Source: Treponemataceae bacterium (GTDB lineage Bacteria; Spirochaetota; Spirochaetia; Treponematales; Rectinemataceae). Taken from it: a stretch of 64,000 nt of DNA. Location of the stretch: positions 320,001 through 384,000 of the forward strand of contig CAXXGJ010000002.1 in the NCBI GenBank assembly GCA_963677895.2. The letters are read 5' to 3'. Shown piece by piece: positions 1 through 64,000 of this stretch (position 1 is its first letter; the number at the start of each line of letters is the position of its first letter). The notes below the pieces were generated by a model that was not told the origin of the DNA, did not search any database, and worked only from the letters and a program-made list of their open reading frames with translations. The position numbers were made by a program, and so were the translations under genes.

Positions 1-1521
1 CAGGCTGGCGTTGGGCAGAGCCGCGAATGTTTTCAAGGCCCCTTCCAGGATCGTATAGGGATCGTACTCTGACTGCAGCATGACGAAGCCCCCGGCTCGG
101 GCTATGGTCTCGACGGGCGGTCGCTTTACCCTTTGACCGCCCCAGTACAGACAGGGATTCTCGATGCCGGAACCTCCGAAAAGGGGATAGAGTTCGGCGT
201 TGAAAGCGCTTGCCAGAACCCAGGCATCCGCGTCGTACGAGGTTCCCGCGTCATTGCACTGCACGGCCCATCCAACGGCGTCAAATGAATCCATGTCGAC
301 AATGCCGGTCTCCATCCGCAACTTTTGGAAATAATTCTTGCTGATCGTCTTGGCTCTTTCGAGCGCCAGATCGCGGAATTCAGGCGGGACTCCCCATTCA
401 TTTTTATCTAGCAAAGCGTTGAGCGATTCTTCTGTTTCGGGCGAATGGGTGCCAAGCAAGCCTTGCACTGTCTTCGCGGCATAAAAGGTGAACAGTGTGA
501 CGTGAGCGTTGACGGATTGAGCGATAGTCTCGTGCAGGAGAGCCGATGTAACATCCAGAAGATTCCCCCGCAGTGAACGGAAGATCTGCCGCACTTCTTC
601 GGCGGAGCCTCCTAGTTTGAAGATTTCCGGATTTTCGGCGGCGTAGGGGGCCAATATCTCGTCCATCACCCGCTGCATTCCCATTTCCTGCGACAATAGC
701 GTATCGTTGAGCTTTACGGTTATATCGGTGTTGCCGATCATCACCATGCGCCCGACCCGCTCGGGGAACAGGCCCGCATACCAGGTGCCGAGCCATGTTC
801 CGTATGAAATACCCAGATAGTTCAGTTTGTCGTCGCCCAGCACGCACCGTATGATATCCATGTCGCGGGCGGTGGCGTCGGAGTTAATATAAGGCGTCAA
901 CGGATTGCTCAGACAGGCTTTCGCTTTCAAGCGGGCGTTGAGCAGGTTGTTTTGTATGTTTTCCGCGGCGCCGTCGGCGACGAGAATGCTGGCGGACATG
1001 AGTTTTTCGGCTGACGTACAGCGCAATTGGGTGCTGGAACCGGTTCCCCGCGGCGAGAAACCGACTAGGTCGTAGCATTGCGCGATTTCCCTGAAAAGCT
1101 TGCCGGATTCGCTGTTCGTGACGGGGTTGGCCTCTCCCCAGAGATACCCGAACAGCAGGCTGTAAGGCAGTCCGTCATCTCCCGGCCCGCCCGGGTTGAT
1201 GAGGATGGCGCCTCGGCGTCGCTGTGGATCCCCCGCCGCCACCTTGAGCAGGGCGACTTCAATGTCGCCGCGCGCGGGGTCGGTGTAGTCAAGAGGAACC
1301 TTTATGGTGGCTCGGCGCGCCCTCTCGCCGAACAGGGTCAGCAGCCCTTTGTAGTCGTCGCTCAAGGTGCCGGGGTCGCAGGCTATCCATGCCGGAACCT
1401 GGTTTTCATAGACGGCCAGCAGGTTGGACGCTTCATCCGCGCCGCTCGCGGTCACCAGAAGAAAACCCATTATCAATAGCAGTGTTCCACGGACTAAAAA
1501 CCTTGATCGTTGTTTCATCAT
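1..1521 (-). CDS. Secreted TAP-like alpha/beta-hydrolase (tripeptidyl-peptidase / peptidase S33 family), 3' end runs off the window
   Basis: Not in the ORF track (no stop inside the window). Manual translation gives an open frame MMKQRSRFLVRGTLLLIMGFLLVTASG (signal-peptide-like) with VPLDY, INPGGPG, YDLVGFSPRGTG, ARDMDIIR and nucleophile motif GISYG. Confidence 0.85.
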   Translation of the reverse strand, partial: MMKQRSRFLVRGTLLLIMGFLLVTASGADEASNLLAVYENQVPAWIACDPGTLSDDYKGLLTLFGERARRATIKVPLDYTDPARGDIEVALLKVAAGDPQRRRGAILINPGGPGDDGLPYSLLFGYLWGEANPVTNSESGKLFREIAQCYDLVGFSPRGTGSSTQLRCTSAEKLMSASILVADGAAENIQNNLLNARLKAKACLSNPLTPYINSDATARDMDIIRCVLGDDKLNYLGISYGTWLGTWYAGLFPERVGRMVMIGNTDITVKLNDTLLSQEMGMQRVMDEILAPYAAENPEIFKLGGSAEEVRQIFRSLRGNLLDVTSALLHETIAQSVNAHVTLFTFYAAKTVQGLLGTHSPETEESLNALLDKNEWGVPPEFRDLALERAKTISKNYFQKLRMETGIVDMDSFDAVGWAVQCNDAGTSYDADAWVLASAFNAELYPLFGGSGIENPCLYWGGQRVKRPPVETIARAGGFVMLQSEYDPYTILEGALKTFAALPNASL

Positions 1522-1658
1522 CACGCTCCGCTCGCTTTCATCGTCTAAAAATGATAGAAGTCTCCATCCTCACTCCTCCGATTGTCAAGCGCATTTTTTT
1601 TGCATGTGTCAAACCCAAAAGTTCTTGATGTTCCAGGATCAGGAGCTAGTGCGGTTCA

Positions 1659-2372
1659 TCAGCGAGAGGGGGCCGTGTTCAATTGTTTCTTGATCTGCCG
1701 CCATTGGGGAAGATGGAGCGTCATGAGTCCCTTGAATCGCGCATCGTGGCGCCGCTCCAGCAGATGGACCAGCTCATGGACGACGACATACTCGAGGCAT
1801 TCGGGCGGTTTTTTCGCGAGTTCAAGGTTGAACCAGAGGCGCCTGGCTTTGACGTTGCAGCTGCCCCATCTGGTCTTCATCTTTCGTATGCCCCATGCGG
1901 TGGTTTTTACGCCGAGCATAGGCTCCCACTTCGCGATCAAAGGAGCTATCTCGAGCTTCAGCTGCTTGCGGTACCAACGGTCGAGGACATCCCGACGATG
2001 CGCGACATCAGATCCGGCGCGCAGGGCCAGCTCCATCGTGTCGATCCCTTTTAAAACGACGCCTTCGCGTCCCACTACTTCCCGGATCGCGAGGCTATAT
2101 CTTTTCCCTTGAAACCAATGCGTTTCGCCCTCAGCCATCTCGCGTTCCGGTGGGCGAACCTGGCTCGCGAACTTTTCCCGGTGGCCCTTGATCCACGCGA
2201 GGCGCTCGATCACCGCGAGCTTGATGGCCTCTTCGCCCACCCAGAACGGCACGGCCAAACGAACCTTGCCATCCGGCGGGTAGACGGTGATATGCAGGTG
2301 CCTGATCACCTTGCGGACCACCTCTACCTGGATGCCGGCGACTTCGATCCAGGTCGTCTTGTTATTCTTCAT
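1659..2372 (-). CDS. YgjP-like / DUF45 (M48/SprT-like) metallohydrolase
   Basis: MKTRWGSCN, LEYVVVHELVHL (HExxH) and HDARF motifs. Start placed at MKNNK (2372), which overlaps the hipA stop by 11 nt. Confidence 0.85.
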   Translation of the reverse strand: MKNNKTTWIEVAGIQVEVVRKVIRHLHITVYPPDGKVRLAVPFWVGEEAIKLAVIERLAWIKGHREKFASQVRPPEREMAEGETHWFQGKRYSLAIREVVGREGVVLKGIDTMELALRAGSDVAHRRDVLDRWYRKQLKLEIAPLIAKWEPMLGVKTTAWGIRKMKTRWGSCNVKARRLWFNLELAKKPPECLEYVVVHELVHLLERRHDARFKGLMTLHLPQWRQIKKQLNTAPSR

Positions 2373-3702
2373 CGATACCGCTTCGAAGCCTTTCAACCGC
2401 GGCTTGAATTCCTTCAAGGATCGGCTCTGAAACCGCAGCGGGAAAGTCCGTCGGTAGCGCCGACGACACGGACTCGATCATTTTGGGAGTAACTTCTACA
2501 AGTTCCTGAAAAATTCCTTCAATCTCGCCCCGAGCCCTGCATTTCGACGCGGTGGATCGCCAGCGGCCTGCCGTGATCTGCCCCCATTTGTTGTGTCGAG
2601 CCTTCCCGACAACCGACATGGCCATTGTAAGCTTCTGAGGTGCCAGCTTATTTACCCCATGACCCAAGATTGGATACGCGGACAGTACATCGTAGAAAGG
2701 GGTAAGCGAGAAGCGGCTTTGCGGTTCGAGGAATATGCTGAAATTCTTCGCGTGTCCGTCCGGTGCGGCCAGAATCCAATACAGCACCTGGGCTTTCAGG
2801 AAGTTTTTCCTGTCGACAAGAGCATCTCTCGATCCAAGCAACAGTTCCATAATTCTGATGATCCCAGGCCCGCCCTCATTTTCATATTTCGCCCCTGGCG
2901 GAGTGCCCGTCGCTTGGCACATATCTTCCTGTGGAAGGCGAATCCACCACGTACCATCTGATGAAAGCCTTCTGTCGAAACGCTCTACGACAAGCACATG
3001 CTGATCTTCAAAATCGGCTCTTTCGCAGCGAGCCACCGGGAGGCCATATGCCTCCACGATTCGTGCGCAGAGCCACTCGTTCTCCACCGATTCCTTCATA
3101 TCAGCCTGCATCGACCCGACCAGGCCTAAGGGCAATTTGAATATATGGGACGAAGGGGTTGTTCCTATTGGCATGCACCATCGGCCTTCGTGCCAGAGGA
3201 ACGCTGTCTTTTCCTGGGCTCCAGCGATCGAAATGCGAAAATTGTCATCGAGGGGCTGGCCGAATCCGGGAGAAGCCACCGCTCGCTTAAGAGCTCGCGC
3301 TACCCCGGCTTCATCGAGTGACTGGGCGGAGATGGTTCTGATCTCCGAAGGCGATTCCTCATCAGGTAGGAGCTGAATCGCGCCCACGCAATCTCTTCCA
3401 ATTTCGGCGAGTAGATCAAAGGCTGAGTTTTTCTCGACGGAGAAACGTCTCTGCAAACGCCTACGGATGTCCGCGCTGTCGGGCAACAGATTCTCAAAAA
3501 AGGCTTCAACCACCTCTCCCATATAAGCTGATTCCGCGTTAACTACGGGCATCGAGAGCGAAAGTGGCCGGACCTCTGGGTATTCTAGCCATTCTGCGTT
3601 GTAACGGAACTCATGGATGCCCGAAGAAAGGACTGACCAGGTTCCAACGCGCTCGCCGTTCATCCAAACCCCGAGGCGTTTCATCTTCGATTGCCGGCCC
3701 AT
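2362..3702 (-). CDS. hipA: HipA family kinase toxin (type II TA)
   Basis: N-terminal couple_hipA-like region (PLSLSMP, FFENLLPDS), SIAGAQEK, VERFDR, QEDMCQA, catalytic DGHAKNFS and FYDV. Start chosen at MGRQSK just after the hipB stop. Confidence 0.92.
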   Translation of the reverse strand: MGRQSKMKRLGVWMNGERVGTWSVLSSGIHEFRYNAEWLEYPEVRPLSLSMPVVNAESAYMGEVVEAFFENLLPDSADIRRRLQRRFSVEKNSAFDLLAEIGRDCVGAIQLLPDEESPSEIRTISAQSLDEAGVARALKRAVASPGFGQPLDDNFRISIAGAQEKTAFLWHEGRWCMPIGTTPSSHIFKLPLGLVGSMQADMKESVENEWLCARIVEAYGLPVARCERADFEDQHVLVVERFDRRLSSDGTWWIRLPQEDMCQATGTPPGAKYENEGGPGIIRIMELLLGSRDALVDRKNFLKAQVLYWILAAPDGHAKNFSIFLEPQSRFSLTPFYDVLSAYPILGHGVNKLAPQKLTMAMSVVGKARHNKWGQITAGRWRSTASKCRARGEIEGIFQELVEVTPKMIESVSSALPTDFPAAVSEPILEGIQAAVERLRSGIDEE

Positions 3703-3704
3703 AA

Positions 3705-3956
3705 TTACCACTCCGCCGCGCGAACCGCGCTTGCGCTCTCATCCTTCAGCATGAGTGTCAATTCGAGTTTCAGGGCTACAAGGAGCGTCCGCAGGCTCTC
3801 GACGCTGCAACGATCCGGGTTTGTCTCCAGGGCGGATACCGTCTTGGGGAGCAGCCCGACCAAGCCCGTAATATCCTTCTGAGTAAGCCCAAGCGCTTTT
3901 CGTCGCCCTCGCAGCATGGCCGCAAGTTGTTTCGACGTGTAGATCGCTGTCTGCAT
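3705..3956 (-). CDS. hipB: HipB-like XRE HTH antitoxin
   Basis: Small HTH protein (LRGRRKALGLTQKDITGLVGLLPKTVSALETNP) directly upstream of hipA. Start 3956 is preferred because the promoter overlaps the region near 3968. Confidence 0.88.
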   Translation of the reverse strand: MQTAIYTSKQLAAMLRGRRKALGLTQKDITGLVGLLPKTVSALETNPDRCSVESLRTLLVALKLELTLMLKDESASAVRAAEW

Positions 3957-3958
3957 AT

Positions 3959-4030
3959 TTTCCCCCATAAGGTATATATAGATAATATACCCTGTAAGGG
4001 CTTTATTTGCAATATGCCTTATAGGGGTTT
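3959..4030 (-). promoter_or_regulatory. hipBA sigma70 promoter with three HipB-type operators
   Basis: Minus strand TTGCAA (4007-4012), 17 bp, TATATT (3984-3989). Three 18-bp imperfect palindromes at 3959-3976, 3986-4003 and 4013-4030 (27-bp period) resemble the E. coli HipB operator TATCC-N8-GGATA. Confidence 0.75.
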
Positions 4031-4150
4031 TTATAGATCAATATCATAGCGCCTTCATTTTGGCCAAGTTTTGTCTGGCAACTCAACATAACCAGGTGAG
4101 GGCGTATCTTTTCAACCTGTTTAAATGTGCAAAAGATAGTTTAGGTTATC

Positions 4151-4264
4151 GGCTAACGCCTAGTTAACCTGCAAGCCAGCTCGCGAAGCGATTTGAATGT
4201 AATTTGCTATCTTATATCATAATAAATTATAAATTTCGCTTTCAGGTTGAACTAGATGTTAGAC
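4151..4264 (-). mobile_element. attC: Integron attC site of the DUF262-Schlafen cassette
   Basis: Minus strand: R'' GTCTAAC overlapping the TAG stop, 5-nt spacer, L'' GTTCAACCTG ... L' CAGGTTAAC, 5-nt spacer, R' GTTAGCC. One extra base in L'' (extrahelical G on the bottom strand). Length 114 bp. Confidence 0.88.
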
Positions 4265-6033
4265 TAGAAGCGCTTTGCTATGGCTGCTATTGTCTTCGGG
4301 TCGACGGCCTTTGTTGTTTGATCGCCTTCACGCCAATATAGGTCTGACCCGACAAATGTTAAGTCGGTTTGTTGCGGGATTTCAATCACCACTAGACCAA
4401 GGCCATAGTAGTCGTGGAAATCAATGTGCGACAGAACACTCGATTTCGTTGGTTCGGTGAGACTTGAATTCTTTATTTCATCCCTGATTCGCGTGACGTA
4501 TTGTTCGAGGGTCATACCGAGAGCCTTTGCCTCCCTCCCAATGCCAACAATGTATCGACTGCCAACGAGGATCGGTTTCACACCATCCAACTTCTCAATT
4601 CTCTCGGCGTCAGCGACTTTGTCGGCGACACCTACCAAAATAGTCCCTTCAGACTCTGAGCCGTTATTAGCAATTGCAGCTATTGTGTGAATTATTTTCG
4701 TGAGAACGCTTGGTTCAATCTGACGTTTTCCTGACAGCTCTGTCAGCCCTTGCTTGAGCTCGTAGTTTGCGAGCTCAATGGACGACCTTCGAATCGTTAC
4801 GTCGATGTCTGGGATCGTGCTACCGGAATATGTTCTCGGATTCTTGTCATTTGGCACAAATATGCTCTGAATTAGCCCTTTGATCTGGTCAATACTTTTT
4901 CGCCTCTCCTCAGGAGAAGCACCTTTCTGGCCAATCTCAATTCGTTTATTAAGTCCGCGCATGAGCCTTTTTACTTCGCTGTAACTACTGATCTTGAGAT
5001 TGTTCTTAATGAGCAGTTCGTGAAACGCGAGGAAAATAATGGCAAAGACCGAAGGATATGCGTTACTTGTCTTTGATTCAAAAACCACATCTCTCAAAAT
5101 CTCGCTCTTTCCGTCGGCACAGACCTTCATAATCTCGTCTATACAGAAACTAAACTCCTTCTCGAACTTCTCAGAACCATAAATCGTGAGTGCGGTTTCG
5201 ATTCGATCACTTTCTGCGTCTGCCGTATCATACACCTTATCAAGTGCTTCCTTGGAACGGTCTAGACAAGTCCCCCCAATAGTACAGGCGGTGATGTCTG
5301 CGACACACTGCTCGTCCATACTGTCCCTAAGGTCGGTGGCGCGAAGAATTCCATGTTCGACCCAAAATACGTCTTCTGCTTGAATCTGGTAGCCATGCTT
5401 CGTCTTTGGTAAGTCAATACTTATGGAATGCATTGCATGAAGCGGCAATACGGTTGCCGATCCGTCGCCGCGAATCGTACAGGAAATCTTCCTGACGGCT
5501 TCGGAGAATGAATTCTGAACCCCCGCCTGTCTCCTCTCCTGATCGCTTAGCCGATGTCCGTAAGTGTTAATTCGATCAAAAACATCGTTAATTTCGGTTT
5601 CAGTTGCCTTTCTCATGACCGACAACGCTATGGAGTAGTCAAGTAGCGTGCTCACATCCGCTGCACCAAGTTTAGGCTCTCCATCCCGAATTAAAAATTT
5701 CCCTTCTTCAGAGGCTTTCTTTGCAGTGGGAAACCGATCAACGTCAAAGACGGCTCCGTTTGCTGTTGGAAATGCCATTTCAATGAATGAGAGTACGGCC
5801 TGTAATCTTTGGAGGCCATCAATAATCTCATAGGTTCCAGGCGCTTCTTCGCGCTCAGCGAGCAATATGGCTGGAATTGGATACTTCTTCAGTAATGACT
5901 CAACGAGTTTCTGCTTTTCTTCTAGAGTCCAGACAAGCTTTCGCTGGTACCGGCGATTCACAAAGATTTTTTCTTCTCTGTACATAGAGTACAAGGACTG
6001 CACGGAACTCGTTTGAGATGTCAATTCTGCCAT
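4264..6033 (-). CDS. DUF262 (GmrS/ParB-like) domain fused to a C-terminal Schlafen/AlbA_2 domain; putative anti-phage protein
   Basis: DUF262 motifs YQRKLVW, IPAIL, IIDGLQRL, FDRINTYG. AlbA_2 motifs ELANYELK, IAAIANN, GTILVGVAD, YWREGDQT. GC lower than the flanking chromosome. Confidence 0.85.
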   Translation of the reverse strand: MAELTSQTSSVQSLYSMYREEKIFVNRRYQRKLVWTLEEKQKLVESLLKKYPIPAILLAEREEAPGTYEIIDGLQRLQAVLSFIEMAFPTANGAVFDVDRFPTAKKASEEGKFLIRDGEPKLGAADVSTLLDYSIALSVMRKATETEINDVFDRINTYGHRLSDQERRQAGVQNSFSEAVRKISCTIRGDGSATVLPLHAMHSISIDLPKTKHGYQIQAEDVFWVEHGILRATDLRDSMDEQCVADITACTIGGTCLDRSKEALDKVYDTADAESDRIETALTIYGSEKFEKEFSFCIDEIMKVCADGKSEILRDVVFESKTSNAYPSVFAIIFLAFHELLIKNNLKISSYSEVKRLMRGLNKRIEIGQKGASPEERRKSIDQIKGLIQSIFVPNDKNPRTYSGSTIPDIDVTIRRSSIELANYELKQGLTELSGKRQIEPSVLTKIIHTIAAIANNGSESEGTILVGVADKVADAERIEKLDGVKPILVGSRYIVGIGREAKALGMTLEQYVTRIRDEIKNSSLTEPTKSSVLSHIDFHDYYGLGLVVIEIPQQTDLTFVGSDLYWREGDQTTKAVDPKTIAAIAKRF

Positions 6034-6081
6034 TGTAATGACTCCTTTTTGGTCATGCTCTTTCGTGCGCCGAAGGCGTCA

Positions 6082-6197
6082 GCCTAACATTGGCTTAACC
6101 TTTAAATCCGTGCCCGAAGGTTTTGGCTTGGTTTTTGCATTGTTGTTCCTGCAAAAACCATGACAAAGGATTTATAAGGTCGAAGCATTTGTTATAT
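6082..6197 (-). mobile_element. attC: Integron attC site of the OLD-nuclease cassette
   Basis: Minus strand: R'' ATATAAC 19 nt after the stop, 5-nt spacer, L'' CTTCGACC-TTATAAATCC ... GGATTTAAA-GGTTAAG L', 5-nt spacer, R' GTTAGGC. Two unpaired bases and an inner GGTTTTTGCA/TGCAAAAACC stem. Length 116 bp. Confidence 0.85.
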
Positions 6198-6216
6198 AAA
6201 TTTCCATATATTATTA

Positions 6217-8136
6217 CTAAACAAAAGTTTTATTAATTTCTTTAAAAAGCAGCTCAAAGTGGTCAAAGGTAGTATTTGAAAGCCTTGGTAATATTTCATC
6301 ACGTTTTCTTAAAAATAGATCAGCGGGTTTACCATGATCAAATCTTTCAATTCCAAGGTGCCGTGCTATCTTCCTAACAATAGGGTCAGAACCATTTAGT
6401 TCATTTAGCATAATATTACCACTAAATGCGATATTGTATAGCTCTAAATATTCTTTAGGATCAAACAAATCTTCTATATCTGCTTCTGTTAATCTTAATA
6501 TAGCACCTATAGTAATAATCTTATTTGCTTTTAGTATTCCTTGCTCAACTATTTTTTTAAGCTTTTGATTTCCTCCTTTTTGTGAATCAATAACAACTGT
6601 AACGTCAAGATGATTTCCCAATAGCGCAACAAATGTTGGGACTAAATCTACTCCTCCAACAGGTACAAACGACCATTTTTCATTCAAAAACTCCCTTTTA
6701 CCATCATTTTTAAAATAGTCAGATATAACCTGGAGGTAAGTAAAATCAGAAGTCCCTTCTACAATTAGGTTGTTAGGTGCAATAAATAGATTTTGCACGA
6801 GATCATAACCAAGTGCTCCTTGTAGAGGAAATAAAGTATCTGCATCAGTAGTTGTTACATCTTTCGATACTATTGTTCCTAGCTCTTGTCCTTTATCTTC
6901 AACAAGACGAACTCTTTCCAGTTTCCCCGGTTGTATCATAAAAGGAGAATGGGTTGTATATATTACTTGACATTTTTTTGCTAACCTATCTTCAATGAAC
7001 CTTAAAAAATCTGCTTGAGCCTTCGCATGTAAACCTAGAGCTGGTTCATCCAAAAGAATAATAATTGAATCATTTCTATATTCATATTCCGAGAATGCTG
7101 CAAGAAATGAAAAAAACCATTGAAAACCTGTTGAATGTTCGTTAAATGGTAAGGATAGTTGATGCCTTTGATCCCATATTCTTATCTTTAATTCATCAAC
7201 AACACTTGTTCTCCCTGAAGGTTCGTTTATAGTTTTTAAGGTAATATCTGGCAGTACTCTCAGTTCAGGATTTTGTGTCCAATATTTAAGAACATCTTGT
7301 GTTAATGCATTAGCAACATTTTCAAGTTCTCTTTTCCTTCTTTCATAATCTGGGTTAATAAGGTAGTCTTTATCTGCAGCAGCAAGATTAAGAAGTGCTT
7401 TTGCCGTTATCTCTTTGTCATTTAGCTGATTTTGATCTGTTGTTAATAGTTTTTGAATTTGAACAGAATACGGTAATGTACTATATTCAGACATATACAA
7501 AAACTTTGGCATAATTTTTTTAAGATAGATAATTAGCTTATCATCTAGTGTCTTTCCTTGAAGAGAATTTTGAATTACCTCAACAATTTTACTTGATACA
7601 GCTTTTTGCTCTACAGTATATTCTTCATTAATTCTAATTTTTTCAGAATACTCCTTAAGTTCAGAAATTGTTTTACACTTTGTTGCATCTGTCTTTGTAC
7701 CCTTTGGCCAATCAATTTTATTAATAAGATTGGTCACAAAATAGTTTTCATGTGATTCAATAATGAAATTTTGTTTTCCTGAGTATTCCATATTAATGCT
7801 AAATGGTTTTTTGCAGTTTATAAATCCTTCTCCAAATATTTCTTCGATTTCTTTCGTTTCTTTATCTGAAAAAGAAAATACTGCATTAATAGGTGTAATA
7901 TTTTCAAGAACTTTGCCTTGAATTCTATCTTTTTTTTCAAGCCATGCTGGATATTGATCCGGAATCGAAAATGATACATTTGTTCTTGAAGGATTCAACC
8001 TATATAGAGCATGAAGAAAAGCAGTTTTACCTGATTCATTCTTTCCAACTAGACATGTAATATTATTCTCAATGTCTACATTATTGGAATTAATAATATT
8101 TCTAAAACACTGAACATCAACAGATTTTAGTAGCAT
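6217..8136 (-). CDS. OLD-family ABC-type ATPase + TOPRIM nuclease
   Basis: Walker A GKNESGKT, signature-like STGFQWF, Walker B ILLDEP, H-loop TTHSP, TOPRIM IVEGTSD and DIEDLF. Very AT-rich relative to the host. SD AGGAGG upstream. Confidence 0.85.
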   Translation of the reverse strand: MLLKSVDVQCFRNIINSNNVDIENNITCLVGKNESGKTAFLHALYRLNPSRTNVSFSIPDQYPAWLEKKDRIQGKVLENITPINAVFSFSDKETKEIEEIFGEGFINCKKPFSINMEYSGKQNFIIESHENYFVTNLINKIDWPKGTKTDATKCKTISELKEYSEKIRINEEYTVEQKAVSSKIVEVIQNSLQGKTLDDKLIIYLKKIMPKFLYMSEYSTLPYSVQIQKLLTTDQNQLNDKEITAKALLNLAAADKDYLINPDYERRKRELENVANALTQDVLKYWTQNPELRVLPDITLKTINEPSGRTSVVDELKIRIWDQRHQLSLPFNEHSTGFQWFFSFLAAFSEYEYRNDSIIILLDEPALGLHAKAQADFLRFIEDRLAKKCQVIYTTHSPFMIQPGKLERVRLVEDKGQELGTIVSKDVTTTDADTLFPLQGALGYDLVQNLFIAPNNLIVEGTSDFTYLQVISDYFKNDGKREFLNEKWSFVPVGGVDLVPTFVALLGNHLDVTVVIDSQKGGNQKLKKIVEQGILKANKIITIGAILRLTEADIEDLFDPKEYLELYNIAFSGNIMLNELNGSDPIVRKIARHLGIERFDHGKPADLFLRKRDEILPRLSNTTFDHFELLFKEINKTFV

Positions 8137-8415
8137 AATATATCCTCCTAATTCTTCTAGCTTTTATTTATCACGTAAAAATATATTATTCTTTACAATA
8201 CATTGTATTATTTTTTGCGTCGAAGGCGTCCATCTAGCAAAAATTCGCTTGTTCCGTATATCTCCTAAATCATCATTTTACACCACTCCAGAATCAGCGC
8301 AAGTCTTAATTCCAGTTTTCAAAAGAAAATATCTTGACTTATGTAATCAATATTTTAGTCAAGCATTAGTATTAACACTTTTATTGGTGCTACATGAATG
8401 CTATATTCCCAATAT

Positions 8416-9243
8416 ATGCCCCTCCATATCGGCACCTGTTCCTGGAACTACGACTCCTGGGTTGGGCTGGTGTACGACCAGCCTGAATCGCGATCGGTCG
8501 ACTACCTCGCCGTCTACGCGAAGCGCTACAGGATGGTCGAAGTCGATTCCTGGTTCTACAAGATTCCGGCCATCAGGGAAGTTGAGGAATACGCGGCCGC
8601 CATCGATCCGGGCTTCAGCTTTGTCGTCAAAGCGCCACAGGACATAACGCTCACGCATAAGCGGGGCGGCATTGAACCGAATCCCGCCTTCCTCTCAGCC
8701 GAGCTCTTCGGCCACTTCCTCGAAAGGCTCGCGCCGATCAAAGGCCAAGTCGGTGCTATCATCCTCGAATTCGAGTACCTGAACCGCCAGAAGATGGTTG
8801 GCCAACAAGCCTTCATCGATGCGTTGCGCGCCTTTCTCGATCGCGTGCCCAGGGACATTCCCATCGCTCTGGAGCCGCGGAACGGACCTTACCTCGACGA
8901 AGCTTGGTTCTCCTTCCTGGCTGAAGCCAAGGTCTCCCATGTCTTCTCGGAAAAGCAGTTCATGCCGCCCATCGTCGATCTCTACGCGCGCTACTCAAGG
9001 CTTCTCAACGATCTTGTCATCATCCGCCTGCTCGGCGGCGGCCGGAAAAAGATAGAGGAAGTTTCGGGGGGACGCTGGGACAAGATCATCGATCCGAAGC
9101 CCGAGCTTCCCCATATAGCGGCCATGGTTTCGGATTTGGTCGCGTCGGGGCGCGAGGTCCGGATCGACGTCAACAATCATTATGAGGGATCGGCGCCGGA
9201 AAGCATCGAAAGGTTAAAAGGTTTTCTCTTTTCTCCGTTGTGA
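8416..9243 (+). CDS. DUF72 (YecE-like) TIM-barrel protein
   Basis: HIGTCSWNYDSW, VEVDSWFYKIP, FVVKAP-ITLTH, ALEPRN, VNNHYEGSAP motifs. Confidence 0.88.
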   Translation: MPLHIGTCSWNYDSWVGLVYDQPESRSVDYLAVYAKRYRMVEVDSWFYKIPAIREVEEYAAAIDPGFSFVVKAPQDITLTHKRGGIEPNPAFLSAELFGHFLERLAPIKGQVGAIILEFEYLNRQKMVGQQAFIDALRAFLDRVPRDIPIALEPRNGPYLDEAWFSFLAEAKVSHVFSEKQFMPPIVDLYARYSRLLNDLVIIRLLGGGRKKIEEVSGGRWDKIIDPKPELPHIAAMVSDLVASGREVRIDVNNHYEGSAPESIERLKGFLFSPL

Positions 9244-9330
9244 AATCCCCCTGCGTGGATAATACTATTAAGAACGAGAGCATTCATCGTCTACGATGTA
9301 TGCCACTCTCATAAACCAGGAGACACCAGG

Positions 9331-12300
9331 GTGAAAGCGAACCGTCCACATTCACAGGCACGTTATGCGATCATAATCGCGCTTCTGCTGTTCATAGGCG
9401 GCTTGTTGCCGGCGGCGGCCGAGCAGGGCGCCCTCCCCACATCGTCATTCACGCCACGTCAGCTTGCCGTTATAGCCAAGGAAGCGAGCGAAGCGGTAGA
9501 GCAAGCCCTGCAGTCCACGGGAGCCTCGGCCGCGAGCGTCGCACTGGGCGATGGCGGCGGCACGGTGTGGTCCGCTCAATTCGGATTGGCCGACAAGAAA
9601 GCGAAGAAGGCGCCCGAGGCGGAGACGATGTTCGGCATAGGCTCCACGAGCAAGATGTTCGCCACCGCCGCCGCCATGATACTTGTGGACAGAGGCCTGA
9701 TCGGTCTGGATATGCCCCTCGTCACCTATCTTCCCGAGTTCCGCATGGCGACACCGGGCTACGAAAAAATAACCGTACGCATGCTGCTCAACCATTCCGC
9801 GGGATTCCCGGGAACGGACTACCGCAACGCGATGACGCGCGCCCCGATTCCCGGCTATGCCGATCAGGTTCAGGCGACCCTCGCCGAATCACGGCTGAAA
9901 CACGAGCCGGGATGGATGAACGTCTACGCCAATGACGGCTTCACCATGGTGGAACTTCTCGTCAAGAAAATGACGGGCCTCGATTATCCCGCCTTCATCG
10001 AAAAGGAAATTCTTTCGCCCTTGGGAATGAACCATTCGCTCTACCCGCTCGACTCCTTCCGCGAAGGAAGCTTCGCCAAGCCCTATGCTGGGGAACAACC
10101 CCTCCAGCAGGAGTACGTGGGACCATTGGCCTCGGGCGGGCTCTACTCCACGCCTTCCGACCTCACGCGCTTCGCGGCGATGTTTATAGGGAAAGGCAGT
10201 CTGCTGGATAAGCGGATTCTCTCCCCTGAATCCGTAGCCGCCATGGCTCTGGACCAGACCGCGGGAAGATTCAGTCCCTTGTCCAGCGGCTATTTCCGCA
10301 ATGGTCTCGGCTGGGACACCGTCGATCATGAAGGAATGGCGGCCTTCGGGATAAAGGCTTGGCAGAAGGGTGGCGACACCAATTCCTATGGTTCGACGCT
10401 TATCGTCCTGCCGGAAGAAGGCCTCTCGGTAGCGGTGACCGGCGCCTCGGGCCTGCATTCCGACAGCGCGAACGCGATCGCCGAAATAGTATTGGCTCGC
10501 GCCCTCGTGGAAAAAGGAAGGCTCGCGGCCATGCCGGTCGCGGTTCCGGCGGCAGCCCGGCAGACGGCGGCTGTGCCCCTCGAATTTCTCCAGAATATGT
10601 CAGGCGTCTACGCTTCCTTCAACGCGGTCAATAAAATCGAACTCCGCGCCGACGGCAGCCTTTCATTGTATTCATACAAGAATGACGCGTGGGTGCTGGC
10701 CCTTCAGGGGATGAGCTACCGCGATGACGGATGGTTCAGCTCCAGCGATGCCGGCGCTCCTCCTGTCGACGTTACCAGAATCGTGGCGGACGGCCGCGAT
10801 TACTTGGCGATCCGCATGCCGAGCGCGCATGGGTGGTATCGATCGGCCATGCCGCTCGCGCAAAAAATCGCCCCTCGGCCTCCTCTTTCTGCCGCGTGGC
10901 AGAAACGCGTGGGCAAGACCTGGCTTCCCGTAAATTACGCGGCCGAAGACGATTACCTCGCCAAGGGCGCTGACCCCAGGATCTGGCTCAAGACGATAGA
11001 AGGCGCCGAAGGCTATGTGTTCTCCCGCGGTACCGATGGCTGGATGGCGACGATACCCGCGACCGGAAACGGGGATTATGAATCCCGCTCCTTCATTCTC
11101 ATCCCGCAAATAAACGGTAGGGATCTCTACGACGTGAAGGTTATCCAGCGGGACGGAGAGGAATGGCTTCGCGAAACGAGCACCCTGTATCGGCCCCTCG
11201 ATTCCGTGCCCGCGCTAAGTCTCGGCGAGAGTCGCGTAACGACAGGCACCGAAGGTTATGCGGAATGGCGCCGCCTGCCTGCCGAAGCCCAATTCACCGT
11301 GACCGGGGCGAAAACCTTCAAATTCTACGACGCGGATTTCGCGTTGCGGGATGCCGATTCCCTCACGACGGGCGCAGGCGGCGGGTATCTGGCTGTCTTC
11401 GGCGCCCCAGGCGGCAGCGCGCGAATTTCGGTGCGCTCCATCTCGAAATCTCAGGCTGCGATTTCCGTCCCCTTCTCCCCCGAGCAGAAGGCGCGGATCG
11501 CCGAAGCCGGCCGCAATGCAGCCGAGTCCGTCATGAAATCCTCGGGCGGATCAGCCCTGACCGCCGCCATTGTCGATGAAAGCGGGCTCATCTGGGCCGA
11601 GCAGTTCGGATTCGCCGACAAAGCGACCAGCAGCCCGCCGGAAGCTACCACCATGTTCGGCATCGGCTCGGTGAGCAAGATGTTCGCGGCCGTCTCGGCG
11701 ATGATCCTCGTCGACCGTAATCTCGTGGACCTCGACGCGCCGCTTACGGACTACCTTCCCGAATTCCGGATGGCCGATCCGCGCTACAAAGCGATCACCG
11801 TGCGGATGATTCTGAACCACAGCGCGGGCCTGCCCGGCGCCGACCTGCGCAACGCCGTAACCCTCGTCCCCTACACCGAAATGGCGGGTCAGGTCCTCAG
11901 GACAATCCAGACGCAGCGCCTCAAGCACGAGCCGGGCTTCATGTCCGTCTACGCCAACGATGGTTTTACCCTTACCGAACTCCTTGTTGAGGCTGTGTCG
12001 GGAATGCGCTTCCCCGATTTCGTGCAGAAGGAAATATTCTCGCCTCTAGGGATGGCGAACAGCCGCTACCCCACCGTGGAGTTCCCCGCCGATTCCTATG
12101 CCCACGTCTATTTCGGCGAGGAAGGCGCTCCCTGGTTCTTCTTGAACATGTATGGCACGGGCGCGCTTTTATCCACACCGACTGATCTGGCGAATTTTTC
12201 GATGATGCTGGCCTCGGGCGGCGAATACAAGGGGAAAAGGATATTGTCGGAAGCCTCTGTCCGCGCAATGGGGCAGGACCAGACCGCCGGCACCTTCAAT

Positions 12301-13509
12301 CCCCTGCCCTCCGATTACATGCGCTTCGGCCTTGGCTGGGATACGGTCGCCCAGCCCGGCTTGAAGGCCTTGGGCATCCGCGCATGGCAGAAGGGCGGCG
12401 ATATTTCCGGTTTCTACGGCGCCACGATGATCGTGCTGCCTGACGAGGGCATGGCCGCGATCGTGGCCGGCGCTTCCGGGATCGATTCGGGCCTCGCCAC
12501 CAAGGTGGCGGAGACCCTGCTTCTGCGCGCTTTAGTGGAAAAAGGACGGCTCGCCGAAATGCCCGCGCCTATCGTCGGCACGGCTTCGGCCCGGCGCCCG
12601 ACAGGCATCGCTGAACGCGTCGCGATCGAAGGGTACTATGCCGGTTCAGGCAAGCTTTATAGGGCCAGGTTCAACGCGGACGGCGGCCTTTCCGTCGAGC
12701 AGATGAGCGGCGGCGCCTGGACGCCTTTCGGTTCCGGCCTTACGGCGCGCGCCGACGGCTGGTATTCATCGGAGGACCCGGCTTTATTCTCCCTGCGATT
12801 CATCGATGCCGATGGCGGCCGCTATATCAGCCTCCGGAAAACATCAGGCTACGGCCACTACACGATCCATCTGCTCTATGCCCAGAAGCTCGAGAACGCG
12901 CCGCCTCTTTCCGAAGCCTGGAAGGCCAGAACGGCCGAGACCTGGCTCCTTTCGAACGAAACGCCTTCTCTCGCCATGCCCGACGATTCCGCCGATCCGC
13001 GCCTGAAGGTCAGCGCCCCGCCTGAGCTCCCCGGCTATATCGACTACGGATGGGACGGCGGACTGAACACGGTGCGGCCCGTCAATGATTCGCTGGCCGC
13101 CATGTTCCTCCTCATCCCTGGCGCCATGGGACGGGATCTCAACGACCTCGTCTCCGAAACGATAGGCGACGCCGAATATCTACGCGTTGGCGGACCGCGT
13201 TTCAGGATTGCGTCTTCGGTGCCCAGGCTCGGCGCCGCGCCCAAAGATCCTCAGGCCGCATCTTCGCGGAGCGTTCTCATCGGGGACAAAGGCCTTGGCG
13301 AGTGGACGAGAATAGTGGCGCCTTCGGAGGGGATCCGCGCCGTTTCCATAAAGAATTCCACGCTCTGGCGCCTCTACGACGAAGGCTTCAACCTCATCGC
13401 CTACGGGACGGAGGCCGGTACGGCCGATCTGCCCAAATCCACGGGCGGATTCTGGCTCGTGACCTATGGAAAGCCTGGTTCCGCGGTGGAATTGACGCTT
13501 ATTCCTTAG
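9331..13509 (+). CDS. Secreted serine hydrolase with two tandem beta-lactamase/AmpC-like modules
   Basis: Signal peptide. Two copies of SxxK (GSTSK, GSVSK), LNHSAG, YAN and WQKGGD, each followed by a homologous C-terminal extension. Confidence 0.88.
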   Translation: MKANRPHSQARYAIIIALLLFIGGLLPAAAEQGALPTSSFTPRQLAVIAKEASEAVEQALQSTGASAASVALGDGGGTVWSAQFGLADKKAKKAPEAETMFGIGSTSKMFATAAAMILVDRGLIGLDMPLVTYLPEFRMATPGYEKITVRMLLNHSAGFPGTDYRNAMTRAPIPGYADQVQATLAESRLKHEPGWMNVYANDGFTMVELLVKKMTGLDYPAFIEKEILSPLGMNHSLYPLDSFREGSFAKPYAGEQPLQQEYVGPLASGGLYSTPSDLTRFAAMFIGKGSLLDKRILSPESVAAMALDQTAGRFSPLSSGYFRNGLGWDTVDHEGMAAFGIKAWQKGGDTNSYGSTLIVLPEEGLSVAVTGASGLHSDSANAIAEIVLARALVEKGRLAAMPVAVPAAARQTAAVPLEFLQNMSGVYASFNAVNKIELRADGSLSLYSYKNDAWVLALQGMSYRDDGWFSSSDAGAPPVDVTRIVADGRDYLAIRMPSAHGWYRSAMPLAQKIAPRPPLSAAWQKRVGKTWLPVNYAAEDDYLAKGADPRIWLKTIEGAEGYVFSRGTDGWMATIPATGNGDYESRSFILIPQINGRDLYDVKVIQRDGEEWLRETSTLYRPLDSVPALSLGESRVTTGTEGYAEWRRLPAEAQFTVTGAKTFKFYDADFALRDADSLTTGAGGGYLAVFGAPGGSARISVRSISKSQAAISVPFSPEQKARIAEAGRNAAESVMKSSGGSALTAAIVDESGLIWAEQFGFADKATSSPPEATTMFGIGSVSKMFAAVSAMILVDRNLVDLDAPLTDYLPEFRMADPRYKAITVRMILNHSAGLPGADLRNAVTLVPYTEMAGQVLRTIQTQRLKHEPGFMSVYANDGFTLTELLVEAVSGMRFPDFVQKEIFSPLGMANSRYPTVEFPADSYAHVYFGEEGAPWFFLNMYGTGALLSTPTDLANFSMMLASGGEYKGKRILSEASVRAMGQDQTAGTFNPLPSDYMRFGLGWDTVAQPGLKALGIRAWQKGGDISGFYGATMIVLPDEGMAAIVAGASGIDSGLATKVAETLLLRALVEKGRLAEMPAPIVGTASARRPTGIAERVAIEGYYAGSGKLYRARFNADGGLSVEQMSGGAWTPFGSGLTARADGWYSSEDPALFSLRFIDADGGRYISLRKTSGYGHYTIHLLYAQKLENAPPLSEAWKARTAETWLLSNETPSLAMPDDSADPRLKVSAPPELPGYIDYGWDGGLNTVRPVNDSLAAMFLLIPGAMGRDLNDLVSETIGDAEYLRVGGPRFRIASSVPRLGAAPKDPQAASSRSVLIGDKGLGEWTRIVAPSEGIRAVSIKNSTLWRLYDEGFNLIAYGTEAGTADLPKSTGGFWLVTYGKPGSAVELTLIP

Positions 13510-13510
13510 G

Positions 13511-14734
13511 TCACCGGGCAGGAGCGAACTGATGGGGATAGCCGGCCAGTGTCCTCGCTTCCTTGCCGATATCCACCATGAAAGCCAGGTGATCGGAGAG
13601 TTTCGAGTAGTCTATGAAGGGTGTGGCGACGACGACGGCAACGTCGTCGTCGGGGTTGTAGACGACAAGGTTGACGTAGCCGGGGTGAGCGCCGCTATGC
13701 CCCAGCCCTATCGGGGTGCTTCCGATTCCAAGGGCGTAGGTGGCGTTACCCGCCGGAACCTTCGTCATCCTGGCTATCTGTTCTTTACTTAGCGGGCCTC
13801 TTCCCGAGAGGAGAGAGCGTATCCATCGCGCCATATCGGCCGGAGTGCTGATTATGTTGCCGGGGCCGACCTGCGAGGACATATTGTCCTCGACGACTTC
13901 GATAAACCCGGTTCCGTCACTCGCATGGCCGGTCAAGTAAGGCTGGGGCAGTCCCATATCGTTCCCGTTCCAGGGCGCCGACGTATGCTCAAGCCCGAGC
14001 GGCGCGAAAAAATTCTCCTTCAGGAATCGATCATAACTCATCCCCGCTACCCGCTCGACGATTTTCGCCAGCAGGGTGAAGCCGGTATCGCTGTAATGAT
14101 ACTCGGCTCCCGGCTCAGCCGTCGAAAGCCTGTTGGCCGCCACGACGCCAATAAGCTCGTCGGCGGTGAACGTGTGGTCCGGTTCGTTCAATTCGTAGTA
14201 GATATAAGCGTTGTAGTACTGGCCGGCATAGGGATGCTCGCTCGACTCGGGCACCGGATTGTTGAAAACGTCGAAGATGCCCGCTCTGTGCGACAGAAGC
14301 TGTCGTATCGTTATGCGATCTTTATTGGGTACCGCGTAATTCGGCGAATCCGCGAGGTAGGGAACATCGGTGCCGGGAATCGTGTCGGTAAGGACAGCTT
14401 CTATATCCAACTTTCCTCGTTGATCGAGGAGCATGATGGAGGCCGCGGTGAAAGTCTTGCTCACCGAGGCTATGCGATAATGCCATGTCTCGTCGGCGCC
14501 GTCCGGAAGGCCTGCCATAGCCGCGGCGTTGCCCCTGGGAGTCTCGAGATAGACAACGACCCCCGCGCCGTCCGGCAGATCGTGCGACGCTTTATACGCC
14601 GCGTATTTTTCGGAAACCATCGATTGAATCGATGGTTGCGCGATATTGATCGCCTCTTCGCTGCCCGCTTCCGCTGAAGCGAAAGAGAGGACCAGGAGGC
14701 CGAGAAACGCGGCGTAGACGAATCTTTTATTCAT
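13511..14734 (-). CDS. Secreted beta-lactamase-related serine hydrolase (D-peptidase/DD-carboxypeptidase-like)
   Basis: Signal peptide; IASVSKTF (SxxK), LLSHRAG, YSDTG, GHSG. Confidence 0.85.
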   Translation of the reverse strand: MNKRFVYAAFLGLLVLSFASAEAGSEEAINIAQPSIQSMVSEKYAAYKASHDLPDGAGVVVYLETPRGNAAAMAGLPDGADETWHYRIASVSKTFTAASIMLLDQRGKLDIEAVLTDTIPGTDVPYLADSPNYAVPNKDRITIRQLLSHRAGIFDVFNNPVPESSEHPYAGQYYNAYIYYELNEPDHTFTADELIGVVAANRLSTAEPGAEYHYSDTGFTLLAKIVERVAGMSYDRFLKENFFAPLGLEHTSAPWNGNDMGLPQPYLTGHASDGTGFIEVVEDNMSSQVGPGNIISTPADMARWIRSLLSGRGPLSKEQIARMTKVPAGNATYALGIGSTPIGLGHSGAHPGYVNLVVYNPDDDVAVVVATPFIDYSKLSDHLAFMVDIGKEARTLAGYPHQFAPAR

Positions 14735-15600
14735 GTTGCCCTCTCGTTTCGACGAAGAAAATCGCTGACTATAGCCTTGAATAGTTCAGGCTGCTCTATG
14801 TGATGAAGATGTGAGGCCTTGGGTATCACCGCCATGTCGGCGCTTGGGAAGGCCATCTGATACTCTTTCACGGTCCTTGGATCGGCTTCGTCGTTGTCCC
14901 CGCAGATGAGGAGCGCCGGAACCGAAAGCCGCGGCAGCGAAGGAACCAAATCAAGATCGCGCAACGTTCCTGAAATGGTGAACTCGCTTTTTCCCCACAT
15001 GGAATTGTAAACCTCGGGATTGAGCCGGGAAAAAGCTTCCTGCACGAAGTCGGGCCAGGGGGAAAGCCGGCACACGTGCCGCGCGTAGTACGCCATCATC
15101 GCGTTTTGGTACGCTTCCCCGAAATCGCCCGAGCGCTCGCCATCTTCGATCGCCCTTCGTTCCGCTTCGGGCATCCTCGCGATATTGGTTCTCTGATCCC
15201 TGTCCCAGCGCGCGGTGCTCAGGTAGGGGCCGCAGAGAATTAAGCCCGCGATCCCGTCCAGTCCCCTTTGAAGCGTGTAGGCGCAGGCGAGGGCGGTGCC
15301 CCAGGAAAATCCCATGAGGTAGACCGATGTCAGGCCCAGCCGCTCGCGTACCTCGGCCAATTCTTCCACATAGTTATCCAGTGAATACTGGGATGGATCC
15401 GAGGCCCTGTCGCTCCTGCCGCAGCCGAGCTGATCATAGAAATGAACAGGTCTTTCCTCCGCGAGCTCGCAGACGACCTCCGGCATGCTTAAAAAGCCCG
15501 GCCCGCCGTGGATGGCCAGGATAGGCGTGCCCTTACGGTCTTCCCCATAGGCCGAATGCCAAATTTTCCCTTCATCCAATTCCAGAAAGCCTTCGCGCAT
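14731..15600 (-). CDS. Proline iminopeptidase / L-amino-acid amidase family hydrolase
   Basis: HGGPG, YDQLGCGRS, GFSWG nucleophile elbow, MWGKSEF, SHLHH. Confidence 0.85.
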   Translation of the reverse strand: MREGFLELDEGKIWHSAYGEDRKGTPILAIHGGPGFLSMPEVVCELAEERPVHFYDQLGCGRSDRASDPSQYSLDNYVEELAEVRERLGLTSVYLMGFSWGTALACAYTLQRGLDGIAGLILCGPYLSTARWDRDQRTNIARMPEAERRAIEDGERSGDFGEAYQNAMMAYYARHVCRLSPWPDFVQEAFSRLNPEVYNSMWGKSEFTISGTLRDLDLVPSLPRLSVPALLICGDNDEADPRTVKEYQMAFPSADMAVIPKASHLHHIEQPELFKAIVSDFLRRNERAT

Positions 15601-15779
15601 GTTGCCCCCTATTCAGGAACACCGAATTTTGGCGCGGGATTTTCGCCGCCGAAACCAAGTATATCTACCTTGCGGTATGGGAGCCAGCGGCGCTGTTTGG
15701 ATATTGACACTTTCGGCTTCCCTCCCCACCATTGCGGCGTAGCAGAAGCGAACGAAGCATAAAGCGCAGGAGTTTTCCG

Positions 15780-17189
15780 ATGAAGAATCTGTTCCGCATC
15801 AGTGTTTTTACCGTCATCGTCCTGAATCTGGGCGGAACACTTTTCGGATTCGCGCCGGGCTGGCTTCTGTTCCTGGCCGCCACGGCGGCCCTCGTATCGG
15901 GCTTTCCCTTGATGAGCAAGGGCTTCCAGAAAGCTACCATCATTTTTCTTGGCCTCGGGATAGCCATGCTCGCCCTGGGGCGCCAGCCCTTCGATGTTTG
16001 GATGAAGTCAGCTTCCTCCATGACCAACATCATCGCCATCGTGGCCGTTATGCAGACCTTCACCGTCCCGATAAAGGTGGGCGGCTACGATATAGCCATC
16101 AAATCCTGGATGGAAGGCAGGTTCAAGCGCACATCTTCCCTCTTCCTCTTCATGACCTTCACGATCCACATCCTGGCCAGTTTCCTCAATCTGGGCGCGC
16201 TCCCCGTGACGGTGGGCCTCTTCGAGACGACCCTGAAAGCCCGCGTCTCCGACTGGAGGCGTTTTTACGCCAGAGTATCCACGCGGGGTTATGTTCTCGC
16301 CGCCCTATGGTCGCCGGGCGCCGTAAACCTCTCTCTCGTCGTGCAGGCCAGCGGGCTGACATGGTCAAAGGTCTTCGTGCCCGGCTTCATCCTGGCCTGT
16401 CTCGGGATGGGTGTATCCTATCTCGTGGAAGTTTTCGGTACGCGTGGAAAGGAAGAGCTGCCGGCGGAGCGCCGCGACACCGAAGACCTCGTCGGCGCCG
16501 AAGCGCTCGTCAGCCAGCTGCCGGGACCTGAAGCGAGGGCCGAGGGCGGCAGAATCATTCATATACTCATCGTCGCGGGTTTCTTTGTTCTGGCAGCCGC
16601 TGTCCTGGAATGGCTGCATATCGGAGCCGCCTCGGGGAGGACGGTATTGGCGGGCGCTCTCATTGTCATCTGCTGGATTTTAAGCCAGGCCAAGCGGCCG
16701 GGCATGAAAGAGGCCCTCAAGGCACAGTGGCTTCAGGGCACGCTCAAGGTGGCCGATATAGCGCCTTTCTTCGTCGCCATGGGAGCGTTCTCGGGCGCCC
16801 TCGAGGTATCGGGCCTGCTCGAGCAAGCCGCGCCCTTTCTCAAAACCGCGGCCGGCTCCCTGGGAGCCGCTTCCATCGTCTTCATCGCCTTGGGAATCGT
16901 CGCGGGTTCCATTATCGGGTTGCATCCCTTCATCACGATCCTGTTGTTCGGGAAGGTGCTGGCCCTCATCGCGCTTCCCATCCCGCCCATCACCGTGGCG
17001 CTGTCCCTGGCCGTCGGCGGGGCGGCGGCTTATATGGTCACGCCCTTCGCCGGCGTCATCATGACGATATCCAGGCTTATCGACACCAAGGCGGCCGACG
17101 TGGCCCTGCGCTGGAACTGGCGCTTCAGCCTTCTCTTCCTGGCGGCGGGGCTTCTCTACGCTTTCGGCTGGGGGGCTTTGTTCGGTTGA
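15780..17189 (+). CDS. Polytopic membrane protein, probable secondary transporter
   Basis: About 12 hydrophobic segments; AGGAG SD before ATG 15780. Substrate not assignable. Confidence 0.65.
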   Translation: MKNLFRISVFTVIVLNLGGTLFGFAPGWLLFLAATAALVSGFPLMSKGFQKATIIFLGLGIAMLALGRQPFDVWMKSASSMTNIIAIVAVMQTFTVPIKVGGYDIAIKSWMEGRFKRTSSLFLFMTFTIHILASFLNLGALPVTVGLFETTLKARVSDWRRFYARVSTRGYVLAALWSPGAVNLSLVVQASGLTWSKVFVPGFILACLGMGVSYLVEVFGTRGKEELPAERRDTEDLVGAEALVSQLPGPEARAEGGRIIHILIVAGFFVLAAAVLEWLHIGAASGRTVLAGALIVICWILSQAKRPGMKEALKAQWLQGTLKVADIAPFFVAMGAFSGALEVSGLLEQAAPFLKTAAGSLGAASIVFIALGIVAGSIIGLHPFITILLFGKVLALIALPIPPITVALSLAVGGAAAYMVTPFAGVIMTISRLIDTKAADVALRWNWRFSLLFLAAGLLYAFGWGALFG

Positions 17190-17281
17190 CCGGCTAGAGG
17201 CCGTAGAACTCCGGCTGGCGCTCCGCGAAGACCTCGTTCATGGCGTTGACACGCTTATTCCTCGCGATGAGCGATTCGACG

Positions 17282-18283
17282 CTACTCATCCTTGTCGAAA
17301 GGCATGCCCAGCGCCGCGGGGGGCGTGGCGTTGAGCGCCATCAGGACCTTCGCCACGTCGCGCCGCACGGATTCGGGCAGCCTCGCGAGAGTTCTTTCCA
17401 CCCACTCGGCGTTGCTGATGTTGACGAGGAGGAGGGTGAGGATCATGAGGGGGAAGGGCGCGACCTGCAGCACCTGAGAGGGAACGTTGGGCATGAGAGG
17501 CTGCAGCACGAGGCCGAGCCACTGCAGCAGCGAGAAGAAATACGCCCCGATCGCGGCCCTGAAGGGCGTCCAGCCTCCGAATATGGTGATCGAAAGGATG
17601 ATCCAGCCTATGCCATCCAAGCCCGAAATCGTGCCTTTCCAGCCCGCCTTCACCGAGAGCGAATAGATGGGGCCGGCGAGGCCGGCGATCGCTCCGCCCA
17701 GGATCGTGTAGACGTAGCGCAGGCGGTTAACGTTCGCACCGCGCACATAAGCCGCCTTGGGATTCTCCCCCAGGCCTTTCAGCATGATGCCGGGCTTCGT
17801 TCGCTCCATGTAGAACCAGGAGAGGATGATGAGGAGGAAGCTCGAGTAGGTGACGATGTCGTGGCGGAAGAAGAGTGTGCCGATCACGGGGATGGCGCTC
17901 AGGCCCGGAATGGGCAGGAGGTTGAGGCGCGGGCCGGGCATCCCCATGATGGGATTGCCCAGGAAATAGGCGAGGTCACGGCAGAGCATGGCGAGGACGT
18001 AGCCGACGGCCACCTGGGACTGCTTGAGGGTGATGCTCGTGAAGGCGACGACGAGGGCTACGGCAGCGCCGATCGCCGCTCCCGCGAGGAATCCCAGCGC
18101 GAGGCTTCCCGTGGCGAGGGAGGCGGCGAAGCCGCCCATGGCCGAGAGGAGGATCATGCCGTTCATCGCCAGGTTCGAGACGCCGGCTTTTTCGGTGATG
18201 GTCTCGCCGAGTACGCCGAAGAGGATGGGCGCCGAGGAACTCAAGACCCCCGAAAGGCCGAATAACAGCGCGTCGTTGGTCAT
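17282..18283 (-). CDS. Nucleoside-type ABC transporter permease
   Basis: GETITEKAGVSNL and GENPKAAYVRG motifs. True start is MTNDALL (18283); the longer ORF-track extension is a shadow of the upstream gene. Confidence 0.88.
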   Translation of the reverse strand: MTNDALLFGLSGVLSSSAPILFGVLGETITEKAGVSNLAMNGMILLSAMGGFAASLATGSLALGFLAGAAIGAAVALVVAFTSITLKQSQVAVGYVLAMLCRDLAYFLGNPIMGMPGPRLNLLPIPGLSAIPVIGTLFFRHDIVTYSSFLLIILSWFYMERTKPGIMLKGLGENPKAAYVRGANVNRLRYVYTILGGAIAGLAGPIYSLSVKAGWKGTISGLDGIGWIILSITIFGGWTPFRAAIGAYFFSLLQWLGLVLQPLMPNVPSQVLQVAPFPLMILTLLLVNISNAEWVERTLARLPESVRRDVAKVLMALNATPPAALGMPFDKDE

Positions 18284-19329
18284 GGATTCCCTCTCTTTTT
18301 CTGGAACTTCATCCTCAGGCCGTTGCCGATGAGGACGAAGAGGACGAGGAAGCCCTGTATCACGCCCGCGAGGGACGAATCGAGCTTGAGCACGATAGGC
18401 AGCTGTATCGAGCCCACGGTGAGGGCCGCGAAGAAGAGGGCGACGGGGCCGGCCCAGACCGGGCTGAAGTTGACGAGCATGGCGACCATGAGGCCCGTGT
18501 AGCCGTAGCCGCTCGAAATCGAAGGGATGAGTCGGTGGTAGACCGAGGTCACCTGGACTGCTCCGGCGAGGCCCGCGAAGGCGCCGCAGAGGGCGAAGGA
18601 GAGGAGCATGTGCTGCCAGGTGGGAATGCCGAGGAGATATGCCGATTTCGGATTCTTGCCCACCGCTTTGAGCTTGAGGCCGAAATAGGTGCCCTTCAAC
18701 AGGATCAGGGCGATGACGATGGTGACCGCGGCCATGGCGAGCGGTATCGGGGCGAGCCGCGACTGGGCCGAGAGAGTCGGCATCCACAAATCCGGCTCGA
18801 AGGGGAGGGTGCCCGACATGGAAGCGACGCCGGGGCGTTTCCATGGCCCAAAGATGAGCCAGAGGTTGAGGGCCGTGGCCACGAAGTTGAGCCCCAGGCC
18901 TCCGAATATCTCGTTCACGCCGCCGAAGGTCTTGAGGACGCCCGCGAGGAGGGCCCATAGGAGGCCGCCCAGCATGCCTGCCGCCACAGAAAGCGCGATG
19001 ACGGCGCCTGGCGGGAGGGCCGTGCCCTGAAGGACGCGCATGGCCCAGGTGCAGAAAATGGCGCCCAGGGTTATCTGCCCTTCGATGCCGATGTTCCACA
19101 AGCCCCCGGTGAAGGTGAAGAGGAGGCCCGCCGTGGCGAGGAGGAGGGGCACCCAGGAGACGAGGACGTTGGCCGCTACGTTGGGCGACCCGACCGCGCC
19201 CTGGATTATGTTCGTGTACGCAAGGAAGGGGTCGTTGCCCGTCAGGGCGACGATAGCTGACGTCAGGAGAAGCGCGAGGAAGACGGATCCCGCGCCGAAA
19301 GCGAGTTTCGCGCTTTTGCCGTCACGCAT
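18280..19329 (-). CDS. Nucleoside-type ABC transporter permease
   Basis: WNIGIEGQ, GVNEI, AVGKNPKSA, GYGYTG motifs. Confidence 0.88.
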   Translation of the reverse strand: MRDGKSAKLAFGAGSVFLALLLTSAIVALTGNDPFLAYTNIIQGAVGSPNVAANVLVSWVPLLLATAGLLFTFTGGLWNIGIEGQITLGAIFCTWAMRVLQGTALPPGAVIALSVAAGMLGGLLWALLAGVLKTFGGVNEIFGGLGLNFVATALNLWLIFGPWKRPGVASMSGTLPFEPDLWMPTLSAQSRLAPIPLAMAAVTIVIALILLKGTYFGLKLKAVGKNPKSAYLLGIPTWQHMLLSFALCGAFAGLAGAVQVTSVYHRLIPSISSGYGYTGLMVAMLVNFSPVWAGPVALFFAALTVGSIQLPIVLKLDSSLAGVIQGFLVLFVLIGNGLRMKFQKKRGNP

Positions 19330-20818
19330 GGCACGCCTCCTCGAAAGATTCCCAGCCGACGCCACCGATAAGTTCGCCCAACTTTTGGACGTTAAGCGAC
19401 GCGGCGTCGATGGCGGGGGAGACTTTGCCCGCGAAAAAGACGAGGACCTTGTCGCTGTACTGGAGAATTTCGTCGAGATCAGAGGACAGGAAAAGGATGG
19501 CCGTTCCCGATGAGCAGCGCTCTTTCAGCTTGCCCCAGATATAGATGGTGGATTCGATGTCCAGACCCCGCGTGGGATGCTCCACGAGGATGAGGCTGGC
19601 GGTTTCCGGAAGGAGGGAGAGCAAGGCTCTCTGCTGATTGCCTCCGGAGAGGGATTCCACGGGGCTGTCGGGCCGGCCCTTTATGTTGAAGGCTGAAATC
19701 CGCGCCTCGGACAGGGCGCCGGCGGCCTGCCTGTCTATGAAGGCGCCGCCCATCTTTTTGGACAATATAAAGTGTTCGCAGAGCGTCAGGCCGGGCACGA
19801 GGCCTTTTTCGAGCCGCGCCGCGGGCAGGTAGGCGACGCCCATCCGCTTGTAGTCGTGATAAGTTTTTCCGTTCATCGGGCGTTCGTCCTCATCGAGGCA
19901 GAACTGTCCGCCGGCGGGTTCGACGAGACCTCCGCAGGCTCTCAGGAAGAGATCCTGGCCCGAGCCCTCCATGCCGGCGATGCCGATGATTTCTCCCGCC
20001 CTGACCTGAAGATTCACATCCTTTATCCTGAGGCGGATGGAATCCACGGAACCGGTTTTGACGGTGAGCACTTTCCGCCCCGGAGATGTCCTGGACTTGG
20101 GCGCGAGCTCCACTTCCTTGCCGAACATCATACGCACCAGGGCTGCCTTGTCGAAGGGCGCTTCCACGGAGCCTATAAGAGATCCCTGCCTGAGAATGGC
20201 GGCCCTCGAGCAGAGGGCTTCCACATCCTCGAGTTTGTGGGAGACGAAAAAGACCGTCATGCCCTCGGAAGCGAGCTTGCGGAGGGCCGCGAAAAGCTTT
20301 TCCTTCTGCGTCTGGCTAATGCCGGTGGTGGGTTCGTCCAAGATGAGGACCTTGGCGCCCAGCCAGAGCAGGCGCAGGATCTCGAGCTGCTGGCGCTCGC
20401 CGACCGTCAGCGACGCGACGCGGGCGTCGGGGGAGAGGCTGAAATCGAAACGGGCCGAGAGGGCGGAGAAGTCGGCGAGCGCCCTGCGGCGATTCGGCAC
20501 GAGGCCTCCCGGGCTCCCGAGGAGAAAATCGTCGATGATCCTGAAGGGGGGAAAGTCGAGGGGGTCCTGGTGGAGCATTCCGATGCCGTTCTTTATCGCG
20601 TCATCGGGGGAGTCGATGCGCAGGGCTTTTCCGTCGAAGAGTATTTCGCCCGAGTCGGGGCGGAGAAAGCCCGAGAATATTTTCATCAACGTGCTTTTAC
20701 CGGCCCCGTTTTCGCCCAGGATGCCCTGGATGCTGCCGGGGGGAATCGTCAGGGAAATCGAGTCGTTGGCCCTGAGGGCGCCGAAGGTTTTGGTTATGCC
20801 ACGCAGTTCGATCGTCAT
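19322..20818 (-). CDS. Sugar/nucleoside ABC transporter ATP-binding protein (two NBDs)
   Basis: GENGAGKST, ILDEPT, LSGGNQQ, PTRGLD. Confidence 0.92.
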   Translation of the reverse strand: MTIELRGITKTFGALRANDSISLTIPPGSIQGILGENGAGKSTLMKIFSGFLRPDSGEILFDGKALRIDSPDDAIKNGIGMLHQDPLDFPPFRIIDDFLLGSPGGLVPNRRRALADFSALSARFDFSLSPDARVASLTVGERQQLEILRLLWLGAKVLILDEPTTGISQTQKEKLFAALRKLASEGMTVFFVSHKLEDVEALCSRAAILRQGSLIGSVEAPFDKAALVRMMFGKEVELAPKSRTSPGRKVLTVKTGSVDSIRLRIKDVNLQVRAGEIIGIAGMEGSGQDLFLRACGGLVEPAGGQFCLDEDERPMNGKTYHDYKRMGVAYLPAARLEKGLVPGLTLCEHFILSKKMGGAFIDRQAAGALSEARISAFNIKGRPDSPVESLSGGNQQRALLSLLPETASLILVEHPTRGLDIESTIYIWGKLKERCSSGTAILFLSSDLDEILQYSDKVLVFFAGKVSPAIDAASLNVQKLGELIGGVGWESFEEACHA

Positions 20819-20830
20819 TGAGCACCTTTG

Positions 20831-20881
20831 AAAAAAATAAATATGGCAGCCTGAGGAAATCTCTCGATCCCTCAGGCTGCC
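20831..20881 (-). terminator. Intercistronic stem-loop / intrinsic terminator after the BMP gene
   Basis: Perfect 12-bp inverted repeat GGCAGCCTGAGG (20845-20856) / CCTCAGGCTGCC (20870-20881), followed by a T-rich tract on the minus strand. Confidence 0.7.
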
Positions 20882-20903
20882 TCTGTTTCGCTCTATCCTT
20901 TCG

Positions 20904-22115
20904 TTACTTGGAGACGCTCTGTCCCGTCATGCCTTCGAGAAGCTGGGGCAGGTACCAGATCTGCTGGTCGGTAGCCTTCTGGCCTTTCTTGAGATAGACG
21001 GATCCGTCCTGAAGGTTCAGCGGACCGCTCCAGAGGTTCAAACCCTTGGCGAGTTCGCCGACGAACTTGTCGACGCCGTCGGAAGCGGCTTTGCCGAGAG
21101 CGCCCTTGTTGAAGCCCACGGCCGAGGTGTCGGGATTGTTGATGTTTTTCCAGTCAGGGCTGTTCCATTCGAAGTGGGCCTTCCAGGTTCCTGCCATGGC
21201 TTCTTTCACGGTCTTGGCATAGGCGGGACCCCAGTTGAAATAGGGAACGCCGAGGGAAACGCCCTTGCCCTCGTCCATGGCCTTGGAATAGTCGTAGGGG
21301 ATGGCCCAGACCTGCTTGCCCTGAGCGGTGAACTTGGCGGCTTCGGCCACGGCTTCCGTGGTGTCGATGCCTGAGATGACGACGTCGCAGCCTGAGTTGA
21401 AGAACTCGTCGGCCACCTGGGTGGGGTCGGCGGTGACGCCGGGGATATTGAACCAGAAGCCGATCCAGGTGACGCGGAACTTGAGCTGGGCGGGATCCTT
21501 CTTGAGGTAGTTGACCCAGGCGTATTTCGCGCCGAGGTAGGCCGAGGCGGCCAGGCGCCTGGTCTCGTCGTTGATGAGGGGGCCGAGGAAGCCGATCTGG
21601 CCGGTCTTGGTGGTGAGGGCGGCGGCGACGCCGGCCGCCATCTTCATGTATTCCATCTTGCCCATGATGTTGATCATGTTGGCCATGGGCTTGTAGGCCT
21701 TGCCTTCCTTCCACTGCTGGTCGCCCGTGGTCATGATGACGAAGATATCGGGATGGGCGGATGCGAATTTGACCGCTTCGTCCATCATGTCGTCCGAGGA
21801 GAAGCAGATGAGCTTGGCGCCCTGCGCCACGAGGCTTTCTCCAAGCTGGGATACCGTGGTGCCCGGCCTGTCGGCGGAGTTGGCTTTGTCAATGTAGACG
21901 AGCTTGGTGCCCGGTACCTTGGCGAGGACATACTGCATGCCGTCGTAATTGGCCTGGCTCCAGCCGCGATCGTTGTAGGGACCGACCATGACGAGGCCTA
22001 TGGTGAGATTCGCGCCGGCCGCCTTGGGGGCCGCCGAAGATACGGCCTGGGCAAAGGCCGGCATGCTTAGGACGGCGATCAGCGCCGCCAGGATGAGGAT
22101 GCGGAAGCTTTTCAT
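20904..22115 (-). CDS. BMP-family ABC substrate-binding protein (probable nucleoside)
   Basis: Signal peptide; GPYNDRGWSQ, TKTGQIGFLG, VTWIGFWF, FNWGPAY; heads the ATPase plus two-permease operon. Confidence 0.85.
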   Translation of the reverse strand: MKSFRILILAALIAVLSMPAFAQAVSSAAPKAAGANLTIGLVMVGPYNDRGWSQANYDGMQYVLAKVPGTKLVYIDKANSADRPGTTVSQLGESLVAQGAKLICFSSDDMMDEAVKFASAHPDIFVIMTTGDQQWKEGKAYKPMANMINIMGKMEYMKMAAGVAAALTTKTGQIGFLGPLINDETRRLAASAYLGAKYAWVNYLKKDPAQLKFRVTWIGFWFNIPGVTADPTQVADEFFNSGCDVVISGIDTTEAVAEAAKFTAQGKQVWAIPYDYSKAMDEGKGVSLGVPYFNWGPAYAKTVKEAMAGTWKAHFEWNSPDWKNINNPDTSAVGFNKGALGKAASDGVDKFVGELAKGLNLWSGPLNLQDGSVYLKKGQKATDQQIWYLPQLLEGMTGQSVSK

Positions 22116-22220
22116 CTGTGTCTCCTTGGCCGCGTGCGGTTTTGTCGTGCGGAACCGGCGGCCTCGCTCTTCTTCTGGATTATAGGGCGTCGCCGCGCTT
22201 TGCGGAAGCGGAAAACCGCG

Positions 22221-22535
22221 TCAATCCATATGAAATACGGGAGAGAGCGGTTTCGATGCCGGAGAATGGTCGGGATTCGTCTCCATTATGTCCCCCATGT
22301 AGTCCCACCACTTCCGAACGATAGCCTTGCGGGGGAGATCGTCAGCGGTGGAATTGTCGGCGCGGGTCTGGACGGCGAAGAGGAAATGGCTTTCCGGGTC
22401 GAGATAGATCGAATAATCGGATATGCCCGCGGCCTTGAGTTCGGCGAGCATCTCCGGCCAGATGGCGTCGTGGCGGCGTTTATATTCGGCTTCGTATCCC
22501 GGTTTCAGTTTCATGACGAATGCTTTGCGTTCCAT
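22221..22535 (-). CDS. rhaM: L-rhamnose mutarotase
   Basis: EYKRRHDAIWPEM, YSIYLD, RKWWDYMGDIM, VFHMD. Confidence 0.95.
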   Translation of the reverse strand: MERKAFVMKLKPGYEAEYKRRHDAIWPEMLAELKAAGISDYSIYLDPESHFLFAVQTRADNSTADDLPRKAIVRKWWDYMGDIMETNPDHSPASKPLSPVFHMD

Positions 22536-22709
22536 GCTTTTCTCCTGTACAACATAAATCTTGAAATCGACTCCAGATTATATACTCAGGAAGTCCCGCG
22601 ACAAGCCGGGCCAAGGCAATCCGGCACCCCATCATCATTCGCGTGCGACTTTCTTGCTAATTAATTAAATAATTATGATATTAGCATAATCCTATACAAG
22701 GAGGATCCC

Positions 22710-23099
22710 ATGAAGAAGATAGCTTTTCTCGCTTTGCTGATTCTATCGGTAATGCTTCCGATTTCCGTTTTCGCCGAAACCTATGACAAGGATGCGGTCG
22801 TTTCCGCCATGCGCGCCAACCAGGCGAGGATAGGCGTCGTCAAGACAGCGGTCGCCAACAACGACTTCTTCAAGGCCGGCCAGGCGTTTTTTGATTACGC
22901 CAGCCTGGCCGCCAGGATGCAGGCCATGGATCCGCCCAAGGGTTCCAAGGATGACTGGGTGAGGCTATGGAATCTGTTCCAGGACAAAGCGTTTCTGGGG
23001 ATAGGAGCCTGCGGGGAGCGGGACGCGGCCAAGGTCCTGAAGGCGCTGGACGAGCTGGTAGCCGTGAATAAAATCGGTCATCCCGAGTTCAGGTTCTGA
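22710..23099 (+). CDS. Periplasmic cytochrome b562-like four-helix protein
   Basis: Signal peptide; N-terminal Met (AMRAN), central MDPPKG (cf. ATPPKL) and C-terminal NKIGHPEFR (cf. RNAYHQKYR). No CxxCH. Confidence 0.6.
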   Translation: MKKIAFLALLILSVMLPISVFAETYDKDAVVSAMRANQARIGVVKTAVANNDFFKAGQAFFDYASLAARMQAMDPPKGSKDDWVRLWNLFQDKAFLGIGACGERDAAKVLKALDELVAVNKIGHPEFRF

Positions 23100-23118
23100 A
23101 TTCGCCTCGATAGAAGGG

Positions 23119-23160
23119 AAAAAAAGGAGGGCGATGCGGTTGCATCGCTCTCCTTTTTTT
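23119..23160. terminator. Bidirectional intrinsic terminator
   Basis: A7-GGAGGGCGATGC-ggtt-GCATCGCTCTCC-T7 between convergent genes. Confidence 0.85.
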
Positions 23161-24370
23161 AGCGGGCCGGGAGGGATGCCCGATACTGTTCCACTTCCCA
23201 ATTTCGTATGAATGCCACCGACTCGGGGCTCATGGGGCGGGGGCCGCCGAAAGCCAGGCTGTAGACCGCCACCTTGCAGGAATCCACGAAGAGTTCGAGT
23301 GCGCGCGACGCGGCCGGGACGGCTGCTTCGCGCGAGCCTTGGCCTATCGCGAACGCTCCGATGTTCTTGGCGAGGACGATGCGCGGAGCCTTGCCGTTCC
23401 GTTTCAGATAGTCGGCCCAGGCGTCGATGAGGCCTTCGACCTCGTCGACGCGCAGGTATTCGTGGCCTGCGTAGACGATATGGTCGGGGCTGAAGGGCCT
23501 TGAGAGCGGCGCGAAGGCCGCGGCCGAGGCGGCGAATCCAAAGATCATCCTGTCGGCTCGATGCAGTATGGCGGCGTCGGCGCCCGCAAGTGCGCGCAGC
23601 GCGGCCTGGAATCCGGCGATGGCGCCCGCGTCGGCGGCCACGGCTCTTTCGTCGGGCTCTGCGATTGCGGCGCCGGCGCCGGCTTTGGTTCCAGGGCTAG
23701 CGATTTCGGCCTTGAGTTTCGCGATGATCGAATTCGATATGGCAACCACCTCTTCCGGGCTTCCGCCCGCGACCAGAAGGCCGTGGTTCTGCATGAACAT
23801 GAAGGCCGGCGCCCTGCCTTTCAGCTTCCTGAATTCGGCGAAAATGCCGCTCACGGTTTTCGCGAGGATATAGCCGGGATCGACCAGGGGCACCCAGATG
23901 CCCTCGTCGCCGAAGAGGCGGCGAAAGGCGGCCTCGCCGCCCTGGCCGCAGGTGAGGCCGTTGACGATGGCCGGATGCGTATGCACGACGAAGGCCTGCG
24001 GAAAAAATCCGTGGAGGAGGGTTTCCACAGAGGGGCGTTTCGTCTCGCCGGGAACCCTGGCGGCCATCAGGTCGGCGAGGGCTTCCTTTTCGCGGGCGGC
24101 GCTGTCGGCCGGGTAGGTCTTTTCCCATATGGCGTCGAGGCGGGCGCGGTCCATTTCGCAGAAGCCTGATTCGTCGATGGAACCGAGGGCGAAACCCGAG
24201 GCCTTCACGTAGAGCCTGTCGGCCGTCTTCCAGGAAGTGTTGCCGCCGCCGGCGAGGACCCATGCCGGGTCGCCGCCGAAACGGCGTGAGATGAGGACGA
24301 GGCGAGCGAGCGCCGCCGCTCGCTCGGCGTCCTTGTTTTCATTTGGGGAATTGTTGTGGGTGTCGGCCAT
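23159..24370 (-). CDS. Class II aldolase, probable rhamnulose-1-phosphate aldolase (aldolase domain of the bifunctional RhaEW type, no SDR domain)
   Basis: GGGNTSWK, VKASG, PSVETLLH, HTHP, NHG, PDH motifs; directly downstream of rhaA. Confidence 0.8.
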   Translation of the reverse strand: MADTHNNSPNENKDAERAAALARLVLISRRFGGDPAWVLAGGGNTSWKTADRLYVKASGFALGSIDESGFCEMDRARLDAIWEKTYPADSAAREKEALADLMAARVPGETKRPSVETLLHGFFPQAFVVHTHPAIVNGLTCGQGGEAAFRRLFGDEGIWVPLVDPGYILAKTVSGIFAEFRKLKGRAPAFMFMQNHGLLVAGGSPEEVVAISNSIIAKLKAEIASPGTKAGAGAAIAEPDERAVAADAGAIAGFQAALRALAGADAAILHRADRMIFGFAASAAAFAPLSRPFSPDHIVYAGHEYLRVDEVEGLIDAWADYLKRNGKAPRIVLAKNIGAFAIGQGSREAAVPAASRALELFVDSCKVAVYSLAFGGPRPMSPESVAFIRNWEVEQYRASLPAR

Positions 24371-24375
24371 GACGC

Positions 24376-25644
24376 TCAGCTCCTCGACGCGAGAACAGTT
24401 TTCGAATATGAAGCCACTTCGCCGATGAATTCGCGGTCGGCGGGCTTGTCCGCGCGCCGGCAGAATTCGTCCCAGACGGCTCCCCAGGGCAGGCCGCGTT
24501 CCTCCTCGAAGAGGGCGAGGCGCGCGAATCCGTCGCCGCGGGCCTCGGCGGCGGCCAGAACTTCGCGCGGTTCGAGGAAAGCCTTGAGGAAGGCTTTGCG
24601 AGCCGCCCGCGCCCCTATAGCCCAGGCGCCGATGCGGTTGATGGACGCGTCGAAGTAATCGAGACCGAGCCTGATCTTGTCGAGGCGGCCTGAGCGGACC
24701 ACTTCCTCGGCCACTTCGGCCAGTTCGTCCCCGTTGACGAGGACGTGGTCCGAGTCCCAGCGCACGGGACGGGAAAGGTGGATGAGGAGGCCGGGAACGA
24801 AGGGCAGGACGGCCGAGACCTTGTCCGCGACGCTTTCCGTCGGATGGAAATGCCCCATGTCCATGGTGAGGAATATTCGGCGCGTGGCGGCGTAGCCGAG
24901 GTAGAAGTCGTGGGAGCCCGGGGTGAAATATTCGGCCCCGATGCCGAAAAGCTTGCCTTCGACGGCATCCTCCACGAGGTTGGCGGAGAGCTTTTCCTCA
25001 TAGACGCGGTCGAGCGACTCGACGAGCCTTGCCCTATAGTCCCCGCGCGAGGCCGTCTTGTCCTTCGAGCCGTCGGGAATCCAGGTGTTGTTGACGCAAG
25101 GGGAACCCTGGGCGGCTCCCATGGCCGCGGCGACGCGCCGGGAGCGCTTCGCGTGCTCGACCCAGAAATCGCGCACGGAGGTCTCGGGGCTGCAAAGGGT
25201 CCATCCCGAAGCCGCCAGTGGATGGGAAAAGAGGGTGGGATTGAAGTCGAGGGGGAGCTTCCGGGCCTTGGCCCAGTCCATCCAGCCCGCGAAATGGGCC
25301 GGTTCGAGGGCGTCGCGGTCGACGGCCTTGCCGCCGAATTCCCCGTAGATCGCGTGGAGCGAGAGCCGCAGGGCGCCGGGCACCAGGGCGCGCACCTCGT
25401 CGATGTCGGCCCGCAGTTCGCCTATGGTCCGCGCCTTGCCCGGAAAGTTGCCCGTCACCTGTATGCCGCCGCCGTCGAGGGAGGCGCCGGCGCGCTCGAA
25501 GCCGCCCACGTCGTCGCCCTGCCAGCAGTGGAGGGAGAGGGGCAGGGAGGCGGCGGCGGCCAGAGCCGCTTCGATGTCGACACCCAGTTCCCCGTATCGC
25601 TCGACGGCGTTTTCAAAGGCCGCTTTGTCATTTTTCCTGTTCAT
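24376..25644 (-). CDS. rhaA: L-rhamnose isomerase
   Basis: SLHCWQGDDVGGFE, DFNPTLFSHP, WIPDGSKD, DMGHFHPTE, RPVRWDSDH, GLDYFDASINR. Confidence 0.96.
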   Translation of the reverse strand: MNRKNDKAAFENAVERYGELGVDIEAALAAAASLPLSLHCWQGDDVGGFERAGASLDGGGIQVTGNFPGKARTIGELRADIDEVRALVPGALRLSLHAIYGEFGGKAVDRDALEPAHFAGWMDWAKARKLPLDFNPTLFSHPLAASGWTLCSPETSVRDFWVEHAKRSRRVAAAMGAAQGSPCVNNTWIPDGSKDKTASRGDYRARLVESLDRVYEEKLSANLVEDAVEGKLFGIGAEYFTPGSHDFYLGYAATRRIFLTMDMGHFHPTESVADKVSAVLPFVPGLLIHLSRPVRWDSDHVLVNGDELAEVAEEVVRSGRLDKIRLGLDYFDASINRIGAWAIGARAARKAFLKAFLEPREVLAAAEARGDGFARLALFEEERGLPWGAVWDEFCRRADKPADREFIGEVASYSKTVLASRS

Positions 25645-26699
25645 CGTTTTACTCCGCTTCGCGCCCCGGATTTCGCCCGTCCCGCCCTCAGCCTGGCCCT
25701 TAGTCCGTCGGTGAACTTGGGCAGGAGGATGGCGACGACCAGGAGGACGCCCGTGATTATATTCATCACTTTTCCGGGCACATTCAAGACGCCCATGCCG
25801 AATTTCATGTAACCGAGGAGGAAATTCGAGATTATGACGCCGGCTATGTTGCCCTTGCCGCCCGTAATGGCAATGCCGCCGAGGACGACGATGGTGATGA
25901 CGTCCGTGTCCCAGCCCGAGGCTATGTTGGGCCGCGTCGAGCCGATGCGCGAGGTGAGCATGACGGCGGCGATGCCGGCGGCGAGCCCGCTCGCGGCGAA
26001 GGCTATCATCCGGACCTTGTCGACGGGGACGCCCGAGAAGCGCGCCGCCGTCTTGTTGTTCCCGACAGCGTAGACGTGGCGGCCGTACACCGTCTTGTTG
26101 AGGACGACGCCGCAGAAGACGGCCGCCACGAGGAAGACGAGGAGTTCGAAGGGCACGAGGCTTTTGCCCAGGTAACCCTGGCCGAAATAGGCGAAGCTCG
26201 CGGGGTACTTCGTGTACGCCTGGTCGCCCAGCACAGCGTTCGCTATCCCCCTGAAGAGGGAGGAAGAGCCGAGGGTCACGGCGATGGAGGGAATGGCGAG
26301 CTTCGTGATGAGAAGGCCGTTGAAGAGGCCGGCGATAAGGCCGACGCCCAGGCCTATGGCCACGATGGTGAGTGTGTCGGCGCCGCCCGCGCTCGCCATG
26401 CCCATGAAGAGGCTCGAAAGGGAAATGATGGACGATACGGATATGTCTATGTCGCCGAGGAGGATGACGAACATCATCGGCAGCGACATCACGGCCTTTT
26501 CCATGAAGTTGAAGGTCGTGTCGAAGAGATTCACCGGATCGAGGAAATAAGGAGAGAGAAGGGAGTTGCCCGCGAATACGAAAATGAAAATGAGGAAGAG
26601 CATCGATTCCCAGCGGAGAAGGAAATCGGCCAACTTTCTGGGGCCGCTCAACTTTGTGAGCCTCGTCGTCTCGACGAATCCCGTGCCTGAGTCGCTCAT
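25641..26699 (-). CDS. rhaQ: Rhamnose ABC transporter permease
   Basis: LLRWE start, DIDISV, IPSIAVTLG, ARFSGV, VVLGG; context within the rha locus. Confidence 0.85.
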   Translation of the reverse strand: MSDSGTGFVETTRLTKLSGPRKLADFLLRWESMLFLIFIFVFAGNSLLSPYFLDPVNLFDTTFNFMEKAVMSLPMMFVILLGDIDISVSSIISLSSLFMGMASAGGADTLTIVAIGLGVGLIAGLFNGLLITKLAIPSIAVTLGSSSLFRGIANAVLGDQAYTKYPASFAYFGQGYLGKSLVPFELLVFLVAAVFCGVVLNKTVYGRHVYAVGNNKTAARFSGVPVDKVRMIAFAASGLAAGIAAVMLTSRIGSTRPNIASGWDTDVITIVVLGGIAITGGKGNIAGVIISNFLLGYMKFGMGVLNVPGKVMNIITGVLLVVAILLPKFTDGLRARLRAGRAKSGARSGVKR

Positions 26700-27669
26700 C
26701 GTGCCCTCCCCGCCGCGAAGGCCTTCTTGTTGCGCCGGTCGATGATCGTGTTGGCGACCACCGCCGTCAGGATGATGAAGCCCTGGATGGCCATCTGGAG
26801 GAAGGGAGAGAGCCGCAGGACCGGGAGGGCGTTGTTGACGACGCCGAGGAAGAGGGAGCCCAGGACGACGCCGAGAATGGTTCCGGAGCCGCCCGCGATG
26901 TTGACGCCACCCAGGACGGCGGCAGCCACCGTCTGCATCTCGAATCCGGAAGCCGTCTCGTTCTGGGCTATGCCGTAGCGTGAGACGTAGAGTAGGCCGG
27001 CGAGGCCGGCGAGGGCTCCCGAAATGACGAAGACGATGATCTCGACCTTTTTCTGGCTCACCCCGGCGAATCGGGCCGCCGTCGGGTTGCCGCCTATGGC
27101 GTAGATGTCCCTGCCCGACCGCGTGTAGCGCATGAAGAGGTGCGCCAGCAGGGCGACGGCGAGAGCCGCCCAGAACATGTGGGGCAGGCCGAGGCTCAAT
27201 CCTTCGGGGATTTTACGGAAGCCTTCGTCATCTCGTTGGCCGTCACCCACTGCCCCTTGGAGAGGAGGAATACGAGGCCTCTATAGGCGCTCATCATGCC
27301 GAGACTGGCGATGAGGGGGGGCAGTTTTCCGAAGGCGACGAGGATGCCGCCGAGGCCTCCGAGCGCCGCGCCCGCCGCGATGCTGAAGGGCATGAAGAAG
27401 GCCGTGGGCAGTACCGGCTGGAACTGGTTGAGCATGGCCGCCGCCATGCCCGCCAGGGCCATCGTCGAGCCCACCGAGATGTCGATGCCGCCGATGAGGA
27501 TGACGCCGAACTGCCCGATGGCCACGATGATGAGGATGCAGGAGTCGACGACGATGTTGAGGAGGCTCTTGGGCGCCACGAATCCGGGGGCCCGCAGGGA
27601 TACCGCCAGCGTGAGGATGACGATGAGGAGACAGAGCGTCGTCTCCTTGCGCTTCAACAGTTTTTTCAT
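26696..27669 (-). pseudogene. rhaP: Rhamnose ABC transporter permease split by a 1-nt frameshift near 27222-27232
   Basis: The N-half (MKKLLKRKE...GQWVTANEMT) ends in a premature stop at 27196. The C-half (GFRKIPEGLSLGLP...AAVLGG) is in another frame. Adding one base restores a full ~324-aa permease. Confidence 0.8.
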
Positions 27670-29183
27670 GCCGCTTCCCCCGTCGCGCCCTTGGCGGCGC
27701 CAGTCGCGGCCTTGAGGATTTTCTCCTCCGAGGCCTCCGCACGGTCCATCACGGCGACAAGCTCGCCTTCGTGCATCACCGCAACGCGATCGGACATGCC
27801 CAGGATCTCGGGCAGTTCGGAGGAGATCATGATGATGGCCATGCCCTCGGCCGCCATGCTCGACATGAATTCGTGGACCGCAGCCTTCGTCCCCACGTCG
27901 ATGCCCTTGGTGGGCTCGTCGAGGATGAGGATGCGCGGCTGGGTGGCCAGCCACTTGGCCAGGACCACTTTCTGCTGGTTGCCGCCCGAAAGCGTTAGCG
28001 CCTCGACATCCCAGCCCGCCGCCCTGATCTCCATCTTGGCGCCGTATTCGCGGGCGAGGGCGGCTTCCCGCTTCATCGCGACGAAACCGGCCTTGGAGAG
28101 GCTCGCCGTCTGTGGCAGGCAGATATTGTTCGCTATGGAGAGAGGCAGGACGAGGCCCTGGCCCTGCCTGTCCTCGGGCACGTAGGCGAGTCCATGGGCG
28201 AGCGCGGCGCAGGGATCGGCGAAACGGACTTTCTTGCCTTCGAGGAAGATTTCGCCCGAATCGAGGGGGTCGAGGCCGAGGAGGGACTTCATGATCTCGC
28301 TCCTCCCCGCGCCCACGAGGCCGAAAAAGCCGAGGATTTCGCCTTTCCTGAGCGAAAAACTCACATCTTTGAAGGATCGCCCGGAACTGAATCCCTCTAT
28401 CCTGAGGATTTCCTCGCCTATCTCGGCCTCGCGCTTGGGGAACATCTGGCTCAGTTCGCGGCCGGCCATGAGGCGGACGAGGGAATCGATCGTGGCGTCT
28501 TTCATGAGGCCGGCGCCGATCAGCTTGCCGTCGCGGAGCACGGTGTAGGAGTCCGCGATGGCGAAAAGTTCGTCGAACTTGTGGGAGATGAAGAGAATGG
28601 CCGTCCCGCTGTCGCGGAGCTGGCGGACGATCTTGAAAAGATCCTCCGTCTCGCGTATCGAAAGCGCGCTCGTCGGCTCGTCCATGATGAGAAGACGGGC
28701 GTTCATCGAAAGGGCGCGCGCTATGCCCACCATGTGGCGCTGCGCGACCGAGAGTTCCGAAACCATGGCGTCTGGATCTACGTCCAGCTCGATGCGCGCG
28801 CATAACTCCCTGGTTTTGGCCCGCATGCCGGGCCAATCGAGGAGGCCGATGCCGCGCTTCCTCAGCATGTGGCCCGAGAAGACATTCTCGGCGACCGACA
28901 GATCGGGGAACATGATGGGTTCCTGATGGATGGCGACGATGCCCGTCAGCTGGGCTTCGACCGTGGAGGAGAATTTCCGCTCGGTTCCCTCGAAGTCGAT
29001 GCGCCCGGCCGTCGGCCTGTAGAGACCGGTGAGGACTTTCACGAGGGTAGACTTCCCCGCTCCGTTCTCGCCGATCAGGGCGTGCACTTCACCCGGCCGG
29101 ACCGAGAGGTCCACATCGTCGAGGGCTTTGATGCCGGGGAAATACATCGAGATGCCCCGCATCTCGAGAATGTTCGAGTCCAC
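27666..29183 (-). CDS. rhaT: Rhamnose ABC transporter ATP-binding protein
   Basis: GENGAGKST, MDEPTS, YVPEDR, LSGGNQQK, DEPTKGID; GTG start after GGAGGA. Confidence 0.88.
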   Translation of the reverse strand: MDSNILEMRGISMYFPGIKALDDVDLSVRPGEVHALIGENGAGKSTLVKVLTGLYRPTAGRIDFEGTERKFSSTVEAQLTGIVAIHQEPIMFPDLSVAENVFSGHMLRKRGIGLLDWPGMRAKTRELCARIELDVDPDAMVSELSVAQRHMVGIARALSMNARLLIMDEPTSALSIRETEDLFKIVRQLRDSGTAILFISHKFDELFAIADSYTVLRDGKLIGAGLMKDATIDSLVRLMAGRELSQMFPKREAEIGEEILRIEGFSSGRSFKDVSFSLRKGEILGFFGLVGAGRSEIMKSLLGLDPLDSGEIFLEGKKVRFADPCAALAHGLAYVPEDRQGQGLVLPLSIANNICLPQTASLSKAGFVAMKREAALAREYGAKMEIRAAGWDVEALTLSGGNQQKVVLAKWLATQPRILILDEPTKGIDVGTKAAVHEFMSSMAAEGMAIIMISSELPEILGMSDRVAVMHEGELVAVMDRAEASEEKILKAATGAAKGATGEAA

Positions 29184-29300
29184 TGGAGATCCTCCTTGAA
29201 AAGTTGAACCGCTGAAATGAAGAGTGCCTCGTCGCGCGGCGCGTCGGGAGGCCCGGCGCGCCGCGGCAAAGGCAGTAAAAAATCGAAGTTGTTGCGAAAC

Positions 29301-30302
29301 TCAGAACATCTTGGCGAACTTGGCGACGTTTTCCTTCGTGAAGACGAAGGGAACGCCCATGACCGCGTTGCCGTCCTTGCCGATCGCGATGTTGCCCATG
29401 CGTCCGGCTTTTACCACGTCGCCGTCATTGCCTTTCACCTGTCCTTTCACGAGGGCGTAGGCGATGTAGGTGGCGGAGTAGCCGAGGTCGATGGGATTCC
29501 ACAGGGCGAATTTCCTGGAGATGTCCTTTTCGGTGTAGTACTTCATCTCGGAGGGGAGTCCGAGGCCGGTGAGTTCGACCTTGCCCTTCAGTCCCTTGTC
29601 CTCGATGGCTTTTCCCGCGGCGGCGACGCCGACCGTGGTCGGGGAGATGATGCCGCGGAGGTTGGGATAGGATTCGAAGAGGCCCAGGGCTTCGCGATAG
29701 GACTTGTCGGAGAGGTCGTCGCCGTAGACGGTCGCGACCAGTTTCATCTGGCTGTATTCGGGTTTCTTCAGCTCTTCCTTCATCCAGCCGATCCAGGCGT
29801 TCTGGTTCGTGGCCTGGCTGGTGGCGGAGAGGATGGCGATCTCGCCTTTCTTGCCGATGAGTTCGGCGATCAGCTGCACCTGCTGGCGGCCGATGAGGTC
29901 TTCCTTGGAGGGAACGAGATCGACGAGGCGGCCGTCCTTGGCCACGCCGGAGTCGAAGGAGATGACTTTGATGCCGGCTTTCATCGCTTTCTTGGCGATG
30001 GGAACGAGGGCGTCGCGGTCGTTGGCGGAGATCGCGATGGCGTCCACGCGCTGGGCGATCAGGGAATCGATGATTTCGATCTGTCCCTCGGCGGTCGGCG
30101 TCGCGGGACCCTGGTAGATGAGCTCGACGTTGCCGAGTTCCTTGGCCGCTTCCTGGCCGCCGTCGCGGCAGGCTTCGAAGAAACCGTTGCCGAGGCCTTT
30201 GACGACCATGGCGATGCGGATTTTCTGCTGGGCGAACGCGGCGCCCGAGGCGAACAGGGCGAAGACGAGCAGCAACGCTACAAAACGAAACGCTTTTTTC
30301 AT
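29301..30302 (-). CDS. rhaS: Rhamnose ABC transporter substrate-binding protein (not the AraC regulator of the same name)
   Basis: Signal peptide; KGLGNGFF, ATNQNAWI, YGDDLSDKS, SPTTVG, GLGLPSEM, LWNPIDLGY. Confidence 0.88.
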   Translation of the reverse strand: MKKAFRFVALLLVFALFASGAAFAQQKIRIAMVVKGLGNGFFEACRDGGQEAAKELGNVELIYQGPATPTAEGQIEIIDSLIAQRVDAIAISANDRDALVPIAKKAMKAGIKVISFDSGVAKDGRLVDLVPSKEDLIGRQQVQLIAELIGKKGEIAILSATSQATNQNAWIGWMKEELKKPEYSQMKLVATVYGDDLSDKSYREALGLFESYPNLRGIISPTTVGVAAAGKAIEDKGLKGKVELTGLGLPSEMKYYTEKDISRKFALWNPIDLGYSATYIAYALVKGQVKGNDGDVVKAGRMGNIAIGKDGNAVMGVPFVFTKENVAKFAKMF

Positions 30303-30410
30303 GAAAAGCCTCCTGGGAGATTTTGAGTACTATCACATGATGAGGGCGTTTCCAGAAACGCGAAATAGCATGGGTCTACGATTCGGGTGTGCTGGTTCTA
30401 CGATCCCGGA

Positions 30411-31112
30411 CTATTGCCTGCCCTCAGGCTTGCTCTCCGAGGGGTAGGCGCCCAGGAGTTCGCGGTAGCGCCTCGAAAAATGGCGGACATCCGAATAGCC
30501 CACGGCGCGGGCGGCCTCGGCCACGGAGAGTCCGCCTTCCAGGAGGAGCCGCCTGGCCTCGTTCACCCGGAATCGTGTGAGGTAAGACATGAAGGTTTCG
30601 CCCATTTTCTTGTGGAAGAAGGCCGAAAGATAGTTGGGCGTGAATCCCGTCATCTCCGCGAGATCGGCGATGCTCACGTCGGCGTTGAAATTGCGCGCCA
30701 CATGTTCCAGGACGCGCGCGATCACCGGATCCTGTTCCGGACTGGAAGGCAGCATCCTGAAACGTTCGAGACAGGCGTGAAAATCGCCGGGATCGACGGG
30801 CTTGACGAGGTATTCGGTGACCCCCAGTCTCAGCGCCGCGCGCGCGTATTCGAACTCGCTGTAGCTTGAAACGATTGCCCAGGAAGTTCCGGTCGCCGCG
30901 GGAACGCAGCGGCGCAGCGCCTCCAGCCCGTCCATTCCCGGCATGCGGATATCGACGAAGCAGAGCCGCGGCTTTTCCGCCATGACCATGTCGACGAGTT
31001 CCAAGCCGTCGCCCGCTTCCCCGATGTCCTCGGGCGAAAAACCCTCGTCCAGCAGAAAAGATTTCAGCAGGAACCTGGCCGGAGCCTCGTCGTCGGCAAC
31101 GATTACCTTCAT
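30411..31112 (-). CDS. Response regulator, REC + AraC HTH (YesN-like)
   Basis: ADDE, VDIRMPGMDG, YLVKPV; C-terminal YLSAFF...VGYSDVRHFSRRY. Confidence 0.9.
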   Translation of the reverse strand: MKVIVADDEAPARFLLKSFLLDEGFSPEDIGEAGDGLELVDMVMAEKPRLCFVDIRMPGMDGLEALRRCVPAATGTSWAIVSSYSEFEYARAALRLGVTEYLVKPVDPGDFHACLERFRMLPSSPEQDPVIARVLEHVARNFNADVSIADLAEMTGFTPNYLSAFFHKKMGETFMSYLTRFRVNEARRLLLEGGLSVAEAARAVGYSDVRHFSRRYRELLGAYPSESKPEGRQ

Positions 31113-33070
31113 TTTCTTTCGCGTTCCTCCAGAGGCATCGAGACGATGGCGGTGAAACCTTGACCTTCGGCGCCCGCGAGATCCAGCCTCGCGTCCTTGT
31201 ACAGCAGTTCCAGCCGTTTCCTCACGTTGCCCAGCCCCACTCTTTCATGGAGGAGGCTCCCGTTCCCGACAGCCTCGAGCGATGCCGGATCGCATCCTAC
31301 GCCGTCATCCTGCACCTTCATGACGAGCGTGTCTTTTTCGATCCGAGCCCCGATAAAGAGCCTGCCCGGACCCATCTTGGGCTCCAGCCCATGGATGAAG
31401 GCGTTCTCGACGAGGGGTTGCACGATGAGCTTGGGAATATGGATGTCGTCGGTGCTTTCGTCGCTTTCGAACACGAAATCGAAGCGGTTTCCGTGTCTGA
31501 GTTTCTGCAGCTCGCAGTACTTTTCAAGGAAAGCGAATTCTTCGAAGACGGTGGTCCATTGGTCGTGGCCCAGCGCGTATCTCAACATATCCTTGAGCGC
31601 GATGATGGCAGTCTCCAGCTTTTCGGACTCGCCCATGCGGTTCAGGGCCATCAGCGAGGTGAGCACGTTGTATATGAAATGCGGCTGGATCTGGGCCTGC
31701 AGCGCCTCCAGTCCCGCGTCGTGCCGGGCGGCGAGGGCGGCGTGGACTTCCACGCTGTCCAGAACCTGGGCGGCGTAGTCGGCTATGGCGGTGAGCCGCG
31801 AGAATTCGAGGTCGGTAAAGCCTCGGTCGTCGCGCGCGAAGAGGAAATAGCCCGCGTTTTTTCTGCGCACCGTCATCGGCACCACGAGAAGGGAGGCAAT
31901 GGAGGTCGCGAATCCCAAGGTTCCGAGGCTGAAATTCTCGGCTGACAGTTCCTTGACGAAGAAGGTGGCGTTGGGCGTCGGCAGGATTCTATGGAACTCA
32001 TCCAGCGTTCTCGCCTCTCCCTTGGGCCAGGCGGGCAGGGAATCGAAGCCGGATTTCGCGGCGAGCTGCAGGTCGCCGCCCTTGCGCGAGAAAACGCATA
32101 CGCTGCGCGCGCCGCCTTCCCTCAGCAGGGCGTCGGAGAGTATCGAGAGGATGGTTTCGGAATCGGGCGCCTCGGGCAGCGCTTCGTTGACGTCCTTCAG
32201 GATGCTCGGAATCGATTCGACGTTCTTCTTGAGGTCGTCGGCCAGACGCTGGAAGGCCGAGCCGAGGGCTCCCAGCTCATCCTTGCTGCTTATGGGGACA
32301 TGGACGGAGAAATCGCCCTCGGCTACTTTCCCGATCGCGCTTTGCAGGTTGCGTATGGAGACGAGTATTCCCGAGCTCAGGAGGTAGACGACGATGACGG
32401 TCAGGCTTCCGAGGAGGAGAACGGCGATGGCGAAGGTGAGGGTGGCGGCGCGCTCGAGGCTCTCCGCCTGGAGCCTTATGCCCCTGACGAAGCGATTGAG
32501 GAAGCTTTCGAAGATATTGTTGAGATAGAAAGAGGAATCGCGTATTTCGCCGAAAATCCCATAGAGGGACTCGTCCTTGCTCTCCTGTACCATCATGTAG
32601 AGGTCTTTTCCCTCAACGGGACTAAGGTCGCGGACTCTCTCGAAAAGGCCGGAGAGCCGCTCGAACTTGGCGAAGGCCTGGCCGGCGAGGGGAGCGGCCG
32701 TCTCGTAAGCCGACGAAAGTTCGGGATTTCGCTTAAGTATGTAGGTGATCATGTTGTCCTGCATGAAAATCCCGTACTCGTCGCGGAACAGCCCGGTTTC
32801 GTGGGCGAATTCCTTGCCCGTGACCAGGGACCTCGGAGCCAGGACCACCGATCTGAGCGCCTGGTAGGAATCGGGGGTGAAAAGGTCGAAAACGACATCC
32901 TTGAGGAGGCTGTATACCCTGCGGGAACGGGCTATCAGCGACATTCCGTTCTCCACCACCGTCTTCATTTCCCTCACGCGGGCGAAGGTGGTGACCGACA
33001 ATGCCGAGAGTCCGACGAAGCCTATCAGTTCAACGAGGAGTACGGCGAGAAATTTCGTTCGGATGCGCAC
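31109..33070 (-). CDS. Sensor histidine kinase, YesM/LytS-type (TM-periplasmic-HAMP-GAF-kinase)
   Basis: Two TM segments, HAMP (SKDELGALG), LQAQIQPHFIYNVL, QPLVENAFIHG, DDGVG, GLGNV. Confidence 0.9.
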   Translation of the reverse strand: MRIRTKFLAVLLVELIGFVGLSALSVTTFARVREMKTVVENGMSLIARSRRVYSLLKDVVFDLFTPDSYQALRSVVLAPRSLVTGKEFAHETGLFRDEYGIFMQDNMITYILKRNPELSSAYETAAPLAGQAFAKFERLSGLFERVRDLSPVEGKDLYMMVQESKDESLYGIFGEIRDSSFYLNNIFESFLNRFVRGIRLQAESLERAATLTFAIAVLLLGSLTVIVVYLLSSGILVSIRNLQSAIGKVAEGDFSVHVPISSKDELGALGSAFQRLADDLKKNVESIPSILKDVNEALPEAPDSETILSILSDALLREGGARSVCVFSRKGGDLQLAAKSGFDSLPAWPKGEARTLDEFHRILPTPNATFFVKELSAENFSLGTLGFATSIASLLVVPMTVRRKNAGYFLFARDDRGFTDLEFSRLTAIADYAAQVLDSVEVHAALAARHDAGLEALQAQIQPHFIYNVLTSLMALNRMGESEKLETAIIALKDMLRYALGHDQWTTVFEEFAFLEKYCELQKLRHGNRFDFVFESDESTDDIHIPKLIVQPLVENAFIHGLEPKMGPGRLFIGARIEKDTLVMKVQDDGVGCDPASLEAVGNGSLLHERVGLGNVRKRLELLYKDARLDLAGAEGQGFTAIVSMPLEERERK

Positions 33071-33110
33071 CGCGAAACAATATCATGGCGCGACGAATAC
33101 CGCAAATTCT

Positions 33111-34559
33111 TTATGGCCGGGAGGAATCGCGGGAAGAATCGCGCAGGCGAAGAATCTCCTGCCTGAGAAACTTTTCCATATACTGCAGTTCGCGTTCGCT
33201 CAGGCCGGAACCCAGGATAAGGTGTTTCGTGCCCGCCTCTATCTTGAGTTCCTTGGCCGCGATGTTGTTGACCTGCGTGCGCGAAGTAACCACCTGAATC
33301 GAGCCAATATCCTTGAGGGGCCAGGATGCGAGGCGTTCGCGGCCGAAGATTTCGGTGCGGAAATGGAAGTCGTCGCGCGTCAGGAGAATGCCGTATTTCG
33401 TGAATCGGGGCGCCAGGATGGTTTTCCCCATGAAGATGCCGACGCCCCAGAAGGGGAGGCTGAACATGGGGAACATCATGGGAGCCCGCATTCTCAAGGT
33501 CATGAGCGTCCAGAAAGCGATGAAGCCGATCCAGGCCGCCGCGAATATCACGCCGGGGCCTGACGATGCCCTGATGCCCGCGCGGGGTATCGTCAGGCTG
33601 GTGCTATCCTCCGTCCGCTCGATGACGACTTTGCTTTCTTCGGGCAGGCTTTCTGGGTAGGCCGTGCCAGCGTACTTTCTCGCCCCGGTTTCGGGTGCCG
33701 CGGAGGAATGCCGCGCTTGGCTTTGCGGCGGTATCCGCGATGTTTCCGGCACCTCGATCTCTCCGCGAAGTATAGCGGCGGCCTTGGCCGCGGGAAGGCT
33801 CCGGCGGCTGACGTCGGGATCGAGCCAGGAGGAAAGGACGCTGTCCAGCCTGGGCGAAATGTCGACGATGCCGCTCAGGTCTATTTTTAGGCCGCTCGTG
33901 GGCAGTTCGGCCGGATTTCTGCCTGTCAGGAGAAAGACGGCCGTCGCGGCCGCGCCGTAGAGATCGGAGCGATGCGTCGCCCTGCCGGCTACCTGTTCCA
34001 GGGGGATGTAGCCCGCCGTTCCCACCAGGGTGGCCCCGGGGAAAAGCGCCGTCCGTACGGCGTCCTGGACGCCGGAAAAATCGACGAGAGCGATCGTGTC
34101 GTCCTTTCTGAGGATGATGTTGCGCGGGTTCACGTCCCTGTGGACGATGGGAGGACGCAGGGAGCCAAGGTAGGCAAGGATTTCGGAGAGCTCAGCCAGA
34201 ATCCTCTCGACATCGGCTTCGGTGAATTTTCTGCCCGACCTGACGATCTTTTCGAGATCCTGTCCTTCTATATATTCCATGGCGAGCACGAGGCGCAGGC
34301 GGCCTTCCGACTCTGCCTCGAAGCTGTCGAAATACCCCGGAATTCCGGGATGGGCGAGGCTTTTCAGCGCCTCGGCCTCGCGTCTGAATATGTCCACCAT
34401 ATTCCAGGAGGATGTTTCGGTGAGGTCCAGTACCTTGAGCACGGCCTGGGGCTTGCCCGACTCCGGATTCTCCGGGCTGGCGAGCCATGTCGAGGCGGAG
34501 ATTCCCCTCCCCAGCTGCCGTATGAGTCTATATTCCCCTATTTTTTCCGATTCTTTCAA
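33111..34559 (-). CDS. Hanks-type Ser/Thr kinase-like membrane protein with atypical catalytic motifs
   Basis: VLKVL, REAEALKSLAHPGIP, HRDVNPRN, VDFSG, GTAGYIPLEQ, SDLYG; two C-terminal TM helices. Confidence 0.82.
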   Translation of the reverse strand: MKESEKIGEYRLIRQLGRGISASTWLASPENPESGKPQAVLKVLDLTETSSWNMVDIFRREAEALKSLAHPGIPGYFDSFEAESEGRLRLVLAMEYIEGQDLEKIVRSGRKFTEADVERILAELSEILAYLGSLRPPIVHRDVNPRNIILRKDDTIALVDFSGVQDAVRTALFPGATLVGTAGYIPLEQVAGRATHRSDLYGAAATAVFLLTGRNPAELPTSGLKIDLSGIVDISPRLDSVLSSWLDPDVSRRSLPAAKAAAILRGEIEVPETSRIPPQSQARHSSAAPETGARKYAGTAYPESLPEESKVVIERTEDSTSLTIPRAGIRASSGPGVIFAAAWIGFIAFWTLMTLRMRAPMMFPMFSLPFWGVGIFMGKTILAPRFTKYGILLTRDDFHFRTEIFGRERLASWPLKDIGSIQVVTSRTQVNNIAAKELKIEAGTKHLILGSGLSERELQYMEKFLRQEILRLRDSSRDSSRP

Positions 34560-34586
34560 CGAGCGTATTCCTTACGGACCGAGCGT

Positions 34587-35153
34587 TTATTCTCTGGACT
34601 CATCCCGGTAATCGTTTATCATGTTCGCTTTCTTGAGCGCTTCGAGCGCCTTGGCTCTCTCCATTCTGAGCCCCAGTTCCTCGTAGGTGTCGGCCAGGTT
34701 GAACCAGGCTTCGGCCATATCGGGATCGATGGCTACCGCTTTCTCGAAACATTTTCGCGCTTCGGCATATTCGGATTTCCTGAAGCGAATGACGCCCAAG
34801 TCGTTCCAGGCCTGCGCGAAATCGGGACGCTGTTCGATGGCGTTCCCGTATAGATCGGCGGCGCTCGCGAAATCATCTTCCTCGTAGGAGAGGAGGCCGA
34901 GGGCGTGGATGAAGTCAGGCTCTCCGGGGTTGAGACGCAGCGCTTCCAGCAGATCCTGCCTCGCTCCCGAAAAATCCCCCGTCAGCCTTCTGGCCTCGGC
35001 CCGGTTGAAGAGAATGCCCGGCAGGTCCGGATTCAGGGAGAGCGCCTCGGTAAAAACGGCTATCGCTTCGGGATATCTTCCCGAGTCGGTCATCCTGATC
35101 CCCTTGGTATTCAGCGACGAGATCTCGGGATTTTGATCGGACTGCGCCTGCAT
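34587..35153 (-). CDS. Tetratricopeptide repeat protein
   Basis: Repeated TPR units (EALSLNP, AWNDLG, AWFNLA); AAGGAGG SD before ATG 35153. Confidence 0.85.
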   Translation of the reverse strand: MQAQSDQNPEISSLNTKGIRMTDSGRYPEAIAVFTEALSLNPDLPGILFNRAEARRLTGDFSGARQDLLEALRLNPGEPDFIHALGLLSYEEDDFASAADLYGNAIEQRPDFAQAWNDLGVIRFRKSEYAEARKCFEKAVAIDPDMAEAWFNLADTYEELGLRMERAKALEALKKANMINDYRDESRE

Positions 35154-35350
35154 ATGCGTCCTCCTTGGATCTGGCATACTTCCGGTTCCTGGTGACCGGT
35201 ACAATGCCCTATGCCTACGAATGATAATGGATTTTTCGACAAAGGTCATTATAATTACCATGAATGGGCAAATTTGTTTGCCGCAACGCTTTATTTCTTA
35301 AACGATATATTTTTATCTATAATAAAATGCTGTCGATGCCCAATCGGGGC

Positions 35351-35379
35351 TTGTCTAAAATATGAAGGACTTGTATAAT
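35351..35379 (+). promoter_or_regulatory. sigma70 promoter of the hydrogenase operon
   Basis: TTGTCT, 17 bp, TATAAT in an AT-rich intergenic region. Confidence 0.7.
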
Positions 35380-35437
35380 GTCAATATATTATTATCGATA
35401 TAGTTGTACTTATATATAGCAATGTGGAGGTAGTGGC

Positions 35438-35914
35438 ATGCCGGCTGCGAACATCGAATTTTCGGGCGAACTGAACGGCTTTATCGAGGAATGGGGCAAG
35501 AAACCCGGTGGGCTCGTCATGATGCTTCACCGTATCCAGAACGAATTCGGCTATATCCCGCGCGAAGCGGCCGAAAAACTGTCCAGAATGGTCGGGCTTC
35601 CCCTGGCCAAGATATACGGCGTCATCACCTTCTATCATTTCTTCAAGACCAAGATGCCCGGAAAGCACAGAATCGCCATGTGCATGGGCACCGCATGCTA
35701 TCTCAAGGGAGCTCAGGACATCGTCGAAGAGGCGAGATCCATTCTGGGAATCTCCGGGGACGATGTCACCGACGACGCCCTTTTCAGCATCGACGAAGTG
35801 CGCTGCCTCGGCTGCTGCGGCCTCGCTCCCGTCATCCAGGTGGACGACGAAGTATACGGCAAGGTCACCAAGGATCAGCTTCCGGATATCATCGTAAAAT
35901 ACAGGAATCTTTGA
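35438..35914 (+). CDS. hndA: [FeFe]-hydrogenase NuoE-like [2Fe-2S] subunit (HndA/HydC)
   Basis: GVITFYHFF, CMGTACYLKG, RCLGCCGLAP. Confidence 0.9.
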   Translation: MPAANIEFSGELNGFIEEWGKKPGGLVMMLHRIQNEFGYIPREAAEKLSRMVGLPLAKIYGVITFYHFFKTKMPGKHRIAMCMGTACYLKGAQDIVEEARSILGISGDDVTDDALFSIDEVRCLGCCGLAPVIQVDDEVYGKVTKDQLPDIIVKYRNL

Positions 35915-35948
35915 CGAAGGCCCTCGCGACCGTCGGGCAGGTTTTTTA

Positions 35949-36500
35949 ATGCACTACGAAATCGTCGATTTCCTGATCGACATCGTGCAGAACTCCTGCG
36001 AGGCGGGCGCCAGGTCCATAGACGTCGCTTTGGATGAAGACGAAGCGAAGGTCAGCGTCCGGGTGAGCGATGACGGGAAAGGGATGGATGCCGATCAGCT
36101 TCGGCGCGCCCTCGATCCCTTCGTCACCGATGGGCGCAAACATCCCGGCCGGAAGGTGGGGCTTGGGCTGCCTTTTTTAAAGCAGGCCACCGACCAGGAC
36201 GGCGGGGAATTCTTCATCGAATCGGAGAAGGGGCGGGGAACCGAAGTGGCTTTCCGTTTCGACAGGAAAAACGTGGATTGCCCCCCCTCGGGCGACGTGC
36301 CGGGAATGCTGCTCACGATTTTATGCCTGCCCGGAGCGCATGAGATGACCATCTCCAGGAAGCGGGGCGGGTCTTCGTACGAACTTAAGAAGAGCGAGTT
36401 GACAGAGGCGCTTGGGAATCTCGAAGAGGTTTCCTCGCTCGCTCTGCTGAAGCAATATTTGCGATCGCAGGAAGAAGGAGTAGACCTATGGCAAGGATGA
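35949..36500 (+). CDS. Stand-alone HATPase_c (histidine-kinase-like ATPase) protein
   Basis: DIVQNS, DDGKGM, DPFVT, GLGLP boxes; no sensor or recognisable DHp domain. Confidence 0.82.
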   Translation: MHYEIVDFLIDIVQNSCEAGARSIDVALDEDEAKVSVRVSDDGKGMDADQLRRALDPFVTDGRKHPGRKVGLGLPFLKQATDQDGGEFFIESEKGRGTEVAFRFDRKNVDCPPSGDVPGMLLTILCLPGAHEMTISRKRGGSSYELKKSELTEALGNLEEVSSLALLKQYLRSQEEGVDLWQG

Positions 36501-36925
36501 CCCTCGACGAGCTTCGGGCGCTTCGTGATTCGAAACGTCAGGACTTGGCGCGGCGGGATGTGGAAGGCAAGGACATCCAGATTATTGTCGGAATGGGAAC
36601 GTGCGGGATCGCCGCCGGCGCGAAGCTTACCTTCGATGCTCTCGTCGATTCGATCCAGAAACACGGCCTTGAAAACAAGGTTCTCATCAGACAGACCGGA
36701 TGCATGGGACTCTGCTATGTGGAACCGACCGTCGAAGTGCTGTTCCCCGGGATGCCCACCGTCATCTACGGAAAGATGACCAAGGACACGGCCGAGGAAT
36801 TCGTGCAGAAGCATTTGATCGAGCATACTTTGCTCGACAATCATATTTTCGACCGCCCGGCGGCCGACATAGTCGCTAAGACCGATGGCGCCGCCTTCCG
36901 CGATGCTCCTAAGGGAGGCAGATGA
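36488..36925 (+). CDS. hndB: Thioredoxin-like [2Fe-2S] ferredoxin subunit (HndB/HydD)
   Basis: VGMGTCGIAAGA, TGCMGLCYVEP. Confidence 0.88.
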   Translation: MARMTLDELRALRDSKRQDLARRDVEGKDIQIIVGMGTCGIAAGAKLTFDALVDSIQKHGLENKVLIRQTGCMGLCYVEPTVEVLFPGMPTVIYGKMTKDTAEEFVQKHLIEHTLLDNHIFDRPAADIVAKTDGAAFRDAPKGGR

Positions 36926-38715
36926 TGGCGAAGAAGAACTTCATACTCGTCTGCGGAGGCACCGGCTGCGAATCCTCGAAGAGCGACGAGATCTATCGCA
37001 CTTTAATAAAGGAAGCCGAGCTCCAGGGCGTCAAGGACGACGTGCAGATCGTCAAGACCGGCTGTTTCGGCTTCTGCGAAAAAGGTCCCATCGTCAAAGT
37101 GCTTCCCTCCGAATCCTTCTATGTCGAAGTAAAACCCGAGGACGCGAAGGAAATCATCGCCGAACAGGTGATCAAGGGACGCGAGGTCAAGAGGCTCCTC
37201 TACAAGAAGGACCAGAAGACCGCCGATAACGTGAAAGTCCAGGACATCGAATTCTACCAGAAACAGTTCCGCATCGTTTTGCGCAACTGCGGCGTCATCA
37301 ACCCCGAGAACATCGAGGAGTATATCGCCCGCGATGGCTATGTCGCCCTCGAGAAAGCTCTCTTCGAGATGAGTCCCCAGCAGATCATCGATACGGTCAA
37401 GGCTTCGGGCCTGCGCGGCCGAGGCGGCGCGGGATTCCCCACCGGCATCAAGTGGGAGACCGCCAGCAAGGTCAAGAGCGACGTGAAATACGTCGTCTGC
37501 AACGCCGACGAGGGCGACCCTGGCGCTTACATGGACAGATCCACGATCGAAGGCGATCCGCATTCGATCCTGGAAGCGATGATGATCGCCGGAAAGGCCA
37601 TCGGTTCCAACAGCGGTTACGTGTACATCCGCGCCGAATATCCGCTCGCCATCGAAAGGCTTAAAGTAGCCATCCAGCAGGCCAAGGAAATGGGCCTCAT
37701 GGGCAAGAACATCCTGGGATCCGGCTTCGACTTCGACGTCGAAATCCGCCTGGGCGCCGGCGCCTTCGTCTGCGGCGAAGAGACGGCCCTGCTCAAATCC
37801 ATCGAAGGCGACCGCGGCATGCCCATTCCCAAGCCGCCATTCCCCGCCATCAAGGGCCTCTGGGGCAAGCCGACCATCATCAACAACGTCGAAACCCTGG
37901 CCAACGTCCCCGTCATCATGACGAAGGGACCCGAATGGTTCGCTTCCATCGGCACCGACAAGTCCAAGGGAACCAAGGTTTTCGCCCTCACCGGCAAGAT
38001 CAACAACTCGGGCCTCATCGAAGTCCCTATGGGCACCACGCTGCGCGAGATCATCTTCGATATCGGCGGCGGCATCAGGAACGGCAAGAAGTTTAAGGGT
38101 GTCCAGACCGGCGGACCCTCCGGCGGCATCATCGTCGAGAAAGACCTCGATGTCCCGATTTCCTATGAGAGTCTCGTGGCCCTCGGCTCCATGATGGGCT
38201 CGGGCGGCATGATCGTCATGGACGAAGACGACTGCGTCGTCGATGTCTCCAAGTTCTACATGGCCTTCTGCGTCGACGAATCCTGCGGAAAATGCGCCCC
38301 CTGCCGCATCGGCACCAACCAGATGCACGCCCTCCTCGACAAGATCACCAAGGGCAAGGGCGAGGAAAAAGACCTGGAGAGCCTGGAGAGGATCGGAAAG
38401 GCGATGACGAAGGCCTCCCTCTGCATGCTGGGCGGTTCGGCGGCCAATCCGACGATGGCGACCATCCGTCACTTCAGGGACGAATATCTCGAACACATCC
38501 AAGAACACAAGTGCCGGGCTGGAAAATGCAAGGATCTCATCGTCTACTCGATCGATCCGGCGAAATGCATAGGCTGCGGGCTCTGCGCGCGCAAATGCCC
38601 AGTGCCTTGCATCGCGGGCGAGAAGAAACAGCCTCATGTGATCGACGCCTTGCGCTGTCTGAAATGCGGCGAGTGTTTCAAGGCCTGCAAATTCGGCGCA
38701 GTGGTCAAGAGCTAA
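36922..38715 (+). CDS. hndC: [FeFe]-hydrogenase NuoF-like NAD(P)H/FMN subunit (HndC/HydB)
   Basis: GLRGRGGAGFPTG, CNADEGDPGAYMD, GAGAFVCGEETAL, ESCGKCAPCR, two C-terminal 4Fe-4S motifs. Confidence 0.93.
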   Translation: MMAKKNFILVCGGTGCESSKSDEIYRTLIKEAELQGVKDDVQIVKTGCFGFCEKGPIVKVLPSESFYVEVKPEDAKEIIAEQVIKGREVKRLLYKKDQKTADNVKVQDIEFYQKQFRIVLRNCGVINPENIEEYIARDGYVALEKALFEMSPQQIIDTVKASGLRGRGGAGFPTGIKWETASKVKSDVKYVVCNADEGDPGAYMDRSTIEGDPHSILEAMMIAGKAIGSNSGYVYIRAEYPLAIERLKVAIQQAKEMGLMGKNILGSGFDFDVEIRLGAGAFVCGEETALLKSIEGDRGMPIPKPPFPAIKGLWGKPTIINNVETLANVPVIMTKGPEWFASIGTDKSKGTKVFALTGKINNSGLIEVPMGTTLREIIFDIGGGIRNGKKFKGVQTGGPSGGIIVEKDLDVPISYESLVALGSMMGSGGMIVMDEDDCVVDVSKFYMAFCVDESCGKCAPCRIGTNQMHALLDKITKGKGEEKDLESLERIGKAMTKASLCMLGGSAANPTMATIRHFRDEYLEHIQEHKCRAGKCKDLIVYSIDPAKCIGCGLCARKCPVPCIAGEKKQPHVIDALRCLKCGECFKACKFGAVVKS

Positions 38716-38733
38716 GGACGGGGAGAAACTACC

Positions 38734-40518
38734 ATGATCAATTGCAAGGTTAACGGAATAGCGGTACAGGTCGCCGAAGGCTCCACGGTCCTCGACGCGG
38801 CCAAGAAAGCCAACGTCAAGATACCCACGCTCTGCTACAATCCCGATCTCGCCCCCTGGGCGGCATGCGGCATCTGCGTCGTGAGGGTGGAAGGCAGCAA
38901 CAAGATGCTCAGGTCCTGCTGCACCCCGGTTTCGGAAAACATGAGCGTCATCACCAACGATGCCGAACTCGTGCAGATCCGCAAGACGGTAATAGAACTC
39001 ATTCTCTCCACGCATCCCGACGACTGCCTCGCCTGCCCCCGCAACCAGGACTGCGAACTGCAGACCCTGGCCCAGGAGTTCGGCATCCGCCAGCAGTCCT
39101 TCCCGAAGCGTCTGCGCGATCTTCCGATCGACGACACCACGGGATCGATCATCCTCAATCCCGAAAAATGCATCCGCTGCGGCCGCTGCGTGACCGTGTG
39201 CCAGCAGATGCAGAACGTGTGGGCCATCGAGTTCCTCGGACGCGGCGAATCCACGCGCATCGCCCCGGCCGCCGACGTCAAGCTGGGCGAAAGCCCCTGC
39301 ATCAGGTGCGGCCAGTGCTCGGCGCACTGCCCCGTCGGCGCCATCTACGAGAACGACCAGACGCAGCTTGTCTGGGACGCCCTCATGAAGACTGGTCCCG
39401 AAGCCAAGACCTGCGTCGTCCAGATAGCCCCGGCCGTCCGCGTCGCCCTCGGCGAAGCCTTCGGTCTGCCGGCCGGAACCGACGTCACCAAGAAAATCTA
39501 TACGGCATTCAGGCGGATGGGTTTCGACGCCATCTTCGACACGAATTTCTCGGCCGACCTCACCATACTCGAGGAAGGCACCGAGTTCGTGAAAAGGCTG
39601 ACCTCGGCCCTCCAGAACGGCCTCGGCGCCGCGACGAAGGAAAGGTCCATGCCTCTCATCACTTCCTGCTGTCCTGCCTGGGTCGACTACATGGAGAAAT
39701 ACTATCCGGACATGGTCCCGAACTTCTCCACCGCGAAGAGTCCGCAGCAGATGATGGGCGCCATGATCAAGACCTACTGGGCTCAGAAAGCCGGCGTGGA
39801 TCCCTCCAAGATCTTCTCCGTGTCGATCATGCCCTGCACGGCCAAGAAATATGAGACGCACCGCGACGAAACCATGTATTCCTCGGGATACCAGGATGTC
39901 GATGTCGCCATCACCACGCGCGAACTGGCGAGGATGATCAAGCAGGCCGGCATCGATCTCCTCAATCTCCCCGAATCCGAGGCCGACAGCCCGCTGGGAC
40001 CCTATACCGGCGCCGGCGCCATCTTCGGCGCGACGGGCGGCGTCATGGAAGCCGCTCTGCGTTCGGCCTATTTCCTCGTCACCGGCGAAGATCTGAAGGA
40101 CGTCAACTTCACCGCCGTCCGCGGCATTTCCGGAATCAAGGAAGCCAGCGTCCACATCGCCGGCATCGAAATCCGCGTGGCCGTCGCTCACCAGATGGGC
40201 AACATCCAGCAGGTTTTGGATCAGGTCAGAAAGGCTCGCGAGGAAGGCAAGGACACGCCCTGGCATTTCATCGAAGTCATGGCCTGCCGCGGCGGCTGCA
40301 TCGGCGGCGGCGGACAGCCCTATGGAGCCACCGACGAGATCCGCACGAAGCGCATGCGCGCTCTCTACGACCACGACGAGAACCAGGAATACCGCTGCTC
40401 GCACAACAATCCCTATATCAAGCAGGTATATGCCGAGTTCCTCGAGGCGCCGGGAAGCCCGAAGGCTCATCACCTCCTCCATACCCACTATGAAGGAAAG
40501 CCTCTGTTCCTGAAATAA
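38734..40518 (+). CDS. hndD: [FeFe]-hydrogenase catalytic subunit (HndD/HydA, group A3-like)
   Basis: H-cluster motifs TSCCPAW, MPCTAKKYE, EVMACRGGCIGGGGQP; N-terminal 2Fe-2S, His-ligated 4Fe-4S (HPDDCLAC) and two 4Fe-4S motifs. Confidence 0.95.
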   Translation: MINCKVNGIAVQVAEGSTVLDAAKKANVKIPTLCYNPDLAPWAACGICVVRVEGSNKMLRSCCTPVSENMSVITNDAELVQIRKTVIELILSTHPDDCLACPRNQDCELQTLAQEFGIRQQSFPKRLRDLPIDDTTGSIILNPEKCIRCGRCVTVCQQMQNVWAIEFLGRGESTRIAPAADVKLGESPCIRCGQCSAHCPVGAIYENDQTQLVWDALMKTGPEAKTCVVQIAPAVRVALGEAFGLPAGTDVTKKIYTAFRRMGFDAIFDTNFSADLTILEEGTEFVKRLTSALQNGLGAATKERSMPLITSCCPAWVDYMEKYYPDMVPNFSTAKSPQQMMGAMIKTYWAQKAGVDPSKIFSVSIMPCTAKKYETHRDETMYSSGYQDVDVAITTRELARMIKQAGIDLLNLPESEADSPLGPYTGAGAIFGATGGVMEAALRSAYFLVTGEDLKDVNFTAVRGISGIKEASVHIAGIEIRVAVAHQMGNIQQVLDQVRKAREEGKDTPWHFIEVMACRGGCIGGGGQPYGATDEIRTKRMRALYDHDENQEYRCSHNNPYIKQVYAEFLEAPGSPKAHHLLHTHYEGKPLFLK

Positions 40519-40552
40519 ACGTTAGGCGCTGAACTTTCAGCGCCTGAAAACG

Positions 40553-40594
40553 AAAGGCAGGCGGAATCCCTAAAGGATTCCGCCTGCCTTTTTT
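40553..40594. terminator. Intrinsic terminator (likely bidirectional) after the hydrogenase operon
   Basis: AAAGGCAGGCGGAATCC-ctaaa-GGATTCCGCCTGCCTTT plus T run; a second hairpin lies at 40524-40545. Confidence 0.88.
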
Positions 40595-40623
40595 AATTCC
40601 TGACGGCCCTGTGCCGACGCGGC

Positions 40624-40800
40624 TTATGCCTGTTTGGAAGGCTTTGTGATGGTGATCGTCACCGTGGAAGCGTTTTCCGCGCCTTTCAGCGCGCCCGTCA
40701 TGGCCGCGATCGTGTCGAAGAAGAGCTTCGAGACAAAGGGCACCAGGGGCAGTTCCTGGCCGTCGCAGTAAATGTGGATTTCCTTTCCGTCTTCGGTCAT
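40624..40800 (-). CDS. Small MobB-associated protein (58 aa)
   Basis: MTEDGKEIHIYCDGQELPLVPFVSKLFFDTIAAMTGALKG; GAGGAGG SD; follows mobB. Confidence 0.6.
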   Translation of the reverse strand: MTEDGKEIHIYCDGQELPLVPFVSKLFFDTIAAMTGALKGAENASTVTITITKPSKQA

Positions 40801-40811
40801 CGCCATCCTCC

Positions 40812-41327
40812 TCAAGAAATGATGTAATCGATAAAAAGCTCGACATCTTCGGGTCTGAAAGCCTTGATATTCCTGGCTTCGGCCAGTTCCAGCATAACCT
40901 TCTCGCGCGCCACGAGGATGTCGATGTCGGAGAGAGGGCGCTTTATGGCCTTCTCCTCGGTTTCGGCGCCGGCGACGAGAACGCGGAGAGCTCCCTCCGC
41001 GGCGAGGCCTTCGCAGAAAATGATCGACGCCAGGGGGCACAGCGCGGCAATCGCGCCCGCGTCCATCGGGGCGGGAGGCGCGGTGAGCACTACCATCTCC
41101 GATTCGCTCAGATAAATGGAAGGATTCGCTCCCGCGGCATGAAATCGCGCCGAATCCTTGGTGTCGGGGGGAAGATCGGCCTCATGCCTCGATTTCTTGA
41201 TTGCCGCGGCGCTTATGCCGCGTTTCGAACACTCCTGGAGCGCCGATTCGATGAAGGTGGTCTTGCCCGTGCCCGACCAGCCGATAATGGATACGATTCT
41301 TGATGGACTCTTCACTGTATTCCTCAT
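40812..41327 (-). CDS. mobB: Molybdopterin-guanine dinucleotide biosynthesis protein B
   Basis: GWSGTGKTT, AIKKSRH, KDSARFHAAGA, FCEG. Confidence 0.8.
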   Translation of the reverse strand: MRNTVKSPSRIVSIIGWSGTGKTTFIESALQECSKRGISAAAIKKSRHEADLPPDTKDSARFHAAGANPSIYLSESEMVVLTAPPAPMDAGAIAALCPLASIIFCEGLAAEGALRVLVAGAETEEKAIKRPLSDIDILVAREKVMLELAEARNIKAFRPEDVELFIDYIIS

Positions 41328-41340
41328 GTCATCGCGTTCT

Positions 41341-42567
41341 TCATGCTACGGGGGCTTTCAGCGTGATTTTTAGCCTCGTTCCGGCGGCAAAGCCGAAACT
41401 GTTTTCGCCCAACCGTTTTTCCAGCGCCTCCGCTTCGATGCAGTCCCCACGGCAAAGCGAGAAGAAGCCGGCGCTATCGGCGCCTGAATCGCCCCTTTTG
41501 GCCGATACCGTGGCGAGTCCCGAAGCCGTGCATACAATATACCGTACCCTGCCGGCTTTGTTGAGCATGGATTCGGAGACGATCCTGCCCGCCAGTCGAT
41601 CGCTGACGATTGGCTTGGCTTCGGAGAGCAAGACTTTTTTCATGGCGAACCATGTCGCTTTCGCCGAGTCGCGGTCGAGCCCGGCGGCCCTGGCTAAGGC
41701 GGCCACGGGGCCAGTGGGTTCCCAGGGCCAGGAGGAGTGGCAGCTTCTCCCCTCGCCGGCGCTCGCTATCGGGCAATCCATAGATCCCGGACAAGGCGCC
41801 ACACAGCTCATCCCTCGTTCCCGGCCCCGTTCCAGCAGTCTGTCTCGCAGGGCGAGCGCCGGCCTGCCCGTCACGTTGGCCGCCGGCTCAATCACGAGAA
41901 GGATCCCCCCGTCGGCCAACTGCCCGAAGGCGCTTTCGAAAAGCCCCGCACGACGCTCGACCGCGTCGTCCTTCTCCTTCCACAACTCATTCGCGCTGTG
42001 GCAGGCAATTATAAGATCGTAGGGACCTGCCGGGATGTCGCCGTCCTTTTCGAAATTCCTCTGAACCGCGACGAACTCGGCACGCAGGCCGGCGACATTC
42101 TCCTTCAGCCTCAGCGCCGCTTCCAGCGCCTCCGCGTTGGCGTCTACAAGCGTCACGCTCTCCGCGCCCAGCTCCGCGGCGGCGAATGAAGCCGGCCCCG
42201 GTCCCGCGCCCAAATCGAGGACGCGGCATATTTTCGGCAAGGCTCCTCTCAGGTCGATCTCCCGCAGCGCGAGCGATGCCTGGACGAAGGAAACGGGCCA
42301 GTAATACAGGAGATACGCGCCCAGCAAGTCGGCCCGGGAAAAATACGAAGCTCCCGCCAGGCGTCTGTCGCCCGTAAGGCCGCGCTGCAGGCTCAGGAGC
42401 GCGGCGCCGAAACGATCGAGGGCTGAGGGAGACAGCGCGGAGGAGGAAAGGCCGGATTCCGTCGCTTTCGCGCCGGATCCGGAATCCCTGCCTGCGGCAT
42501 GCTTGCCTGCGGCAAGCCGCCCCAACGCCGGATAATACTTCGCGACCTTGTCGCCGATGCCTGTCAT
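41341..42567 (-). CDS. Rsm22/METTL17-like SAM-dependent methyltransferase
   Basis: AYLLYYWP, VLDLGAGPG, LVIEPA, LRDRLL, APCPGSMDCP...SCH; GGAGG SD before 42567. Confidence 0.75.
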   Translation of the reverse strand: MTGIGDKVAKYYPALGRLAAGKHAAGRDSGSGAKATESGLSSSALSPSALDRFGAALLSLQRGLTGDRRLAGASYFSRADLLGAYLLYYWPVSFVQASLALREIDLRGALPKICRVLDLGAGPGPASFAAAELGAESVTLVDANAEALEAALRLKENVAGLRAEFVAVQRNFEKDGDIPAGPYDLIIACHSANELWKEKDDAVERRAGLFESAFGQLADGGILLVIEPAANVTGRPALALRDRLLERGRERGMSCVAPCPGSMDCPIASAGEGRSCHSSWPWEPTGPVAALARAAGLDRDSAKATWFAMKKVLLSEAKPIVSDRLAGRIVSESMLNKAGRVRYIVCTASGLATVSAKRGDSGADSAGFFSLCRGDCIEAEALEKRLGENSFGFAAGTRLKITLKAPVA

Positions 42568-42635
42568 TCTCCCTCCTTCCTTGCTCAAGATCCCTGCCCT
42601 TGTATGCGGGGGATCTCTGGCTTATATTACAATAC

Positions 42636-44072
42636 ATGCACGAACCGCCACCATTACTCATGCAAGCCCTTTTGGCGAATCCAGACATCGACAAAATGAT
42701 AACAGGAAGCGGCTTCACCGTCATCGATTTCGTCAACAGGAATATGCTGCTCAGCGATACATGGGAGCAGCTGGGAATCGTGCGCGATACGCTGCTGGAT
42801 TTTTTTCCGAGGGGGAAAATCTTCCCCGCCGATCTTCAGGCTTTTGAATCGCTGATAAAAAAGCTGAAATCGGGCGAAATCGACATAGGGAAGGGCGAGT
42901 TCCGGCTGATAGGGATGGAAGGCGCGATCAACTGGTTTTCCCTGGATTTCTTCGTCCTGGCGAGAGGCGAGAAGGGCAATATCACCATGCTCGCCATTCA
43001 TGATATGGACATCTCCAAGCTGATCGCCGCCCAGGAGGAAATCCGTGAACGCCTTGTGGAGATCGAATCCCTCAAGGATCTTCTCACCGCGATCAACAAG
43101 AGCCTCGATTTCAATGAGACACTCAGCAAGATCATCGAACACTTGCACCGGATAATCCCCTTCGACCGCGCTTCCGTGCAGACGCTCCAAGGCAATTTCC
43201 TATCGGTTATCGGCAGCTACGGCTATACCGAAACCCTCACCCAAGACCTGAGGTTTCCGATCACCGGCATCGACAACCCATCGGCGAGAGCGATAGCCTC
43301 GCGCAGACCCATAATATGCAACGACGTGGAACACGATTTCGATGGTTTTGTTCAAGTGGAAGGCAGCATCCAGGTGAAATCCTGGCTCGGCATTCCTCTC
43401 GTCTACGAAGGAAGATCGATGGGCCTGCTTGCCCTCGACAGCGCCGAGCGCGGCTTCTACACCAATCAGCACGTGAGAATCGCTTCCAACGTGGCGGAAC
43501 ACATTGCCATGGCCCTCGAGCATGCCAAACAGCATACGATAATCAAGGAAGAAGCCAGAACCGACAAACTGACCGGCGTCGCCAACCGCTACGGTCTGGA
43601 GACGATGGGGCAGGACCTCTTCGGGAAGGCTTATAAAGAAGATCAGCCTATGGGCATCCTCATGCTCGATATTGATCATTTCAAGATCGTCAACGATACC
43701 TTCGGCCATTCCTTTGGCGACCAGGTGCTCAGATCCATGGCCACGGGCATTTCCCAATGCCTGAGGATAAAGGACTATCTGGTTCGCTATGGCGGCGAAG
43801 AGTTCGTCATTCTCCTTCCCGACACCACGACCCGAGAAGCCCTCGTCGTAGCCGAGCGTCTCAGGAAGAAGATTCCCCTCATCGACGTCGACGGCAGCCA
43901 TACATGCCCGACGGTGAGCATTGGCGTGTTTTCCGGCGTGCCCGGACCTCAGGACATATTGCACGAGTTCATCCGGCGAGCCGATCTGGCCCTCTACGAT
44001 GCCAAGGAAGCGGGGCGCAACCGTTGCCGCGTATGGAATCCCAAGCCCGAATATTTCGACAAGAAAATCTGA
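42636..44072 (+). CDS. GAF-GGDEF diguanylate cyclase
   Basis: SWLGIPL GAF motif, DKLTGVANR, DIDHFKIVND, RIKD I-site, RYGGEEF, ADLALYDAK. Confidence 0.92.
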   Translation: MHEPPPLLMQALLANPDIDKMITGSGFTVIDFVNRNMLLSDTWEQLGIVRDTLLDFFPRGKIFPADLQAFESLIKKLKSGEIDIGKGEFRLIGMEGAINWFSLDFFVLARGEKGNITMLAIHDMDISKLIAAQEEIRERLVEIESLKDLLTAINKSLDFNETLSKIIEHLHRIIPFDRASVQTLQGNFLSVIGSYGYTETLTQDLRFPITGIDNPSARAIASRRPIICNDVEHDFDGFVQVEGSIQVKSWLGIPLVYEGRSMGLLALDSAERGFYTNQHVRIASNVAEHIAMALEHAKQHTIIKEEARTDKLTGVANRYGLETMGQDLFGKAYKEDQPMGILMLDIDHFKIVNDTFGHSFGDQVLRSMATGISQCLRIKDYLVRYGGEEFVILLPDTTTREALVVAERLRKKIPLIDVDGSHTCPTVSIGVFSGVPGPQDILHEFIRRADLALYDAKEAGRNRCRVWNPKPEYFDKKI

Positions 44073-44140
44073 GCCGCGGAAGCCGCAATCTACGCACTAC
44101 TCGCGCACCCCACGTTGCCCGCGCCGCCTCGCGCCGCAAA

Positions 44141-44893
44141 CTATTTTTTCAGCAGATCGAGATAGGCTCCGTAGCCGCGATCCGCCATTTCCTCGGCGGG
44201 TATAAAATCCAGCGAAGCGGAATTTATGCAGTAGCGAAGCCCGCTGGGTTTGGGACCGTCGTTGAACAGATGGCCGAGATGGCCGCCCGATTTCTTCGCC
44301 CTTACCTCGATCCGATTCATGCCATATGACAAATCCTCGACGAGGAGGACGGCGTCCTTGTCGATGGGCGTCCAGAAGCTCGGCCAGCCCGTGCCGGACT
44401 CAAACTTGGTCGAGGAGAGGAAAAGCGCGCTGCCGTCGATCTTGTCCACATAGATTCCAGCCCTGTGGTTGTCCCAGAACGCGTTCTGGAAGGGCGGCTC
44501 CGTAGCCGCCTGCACGAGCACGTCGTATTCCTCCGGGCTCAGTTTTTTCTTGAGTTCCTCGGTGGGCTCTATATAGCAGACGGTGGCCGCCTGTTCTTCG
44601 GTGTAGATCATGAGTTCGCCTCCTGGCGCGCCGACGGTCGCCCGCAAAGGCGCCGGTTCGGTTGATGTCTTCGAGGGCGCCGGCTCGGTGGCTGCTTCTA
44701 ACGAAACCGGCTTGGTGGCTGCTTCTAATGAAACCGGCTCGGTGGCCGCCGCCCTCTGTCCCATGCAGGAAACCGAGATCAGCGAGACTCCGAGGATCGC
44801 GAGAACCGCGAAGAAAGCGGCGCGGAAATGTCCGCCCAGCCATCGTTCCGAAGCCTTTCGTCCTTCATTCGCTTCGTTTAGCTTCTCTAACAT
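44141..44893 (-). CDS. msrB: Methionine-R-sulfoxide reductase, probably an exported lipoprotein, zinc-less type
   Basis: TEPPF, KFESGTGWPSF, GHLGHLFNDGP, RYCINSAS; no CxxC pairs; hydrophobic N-terminal stretch ending ISVSC. Confidence 0.92.
   Translation of the reverse strand: MLEKLNEANEGRKASERWLGGHFRAAFFAVLAILGVSLISVSCMGQRAAATEPVSLEAATKPVSLEAATEPAPSKTSTEPAPLRATVGAPGGELMIYTEEQAATVCYIEPTEELKKKLSPEEYDVLVQAATEPPFQNAFWDNHRAGIYVDKIDGSALFLSSTKFESGTGWPSFWTPIDKDAVLLVEDLSYGMNRIEVRAKKSGGHLGHLFNDGPKPSGLRYCINSASLDFIPAEEMADRGYGAYLDLLKK
44642..44749 (-). repeat. In-frame 27-bp tandem repeat x4 in the msrB linker
   Basis: AATEPVSLE AATKPVSLE AATEPAPSK TSTEPAPLR. Confidence 0.9.
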
Positions 44894-45086
44894 AGTGGAA
44901 ATAATATACTGCTAAATATTAATATAGTGCGCCCGCATCACAGAATAAATGCGCGGCCGCTCCATCGTAATTGCGCGCCCGCTTTATCCGAAAACCGCTA
45001 AGATGCCGACCGCTCCCATTTTCCCCCAGGCCCGCTTTCATGGTATACTTTAGGCGATCGCCGAAGACTCAACGAGGAGTAGTCCC

Positions 45087-45497
45087 ATGGAACCGCAACC
45101 GGGCATCGTTCACGAAAAAACGATCACCGTGGAACCGAGGCATATCGCTTCCCACCTGGGATCAGGGGGAGTGCCCGTCTATGCCACGCCCTCGATGGTC
45201 CTCCACATGGAAGAAACCTCGCGCGAAGCCGTCGACCACCTGCTGGGCCCTGGCCGCGCCACGGTGGGCGCCTTCATGGGCGTGAGGCATCTCGCGCCGA
45301 CGCCGCTCGGGTTTAAGGTCAGGATCCGTTCCGAACTGGTGAAGGTGGAAGGAAGGATACTCACCTTCAAGGTCGAAGCCTGGGACGAGGTCGAAAAGAT
45401 CGGCGAAGCCGAACATGTCCGGGCCGTCATCGACCTCGCGCGTTTCGGCGAAAAAATCGAGAAAAAAAGACTGCTCGCCATCAAGGCCGGCGGTTGA
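45087..45497 (+). CDS. FlK-like hotdog thioesterase
   Basis: GSGGVPVYATP, MEE, RHLAPTP, IGEAEHVR. Confidence 0.85.
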   Translation: MEPQPGIVHEKTITVEPRHIASHLGSGGVPVYATPSMVLHMEETSREAVDHLLGPGRATVGAFMGVRHLAPTPLGFKVRIRSELVKVEGRILTFKVEAWDEVEKIGEAEHVRAVIDLARFGEKIEKKRLLAIKAGG

Positions 45498-45507
45498 GGA
45501 GCCGCGA

Positions 45508-46008
45508 ATGACGCTGGAAGAATTGTCCCGCCTCGACTACGAAGGAGCCAGGGAACTGCTTTTCGCCTATACGACCGATATCAAGCGTCACGACAAGGAT
45601 ATCGAAGCCCTCAAGAAGGATGTCGCCCTCTGGACCTCGAGGGTGAGCCTGGCCGAAAGCAAAGGAATGGCCGAACTTGCGGCGGGCGCCCGCGAACAGC
45701 TGGGCCAGCTGGAAGGCCGATTGTCGGAAATAGCGGCGTCGAGGGCTGAGCTGGAACGCGACGCCGCGAGGATCAAGGAAGCGATGCCCGGGATGAAGGC
45801 CAAGCAGAGGAGCATCGATCCTGACCAGCTTCAGGCCGAGCTGTCCATGATGACGGGCGAGGCTCTCGAACCCGAAAAAGCCAAGCTGGAGCGCGAACTG
45901 GACGCTTTGGCCAAGGCCGGCTCCTCCGAGGATCCGCTCGAGGCGCTTAAACGCAGGATGGGCCTTGTCCCCGAAGGCGGCCAGGAAAAGCCCGGGCAGG
46001 GCGCTTAA
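45508..46008 (+). CDS. Coiled-coil protein, possibly a short PspA/IM30-like paralogue
   Basis: All-helical; WTSRVSLAESKGMAELAAGA and EDPLEALKRRMG resemble PspA segments; GAGGAG SD. Confidence 0.5.
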   Translation: MTLEELSRLDYEGARELLFAYTTDIKRHDKDIEALKKDVALWTSRVSLAESKGMAELAAGAREQLGQLEGRLSEIAASRAELERDAARIKEAMPGMKAKQRSIDPDQLQAELSMMTGEALEPEKAKLERELDALAKAGSSEDPLEALKRRMGLVPEGGQEKPGQGA

Positions 46009-46013
46009 GCCCA

Positions 46014-46811
46014 ATGCCGCATATGCGTCCGCCATTATTGCCCGATTTTCCCCGTCCCCTCGTTTTCGCCCACAGGGGGCTTTCGACTATCTATCCCGAA
46101 AACACGATGGCCGCTTACAGAGGCGCCAGGGATGCCGGCATTCCCGGCATAGAACTCGACGTGCACCTGACGAAGGACGGAAAGCTCGTCGTGTTCCACG
46201 ACGACACGACGAAGCGCATCGTCGCGCGGCCCGACGATCCAAGCGGCGCGCTGGCCTTTTCGCTCGAAGGATCCGATTACGCCTTCCTGGCTTCCCTCGA
46301 TATCGGCTCCTGGAAGGATCCCGCTTTTTCAGGCGAGAGAATGCCTCTTCTGGACGACGTTTTCGAGGAATTCGGCAAGACCCAGTATGTCGATGTGGAA
46401 ATCAAGAGCAGGACGACGGGGGACGCCGGCCTCGAGCGGCTACTTTCCGAAACCATCGCCCGCCACGGCATGGAGAGGCGCTGCGTCGTCTCTTCCTTCA
46501 ATCCTTTCGCCTTGCGCAGGTTCAAGACGATCGCGAGGGAAATACCCACCGCCATAATCTGGTCCAGGTCAAAGGAGCTCTACGCCTTCCTGCGCCGAGG
46601 CGAGGGGCGGTGGATCGGCAACGTCGACGTCCTCAAGCCCGAACATGTCCTTCTTAAGCACAAGAGGCTCTTTGCCGAGCTCAGGCGTCCCGTCCTTCCC
46701 TGGACGGTCGACACGGAGGCCGATGCCGAACGCGTTCTGGCCTCAGGGGCCGCCGGCATCATCTCCAACTGTCCCCAGAAGATCCGAGCCTGGCGCCGAA
46801 GCGGCGGCTGA
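46014..46811 (+). CDS. Glycerophosphodiester phosphodiesterase
   Basis: AHRG, PENTMAAY, ELDVHLTKDG, FHD, VEIK, SSFN, WTVD. Confidence 0.92.
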   Translation: MPHMRPPLLPDFPRPLVFAHRGLSTIYPENTMAAYRGARDAGIPGIELDVHLTKDGKLVVFHDDTTKRIVARPDDPSGALAFSLEGSDYAFLASLDIGSWKDPAFSGERMPLLDDVFEEFGKTQYVDVEIKSRTTGDAGLERLLSETIARHGMERRCVVSSFNPFALRRFKTIAREIPTAIIWSRSKELYAFLRRGEGRWIGNVDVLKPEHVLLKHKRLFAELRRPVLPWTVDTEADAERVLASGAAGIISNCPQKIRAWRRSGG

Positions 46812-46851
46812 CGCGCTTTCCAGGCCTCTGCCTCAGGTTCAAGCCCCCGGC

Positions 46852-48573
46852 TTAGCTCTCTATCTCGTGGATATGGCGGGCGAGGGGCAGACGTCTGCCG
46901 ATGCCGAAAGCGCGCTTCGAAACCTTGATCGTCGGCGCGGCTTGGCGCCGTTTGTATTCCGCCTTCGCCGTCAGCCCGAGCACCTTCAAGACCAATGACC
47001 TTTCGAAACCCTTGGCCACGATATCCTCGAACGAAGCGTCCTCTTCGATATAAAGGCGCAGAATGCCGTCCAGCAGATCGTATTCGGGCAGGCTGTCCTG
47101 ATCCTTCTGGTTGGGCCTGAGCTCGGCGCTCGGGGCTTTCTCGATGATGGGCAGCGGAATGGGTTCGGGTTTTCCGGCCGCCGCGGCCAGCTTGTTCAGA
47201 TGCCTGGCGAGCGCGAAGACCTCCGTCTTGTAGAGGTCGCCGATGGGAGCCAGGGCGCCGCACATGTCGCCGTAAAGCGTGCAGTAGCCGGCCGCTATTT
47301 CGCTCTTGTTGCCCGTGGTGAGCAAAAGGGCGTTGAACTTGTTCGACCAGGCCATGAGAAGAGCTCCCCTTATCCTCGCCTGGAGGTTTTCCTCGGCGAG
47401 ATCGAAGGGGCGTCCGGCGAAGGGAATGGCGAGGAGGTCGAGGTAGGCCTTGAAGGGAGCCTCGATCGAAAGTCTCTCGAGTCTTATGCCGCCGCGATGG
47501 CAGAGCTCGACGGAATCATCGACGGAACCATCGCTCGAGAACCTGCTTGGCATGGTGATGCAGGTGATGTTCTCGGCGCCGAGGGCTTCGGCGCCCAGGA
47601 CGGCCACCATGGCCGAATCGATGCCGCCCGACAGACCCAGGCAGGCCTTGGAGAATCCCGATTTTTTCATGTAGTCGCGGATGCCGACGACAAGGGCTCG
47701 ATGGATTTCCTCGATCGCTTCGTCGGAATCCTGCGCGGCGCCGAGGCCGTCCAACAAACCCTCCGACTCCACATCGCTGACGCGCGCGGTCATCGTGGCG
47801 GTGTCGATGGTGAGGAAGGATTCCTCCCATCCGCACATGGCGACCGTCTCGCCCTCGGGCGACACCGCGAAGGAGCGTCCGTCGAAGACGAGCGAATCGT
47901 TGGCGCCGACCGCGTTGCAATAGAGGACGGGGATGTGGCCTTCCTTCGCCCTGCCCCTGGCGAGGGCGAGCCGCGTCTTCAGTTTGCCCGCGACGAAGGG
48001 AGAGGCCGAGGGAACGATGAGAAGGTCGATGTTCGCGTCGAGAAGATCTTTCACCGGATCGACCGCGTACTTGAAGGAGGGGGAGGGAGGCGCTTCCCAC
48101 CAAAGATCCTCGCAGATGGCGAAGCCTATCCTGCCCGAGGGAGGCGTGAAGACTTTTCTCGTCCTGGCCGGCTCGAAATAGCGGGCTTCGTCGAAGACAT
48201 CATAGGTGGGCAGGAGGGTCTTTTCCTGGGTGAAGACGATTTTGCCGTCGGCGATGACGGAAAAAGCGTTGACCAGGGCGCGGCCCGACCCGGTCCTGTT
48301 CCTGTCGACGTAGCCCAGGGCGACGGCCGCCGATTTCGGGAGATCCCGCTGAAGGAGCCGCAGCGCGGAAAGACTGCCTTCGACGAAGGCTTCCTGATCG
48401 AGAAGATCCATCGGAGGGTAGCCGCAGAGCGCCAATTCCGGAAATATGAGGAGTTCGGGCTTGCCCGAGGAAGCCGAATCGGCTATGGCTTTTTTCGAGA
48501 GTTCGACGATCCTGCGCGCGTTTCCGGCAAAATCGCCGATGACCGAATTCATCTGAACCAGGGTAACGATCAT
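46852..48573 (-). CDS. nadE: Glutamine-dependent NAD+ synthetase
   Basis: Nitrilase-like domain (FPEL, ICEDLW) plus GLSGGIDS, ENLQARIRG, TGNKSE, PSAELRPNQKD, AEYKRRQ. Confidence 0.95.
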   Translation of the reverse strand: MIVTLVQMNSVIGDFAGNARRIVELSKKAIADSASSGKPELLIFPELALCGYPPMDLLDQEAFVEGSLSALRLLQRDLPKSAAVALGYVDRNRTGSGRALVNAFSVIADGKIVFTQEKTLLPTYDVFDEARYFEPARTRKVFTPPSGRIGFAICEDLWWEAPPSPSFKYAVDPVKDLLDANIDLLIVPSASPFVAGKLKTRLALARGRAKEGHIPVLYCNAVGANDSLVFDGRSFAVSPEGETVAMCGWEESFLTIDTATMTARVSDVESEGLLDGLGAAQDSDEAIEEIHRALVVGIRDYMKKSGFSKACLGLSGGIDSAMVAVLGAEALGAENITCITMPSRFSSDGSVDDSVELCHRGGIRLERLSIEAPFKAYLDLLAIPFAGRPFDLAEENLQARIRGALLMAWSNKFNALLLTTGNKSEIAAGYCTLYGDMCGALAPIGDLYKTEVFALARHLNKLAAAAGKPEPIPLPIIEKAPSAELRPNQKDQDSLPEYDLLDGILRLYIEEDASFEDIVAKGFERSLVLKVLGLTAKAEYKRRQAAPTIKVSKRAFGIGRRLPLARHIHEIES

Positions 48574-48589
48574 GACAGCTCCCCTTGTC

Positions 48590-49600
48590 TCATTTGATTT
48601 TCTTCCTCAACTTTCTGGCTGACATTTTGCTGGCGCTGCGCTGGGCTACCTCAAGGTCTCTCAGGCTGCGTCGTTTCTGCGCGTTCAGGAAGAGCAGCCC
48701 TCCGGCGATCATGAAGAAACAGAGAATCTGCCCCATGGAAAAATTGAGAAGGGTCGTGAAGGTATAGGTAGGGGCATCGGGATTCCCGAGCTTGATGATG
48801 TAGCCGAGGCCGGAATCGGGCTCGCGGAAATACTCGATCACGAATCGCACGAGGCCATAACCGACAATGTAGACGCCGGAGGCGAAACCTTCGAAGGGGC
48901 GCCGCTTGCGGACGACGAGCCACAGGAGGACCCATAGCGCCAACCCTTCGAATATGGCTTCGTAGAGCTGGGAAGGATGCCTCGGCAGGTTTACGACGTC
49001 GTTCATGGAGTTGAGCGTTATGCCCGCCTTAGCCGCTATCTCCTGAACCCAGGTTTCGCGCGCCGAAAATCTCTCGGCGTAGGGGAAAACCATTCCCCAG
49101 GGGGCGCTGGTCACTTTGCCCCAAAGCTCGCCGTTTATGAAGTTTCCGAGCCGGCCGAAGGTGTAGCCCAGGGGCGCCGCCATGGCGATGATGTCGGCCC
49201 AGGCCAGCCACTTTTCCTTCTTTACCTTACACCAGATTAGGGTCGCGGCAATGACGCCCACGAGCCCTCCATGGAAGGACATCCCCTGATAGCCCACGAA
49301 ACGTCCCGTCTCGTCGAAGGGCCAAAGGATGAACCAGGGGCGGCGCCAGTAGTAATCGGTCGGTTCGTAGATGAGCGTGCCCGCGAGCCTTCCGCCGATG
49401 AGGACGCCCACGATGGCCCAGAGGAAGAAATTAGCCGCCAACTCTTCGGACCAGGGCTTGCCCAATCGCTTCGACTCGAAGCGGAAGAGAAACCAGGCCG
49501 TGCCGAAAGCGAGAACATACATGAGGCCATACCACCGGAAAGGCAGGCCGGGGATGATCTCTGGCTTAAGCCAGGCAGGGAATTCAAGCATTGCCGCCAT
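48590..49600 (-). CDS. lgt: Prolipoprotein diacylglyceryl transferase
   Basis: RWYGLMY, GMSFHGG, GRLGNFINGELWG, RHPSQLYE, EYFREPD. Confidence 0.96.
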   Translation of the reverse strand: MAAMLEFPAWLKPEIIPGLPFRWYGLMYVLAFGTAWFLFRFESKRLGKPWSEELAANFFLWAIVGVLIGGRLAGTLIYEPTDYYWRRPWFILWPFDETGRFVGYQGMSFHGGLVGVIAATLIWCKVKKEKWLAWADIIAMAAPLGYTFGRLGNFINGELWGKVTSAPWGMVFPYAERFSARETWVQEIAAKAGITLNSMNDVVNLPRHPSQLYEAIFEGLALWVLLWLVVRKRRPFEGFASGVYIVGYGLVRFVIEYFREPDSGLGYIIKLGNPDAPTYTFTTLLNFSMGQILCFFMIAGGLLFLNAQKRRSLRDLEVAQRSASKMSARKLRKKIK

Positions 49601-50067
49601 CATTGTTCCTTGTTGGGAAGTGTTGTCCCGCCGCCGTCTTTTGCTGGCGCGGATTTCCGGTCATTGCGTGGGAGCGCGCCGGGTATGATGATGAATCCGC
49701 AAAAAACATCGATCAGGAGGGAAGCGAAATACGCCACCGCGCTTTTCGAAAACCCTTGGGCGTCTTTGGTGGCCACCATGAGCTTGGACAGATCCTTCGC
49801 CGCCGGCATCATTATGGCGGCGAGAAAAGCCAGGGATCCCAGCTCGAAAAGCGCAACCAAAGGCCTGAACGATCGGTATCTGTCTTCATCGAGATAGAGG
49901 AAGAAAAAGCAGACTGCCGGTATGATATGGGGAAATATCAGGAAACGCAGGTATGACGAAGAAACGCCGCCGGAATCGGAAAGCCCTATGCCCACCGCTA
50001 TGGTGCCGAGGAAAAAGGGCTTGCAGAGCGACAAGACGGCGGCGGCCAGATATTTCAGCTTTCTCAT
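49600..50067 (-). CDS. Hypothetical membrane protein (about 4 TM)
   Basis: Hydrophobic segments; stop overlaps the lgt start region. Confidence 0.55.
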   Translation of the reverse strand: MRKLKYLAAAVLSLCKPFFLGTIAVGIGLSDSGGVSSSYLRFLIFPHIIPAVCFFFLYLDEDRYRSFRPLVALFELGSLAFLAAIMMPAAKDLSKLMVATKDAQGFSKSAVAYFASLLIDVFCGFIIIPGALPRNDRKSAPAKDGGGTTLPNKEQ

Positions 50068-50214
50068 ACGGACATCAGTCTAGTGGGCTGTGCGCCGTCG
50101 GGTCAATAGACATGGGATGTTCACTTAAGCGCTCGCCATACTATAATCAGGAATCGGCTCGGCGCCGCGGTATGAGGATTGACGAGCAAGTCGCCGAACA
50201 AGGATAGTTCAACC

Positions 50215-51693
50215 ATGAGAATTTTTAGAAACGGACCAGGGCGTTCCACTATCGCATGGAGTCTTGCGGGTCTGATAGCTTTGTCCGTATGTTTTTTTGC
50301 CGTTTCGGTGCCCGAAGCGACCGCGCAGACGACAAAGAACTCGAACGACGACGCCAAACGCTATTCCCAACTTATCCAGACTATTTACCAGTTCATAATC
50401 CAGAATTATGTCGATGAAGTCGATCCGGCCAAACTCTACCAGGGAGCGATGAAGGGCATGTTCGACGCCGTCGGCGACCCTCATTCGACCTTTCTCGATG
50501 AAGCCATGCTTTCCGATTTGATGCGCGAAACCGATGGCGAATACGCCGGCGTAGGTTTGTATATATCGAAGCTGCCCGGGACCTCTCCCGAAGGGGAACC
50601 GAATTACGTGGAGGTAGTGTCGCCTATCGAGGATACGCCCGGCTGGAAGCAAGGCATACTTCCCGGGGACCTTATCGTGAAGATAGACGGCGAGAGCACC
50701 GCCGACATGACCGTCGACCAGGCATCGGCCAAGATCAGGGGACCGGCGGGCACGCAGGTCCGCCTCAGCTTCATGCGGGGCGCTTCCTATGAGTTCGAAG
50801 TCGAATTCACCCGCGCCACCATCGAGATACCCGCCATCAAGACGGGAATCATCAGAAAAGACGGGGCCGTCATCGGCTATCTCCGCATCATCGAATGGAT
50901 TCCCCAGACGGTCGAGCGCATGCAGAATGCCCTGAGCCAGATGACCAAGGACGGCATGACGCATCTCGTCGTCGATGTCCGCTCCAATCCGGGTGGGCTG
51001 CTCAGCTCGGTCGTGGACGTGAGCGATCTCTTCCTGACTTCCGGGATGATCGTTTCGACGAAGGGCCGGAACAACCAGGAGAATTTCGAGTACAAGGCGA
51101 ATGTATCCGTCGCGATACCCGACTCGATACATATGATCGTCCTCGTGAACCGGGGATCGGCTTCGGCTTCCGAAATTTTCTCTGGGGCGATGAAGGACCA
51201 GCGGCGCGCGCTCCTCCTCGGCGAAAAAACCTATGGCAAGGGTTCGGTCCAGCAGATATTCCCTCTCGACACCACGGGCTTCAAGCTTACGATGGCCCGC
51301 TACTATACGCCTTCAGGCGTCAATATCGACAAGTCGGGCATCGAGCCCGATGTCCTCGTTCCCGATTGGGATTTTACCGAGGCTCAGTTCAACGACCTTG
51401 AAAAGCTTTACGCCGCGGGACTCATTCAGGGCTACGCGAAAGCGCATCCCGACGCGAGCCCCGAAGCGCGGAAGGCGAGGGCCAGGGAGATTGTCGAATC
51501 GGGATACTCGCTCCCTCAGGACTATATAGACAGGCTTCTGCGCGACGAGCTGGAGAGGGCCAAACCCTCAAGGGTCTACGATCTGGAATTCGACACTCAG
51601 CTGAACAAAGCCATCGAAGTCCTGTTGAGCCCCGAGTTTCCGCTGCTTCTGGAAAACAGCAAATCGGTCAGCCAAGTCCTTTCGGCCAAGTAA
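50215..51693 (+). CDS. ctpA: Carboxyl-terminal processing protease (S41A)
   Basis: DPHS, PDZ domain, DVRSNPGG, SASASEI, GEKTYGKGSVQ, ARYYTPSG. Confidence 0.93.
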   Translation: MRIFRNGPGRSTIAWSLAGLIALSVCFFAVSVPEATAQTTKNSNDDAKRYSQLIQTIYQFIIQNYVDEVDPAKLYQGAMKGMFDAVGDPHSTFLDEAMLSDLMRETDGEYAGVGLYISKLPGTSPEGEPNYVEVVSPIEDTPGWKQGILPGDLIVKIDGESTADMTVDQASAKIRGPAGTQVRLSFMRGASYEFEVEFTRATIEIPAIKTGIIRKDGAVIGYLRIIEWIPQTVERMQNALSQMTKDGMTHLVVDVRSNPGGLLSSVVDVSDLFLTSGMIVSTKGRNNQENFEYKANVSVAIPDSIHMIVLVNRGSASASEIFSGAMKDQRRALLLGEKTYGKGSVQQIFPLDTTGFKLTMARYYTPSGVNIDKSGIEPDVLVPDWDFTEAQFNDLEKLYAAGLIQGYAKAHPDASPEARKARAREIVESGYSLPQDYIDRLLRDELERAKPSRVYDLEFDTQLNKAIEVLLSPEFPLLLENSKSVSQVLSAK

Positions 51694-51702
51694 GGCGTCC
51701 CA

Positions 51703-52485
51703 ATGCGGCAACTAGTGCTTCCCGGCGATAGGGCTGGCGATAGACGCTTCGTCCTCGACGAAAAAACCTCCCGCTACCTTCTCCGCGTTCTGCGCATGGG
51801 GCGGGGCGATTCATTTTCCGCCCTCGACGAAGCGGGAAACCGCTTCCTCTGCACGATCGAGGACGCTTCCGCGGCGGCGGCTATCGTCGCGCTCGCGCCT
51901 GAGAAGGACGGCGCCGCTGATGTACCGAGCGTGGCTCGCATCGCCCTGGTCCAAGGGCTGCCCAAGGGCCCCAAGATGGATCTCATCCTGAGACAGGCCG
52001 TCGAGGCCGGAGCCGCCGCGGTTTTTCCCCTGCAGACGCGCAACTGCGTCGTCCGCGAAAGGAACGAGAAGGACATCGCCGAGAAATTGGAACGGAGGCG
52101 CAAGATAGTCAGGGAAGCCCTCCAGCAGTCGGGCTCCACGGTCCGGACGAAGATTCTTCCGACCGCCTCGATCGACACCCTCGCCAAGGCTCTGGGCGAC
52201 GAGGGATTCCCGCCGGAAAGCTCTCTCCTTCTCATGTTCCACGAACTCCCCATCGCGGAGAAGAGTCTCCATGAGTGCTGCGCGGGAGATCCCTTGCCGA
52301 CGGTCGTCCTCATAGGGCCCGAAGGCGGATTCGCGCCCGAAGAAACCGAGGCTTTCAGGGTCATGGGCTTCCAGCCGGTACACTTCGAAGGCACGATTCT
52401 CAGGACGGAAACGGCGGCGCTCTTCGCGCTGGCGGCCGTAAAAACCATAATGACGGAACGGACTTCATGGACACTATCGAAATAA
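51703..52485 (+). CDS. rsmE: 16S rRNA m3U1498 methyltransferase
   Basis: LRVLRM, KMDLILRQAVEAG, EALQQS, IGPEGGF, ILRTETA. Confidence 0.92.
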   Translation: MRQLVLPGDRAGDRRFVLDEKTSRYLLRVLRMGRGDSFSALDEAGNRFLCTIEDASAAAAIVALAPEKDGAADVPSVARIALVQGLPKGPKMDLILRQAVEAGAAAVFPLQTRNCVVRERNEKDIAEKLERRRKIVREALQQSGSTVRTKILPTASIDTLAKALGDEGFPPESSLLLMFHELPIAEKSLHECCAGDPLPTVVLIGPEGGFAPEETEAFRVMGFQPVHFEGTILRTETAALFALAAVKTIMTERTSWTLSK

Positions 52486-53201
52486 CTAGCATCGCGCTCG
52501 GCCGGCTGCGCCTGGATTTTCCCTCCGAAAAGCAGATAGCGGCGCTGGCTTCGGCCTGGGACGACGCGTCCAATCACCAGATATGCTTTCTGCAAACCTC
52601 GAATTTTCATGCCGCCGGCAGGGTGAGCGAATACGCTTCGATGGTGGAAAGCGCCGATCTGATTCTGGCCGCGTCGCCGGCGCTCCCGAACATGGCGGTA
52701 GAGAAATCTGGCGCCGGAAAAGCCGGTAAGGCTGCTGAAGCCGGCAAAGCCGCCGAGGCCGCAGTCCGGAAACGTTCGATCGCGATCGGGGACAAACACA
52801 GGGACTATCTCTCCTATTTTGGTCCCCCGGAAGAGGAAGAGAACCCTTTCCACCACTACCAGCCGCTCAAGACCCTTTCTCTTTTCCTCTCGGCTCTGGA
52901 ACAGCGTCGCGGTTCAGTTTTTCTCGTCGGAGGATCCCTTCCGACGCTTCAGAAAGCCGAGGCGAATATCCGATCGACCTTTCCCGAACTTCGGGTGGTG
53001 GGACGAGCGGTGGGCGATTATCACGAAAGGGACGAAGCGGCGATAATGAGGGCATTGCAGAAGTCCTCGCCGGACATGATCATCGTGGGTTCCCTGGTCA
53101 AGGACAACGAACTCTGGATTCCGCGCCATATGCGTTATACGAAATCAGGCATCTTTTTCTATGAAAGCGCCATCATGGAGATTCTGGCCGGAAAACGATA
53201 A
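52467..53201 (+). CDS. WecB/TagA/CpsF-family glycosyltransferase-like protein (divergent)
   Basis: SADLIL, SVFLVGG, FPELRVVG, PDMIIVG, ELWI; lacks the usual C-terminal RAP...LEW segment. Confidence 0.65.
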   Translation: MDTIEITSIALGRLRLDFPSEKQIAALASAWDDASNHQICFLQTSNFHAAGRVSEYASMVESADLILAASPALPNMAVEKSGAGKAGKAAEAGKAAEAAVRKRSIAIGDKHRDYLSYFGPPEEEENPFHHYQPLKTLSLFLSALEQRRGSVFLVGGSLPTLQKAEANIRSTFPELRVVGRAVGDYHERDEAAIMRALQKSSPDMIIVGSLVKDNELWIPRHMRYTKSGIFFYESAIMEILAGKR

Positions 53202-53347
53202 TAAGCGGCCGACGAGCCGTTTTTATGGGTATTTATGTCAAAATCCCGGGTTTTACTTAAGCAAATCGCTCAGCAATAGATGATTGTCTACTGCCTGGAT
53301 CAAAATTATATCTTCCACATCGTTTAATAATCTTTAATAATGAAGGT

Positions 53348-54517
53348 ATGAAAGCAATCGCCTATTGGGATGTGGACAGCCAGCGAATCCGGAAAGTGCT
53401 TGGCGAACTGCGCGCCGGATTCGATGTGAGACTGGCGGCGACCTTGGGCGAACTGCATAAAATAAGTCTGGGCGATCGTGATGTCTGCGCCTTGATCATA
53501 GGCGTCCCGTCGGCGGATCAGAAAAGCATAGTGAACTTGCTTGGCATATTTTCGGATGTGTCAGGAATTCCGATCTTCGTTCTGGCCGGAAAGCGGATTC
53601 CCACCGTCTTCGACGCAGGCATCGGTGCCGTTGCCAACGCCAGTTCTAGCGCGGCCTTTATTTTCATCTATTCGGGAGATCTATCCTCCCTGTGCTTTAA
53701 AATCGTCGCGGCTACCGAAAAAAGCGCCGAGGAAGCGGAAGGCGCGGTCCGCATGTTCATCGGAAGAAGCAAGGCCATACAGGGCATATCGGCCCTCGTC
53801 CGAAAATACGCCGAATCGCGCCACCCCGTCCTCATCCTGGGCGAAACCGGCAGCGGCAAGGAACTCGTGGCCAGAGCCCTCCATTCGTATTCCTCCAGAA
53901 AGGAAGAGCCATTCATAGCGCTCAACTGTTCGGCATTGCCCGAACACCTCGTCGAGAGCGAACTTTTCGGGGCGGAAAGGGGGGCTTTTACCGATGCAGT
54001 GAAACATAGGGGCGCGCTCGCGAACGCGGCGAAGGGCACCTTGTTCCTCGACGAGATCGGCAGCATGTCGCGTTCCGCCCAGCCCAAGCTGCTGCGGGCG
54101 CTCGAAACGGGGGAATTCTGGAAGCTCGGCGCCGAAAAACCAGAAAAATCCGATTTCAGGCTTGTGAGCGCCACCTGCGTCAACATCGAGACGGAGATCC
54201 AACACGGATCTTTCAGGGCTGACTTATTTTACAGAATCTCCGACCTCCCCATCAAGATTCCTCCTTTGAGGGAGCATATGGAAGATGTGGCCGATCTGGC
54301 GCGGCACTTTTGCCTCCAGGCGGGGAAGGGGTATTGCGAACTCGGTTCCGGCGCCCTTTCCAGGCTCATGGATTATCAGTGGCCGGGAAACGTGCGGGAA
54401 CTCAAATCGGTGATAAATCGGGCATGCGTGAACGTTCAGAAAGGGGCTATTCAGCCTGAGGATATCGTGTTCATGTCGGGTCTGAAGGATGTCGCGCGGC
54501 GAGGGCGCAGGCCTTGA
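53348..54517 (+). CDS. Sigma54-interaction (bEBP) AAA+ protein without a C-terminal HTH
   Basis: GETGSGKE, ESELFG, GAFTDA, FLDEIG, FRADLFYR, WPGNVREL; the ORF ends about 40 aa later. Confidence 0.85.
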   Translation: MKAIAYWDVDSQRIRKVLGELRAGFDVRLAATLGELHKISLGDRDVCALIIGVPSADQKSIVNLLGIFSDVSGIPIFVLAGKRIPTVFDAGIGAVANASSSAAFIFIYSGDLSSLCFKIVAATEKSAEEAEGAVRMFIGRSKAIQGISALVRKYAESRHPVLILGETGSGKELVARALHSYSSRKEEPFIALNCSALPEHLVESELFGAERGAFTDAVKHRGALANAAKGTLFLDEIGSMSRSAQPKLLRALETGEFWKLGAEKPEKSDFRLVSATCVNIETEIQHGSFRADLFYRISDLPIKIPPLREHMEDVADLARHFCLQAGKGYCELGSGALSRLMDYQWPGNVRELKSVINRACVNVQKGAIQPEDIVFMSGLKDVARRGRRP

Positions 54518-55226
54518 GGAAGAGGCGCTGGAGATAGTCGACTTCCTTCACGCTGGCCCCGGCCCTTTCGCAAAGATCTCTCAGGAAATGCCGAGCGTAC
54601 ATGTCATCGCTTTTTCTGAAGAAACCTTGTCTCGAAAGCGCTTCGACAATCCGCGCGACGCCGGAATCGACGACCAGCCTTGTGGCCGGAACCGCGGAGC
54701 GCTCCCGAGCCGATGATTTTTCGGCCGCGTTCGACGCGAAAAACTCCCAGCAGGCGATCTGCGCCGCCTGCGCGACGTTGAGCGACGGGCAGGATTCCGA
54801 TGTGGGGATGCGAACGGCGAGGCTGCAGAGGTTCAGCTCGGCGTCCGAGAGCCCGTCCTTCTCGTTGCCGAAAACGAGGGCCAGGGCACAAGGACCGCGC
54901 TTATTCGCGCTCTGGACGAAATCCCTCAACGCTTCCGAGCCTTCCTTCCGCTTTTCGCCCCCGCGGCGAGAGAAGCCGGCGACGAGAGAAAATTCCCCGA
55001 GCGCCGTCTCCAGCGTCGCGAAGCGCCTGGCCTTTTCGAAAATGTCGTAGGCATGAACCGCCATCATGCGCACTTTTTCCTCTTCGTATTCCGGACAACC
55101 GGCCAGCAGGAGTTTTTCGACGCCCATGGCCTTCATCGCCCTGCATATCGAGCCGACGTTGTCCGATCCCGTCACCCGGCTGAGTACTATGGAAAGGTCC
55201 ATGCCCTGTCCGCCCGCAGGATTCAT
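54471..55226 (-). CDS. SPOUT tRNA/rRNA methyltransferase, TrmJ/LasT family
   Basis: NVGSICRAMKAMG, LVFGNEKDGLS, SLNVAQA; GGAGG SD before 55226. Confidence 0.85.
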   Translation of the reverse strand: MNPAGGQGMDLSIVLSRVTGSDNVGSICRAMKAMGVEKLLLAGCPEYEEEKVRMMAVHAYDIFEKARRFATLETALGEFSLVAGFSRRGGEKRKEGSEALRDFVQSANKRGPCALALVFGNEKDGLSDAELNLCSLAVRIPTSESCPSLNVAQAAQIACWEFFASNAAEKSSARERSAVPATRLVVDSGVARIVEALSRQGFFRKSDDMYARHFLRDLCERAGASVKEVDYLQRLFLKACALAARHPSDPT

Positions 55227-55281
55227 TCCGTCCTCCATCGATTGGCTTGCTAGTCCCCGAGAGGCGTCATATAGTATCGCC

Positions 55282-56067
55282 ATGGAACCGAGGAAACAAG
55301 CCGATATCGAAAAGGGAAAGACAGTGGAGGCTCGGCGGGATTCAGTCCTGCGCGGCCGGCGCGCGCTCGTCGTGGGCGGCTCGGGCGGCATAGGACGGGC
55401 GGTTTCGCTGGAGCTCGCCGCCCGGGGAGCTTCCCTCTTCATCCACGGCAGAACCTCGAGCAAGGTAGGCGATCTCGTCGCCGCGATCAGGCGAGGCGGC
55501 GGCGAAGCCGAGGGACTGGCCCTGGATCTGGATTCGCCCGAGCCTCTTCTCGCCGTCATCGGCGCCGACAACGTTTTCGACATTCTCGTCGTCGCCTTCG
55601 GACCTTTCGTCAGGAAACCCTTCGCCGCCTACAGTCCTTCCGACTGGGAAAAAATGGCGCTTCTCAATCTGGCCTTGCCTGGAGCGCTCGCCAGCAGGCT
55701 TTTCCCCGCGATGTGCGATCGCGGTTTCGGCCGCATGCTTTTTTTCGGCGGGACGCGCACCGACACCATCCGCGGCTTCACTTCCAACGCGGCCTACGCG
55801 GCGGCGAAAACCGGTCTCGGCGTCCTCGCCAAGTCGATAGCCATCGAAGGCGCGGCGCACAATGTCGCCGCGATAACCGTATGCCCTGGAATTGTCCGCA
55901 CCGAGTACATCGACACGGCCGAGGCATCGACGCTCGCCCTGATGGCTCCCGGCGGCAAGCTTTCCGATCCGGCCGAAGTGGCCGCCATAGCCCTGGATCT
56001 GATGGACAGGGATCCCTGCATCGCCTCGGGAGCCATCGTTTCGCTGGACTCCGGTTTTTCGCCCTAA
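55282..56067 (+). CDS. Short-chain dehydrogenase/reductase
   Basis: GGSGGIG, YAAAK, VCPG. Confidence 0.85.
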   Translation: MEPRKQADIEKGKTVEARRDSVLRGRRALVVGGSGGIGRAVSLELAARGASLFIHGRTSSKVGDLVAAIRRGGGEAEGLALDLDSPEPLLAVIGADNVFDILVVAFGPFVRKPFAAYSPSDWEKMALLNLALPGALASRLFPAMCDRGFGRMLFFGGTRTDTIRGFTSNAAYAAAKTGLGVLAKSIAIEGAAHNVAAITVCPGIVRTEYIDTAEASTLALMAPGGKLSDPAEVAAIALDLMDRDPCIASGAIVSLDSGFSP

Positions 56068-56148
56068 AAAGCCCCTGACATGTTCCTGAAATATCGCGAG
56101 GCTGGCCAAATATAATTTTCCGCGGCTTCCGTCGCCTGTGCGGGCGGT

Positions 56149-56177
56149 TTGACAAGAAAAGCCCGGGGCGCTACGAT
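56149..56177 (+). promoter_or_regulatory. sigma70 promoter of the STAS-CesT-pspA operon (leaderless geometry)
   Basis: TTGACA, 17 bp, TACGAT; ATG at 56184 lies 6 nt further with no SD. Confidence 0.75.
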
Positions 56178-56183
56178 GCTTTC

Positions 56184-56735
56184 ATGCCCTCGAGACTGCT
56201 TGCCCGCGCCCAACTCTCGGCCTCCGCGGATTCTTCGCGGCGGGAAACCGATCCCCTCTGCGAACTCCTGCCCGAGATGCCCGAGGGCCTTTGCTGCCAT
56301 CCCGCGGGAAGACTCGACGCCGGACGCGTGGAAGCGCTCAACGAAGACATAGTGGATGCCTTGGGCCGAAACAAGAAAATTCTCTTTCTCGATTTTTCCC
56401 GCATCGACGACATCTCCTCGGCAGGAGCGGGGTTTCTCGTGGCGCTCCAGAAGCGGATGAGAGGCAGGGGCGGCGACCTTGTACTGTACAGCCTGCGTCC
56501 GAAGCAGCAGCGCTTTCTGGAAACCCTGGGTTTTAAGAATTTTTTCTCCACGGCCTTGGACCTGCGATATGCGCTGGAGTATATTCAGGGGATGAAGCGC
56601 GACATCTTCCCCATGACAGCTATATGTCCCGCATGTTCGTCGCCCCTCGGCGTCGATGGACCGGGCAGGAGCCGTTGCCATATATGCGAGGCCGTTCTCA
56701 CGGTCATGCCCGATGGCGCGATGGAATTGGGCTGA
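56184..56735 (+). CDS. STAS (anti-sigma factor antagonist) domain + C-terminal zinc ribbon
   Basis: GRLD, DFSRIDDISSAG (phospho-Ser motif), LETLGF; CPAC...CHIC. Confidence 0.8.
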   Translation: MPSRLLARAQLSASADSSRRETDPLCELLPEMPEGLCCHPAGRLDAGRVEALNEDIVDALGRNKKILFLDFSRIDDISSAGAGFLVALQKRMRGRGGDLVLYSLRPKQQRFLETLGFKNFFSTALDLRYALEYIQGMKRDIFPMTAICPACSSPLGVDGPGRSRCHICEAVLTVMPDGAMELG

Positions 56736-56800
56736 ATGTCGGCTGCCGGTAGCCGCGCGACCGATACGGACGGGCTCCGGAACCCAAGGGAGGGAAAAGC

Positions 56801-57196
56801 ATGTTAGGTTTGTCCAAAGTCGAGCAATATCTAATTGACCTCGACATTTCCTATCAGGAATTGTCCAAAGGAGCCTGGCTCATCGAAGATGAGGCCAAAG
56901 GTCTGCCTAAAATGGTGGTGAGCCATTCCGACCCCATCGTCGTCATTCGCGCCGATGTCATGCCGGTGCCGGAAAAAGACCGTGAAAAACTGTTTTCCAC
57001 CCTGCTCCGCCTTAATGGGACCGATTTCCTCCATGGCGCCTATGCCCTCGACGGCAATGAAGTCGTGGCACTCGACACCATCGAGTATGAGACTATGGAC
57101 AAGAACGAGTTCAGAGCTTCCATCGAAGCGATGGCCTTCGCCTTGAGCCAGCATTATCCCTTGCTTTCGCAGTTCGCAGCCAAGAAGGAGGAATAA
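56801..57196 (+). CDS. CesT/YbjN (T3SS-chaperone-fold) protein
   Basis: 131-aa acidic protein with LFSTLLRLNGTDFLHGAYAL; directly upstream of pspA. Confidence 0.7.
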   Translation: MLGLSKVEQYLIDLDISYQELSKGAWLIEDEAKGLPKMVVSHSDPIVVIRADVMPVPEKDREKLFSTLLRLNGTDFLHGAYALDGNEVVALDTIEYETMDKNEFRASIEAMAFALSQHYPLLSQFAAKKEE

Positions 57197-57199
57197 CAT

Positions 57200-57919
57200 A
57201 TGGGTATCTTTGACAGGTTGAAGACAGTCATCTCTTCGAATATGAACGATCTCATCGCCAAGGCCGAGAATCCCGAGAAAATGCTCAATCAGATGATCAT
57301 CGACATGAACGAGCAGCTCATCGAGTCCAAGAAGGCCGTGGCCATGGCCATCGCCGACGAAAAGCGGCTCGAGCGCGAGGTGATCGAGAACAAGGCCAAG
57401 GCCGAGGATTGGGAGAAAAAGGCTATGCTCGCCGTCCGCGCGGGCAGAGACGATCTCGCCAAGGAAGCCCTCCTTCGGCAGCAGGAACACGCGTCCTACG
57501 TTGGCCAGCTGGGAACGCAGTGGCAGGCCCAGAAGGAATCCGTCGAGAAGCTCAAGGTTTCCCTGCGCGATGTGCAGACGAAGATCGAGGAAGCTTCCCG
57601 CAAGAAGAATATCCTGATAGCCAGGGCCAAACGCGCCGAAGCCCAGGACAAGATCAACAAGACGATGTCGTCCCTCCAGGGGAACAAAAGCGCCTTCGAT
57701 ACCTTCGACCGCATGGCGAAGAAAATCGACGAGCTCGAGGCCAGGACGGAAGCGCAGAAAGAGCTTGAGGACGCTTCCAGCGGGGCGACCTTGGAGAAGC
57801 AGTTCGCGGCGCTCGAATCCTCGCCCATGGCCGCCGATTCCCTCCTCGAGGACCTGAAGCGCAAGATGCTCACTTCGGACGCCGGAGCCGGGAATGGGTC
57901 ACAGAATCCGACACCCTGA
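57200..57919 (+). CDS. pspA: PspA/IM30 family protein
   Basis: MGIFDRL, AENPEKML, LAVRAGRDDLAKEAL, FDRMAKKI. Confidence 0.92.
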   Translation: MGIFDRLKTVISSNMNDLIAKAENPEKMLNQMIIDMNEQLIESKKAVAMAIADEKRLEREVIENKAKAEDWEKKAMLAVRAGRDDLAKEALLRQQEHASYVGQLGTQWQAQKESVEKLKVSLRDVQTKIEEASRKKNILIARAKRAEAQDKINKTMSSLQGNKSAFDTFDRMAKKIDELEARTEAQKELEDASSGATLEKQFAALESSPMAADSLLEDLKRKMLTSDAGAGNGSQNPTP

Positions 57920-57943
57920 CGACATGAATCGGCCGAGGCCGAT

Positions 57944-58699
57944 ATGGCTGGCATGAAATTTTTGCCTATAAAGGTTCTTCGCGTCGAACGGGAAGAACCT
58001 TTTTCTATTTTTAGCGCCGAGGCGGCAGCCGAAAGCGGGACGGCCACTGAAGGTGGGGTGGTAGCCGAAGGCGCGGCGGCACCCGAAAGTGCGGCAGTAC
58101 CCGAAAACGTGGCGGCCTTTTCTTCTCCGCTCCTTTCCATCGAAAAAGCGAAAAGCCTTCCCGAAAAATCCGAGCGGTTTGCGGTCTATGATGTCTGCGT
58201 AATCCCGGGATCCCTTCTGCTCGAGCGGGAAACATCGACCATTCCGATACCTGTGATAGCCTATGGAAGCAGCGATCTGGCATTGCCCTGCTATGAGGCC
58301 GGCGCGTCGGATTTCATGCGCGAAGGCTGGACGAGGCTCGAGCTGGAGGCCCGCCTATACCGCTTGCTGCAGCCGGCGATCCAGTGTGGGGAAGGCTTGC
58401 TTGCCCTGCGCGGGCTCGCTCTGGTCTGGAAGGATTTTGCCGCGAAGGGAGCCGAAACCACGGAACTCCTCTCGGCGGCGGAAGCGGAAATGTTTCGCTT
58501 TTTCCTGGCGGCGCCCGGAAGGATTGTCGCGCCTGATTCACGCTACACGGAAGCCGCGACCCTGCCTCGCGGCCGGAAAACGCGAGCTTTCTCCATGAGG
58601 GTGTCGCGGCTTAAAGCCAAGCTTTCGAGGCTTCACCCCGGCCTCGGCGAATGCATCCAGTCATCGCGAGGCTTGGGCTACCTGTGGATAACCCGCTGA
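57944..58699 (+). CDS. Degenerate OmpR-like regulator (partial REC + winged HTH)
   Basis: IPVI...AGASDFM...ELEARL, LSAAE, VSRLKAKL, IQSSRGLGY; canonical acidic pocket not evident. Confidence 0.6.
   Translation: MAGMKFLPIKVLRVEREEPFSIFSAEAAAESGTATEGGVVAEGAAAPESAAVPENVAAFSSPLLSIEKAKSLPEKSERFAVYDVCVIPGSLLLERETSTIPIPVIAYGSSDLALPCYEAGASDFMREGWTRLELEARLYRLLQPAIQCGEGLLALRGLALVWKDFAAKGAETTELLSAAEAEMFRFFLAAPGRIVAPDSRYTEAATLPRGRKTRAFSMRVSRLKAKLSRLHPGLGECIQSSRGLGYLWITR
58016..58105 (+). repeat. Degenerate in-frame 18-bp tandem repeat x5
   Basis: AEAAAE SGTATE GGVVAE GAAAPE SAAVPE; every unit ends in GAA. Confidence 0.7.
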
Positions 58700-58757
58700 C
58701 AAGATGTGGATAACTCCTGTAAAAGCGGTGGAATCCATGTGCGTATTCTGTGCGTAA
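58683..58757. promoter_or_regulatory. Cluster of co-oriented DnaA boxes
   Basis: Perfect TGTGGATAA at 58683 and 58705; degenerate copies at 58727, 58738 and 58749; all offsets are multiples of 11 bp. Confidence 0.7.
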
Positions 58758-58765
58758 CCGTAAAT

Positions 58766-60049
58766 TCAGCAGTCCTCGCTTCGCTCGATGTGGGCTCCCA
58801 GCATCTTGAGCCTTTCGGTGATGCGCTCGTAGCCTCTTTCGATCTGGTAGACATTCTGGATCGTGCTCACGCCGTCGGCGCAGAGAGCGGCGATGACCAT
58901 CGCCATGCCCGCGCGCACGTCGGGTGAGACCAGGAGGGCGCCGGAGAGGCGCGCGGGCCCCGAAACGACAGCCCTGTGGGGATCGCAGAGGACAATCCGC
59001 GCTCCCATGCCGATCAGTTTATCGACGAAGAACATGCGCGATTCGAACATTTTTTCGTGGATGAGGGCTGTGCCTTCGGTCTGGGTAGCGACGACCGTCA
59101 TTATGGACGTGAGATCGGGCGGGAAACCAGGCCAGGGCGAGTCGTCGATCTTGGGAATCTGGCCGCCGAGATCGGCCGTCACTTTCATGAGCTGGTTGCT
59201 CGGCACGAAGAGACTGTCTCCCTTCACTTCCCAGGATATGCCGAGCCTGCCGAAACCGACCCTGAGCGGGGGAAGGTCGTCCTGGTCTATGCCGTCGATC
59301 GTGATCTCGCCGTGAGTCACCGCGGCCAGCCCTATGAAGGAGCCGATCTCCATATAGTCGGGTCCTATCCTGTAGTCGGTTCCCTTGAGGCTGGCAACGC
59401 CGTGTATGGTGAGCATGTTGGAGCCGACGCCATCGATCAGGGCTCCCATGGAGTTGAGCATGAGGCAGAGGTCCTGGACGTGAGGCTCCGATGCCGCGTT
59501 GCGCAGCACCGTCGTGCCTTCGGCGAGCACGGCCGCCATGATGGCGTTCTCTGTGCCGGTAACCGAGGCTTCGTCGAGGAAGATGGGCGCTCCCTTCAGC
59601 TTGGCCGCCGAAAAACGCAGGACGCCGTCCATCGTGATGCGGGCGCCCAGTTCCTGGAGCGCCAGAAGATGCGTATCGATGCGTCTTCGGCCGATGGTGT
59701 CGCCCCCGGGAGGAGGGAGGATGGCCTGGCCGAAACGGGCCAGGAGCGGGCCGGCGAAGAGTATGGAAGCCCTCACCTTGCGCGATTGTTCGGCGGGCAC
59801 GTCCTGTCGTGTTATCGTGCTCGAATCTATGAGCCAGTCATGGGGACCGACGCGGCTAACCTTCGCTCCGAGATGCTTGAGCACCTCGATCATGACAGCC
59901 ACGTCCTCTATTTCGGGAATATTTCTGAGTGTAACGGGGCCTCCGGCGAGAACCGCCGCGGCGAGACAGGGAAGGGCCGCATTCTTGTTGCCGGACGCTA
60001 CGACCCTGCCTTTTACGGGGTGGCCGCCTTCGACGATATACTTGTACAT
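58766..60049 (-). CDS. murA: UDP-N-acetylglucosamine 1-carboxyvinyltransferase (Asp-type)
   Basis: [56 protein letters not shown]. Confidence 0.95.
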
Positions 60050-60136
60050 AGCGCTACTGTAGGGTCTGTTTTTCGTTTGGTCAACCGATATCGGCAGGAC
60101 TTACTTGATGCCGTCATAATCGTTATATTGAATCCA

Positions 60137-61837
60137 ATGATTGCCAAGGAAGGACAGTCTTCGTCCGATTTCGAAGCGGGAACGCTCATACACGATATCT
60201 CCGATCATTTGACGGCCCTGTCGGGCATCGCTCATTCCGGCGCGGTTTCTTCTTCGTTCGAGAACGCCGAAAAGGCGGGACTCCTCGCCTCGGCCTTGTC
60301 CGAAGGCCTGCGAAGCGGACAGAACCTCGCCCTCTATCCTGTTTTCAGGATAATTTCCCTTCTGAACCGCTCTCTCAAGGCCTTTGACGAGGAAGAACTC
60401 GCGGCGGCCGGAATATTGACGGCGCGCGCTGTCGAAGCCGCCAGGACTCTCGCTTCGCGAATGGGCATAAGGCAGATGGACCCGATCTCCACCAACTTGC
60501 AGGATGGCGAAATCCTGCCGCCGGAGAAGGTGGCGCAGGCGAAGCCGGGCAGGGTGCTGCTCGCCCTGGAGCCGTCCCTCGCCGAAAATGTGGCTGGGCT
60601 ATTGAGACGTTTCGGGCATGAGGTCCTCGTCGCCCGCTCCCCCGCCGATCTTTTTTCGGCCTTCGGGTTTTCGGACGAAACGCCGACCGTTGGCGAAACG
60701 CCGGCCGCTGGCGAAACGCCGGCCGCTGTCATGCGCCACATCTCCTGCGGAACGATAGGCACCTATACCCTTTCCAGGAAACGTGCCGCCGACGAATCGA
60801 GGTGGGCATCCCTGCCTGATGTTCTGGTCGGCGATATGTTCTCGGCCGGTTTCGCCGGTTTCGAGCTTCAGGAATTCCTGAAATCCTGCGGAGAATTCAT
60901 CGATACCAGGATGATCGTCCTCTCGCCTTTCTCCGAATCGAAATGCACGGCCCGCGTGATACAGCTCGGGGCCGATGGATATTTCAGGCTGGATGTGGAA
61001 CCTTCCGTCCTGCTCGCGCGCATCGAATCGAGCATCGAGCGGAAGCGGCTGCGGGAGAGGCGGCAGCTTTACGTCGCGGCGCTGGCGCGCACGAGGGCCT
61101 CGCTGGAGGAAGAACTGCGCAAGGGCGCCGAATACGTGCGCTGTCTTTTGCCCGGAAAGATCTCGGGCGCCACGATGTCGACGGACTGGACCTTCATCCC
61201 ATCGGCCAGCCTCGGCGGCGACCTTTTCGGCTACCACAGGCTCGACGACGGCCGGATGGTCTTCTTCATGATCGACGTGGGCGGTCATGGCCTGCAGTCG
61301 GCCCTCTACTCGGTGACCCTCTTTGACGTCCTGCGCACCGAGGGCTTGAAGAATGTGGATTTCAGCGATCCGGTGGCGGTGATGCGGGGCCTGAACCACG
61401 CGTTTCGGATGGAAGAGCGCAACAATATGCTCTTCACGCTCTGGTACGGGGTTTGGGACGAAAAGACGCGAATCCTCACCCACGCGTCGGCGGGCAGCCC
61501 TCCGGCTGTGCTCATCGTCCAGGGAGGCGGAGCCGTGGAGCTGAAGGCTGAAGGCATGGTGGCCGGCGCCGATCCCGACGCCGTCTACAAAAAAATGGAA
61601 ATTCAGGTGCCGAGGGAATCGCGCCTTTTCCTCTTTTCCGACGGCATCTACGAGTTTTTCACCAAGGAAGGGGAAATTTTGGGACTGGAAGCCTTCATCC
61701 AATTGCTGGAACGGGTCGCGTCGGGCACATCCCATGAAAAAACGAGCATAGAAGAGCTTCAAAAAAAACTCTCGGCGCTTTCCGCCGTCGATCATTTCCA
61801 GGACGACGTATCCCTTCTGGAGGTTCGCTTTGATTGA
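60137..61837 (+). CDS. REC-like + PP2C/SpoIIE (RsbU/RsbP-like) serine phosphatase
   Basis: PDVLVGDM...GADGY receiver-like region; LGGD, IDVGGHG, LFSDG, DDVS. Start MIAKEG (60137); the upstream ORF-track extension is antisense to murA. Confidence 0.85.
   Translation: MIAKEGQSSSDFEAGTLIHDISDHLTALSGIAHSGAVSSSFENAEKAGLLASALSEGLRSGQNLALYPVFRIISLLNRSLKAFDEEELAAAGILTARAVEAARTLASRMGIRQMDPISTNLQDGEILPPEKVAQAKPGRVLLALEPSLAENVAGLLRRFGHEVLVARSPADLFSAFGFSDETPTVGETPAAGETPAAVMRHISCGTIGTYTLSRKRAADESRWASLPDVLVGDMFSAGFAGFELQEFLKSCGEFIDTRMIVLSPFSESKCTARVIQLGADGYFRLDVEPSVLLARIESSIERKRLRERRQLYVAALARTRASLEEELRKGAEYVRCLLPGKISGATMSTDWTFIPSASLGGDLFGYHRLDDGRMVFFMIDVGGHGLQSALYSVTLFDVLRTEGLKNVDFSDPVAVMRGLNHAFRMEERNNMLFTLWYGVWDEKTRILTHASAGSPPAVLIVQGGGAVELKAEGMVAGADPDAVYKKMEIQVPRESRLFLFSDGIYEFFTKEGEILGLEAFIQLLERVASGTSHEKTSIEELQKKLSALSAVDHFQDDVSLLEVRFD
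60677..60730 (+). repeat. In-frame 18-bp tandem repeat x3
   Basis: GAAACGCCGACCGTTGGC GAAACGCCGGCCGCTGGC GAAACGCCGGCCGCTGTC (ETPTVG ETPAAG ETPAAV). Confidence 0.9.
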
Positions 61838-62891
61838 CCCATCGCCCCTGAACGCGAGTTCCGGCGAAGCCGCCGGATCGGTCTTCAAGGAAATTGTCCT
61901 GGCAAGGCCGGATGACTTTCATGCCCACTTCAGGCAGGGCGATGCGTTGGCGCTTTACGTCAGGCGCCACAGCGCCTGTTTTGGAAGGGCTATCGTCATG
62001 CCCAACACGCTTCCGCCCATTGCCGGCGCCGCGTCGCTCGTCGCCTACAGGGAAAAAATTATCGGCTGTCTGCCGGAAGGTTCGGATTTTGCTCCCCTCA
62101 TGACCTTCAAGCTTCTTCCCGGAATGGGCGCGAAGACGGTCGAGGCATGCATAGCGGCCGGGGCGATGGCGGGAAAATACTATCCGGCGGGCGCGACGAC
62201 CAACGCGGCCGATGGTCCCTCGAATCCCGACAGCGTAGCCGAGGCTCTTTCCGCCATGGAATCCGCCGGGATCATTCTTTCCATCCACGGCGAAGATCCC
62301 GACGCCCCCTCGCTGGAGCGCGAGACCGCCTTTCTCGCCACGCTGGAGAATATCCTGTTTCGTTGGCCCCGGCTTCGCGTCGTGCTCGAGCACCTGTCCA
62401 CGAAAGAAGCGGCGGATTTCGTCGCCGCCGGACCCGAAAGATTGGCGGCCACCATCACAGCCCATCATCTGCTTTTCACGATCGACGACATGCTGGGCGG
62501 CAGCCTCGATCCTCACCTTTTCTGCAAGCCGATCATAAAATCAGTCGTCGACAGGGAAGCGCTCCGGAAGGCCGCGTTCTCGGCTTCACCCAAGTTTTTC
62601 TTCGGAAGCGACTCGGCGCCGCACGCGCGCGCGGCCAAAGAACGCGGACATGCGCCGGGAGGCATCTATTCGTCTCCCGCCGCCATCCCCGCGCTTGTCG
62701 GTCTCTTCGAATCGGCGGGGGCTCTGGAAGCGCTCGGGCCCTTCCTGGCCGGCAACGGCGCCCGCTTCTACCGGCTTCCGGCCCCCACAGGCACGATAAG
62801 ACTCCGCCGCGAAGCCTGGAAAGTGCCCGACGAAATAGACGGCGTCGTCCCGATGTGCGCGGGCGCCGAACTGGCGTGGCGCCTCGCCTAA
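61830..62891 (+). CDS. pyrC: Dihydroorotase (homodimeric, E. coli PyrC type)
   Basis: DDFHAHFRQG, AIVMPN, KYYPAGATTN, IHGE, LEHLST, HLFCKP, GSDSAPH. Confidence 0.93.
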   Translation: MIDPSPLNASSGEAAGSVFKEIVLARPDDFHAHFRQGDALALYVRRHSACFGRAIVMPNTLPPIAGAASLVAYREKIIGCLPEGSDFAPLMTFKLLPGMGAKTVEACIAAGAMAGKYYPAGATTNAADGPSNPDSVAEALSAMESAGIILSIHGEDPDAPSLERETAFLATLENILFRWPRLRVVLEHLSTKEAADFVAAGPERLAATITAHHLLFTIDDMLGGSLDPHLFCKPIIKSVVDREALRKAAFSASPKFFFGSDSAPHARAAKERGHAPGGIYSSPAAIPALVGLFESAGALEALGPFLAGNGARFYRLPAPTGTIRLRREAWKVPDEIDGVVPMCAGAELAWRLA

Positions 62892-62952
62892 GCCGGTCCC
62901 GATCCGCCCGCGCCGCGAAATTTCAGACTTATCCGAGCTGATTTAGCTTGAC

Positions 62953-63660
62953 TCAAGCCAATGCGGCGTATCTTTCCAGCGACGATTCAATGAGCCTGTG
63001 CCCTGCCCTGTTGGGGTGGATTCCGTCGTCGCACATATACTCCCTGTAATCTCTTTGCGCCAGAAAGTCCTTCCTGATATCCAGGAGCGGACAACCCTTG
63101 GCCGCGGCCACCGCCCTGACGGCTTTATCGTAGCCTTCGTGCCAGCGGAAAATCTGCTCCACGCCGCCCAGCCAGCGCAGAATGGCCTCGCGGTCCAGAC
63201 CGTTGCGCGTGATCCATGCCAGATAGCGTTCGGCGACGAGCGGGGGGAGGCTCATGATGGCGGGCTGGAGTCCGTTCCCGCGCAGGGCGTCTATCATCTC
63301 GCCGTATATGCGCGAAAAAACATCGAGGGGCGTCAGGGGGATATGGTCGGTTTCGGGGCTCGCGGCCACTTCGTCCCAGAGGAAGTCGCAGTCGTTGCCG
63401 CCGAACTCGAGAATGGCGATTCCCTTGCTTTTATCCGGACCGGGCTCCGGCGCTCTTTCCCCCGAAACGAAGCGGCGGAGGATGTCGAGTCCTTTCGTGA
63501 CGGTACAGCCGAATCTGGCCTTGTTGACGAGGTGGACGCCGAGCTTCTCGGCGGCGAGCGTGGCGAAACTTTCCTTTATGGGCGTATAGCTTCCATCTTC
63601 ATCGAGGATTATGCCTCGCGCCACCGAATCCCCGAAAAGATAGACATTCCCTGGAACCAT
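62953..63660 (-). CDS. SGNH/GDSL hydrolase
   Basis: FGDSV, FGGNDC, DGIHPN. Confidence 0.88.
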   Translation of the reverse strand: MVPGNVYLFGDSVARGIILDEDGSYTPIKESFATLAAEKLGVHLVNKARFGCTVTKGLDILRRFVSGERAPEPGPDKSKGIAILEFGGNDCDFLWDEVAASPETDHIPLTPLDVFSRIYGEMIDALRGNGLQPAIMSLPPLVAERYLAWITRNGLDREAILRWLGGVEQIFRWHEGYDKAVRAVAAAKGCPLLDIRKDFLAQRDYREYMCDDGIHPNRAGHRLIESSLERYAALA

Positions 63661-63802
63661 ACCAAAGCCTCCAATATCGTGTAATATAATATTTATTATC
63701 ACATAACACAGTAATAATAATAATATAACATGATATTGAAGTCGTCAACGTCCGGGAAGCCATATATTGTAGTATTGATAACCATATGCTATCGTTCCCC
63801 GC

Positions 63803-64000
63803 ATGGATGAAATGAACGTCGAGGCTATAGGTCAATATTTCAGCACGCTTTCGCGAAAGGCTCCGGCCGAATGGGAATCGCTTCCCGACATCGGGCTTTA
63901 CATGGACCAGGTAGTCACGTATCTGGAACGCCAGCTTGGCGTTTTCGTGAAGACGAATGAAGACGGGGTAATAACTCCATCGATGATAAATAATTACGCC
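63803..64000 (+). CDS. DUF1836 domain protein (partial, runs off the window)
   Basis: Manual translation: MDEMNVE...WESLPDIGLYMDQVVTYL...ITPSMINNYA. Confidence 0.8.
   Translation, partial: MDEMNVEAIGQYFSTLSRKAPAEWESLPDIGLYMDQVVTYLERQLGVFVKTNEDGVITPSMINNYA

Follow-up and report, generated by a model that had tools for sequence, protein, structure and literature searches.

Within the window, the whole stretch of 64,000 nucleotides that was analysed, the minus strand carries an open reading frame for a 589-residue protein at 4264..6033. An OLD-like gene lies upstream of it and a hipBA toxin-antitoxin pair downstream, and the surrounding sequence shows the features of a small integron array (Table 1). 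The host is a probable spirochaete, the 90% cluster of the neighbouring DUF72 gene having a named member from a Spirochaetales bacterium.

Table 1. Features of the locus, in positions of the window
Feature	Position	Strand	Description
hipB and hipA	2362..3968	-	toxin-antitoxin pair just downstream, outside the cassettes; hipB 3705-3968, hipA 2362-3711; Pfam HTH, HipA_C, Couple_hipA
attC closing the pSlfn7 cassette	4151..4264	-	114 bp; box geometry, hairpin
Inferred gene cassette 2	4157..6087	-	1931 bp: 54-bp leader, pSlfn7 gene, attC
pSlfn7-class gene	4264..6033	-	589 aa: DUF262 NTPase, possibly BrxU-like helical middle, Schlafen nuclease
Schlafen/AlbA_2 nuclease domain	4267..4827	-	residues about 403-589; E420-x4-E425-x-K427 at 4753-4776
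Middle region	4828..5526	-	residues about 170-402; mostly helical, without Pfam family
DUF262/GmrSD_N (ParB/Srx fold) domain	5527..5994	-	residues 14-169; Pfam, fold and conserved motifs
DUF262 motifs		-	YQR 5941-5949; S46 5896-5898; DGLQR 5806-5820; FDRIN 5566-5580
attC of the upstream OLD-like cassette	6082..6197	-	116 bp; R' crossover 6088/6087 opens the pSlfn7 cassette
OLD-like ABC-ATPase and TOPRIM gene	6217..8136	-	639 aa; own cassette 1 (6088-8237); separate defence candidate
attI-like insertion slot	8238..8268	-	crossover 8238/8237; no integrase gene adjoining
Possible cassette promoter, Pc-like -35/-10 pair	8275..8302	-	weak; conserved by eye in all three slot alleles

The reading frame opens with an ATG, a GGAG lying a few bases 5' of it, and contains zero internal stops. 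A contig from run X3, coded as another sample and study and possibly from the same strain or data set, spans 4006-6095 with 0 differences. Two Pfam families score above their cut-offs in the protein: GmrSD_N/DUF262 (PF03235, residues 14-169, E 1.3e-21, 78 bits against 33) and SLFN_AlbA_2 (PF04326, residues 423-575, E 2e-07, 32 bits against 25.3). A sequence-only reading had described the gene as a DUF262 domain fused to a Schlafen/AlbA_2 domain, and this architecture is borne out by both matches and by the intact frame; every motif that it quoted is in place (YQR at residue 29, DGLQRL at 72, FDRIN at 152, ELANYELK at 420-427, AIAN at 453 and GTILVGVAD at 463) and is conserved far beyond chance. 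Its view that AlbA_2 stands where an HNH/DUF1524 domain would be expected agrees with the Schlafen assignment by Pfam and fold, with the absence of any Pfam match to DUF1524 or HNH at E≤0.1 and with the absence of the HNH motif (E/D)H(I/L/V)xP from the protein. NCBIfam returned a weak ParB match below cut-off and nothing else, and PADLOC 2023 gave no full-length model, with partial DUF262 matches only, the top one being NsnA of Menshen (101 bits, residues 5-184 only).

The AlphaFold2 model of the protein has a mean pLDDT of 86.9 and a pTM of 0.83. Its predicted C-terminal domain matches DIP2311 (Z 10.5, rmsd 3.7, 142 aligned), SAMD9 (Z 10.3, rmsd 3.8, 159 aligned), SLFN14 (Z 8.7, rmsd 3.1, 122 aligned), SLFN11 (Z 7.9, rmsd 3.2, 121 aligned) and SLFN13 (Z 7.8, rmsd 3.3, 120 aligned), so that the comparison with Schlafen folds suggested by the earlier reading comes out in its favour at the level of the model, with Z up to 10.5. 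The Pfam score of this domain (32 bits) is modest and its best Z values lie at 8-10.5. The modelled N-terminal domain matches SspE (Z 8.4, rmsd 3.9, 144 aligned) and ParB (Z 6.9, rmsd 3.0, 96 aligned), and the N-terminal 400 residues align with BrxU 4-392 at Z 8.3 but with an rmsd of 10.6 (275 aligned). Modelled alone, the middle region reached a pLDDT of 89.7; its best match among 48,161 chains is BrxU 243-418 (Z 6.5, rmsd 4.6, 158 aligned, a Z that unrelated folds can also reach), the next chain scoring 5.3, and Foldseek found nothing for it at E≤0.001. We regard the BrxU-like character of this predicted region as suggestive only.

A model of two copies of residues 1-400 with GTP and Mg scored 0.62, against 0.01 for the best of three controls, the pass mark being one that 20 of 30 solved pairs attained, as did 1 of 23 single chains. 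Contact agreement across the two-copy runs was at least 79% and pLDDT at least 83, with a predicted DUF262-DUF262 interface that includes residue 46. The pass may stem from likeness to the solved BrxU and ParB dimers and is no demonstration of binding. For the GmrSD family, defined by the motifs QR, DGQQR and FxxxN (PMC4619093), the DGQQR arginine of SspE is reported to be required for GTP hydrolysis and defence (PMC13251355), and Q101, R102 and S42 of BrxU are reported as required, S42 lying in the dimer interface (PMC8565348). The matching residues here, equated by motif and not by superposition, are Q75, R76 and S46.

Conservation was assessed in 108 full-length sequences, comprising the query and 107 representatives clustered at 50% identity (109 of 151 sequences were within the length range, and 1 more was removed for coverage). 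All 108 keep the catalytic Ex4(E/D)xK residues E420, E/D425 and K427, as well as D72, G73, Q75 and R76 of D-G-x-Q-R, and have serine or threonine at residue 46. The third position of DGxQR is M in 63, L in 40, V in 3 and I in 2 sequences, and R168, R188, D190, S205, W224, S238, D240 and E241 are conserved in the middle region. Mean column conservation is highest in DUF262 (0.53), compared with 0.39 in the Schlafen domain and 0.33 in residues 261-400.

The DUF262-Slfn fusion has been described as pSlfn7 (class 'DUF262.pSlfn') by Perez Taboada et al. (Nat Microbiol 2026, PMC13056530), whose tables assign 109 of 5,930 prokaryotic Schlafen proteins to it, and the protein studied here almost certainly belongs to this class. 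Its tested relative EcoSlfn7, located at NZ_CP104472.1:4519514-4521283 via supplementary file 22 of that paper, aligns with 589/589 of its residues at 331 identities (56%), 75% positives and 1 gap, gives both Pfam matches and has an identical E420/E425/K427 motif. In a FastTree phylogeny of 54 rows the two proteins fall in one 23-row clade (SH-like support 99). Accession WP_028985442.1 is listed with EcoSlfn7 and the pSlfn7 class. Alone and from its own promoter, EcoSlfn7 is reported to lower T7 plating 538-fold and to act significantly against T2-T7, with values of 2.75 for T7, 1.25 for T5, 1.16 for T4, 1.0 for T2, 0.52 for T3 and 0.41 for T6, and without effect on lambda, P1, T1, M13, MS2 or Qbeta (PMC13056530). 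We read these values as log10 reductions because 2.75 fits the stated 538-fold. A second member, EluSlfn7, gave no clear protection in the same report, every value being ≤0.19 against the 2.75 of EcoSlfn7 on T7; since this is one of the two members tested, class membership is no guarantee of activity.

These reports answer the sequence-only reading's doubt as to whether the fusion had been characterised: the gene is not a new system, and its discovery value is low because the fusion is published and a close relative is validated as a broad anti-phage gene. The claim that it is a single-gene anti-phage candidate with an intact Schlafen catalytic motif is supported. Where the published account was accessible (PMC13056530), 'Slfn7' appears once in the main text, and no catalytic mutant, RNA target or trigger was found for any pSlfn7; our literature search likewise found no report of a trigger, target or NTPase role for the class, and the portions seen of the HEPN review PMC3710099 and of PMC13552941 contain no description of a DUF262-Schlafen fusion. 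Among 61 inspected rows of the 109 published for pSlfn7, none is from Spirochaetales. As an intact copy from a distant phylum, the query is one more case in which the class can be tested, and solving it would show the means by which a nucleotide switch of ParB fold controls a Schlafen tRNase.

With very little doubt, the gene sits in an integron cassette. The attC site that closes the cassette shows the R''/L''/L'/R' geometry, its L boxes pairing at 7/7 positions with an extrahelical G on the bottom strand, and it folds into a bottom-strand hairpin of -15.3 kcal/mol; the R'' box begins on the final base of the stop codon. The upstream site has a hairpin of -25.9 kcal/mol, belongs to the same family as 32 plus-strand sites on contig C39 of the same genome and, among the matches listed, resembles more than 100 places in the congener G001 at 70-91% identity. 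Cassette boundaries were placed at the G|TT crossover of each attC, and the resulting leader of cassette 2 is an exact match to 7 of the 41 cassette leaders on C39. The sites come from our own pattern scan and not from IntegronFinder, and its fixed geometry may miss divergent attC. This pattern is loose, giving 38 matches in the real genome and 21, 15 and 10 in shuffled ones; because shuffled genomes also give matches, we base the call on position, clustering and homology and not on the count. An attC-like site lies downstream of 11 of 2,923 long reading frames outside C39, and two of these 11 are the pSlfn7 gene and its neighbour. Joints in the X3 data that skip the gene (4219 or 4262 to 6078) were set aside as evidence of excision, as the attC sites of other cassettes can produce them.

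The junction at 8238/8237 carries other cassettes in contig C5 of the same genome and in G001, so that three different cargoes are found at one crossover point. The slot resembles the sites just after intI in G001, G019 and G026, a likeness limited to about 30 bp at the crossover, and its upstream 200 bp aligned to whole intI loci with low scores only (20-37). No IntI scored over cut-off in the assembly, which is 92.8% complete; the best tblastn matches (28-32% identity) are generic tyrosine recombinases on other contigs. The locus has two attC sites and no IntI over cut-off; the term CALIN covers elements that have two or more attC sites and lack a neighbouring intI (Cury et al., 2016; PMC4889954). 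The attI-like slot here is probably served in trans. A consensus promoter scan of 3900-8450 did not list the Pc-like pair and returned 16 sites against 14.1 ± 3.3 in shuffles; as it showed no excess, the candidate promoter is called from conservation. In the same region terminators were not in excess (2 against 3.2 in shuffles), and an Rfam scan of 1-12000 gave one chance-level match (E 0.51). Since the ATG lies just 54 bp from the start of the cassette, the pSlfn7 gene probably has no promoter of its own, and its expression may be weak because it comes second in the array, some 2.2 kb away from the putative promoter. The RNA runs contained only 10-12% of the sequence words. The hipBA pair varies among the alleles, G001 having a hipB-like gene only and C5 neither gene.

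We give an even chance to the broader proposal that these spirochaetes maintain slots with attI and a promoter but no integrase, apart from their large arrays, and that the cargo of such slots is still exchanged in trans and often defensive. The slot described here, with its changing cargo and no adjoining integrase, illustrates on a small scale how integron arrays may place defence genes at distant sites. The main text of the preprint by Darracq et al. (bioRxiv 10.1101/2024.07.02.601686) has 0 mentions of Schlafen, DUF262 or AlbA, and its supplements may list such cassettes.

The OLD-like gene of cassette 1 matches AAA_15 (E 3.6e-28) and, below cut-off, an OLD-like TOPRIM (E 0.0016), with partial AriA, Old and GajA matches in PADLOC. 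A contig from run X6 carries 6076-8236 flanked by foreign DNA on both sides and without pSlfn7. Among the homologues of pSlfn7, no partner gene recurs: grouping of 313 neighbours from 101 intact loci gave 223 clusters, the largest occurring in 14, 13 and 8 loci, and these three look like P2 portal, terminase and replicase, as in annotated E. coli loci, judged by size, place and orientation and not by HMM annotation. An integron-cassette location is rare for the class, a downstream attC-like match being present at 1 of 106 other evaluable pSlfn7 loci, and a poor one, against 1 of 655 shuffled controls, in a survey that includes redundant loci. In a sample of 60 relatives no full-length homologue was found, only two weak DUF262-only matches; a sample of 400 other genomes of the phylum gave one, in G292, which is 43% identical, falls in another clade and has no convincing attC. 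A single-protein scan of genome contigs gave 2 loci only. Annotated phage records contain partial DUF262 matches only (0/66 above 80% coverage), and full-length copies are present in IMG/VR contigs.

Taken as a whole, it is somewhat probable that pSlfn7 is a stand-alone GmrSD/BrxU-like NTPase dimer switch that gates a Schlafen tRNase and answers to a general signal of phage take-over. Sequence and model show a protein of three parts, in which the NTP-binding motif set of DUF262 and the Schlafen active-site motif are intact. Protection by the gene alone against several lytic phages is known for the 56%-identical relative and not for the query. By analogy with BrxU and SspE, a DUF262 dimer would bind and hydrolyse NTP, and this cycle would hold the nuclease off until infection. 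As in RorSlfn5 and SLFN11, the activated E420/E425/K427 site would then cut tRNA, which would stall translation and reduce the phage yield, probably to the detriment of the cell; in the material seen of PMC13056530, tRNA cleavage is demonstrated for RorSlfn5 only, where it is tied to a lower burst size. In the weakest step, the trigger would be some general sign that a lytic T-type phage is taking over the host, and not base modification, candidates being broken or degraded DNA bound by DUF262 or the middle region, or a shift in the nucleotide pool. T1 is lytic yet unrestricted by EcoSlfn7, and this step gives no account of it. The gene itself was, on this account, taken up as an integron cassette and entered the attI-like slot behind an OLD-like cassette unrelated to it. 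We think it fairly likely that the query copy protects against some phage when expressed, and quite likely that the target is tRNA or RNA; the general take-over mark is a tentative proposal that we place slightly below an even chance.

The trigger could be of another kind, for instance a phage protein. The GmrSD-like half would then serve as bait for DNA-mimic or anti-restriction proteins, such as T7 Ocr, T4 IPI* and Arn, and its blocking would release the tRNase, as in PARIS or PrrC. EcoSlfn7 is strongest on T7, residues 1-400 look like the chassis of a type IV restriction enzyme (BrxU, Z 8.3, rmsd 10.6), and RorSlfn5, the only pSlfn with a known trigger in the accessible part of PMC13056530, senses a phage protein; however, DUF262 is the most conserved part of the protein, whereas the protein-sensing domain of pSlfn5 is reported to be variable (PMC13056530), and with six phages from three unrelated groups being affected, one sensor would need to respond to several proteins that are unrelated to each other. 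A phage-protein trigger is, in our view, unlikely. It is rather unlikely that pSlfn7 is a booby-trapped restriction enzyme, a GmrSD/BrxU chassis with its NTP-driven dimer switch retained and a tRNase in place of the DNase, in which jamming of the switch by anti-restriction or DNA-mimic proteins triggers tRNA cleavage by the same polypeptide; if true, this would concern the whole class, unite type IV restriction with the immunity conferred by Schlafen proteins and account for the strongest effect being on T7. The sequence-only reading had instead placed the trigger in modified phage DNA, recognised by DUF262 as in GmrSD, BrxU and Dazbog and switching on the Schlafen RNase. Such sensing has precedents, GmrSD and BrxU being reported to read modified cytosines, SspE phosphorothioate and Dazbog probably methylation (PMC10952713). 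T2, T4 and T6 are indeed restricted by EcoSlfn7, but T7 is hit hardest (2.75), followed by T5 (1.25). The DNA of T3, T5 and T7 is essentially unmodified. Since EcoSlfn7 acts on T3 and T5 and most of all on T7, a modified-DNA trigger is disfavoured and we hold it to be distinctly improbable.

The remaining alternatives leave the trigger aside. The query copy might be inactive or silent in its host, either because its trigger range is wrong, like that of EluSlfn7, or because a cassette in second place is poorly transcribed. In E. coli one of two members tested showed no activity, and low expression of distal cassettes is reported (review PMC13434031). We find an inactive or silent copy quite unlikely for a gene with an intact reading frame, all catalytic residues and a clade shared with the active EcoSlfn7. 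It is very improbable that the Schlafen domain works as a restriction-like DNase, cutting phage DNA in place of an HNH domain in a cell that survives; the GmrSD-like chassis would suit such a role, and the homologous domain of SAMD9 was solved bound to DNA, according to the title of the structure entry, but the motif is that of the RNase site of SLFN11 and RorSlfn5, and RorSlfn5 is reported to cut tRNA without an SOS response (PMC13056530). A two-gene system in which the DUF262 protein and the upstream OLD-like ATPase-TOPRIM nuclease act together is barely credible, even though Menshen is reported to pair a DUF262 gene with an OLD nuclease (PMC10952713), NsnA is the best (N-terminal) PADLOC match, the two genes here are adjacent and co-oriented, and at locus L123 a 33%-identical OLD gene lies 1.5 kb upstream of a frameshifted homologue. 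An attC separates the two genes, which differ in GC content (31.3% against 46.6%); the OLD cassette of run X6 has foreign flanks at the predicted boundaries and no pSlfn7; only 1 of 130 loci, many of them short, has an OLD homologue in the vicinity of the pSlfn7 homologue; and EcoSlfn7 works without an OLD partner.

Set beside known systems, the gated tRNase that we favour shares its Ex4(E/D)xK nuclease core with RorSlfn5, the model for phage-triggered tRNA cleavage; unlike the query, RorSlfn5 has its Schlafen domain at the N-terminus, carries a C-terminal Ig-like sensor of a T5 tail chaperone, acts on T5 only and lacks an NTPase domain. With the GmrSD family (BrxU, PDB 7p9k; SspE, PDB 6jiv) the query has in common the ParB/Srx fold of DUF262 and the motifs QR, DGxQR and FxxxN, and possibly the helical middle region and the DUF262 dimer interface. 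It differs from that family in lacking DUF1524/HNH, in its Schlafen-type effector and in a hydrophobic third residue where the family has DGQQR, and its tested relative EcoSlfn7 differs in showing no sign of modification dependence. EcoSlfn7 is like the query in its 589 residues, domain order, catalytic and DUF262 motifs and clade, but belongs to a P2-like prophage, where it is flanked by the replication and portal genes, whereas the query lies in an integron cassette. The locus in turn resembles the defence cassettes of integrons and also CALIN elements, in that its single genes each end in an attC site; cassettes are a known store of anti-phage genes. Unlike CALIN elements, this small array retains an attI-like site, at which the cargo differs among three alleles.

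The 589-residue reading frame is intact, and every motif quoted in the sequence-only reading lies where it had been placed. A Pfam scan located GmrSD_N/DUF262 at residues 14-169 (E 1.3e-21) and SLFN_AlbA_2 at residues 423-575 (E 2e-07), both above cut-off, and gave no DUF1524 or HNH match, bearing out the proposed DUF262-Schlafen/AlbA_2 fusion. A comparison of folds with SLFN11/13 and GmrSD/SspE, which had been proposed as a check, agrees: in an AlphaFold2 model of the full protein (pLDDT 86.9, pTM 0.83; 114 sequences in the alignment), residues 403-589 match DIP2311, SAMD9, SLFN14, SLFN11 and SLFN13 (Z 7.8-10.5), and the N-terminal part matches SspE, BrxU and ParB/Noc (Z 6.8-8.4). The family is large, with 1,906 proteins at E<=0.001 in a set of 8,000 candidates; the top 120 all show 97-100% query coverage and at least 56% identity. 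In an alignment of 108 full-length sequences, made up of the query and 107 representatives of 50%-identity clusters, the Ex4(E/D)xK motif is kept throughout, and D72, G73, Q75, R76, Y29-Q30-R31, F152 and N156 are invariant.

Whether such a fusion had been characterised, a question left undecided from the sequence, is answered by the description of DUF262-Schlafen fusions as class pSlfn7 (109 of 5,930 proteins), two members of which, EcoSlfn7 from E. coli UC4224 and EluSlfn7, were tested (Perez Taboada et al., 2026; PMC13056530). EcoSlfn7 significantly lowered plating of T2, T3, T4, T5, T6 and T7 (538-fold for T7), with no significant drop for lambda, P1 and T1 and a score of 0 for M13, MS2 and Qbeta; EluSlfn7 had no clear effect on phages. 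The EcoSlfn7 scores, taken here as log10 reductions, were 2.75 for T7, 1.25 for T5, 1.16 for T4, 1.0 for T2, 0.52 for T3 and 0.41 for T6 (PMC13056530). RorSlfn5, a tRNase triggered by a T5 chaperone, is the only Schlafen followed up in that study, and no later paper on the trigger or target of any pSlfn7 was found in the literature searched, mostly non-subscription. The EcoSlfn7 gene, retrieved by the coordinates in the published table, belongs to a P2-like prophage, in which it stands between the genes for replication and portal functions, and encodes 589 residues, 331 of 589 identical to the query with one gap. The Pfam architectures are identical, and both proteins fall within one 23-row clade (SH-like 99) of a 54-row FastTree tree. 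The query shows all the pSlfn7 features that could be examined and is a further member of this known, tested class; an action like that of EcoSlfn7, the relative in which anti-phage activity was shown, is predicted for it. A closer pSlfn7 copy occurs in 30 of 5,426 E. coli genomes (matches H1-H30), both copies inspected (H3, H28) occupying the P2-like replication-portal slot, and a divergent pSlfn7-like protein (~32% identity; H35-H60) is widespread on enterobacterial plasmids, with 145 plasmid records at 80% query coverage or more.

The sequence-only reading proposed a DUF262 sensor of phage or modified DNA coupled to a Schlafen-type tRNase/RNase that causes abortive infection, and this interpretation is sustained in part. 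The DUF262-Schlafen assignment stands, and the modified-DNA trigger is disfavoured by the phage range of EcoSlfn7, since T7 (the highest score), T5 and T3 are restricted although their DNA is essentially unmodified. Phages T2-T7 all take over the host quickly and degrade its DNA, which lambda and P1 are not known to do; broken DNA or a shift in the nucleotide pool is therefore favoured as the putative trigger, tentatively and a little short of probable. Its main rival is a decoy mechanism responding to a phage protein, and the immunity of T1 to EcoSlfn7 is explained by neither.

That reading overlooked the setting of the gene, an integron cassette with attC sites adjoining both gene ends. The pattern used to scan for attC is permissive, with 21, 15 and 10 matches in shuffled genomes vs 38 in the real one; outside contig C39, an array contig of the same assembly, only 11 of 2,923 long ORFs have an attC-type site downstream, and the pSlfn7 gene and its neighbour are two of these. 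The upstream attC belongs to a family with 32 copies on the plus strand of C39 (46 kb, 33% GC) and more than 100 among the matches listed in the congener G001, and seven of the 41 leaders on C39 are exact matches to that of the pSlfn7 cassette (54 bp). A contig from sequencing run X6 spans 6076-8236 and runs into foreign DNA at either end, agreeing with the predicted cassette boundaries. The GC content of the gene (46.6%) fits neither genome (56.0%) nor array (33.4%), which suggests capture from elsewhere. Cassette carriage is rare in the class: other pSlfn7-type loci gave one poor downstream attC match in 106 evaluable, vs 1/655 shuffled controls. Integron cassettes are known to serve as a reservoir of defence genes (review PMC13434031); a literature search combining such cassettes with Schlafen and phage defence returned only this review and a HEPN survey, and Schlafen, DUF262 and AlbA are absent from the main text of the Darracq preprint. 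Contig C39 (1-46421) is an array of integron cassettes whose attC sites include 32 or more near-identical copies; it has IS insertions and no intI, and carries toxin-antitoxin-like and many unknown genes, as judged by eye from translations.

Coordinates of the pSlfn7 locus and related cassette features (window positions unless a contig or locus is named)
Feature	Position	Strand	Remarks
pSlfn7-class gene	4264-6033	-	intact ORF, 589 residues
attC downstream of pSlfn7 gene	4151-4264	-	R''/L''/L'/R' boxes, extrahelical G, bottom-strand hairpin; overlaps stop codon
attC upstream of pSlfn7 gene	6082-6197	-	R''/L''/L'/R' boxes, extrahelical G, bottom-strand hairpin
pSlfn7 cassette, inferred	4157-6087	-	attC-derived boundaries
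OLD-like ABC-ATPase + TOPRIM gene	6217-8136	-	639 aa, stand-alone, own cassette; candidate defence gene
OLD-like cassette, inferred	6088-8237	-	boundaries at attC and attI-like crossovers
attI-like slot	crossover 8238/8237	-	junction between DUF72 gene and M48 peptidase gene
attI-like site + possible promoter	8238-8302; C5 ~7610-7680; G001 locus L021 ~300-380	- in window	no intI adjoining
attC on C13	9903-10027		within L166 run

At the attI-like slot the window allele carries the OLD-like and pSlfn7 genes, that of G001 a GNAT acetyltransferase cassette that includes a short attC, and a second allele from the same assembly, on contig C5, genes for 477-aa and 1,262-aa proteins; C5 may derive from a co-binned strain (assembly contamination 5.5%). 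About 30 bp ahead of the crossover resemble sites that follow intI in G001 and in two relatives' genomes, G019 and G026. No IntI was found in this assembly (92.8% complete), while four of five relatives tested have one above cut-off. By the published definition (PMC4889954) the window array is thus a CALIN, which seems to keep an attI-like site that would be served in trans. The intI genes of G001, G019 and G026 (loci L016, L018, L020, L015) encode long proteins of 394-430 aa, extended at the N terminus, and are co-oriented with the cassettes after them, the attI-like site lying downstream of the intI stop. A hipB-hipA-M48 peptidase run (1659-3968, minus strand) has hipBA complete in the window, hipB-like only in G001 and neither on C5; inverted repeats upstream of hipB are possible operators.

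Defence-like genes were also seen on other contigs. On C5 (2130-7590, L164) the 477-aa protein has a PADLOC PDC-M36A match (E 1.3e-08) and the 1,262-aa protein a PifA/KAP-like N-terminal match (E 1.8e-10), each gene followed by an attC-like site that appears degenerate. A third attI-like core on C13 (~13,358) heads a defence-like run (~8500-13400, L166) encoding a 384-aa protein with a PADLOC TIR-effector match, Shedu SduA (397 aa, E 1e-144) and a 241-aa HNH protein. A possible NLR-like defence cassette on C4 (8001-11800, L165) encodes a protein of 1,086 aa that weakly matches NACHT/NB-ARC; an attC follows the gene, and after it comes a small cassette bearing another attC. Apart from these, window 9331-14734 encodes, by eye, a protein of 1,392 aa in which a serine-hydrolase/beta-lactamase-like repeat occurs twice in tandem, and a similar protein of 407 aa from a convergent gene; the starts of both resemble signal peptides.

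The neighbours of 101 intact homologue loci (313 ORFs) form 223 clusters, the only large ones resembling P2 prophage genes by size and position, and pSlfn7 probably works alone. A PADLOC match of the query to Menshen NsnA had suggested a Menshen-like pair with the upstream OLD-like ATPase-TOPRIM gene (compared with PMC10952713); this identity was rejected, as just 1 of 130 loci has an OLD homologue close to its pSlfn7 homologue, and here each gene is a mobile unit in a cassette of its own. In that one locus, L123 (501-5769 of an IMG/VR contig), the OLD homologue shares 33% identity with the one in the window and is placed 1.5 kb upstream of a pSlfn7 homologue split over two frames; no convincing attC was seen. 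The OLD-like protein has no full-length PADLOC model; its full-length relatives, annotated simply as AAA ATPase, are 35-50% identical to it and come from plasmids of Streptomyces, Octadecabacter, Natrinema and others.

For pSlfn7 acting alone, we infer a switch in which an NTP-cycling DUF262 dimer would keep the Schlafen domain off until infection, when the released E420/E425/K427 would cut tRNA. Modelled as two copies together with GTP and Mg, residues 1-400 scored 0.62 vs 0.01 for the best control; among solved pairs 20/30 attained the mark, and among single chains 1/23. The score may stem from likeness to BrxU or ParB dimers of solved structure and does not establish binding. The runs of this model (contact agreement at least 79%, pLDDT at least 83) place the interface between DUF262 domains, residue 46 included. 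The middle region modelled alone (pLDDT 89.7) found its best match among 48,161 chains in BrxU 243-418 (Z only 6.5, rmsd 4.6, 158 aligned), a suggestive likeness; Foldseek gave no significant match for this region.

Residues 1-400 look like a GmrSD-family chassis. The GmrS motifs QR, DGQQR and FxxxN (PMC4619093) all have counterparts in the query, whereas the third position of DGxQR is hydrophobic in 108/108 pSlfn7-type sequences and Q in GmrS. In SspE, hydrolysis of GTP requires the motif arginine and in turn licenses the nuclease at the C terminus (PMC13251355). Defence by BrxU requires Q101, R102 and S42, the last in a dimer interface opened by nucleotide binding (PMC8565348); the equivalents, assigned by motif, are Q75, R76 and S46. 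GmrSD enzymes possess an HNH domain, and because the query has none it is not a GmrSD enzyme.
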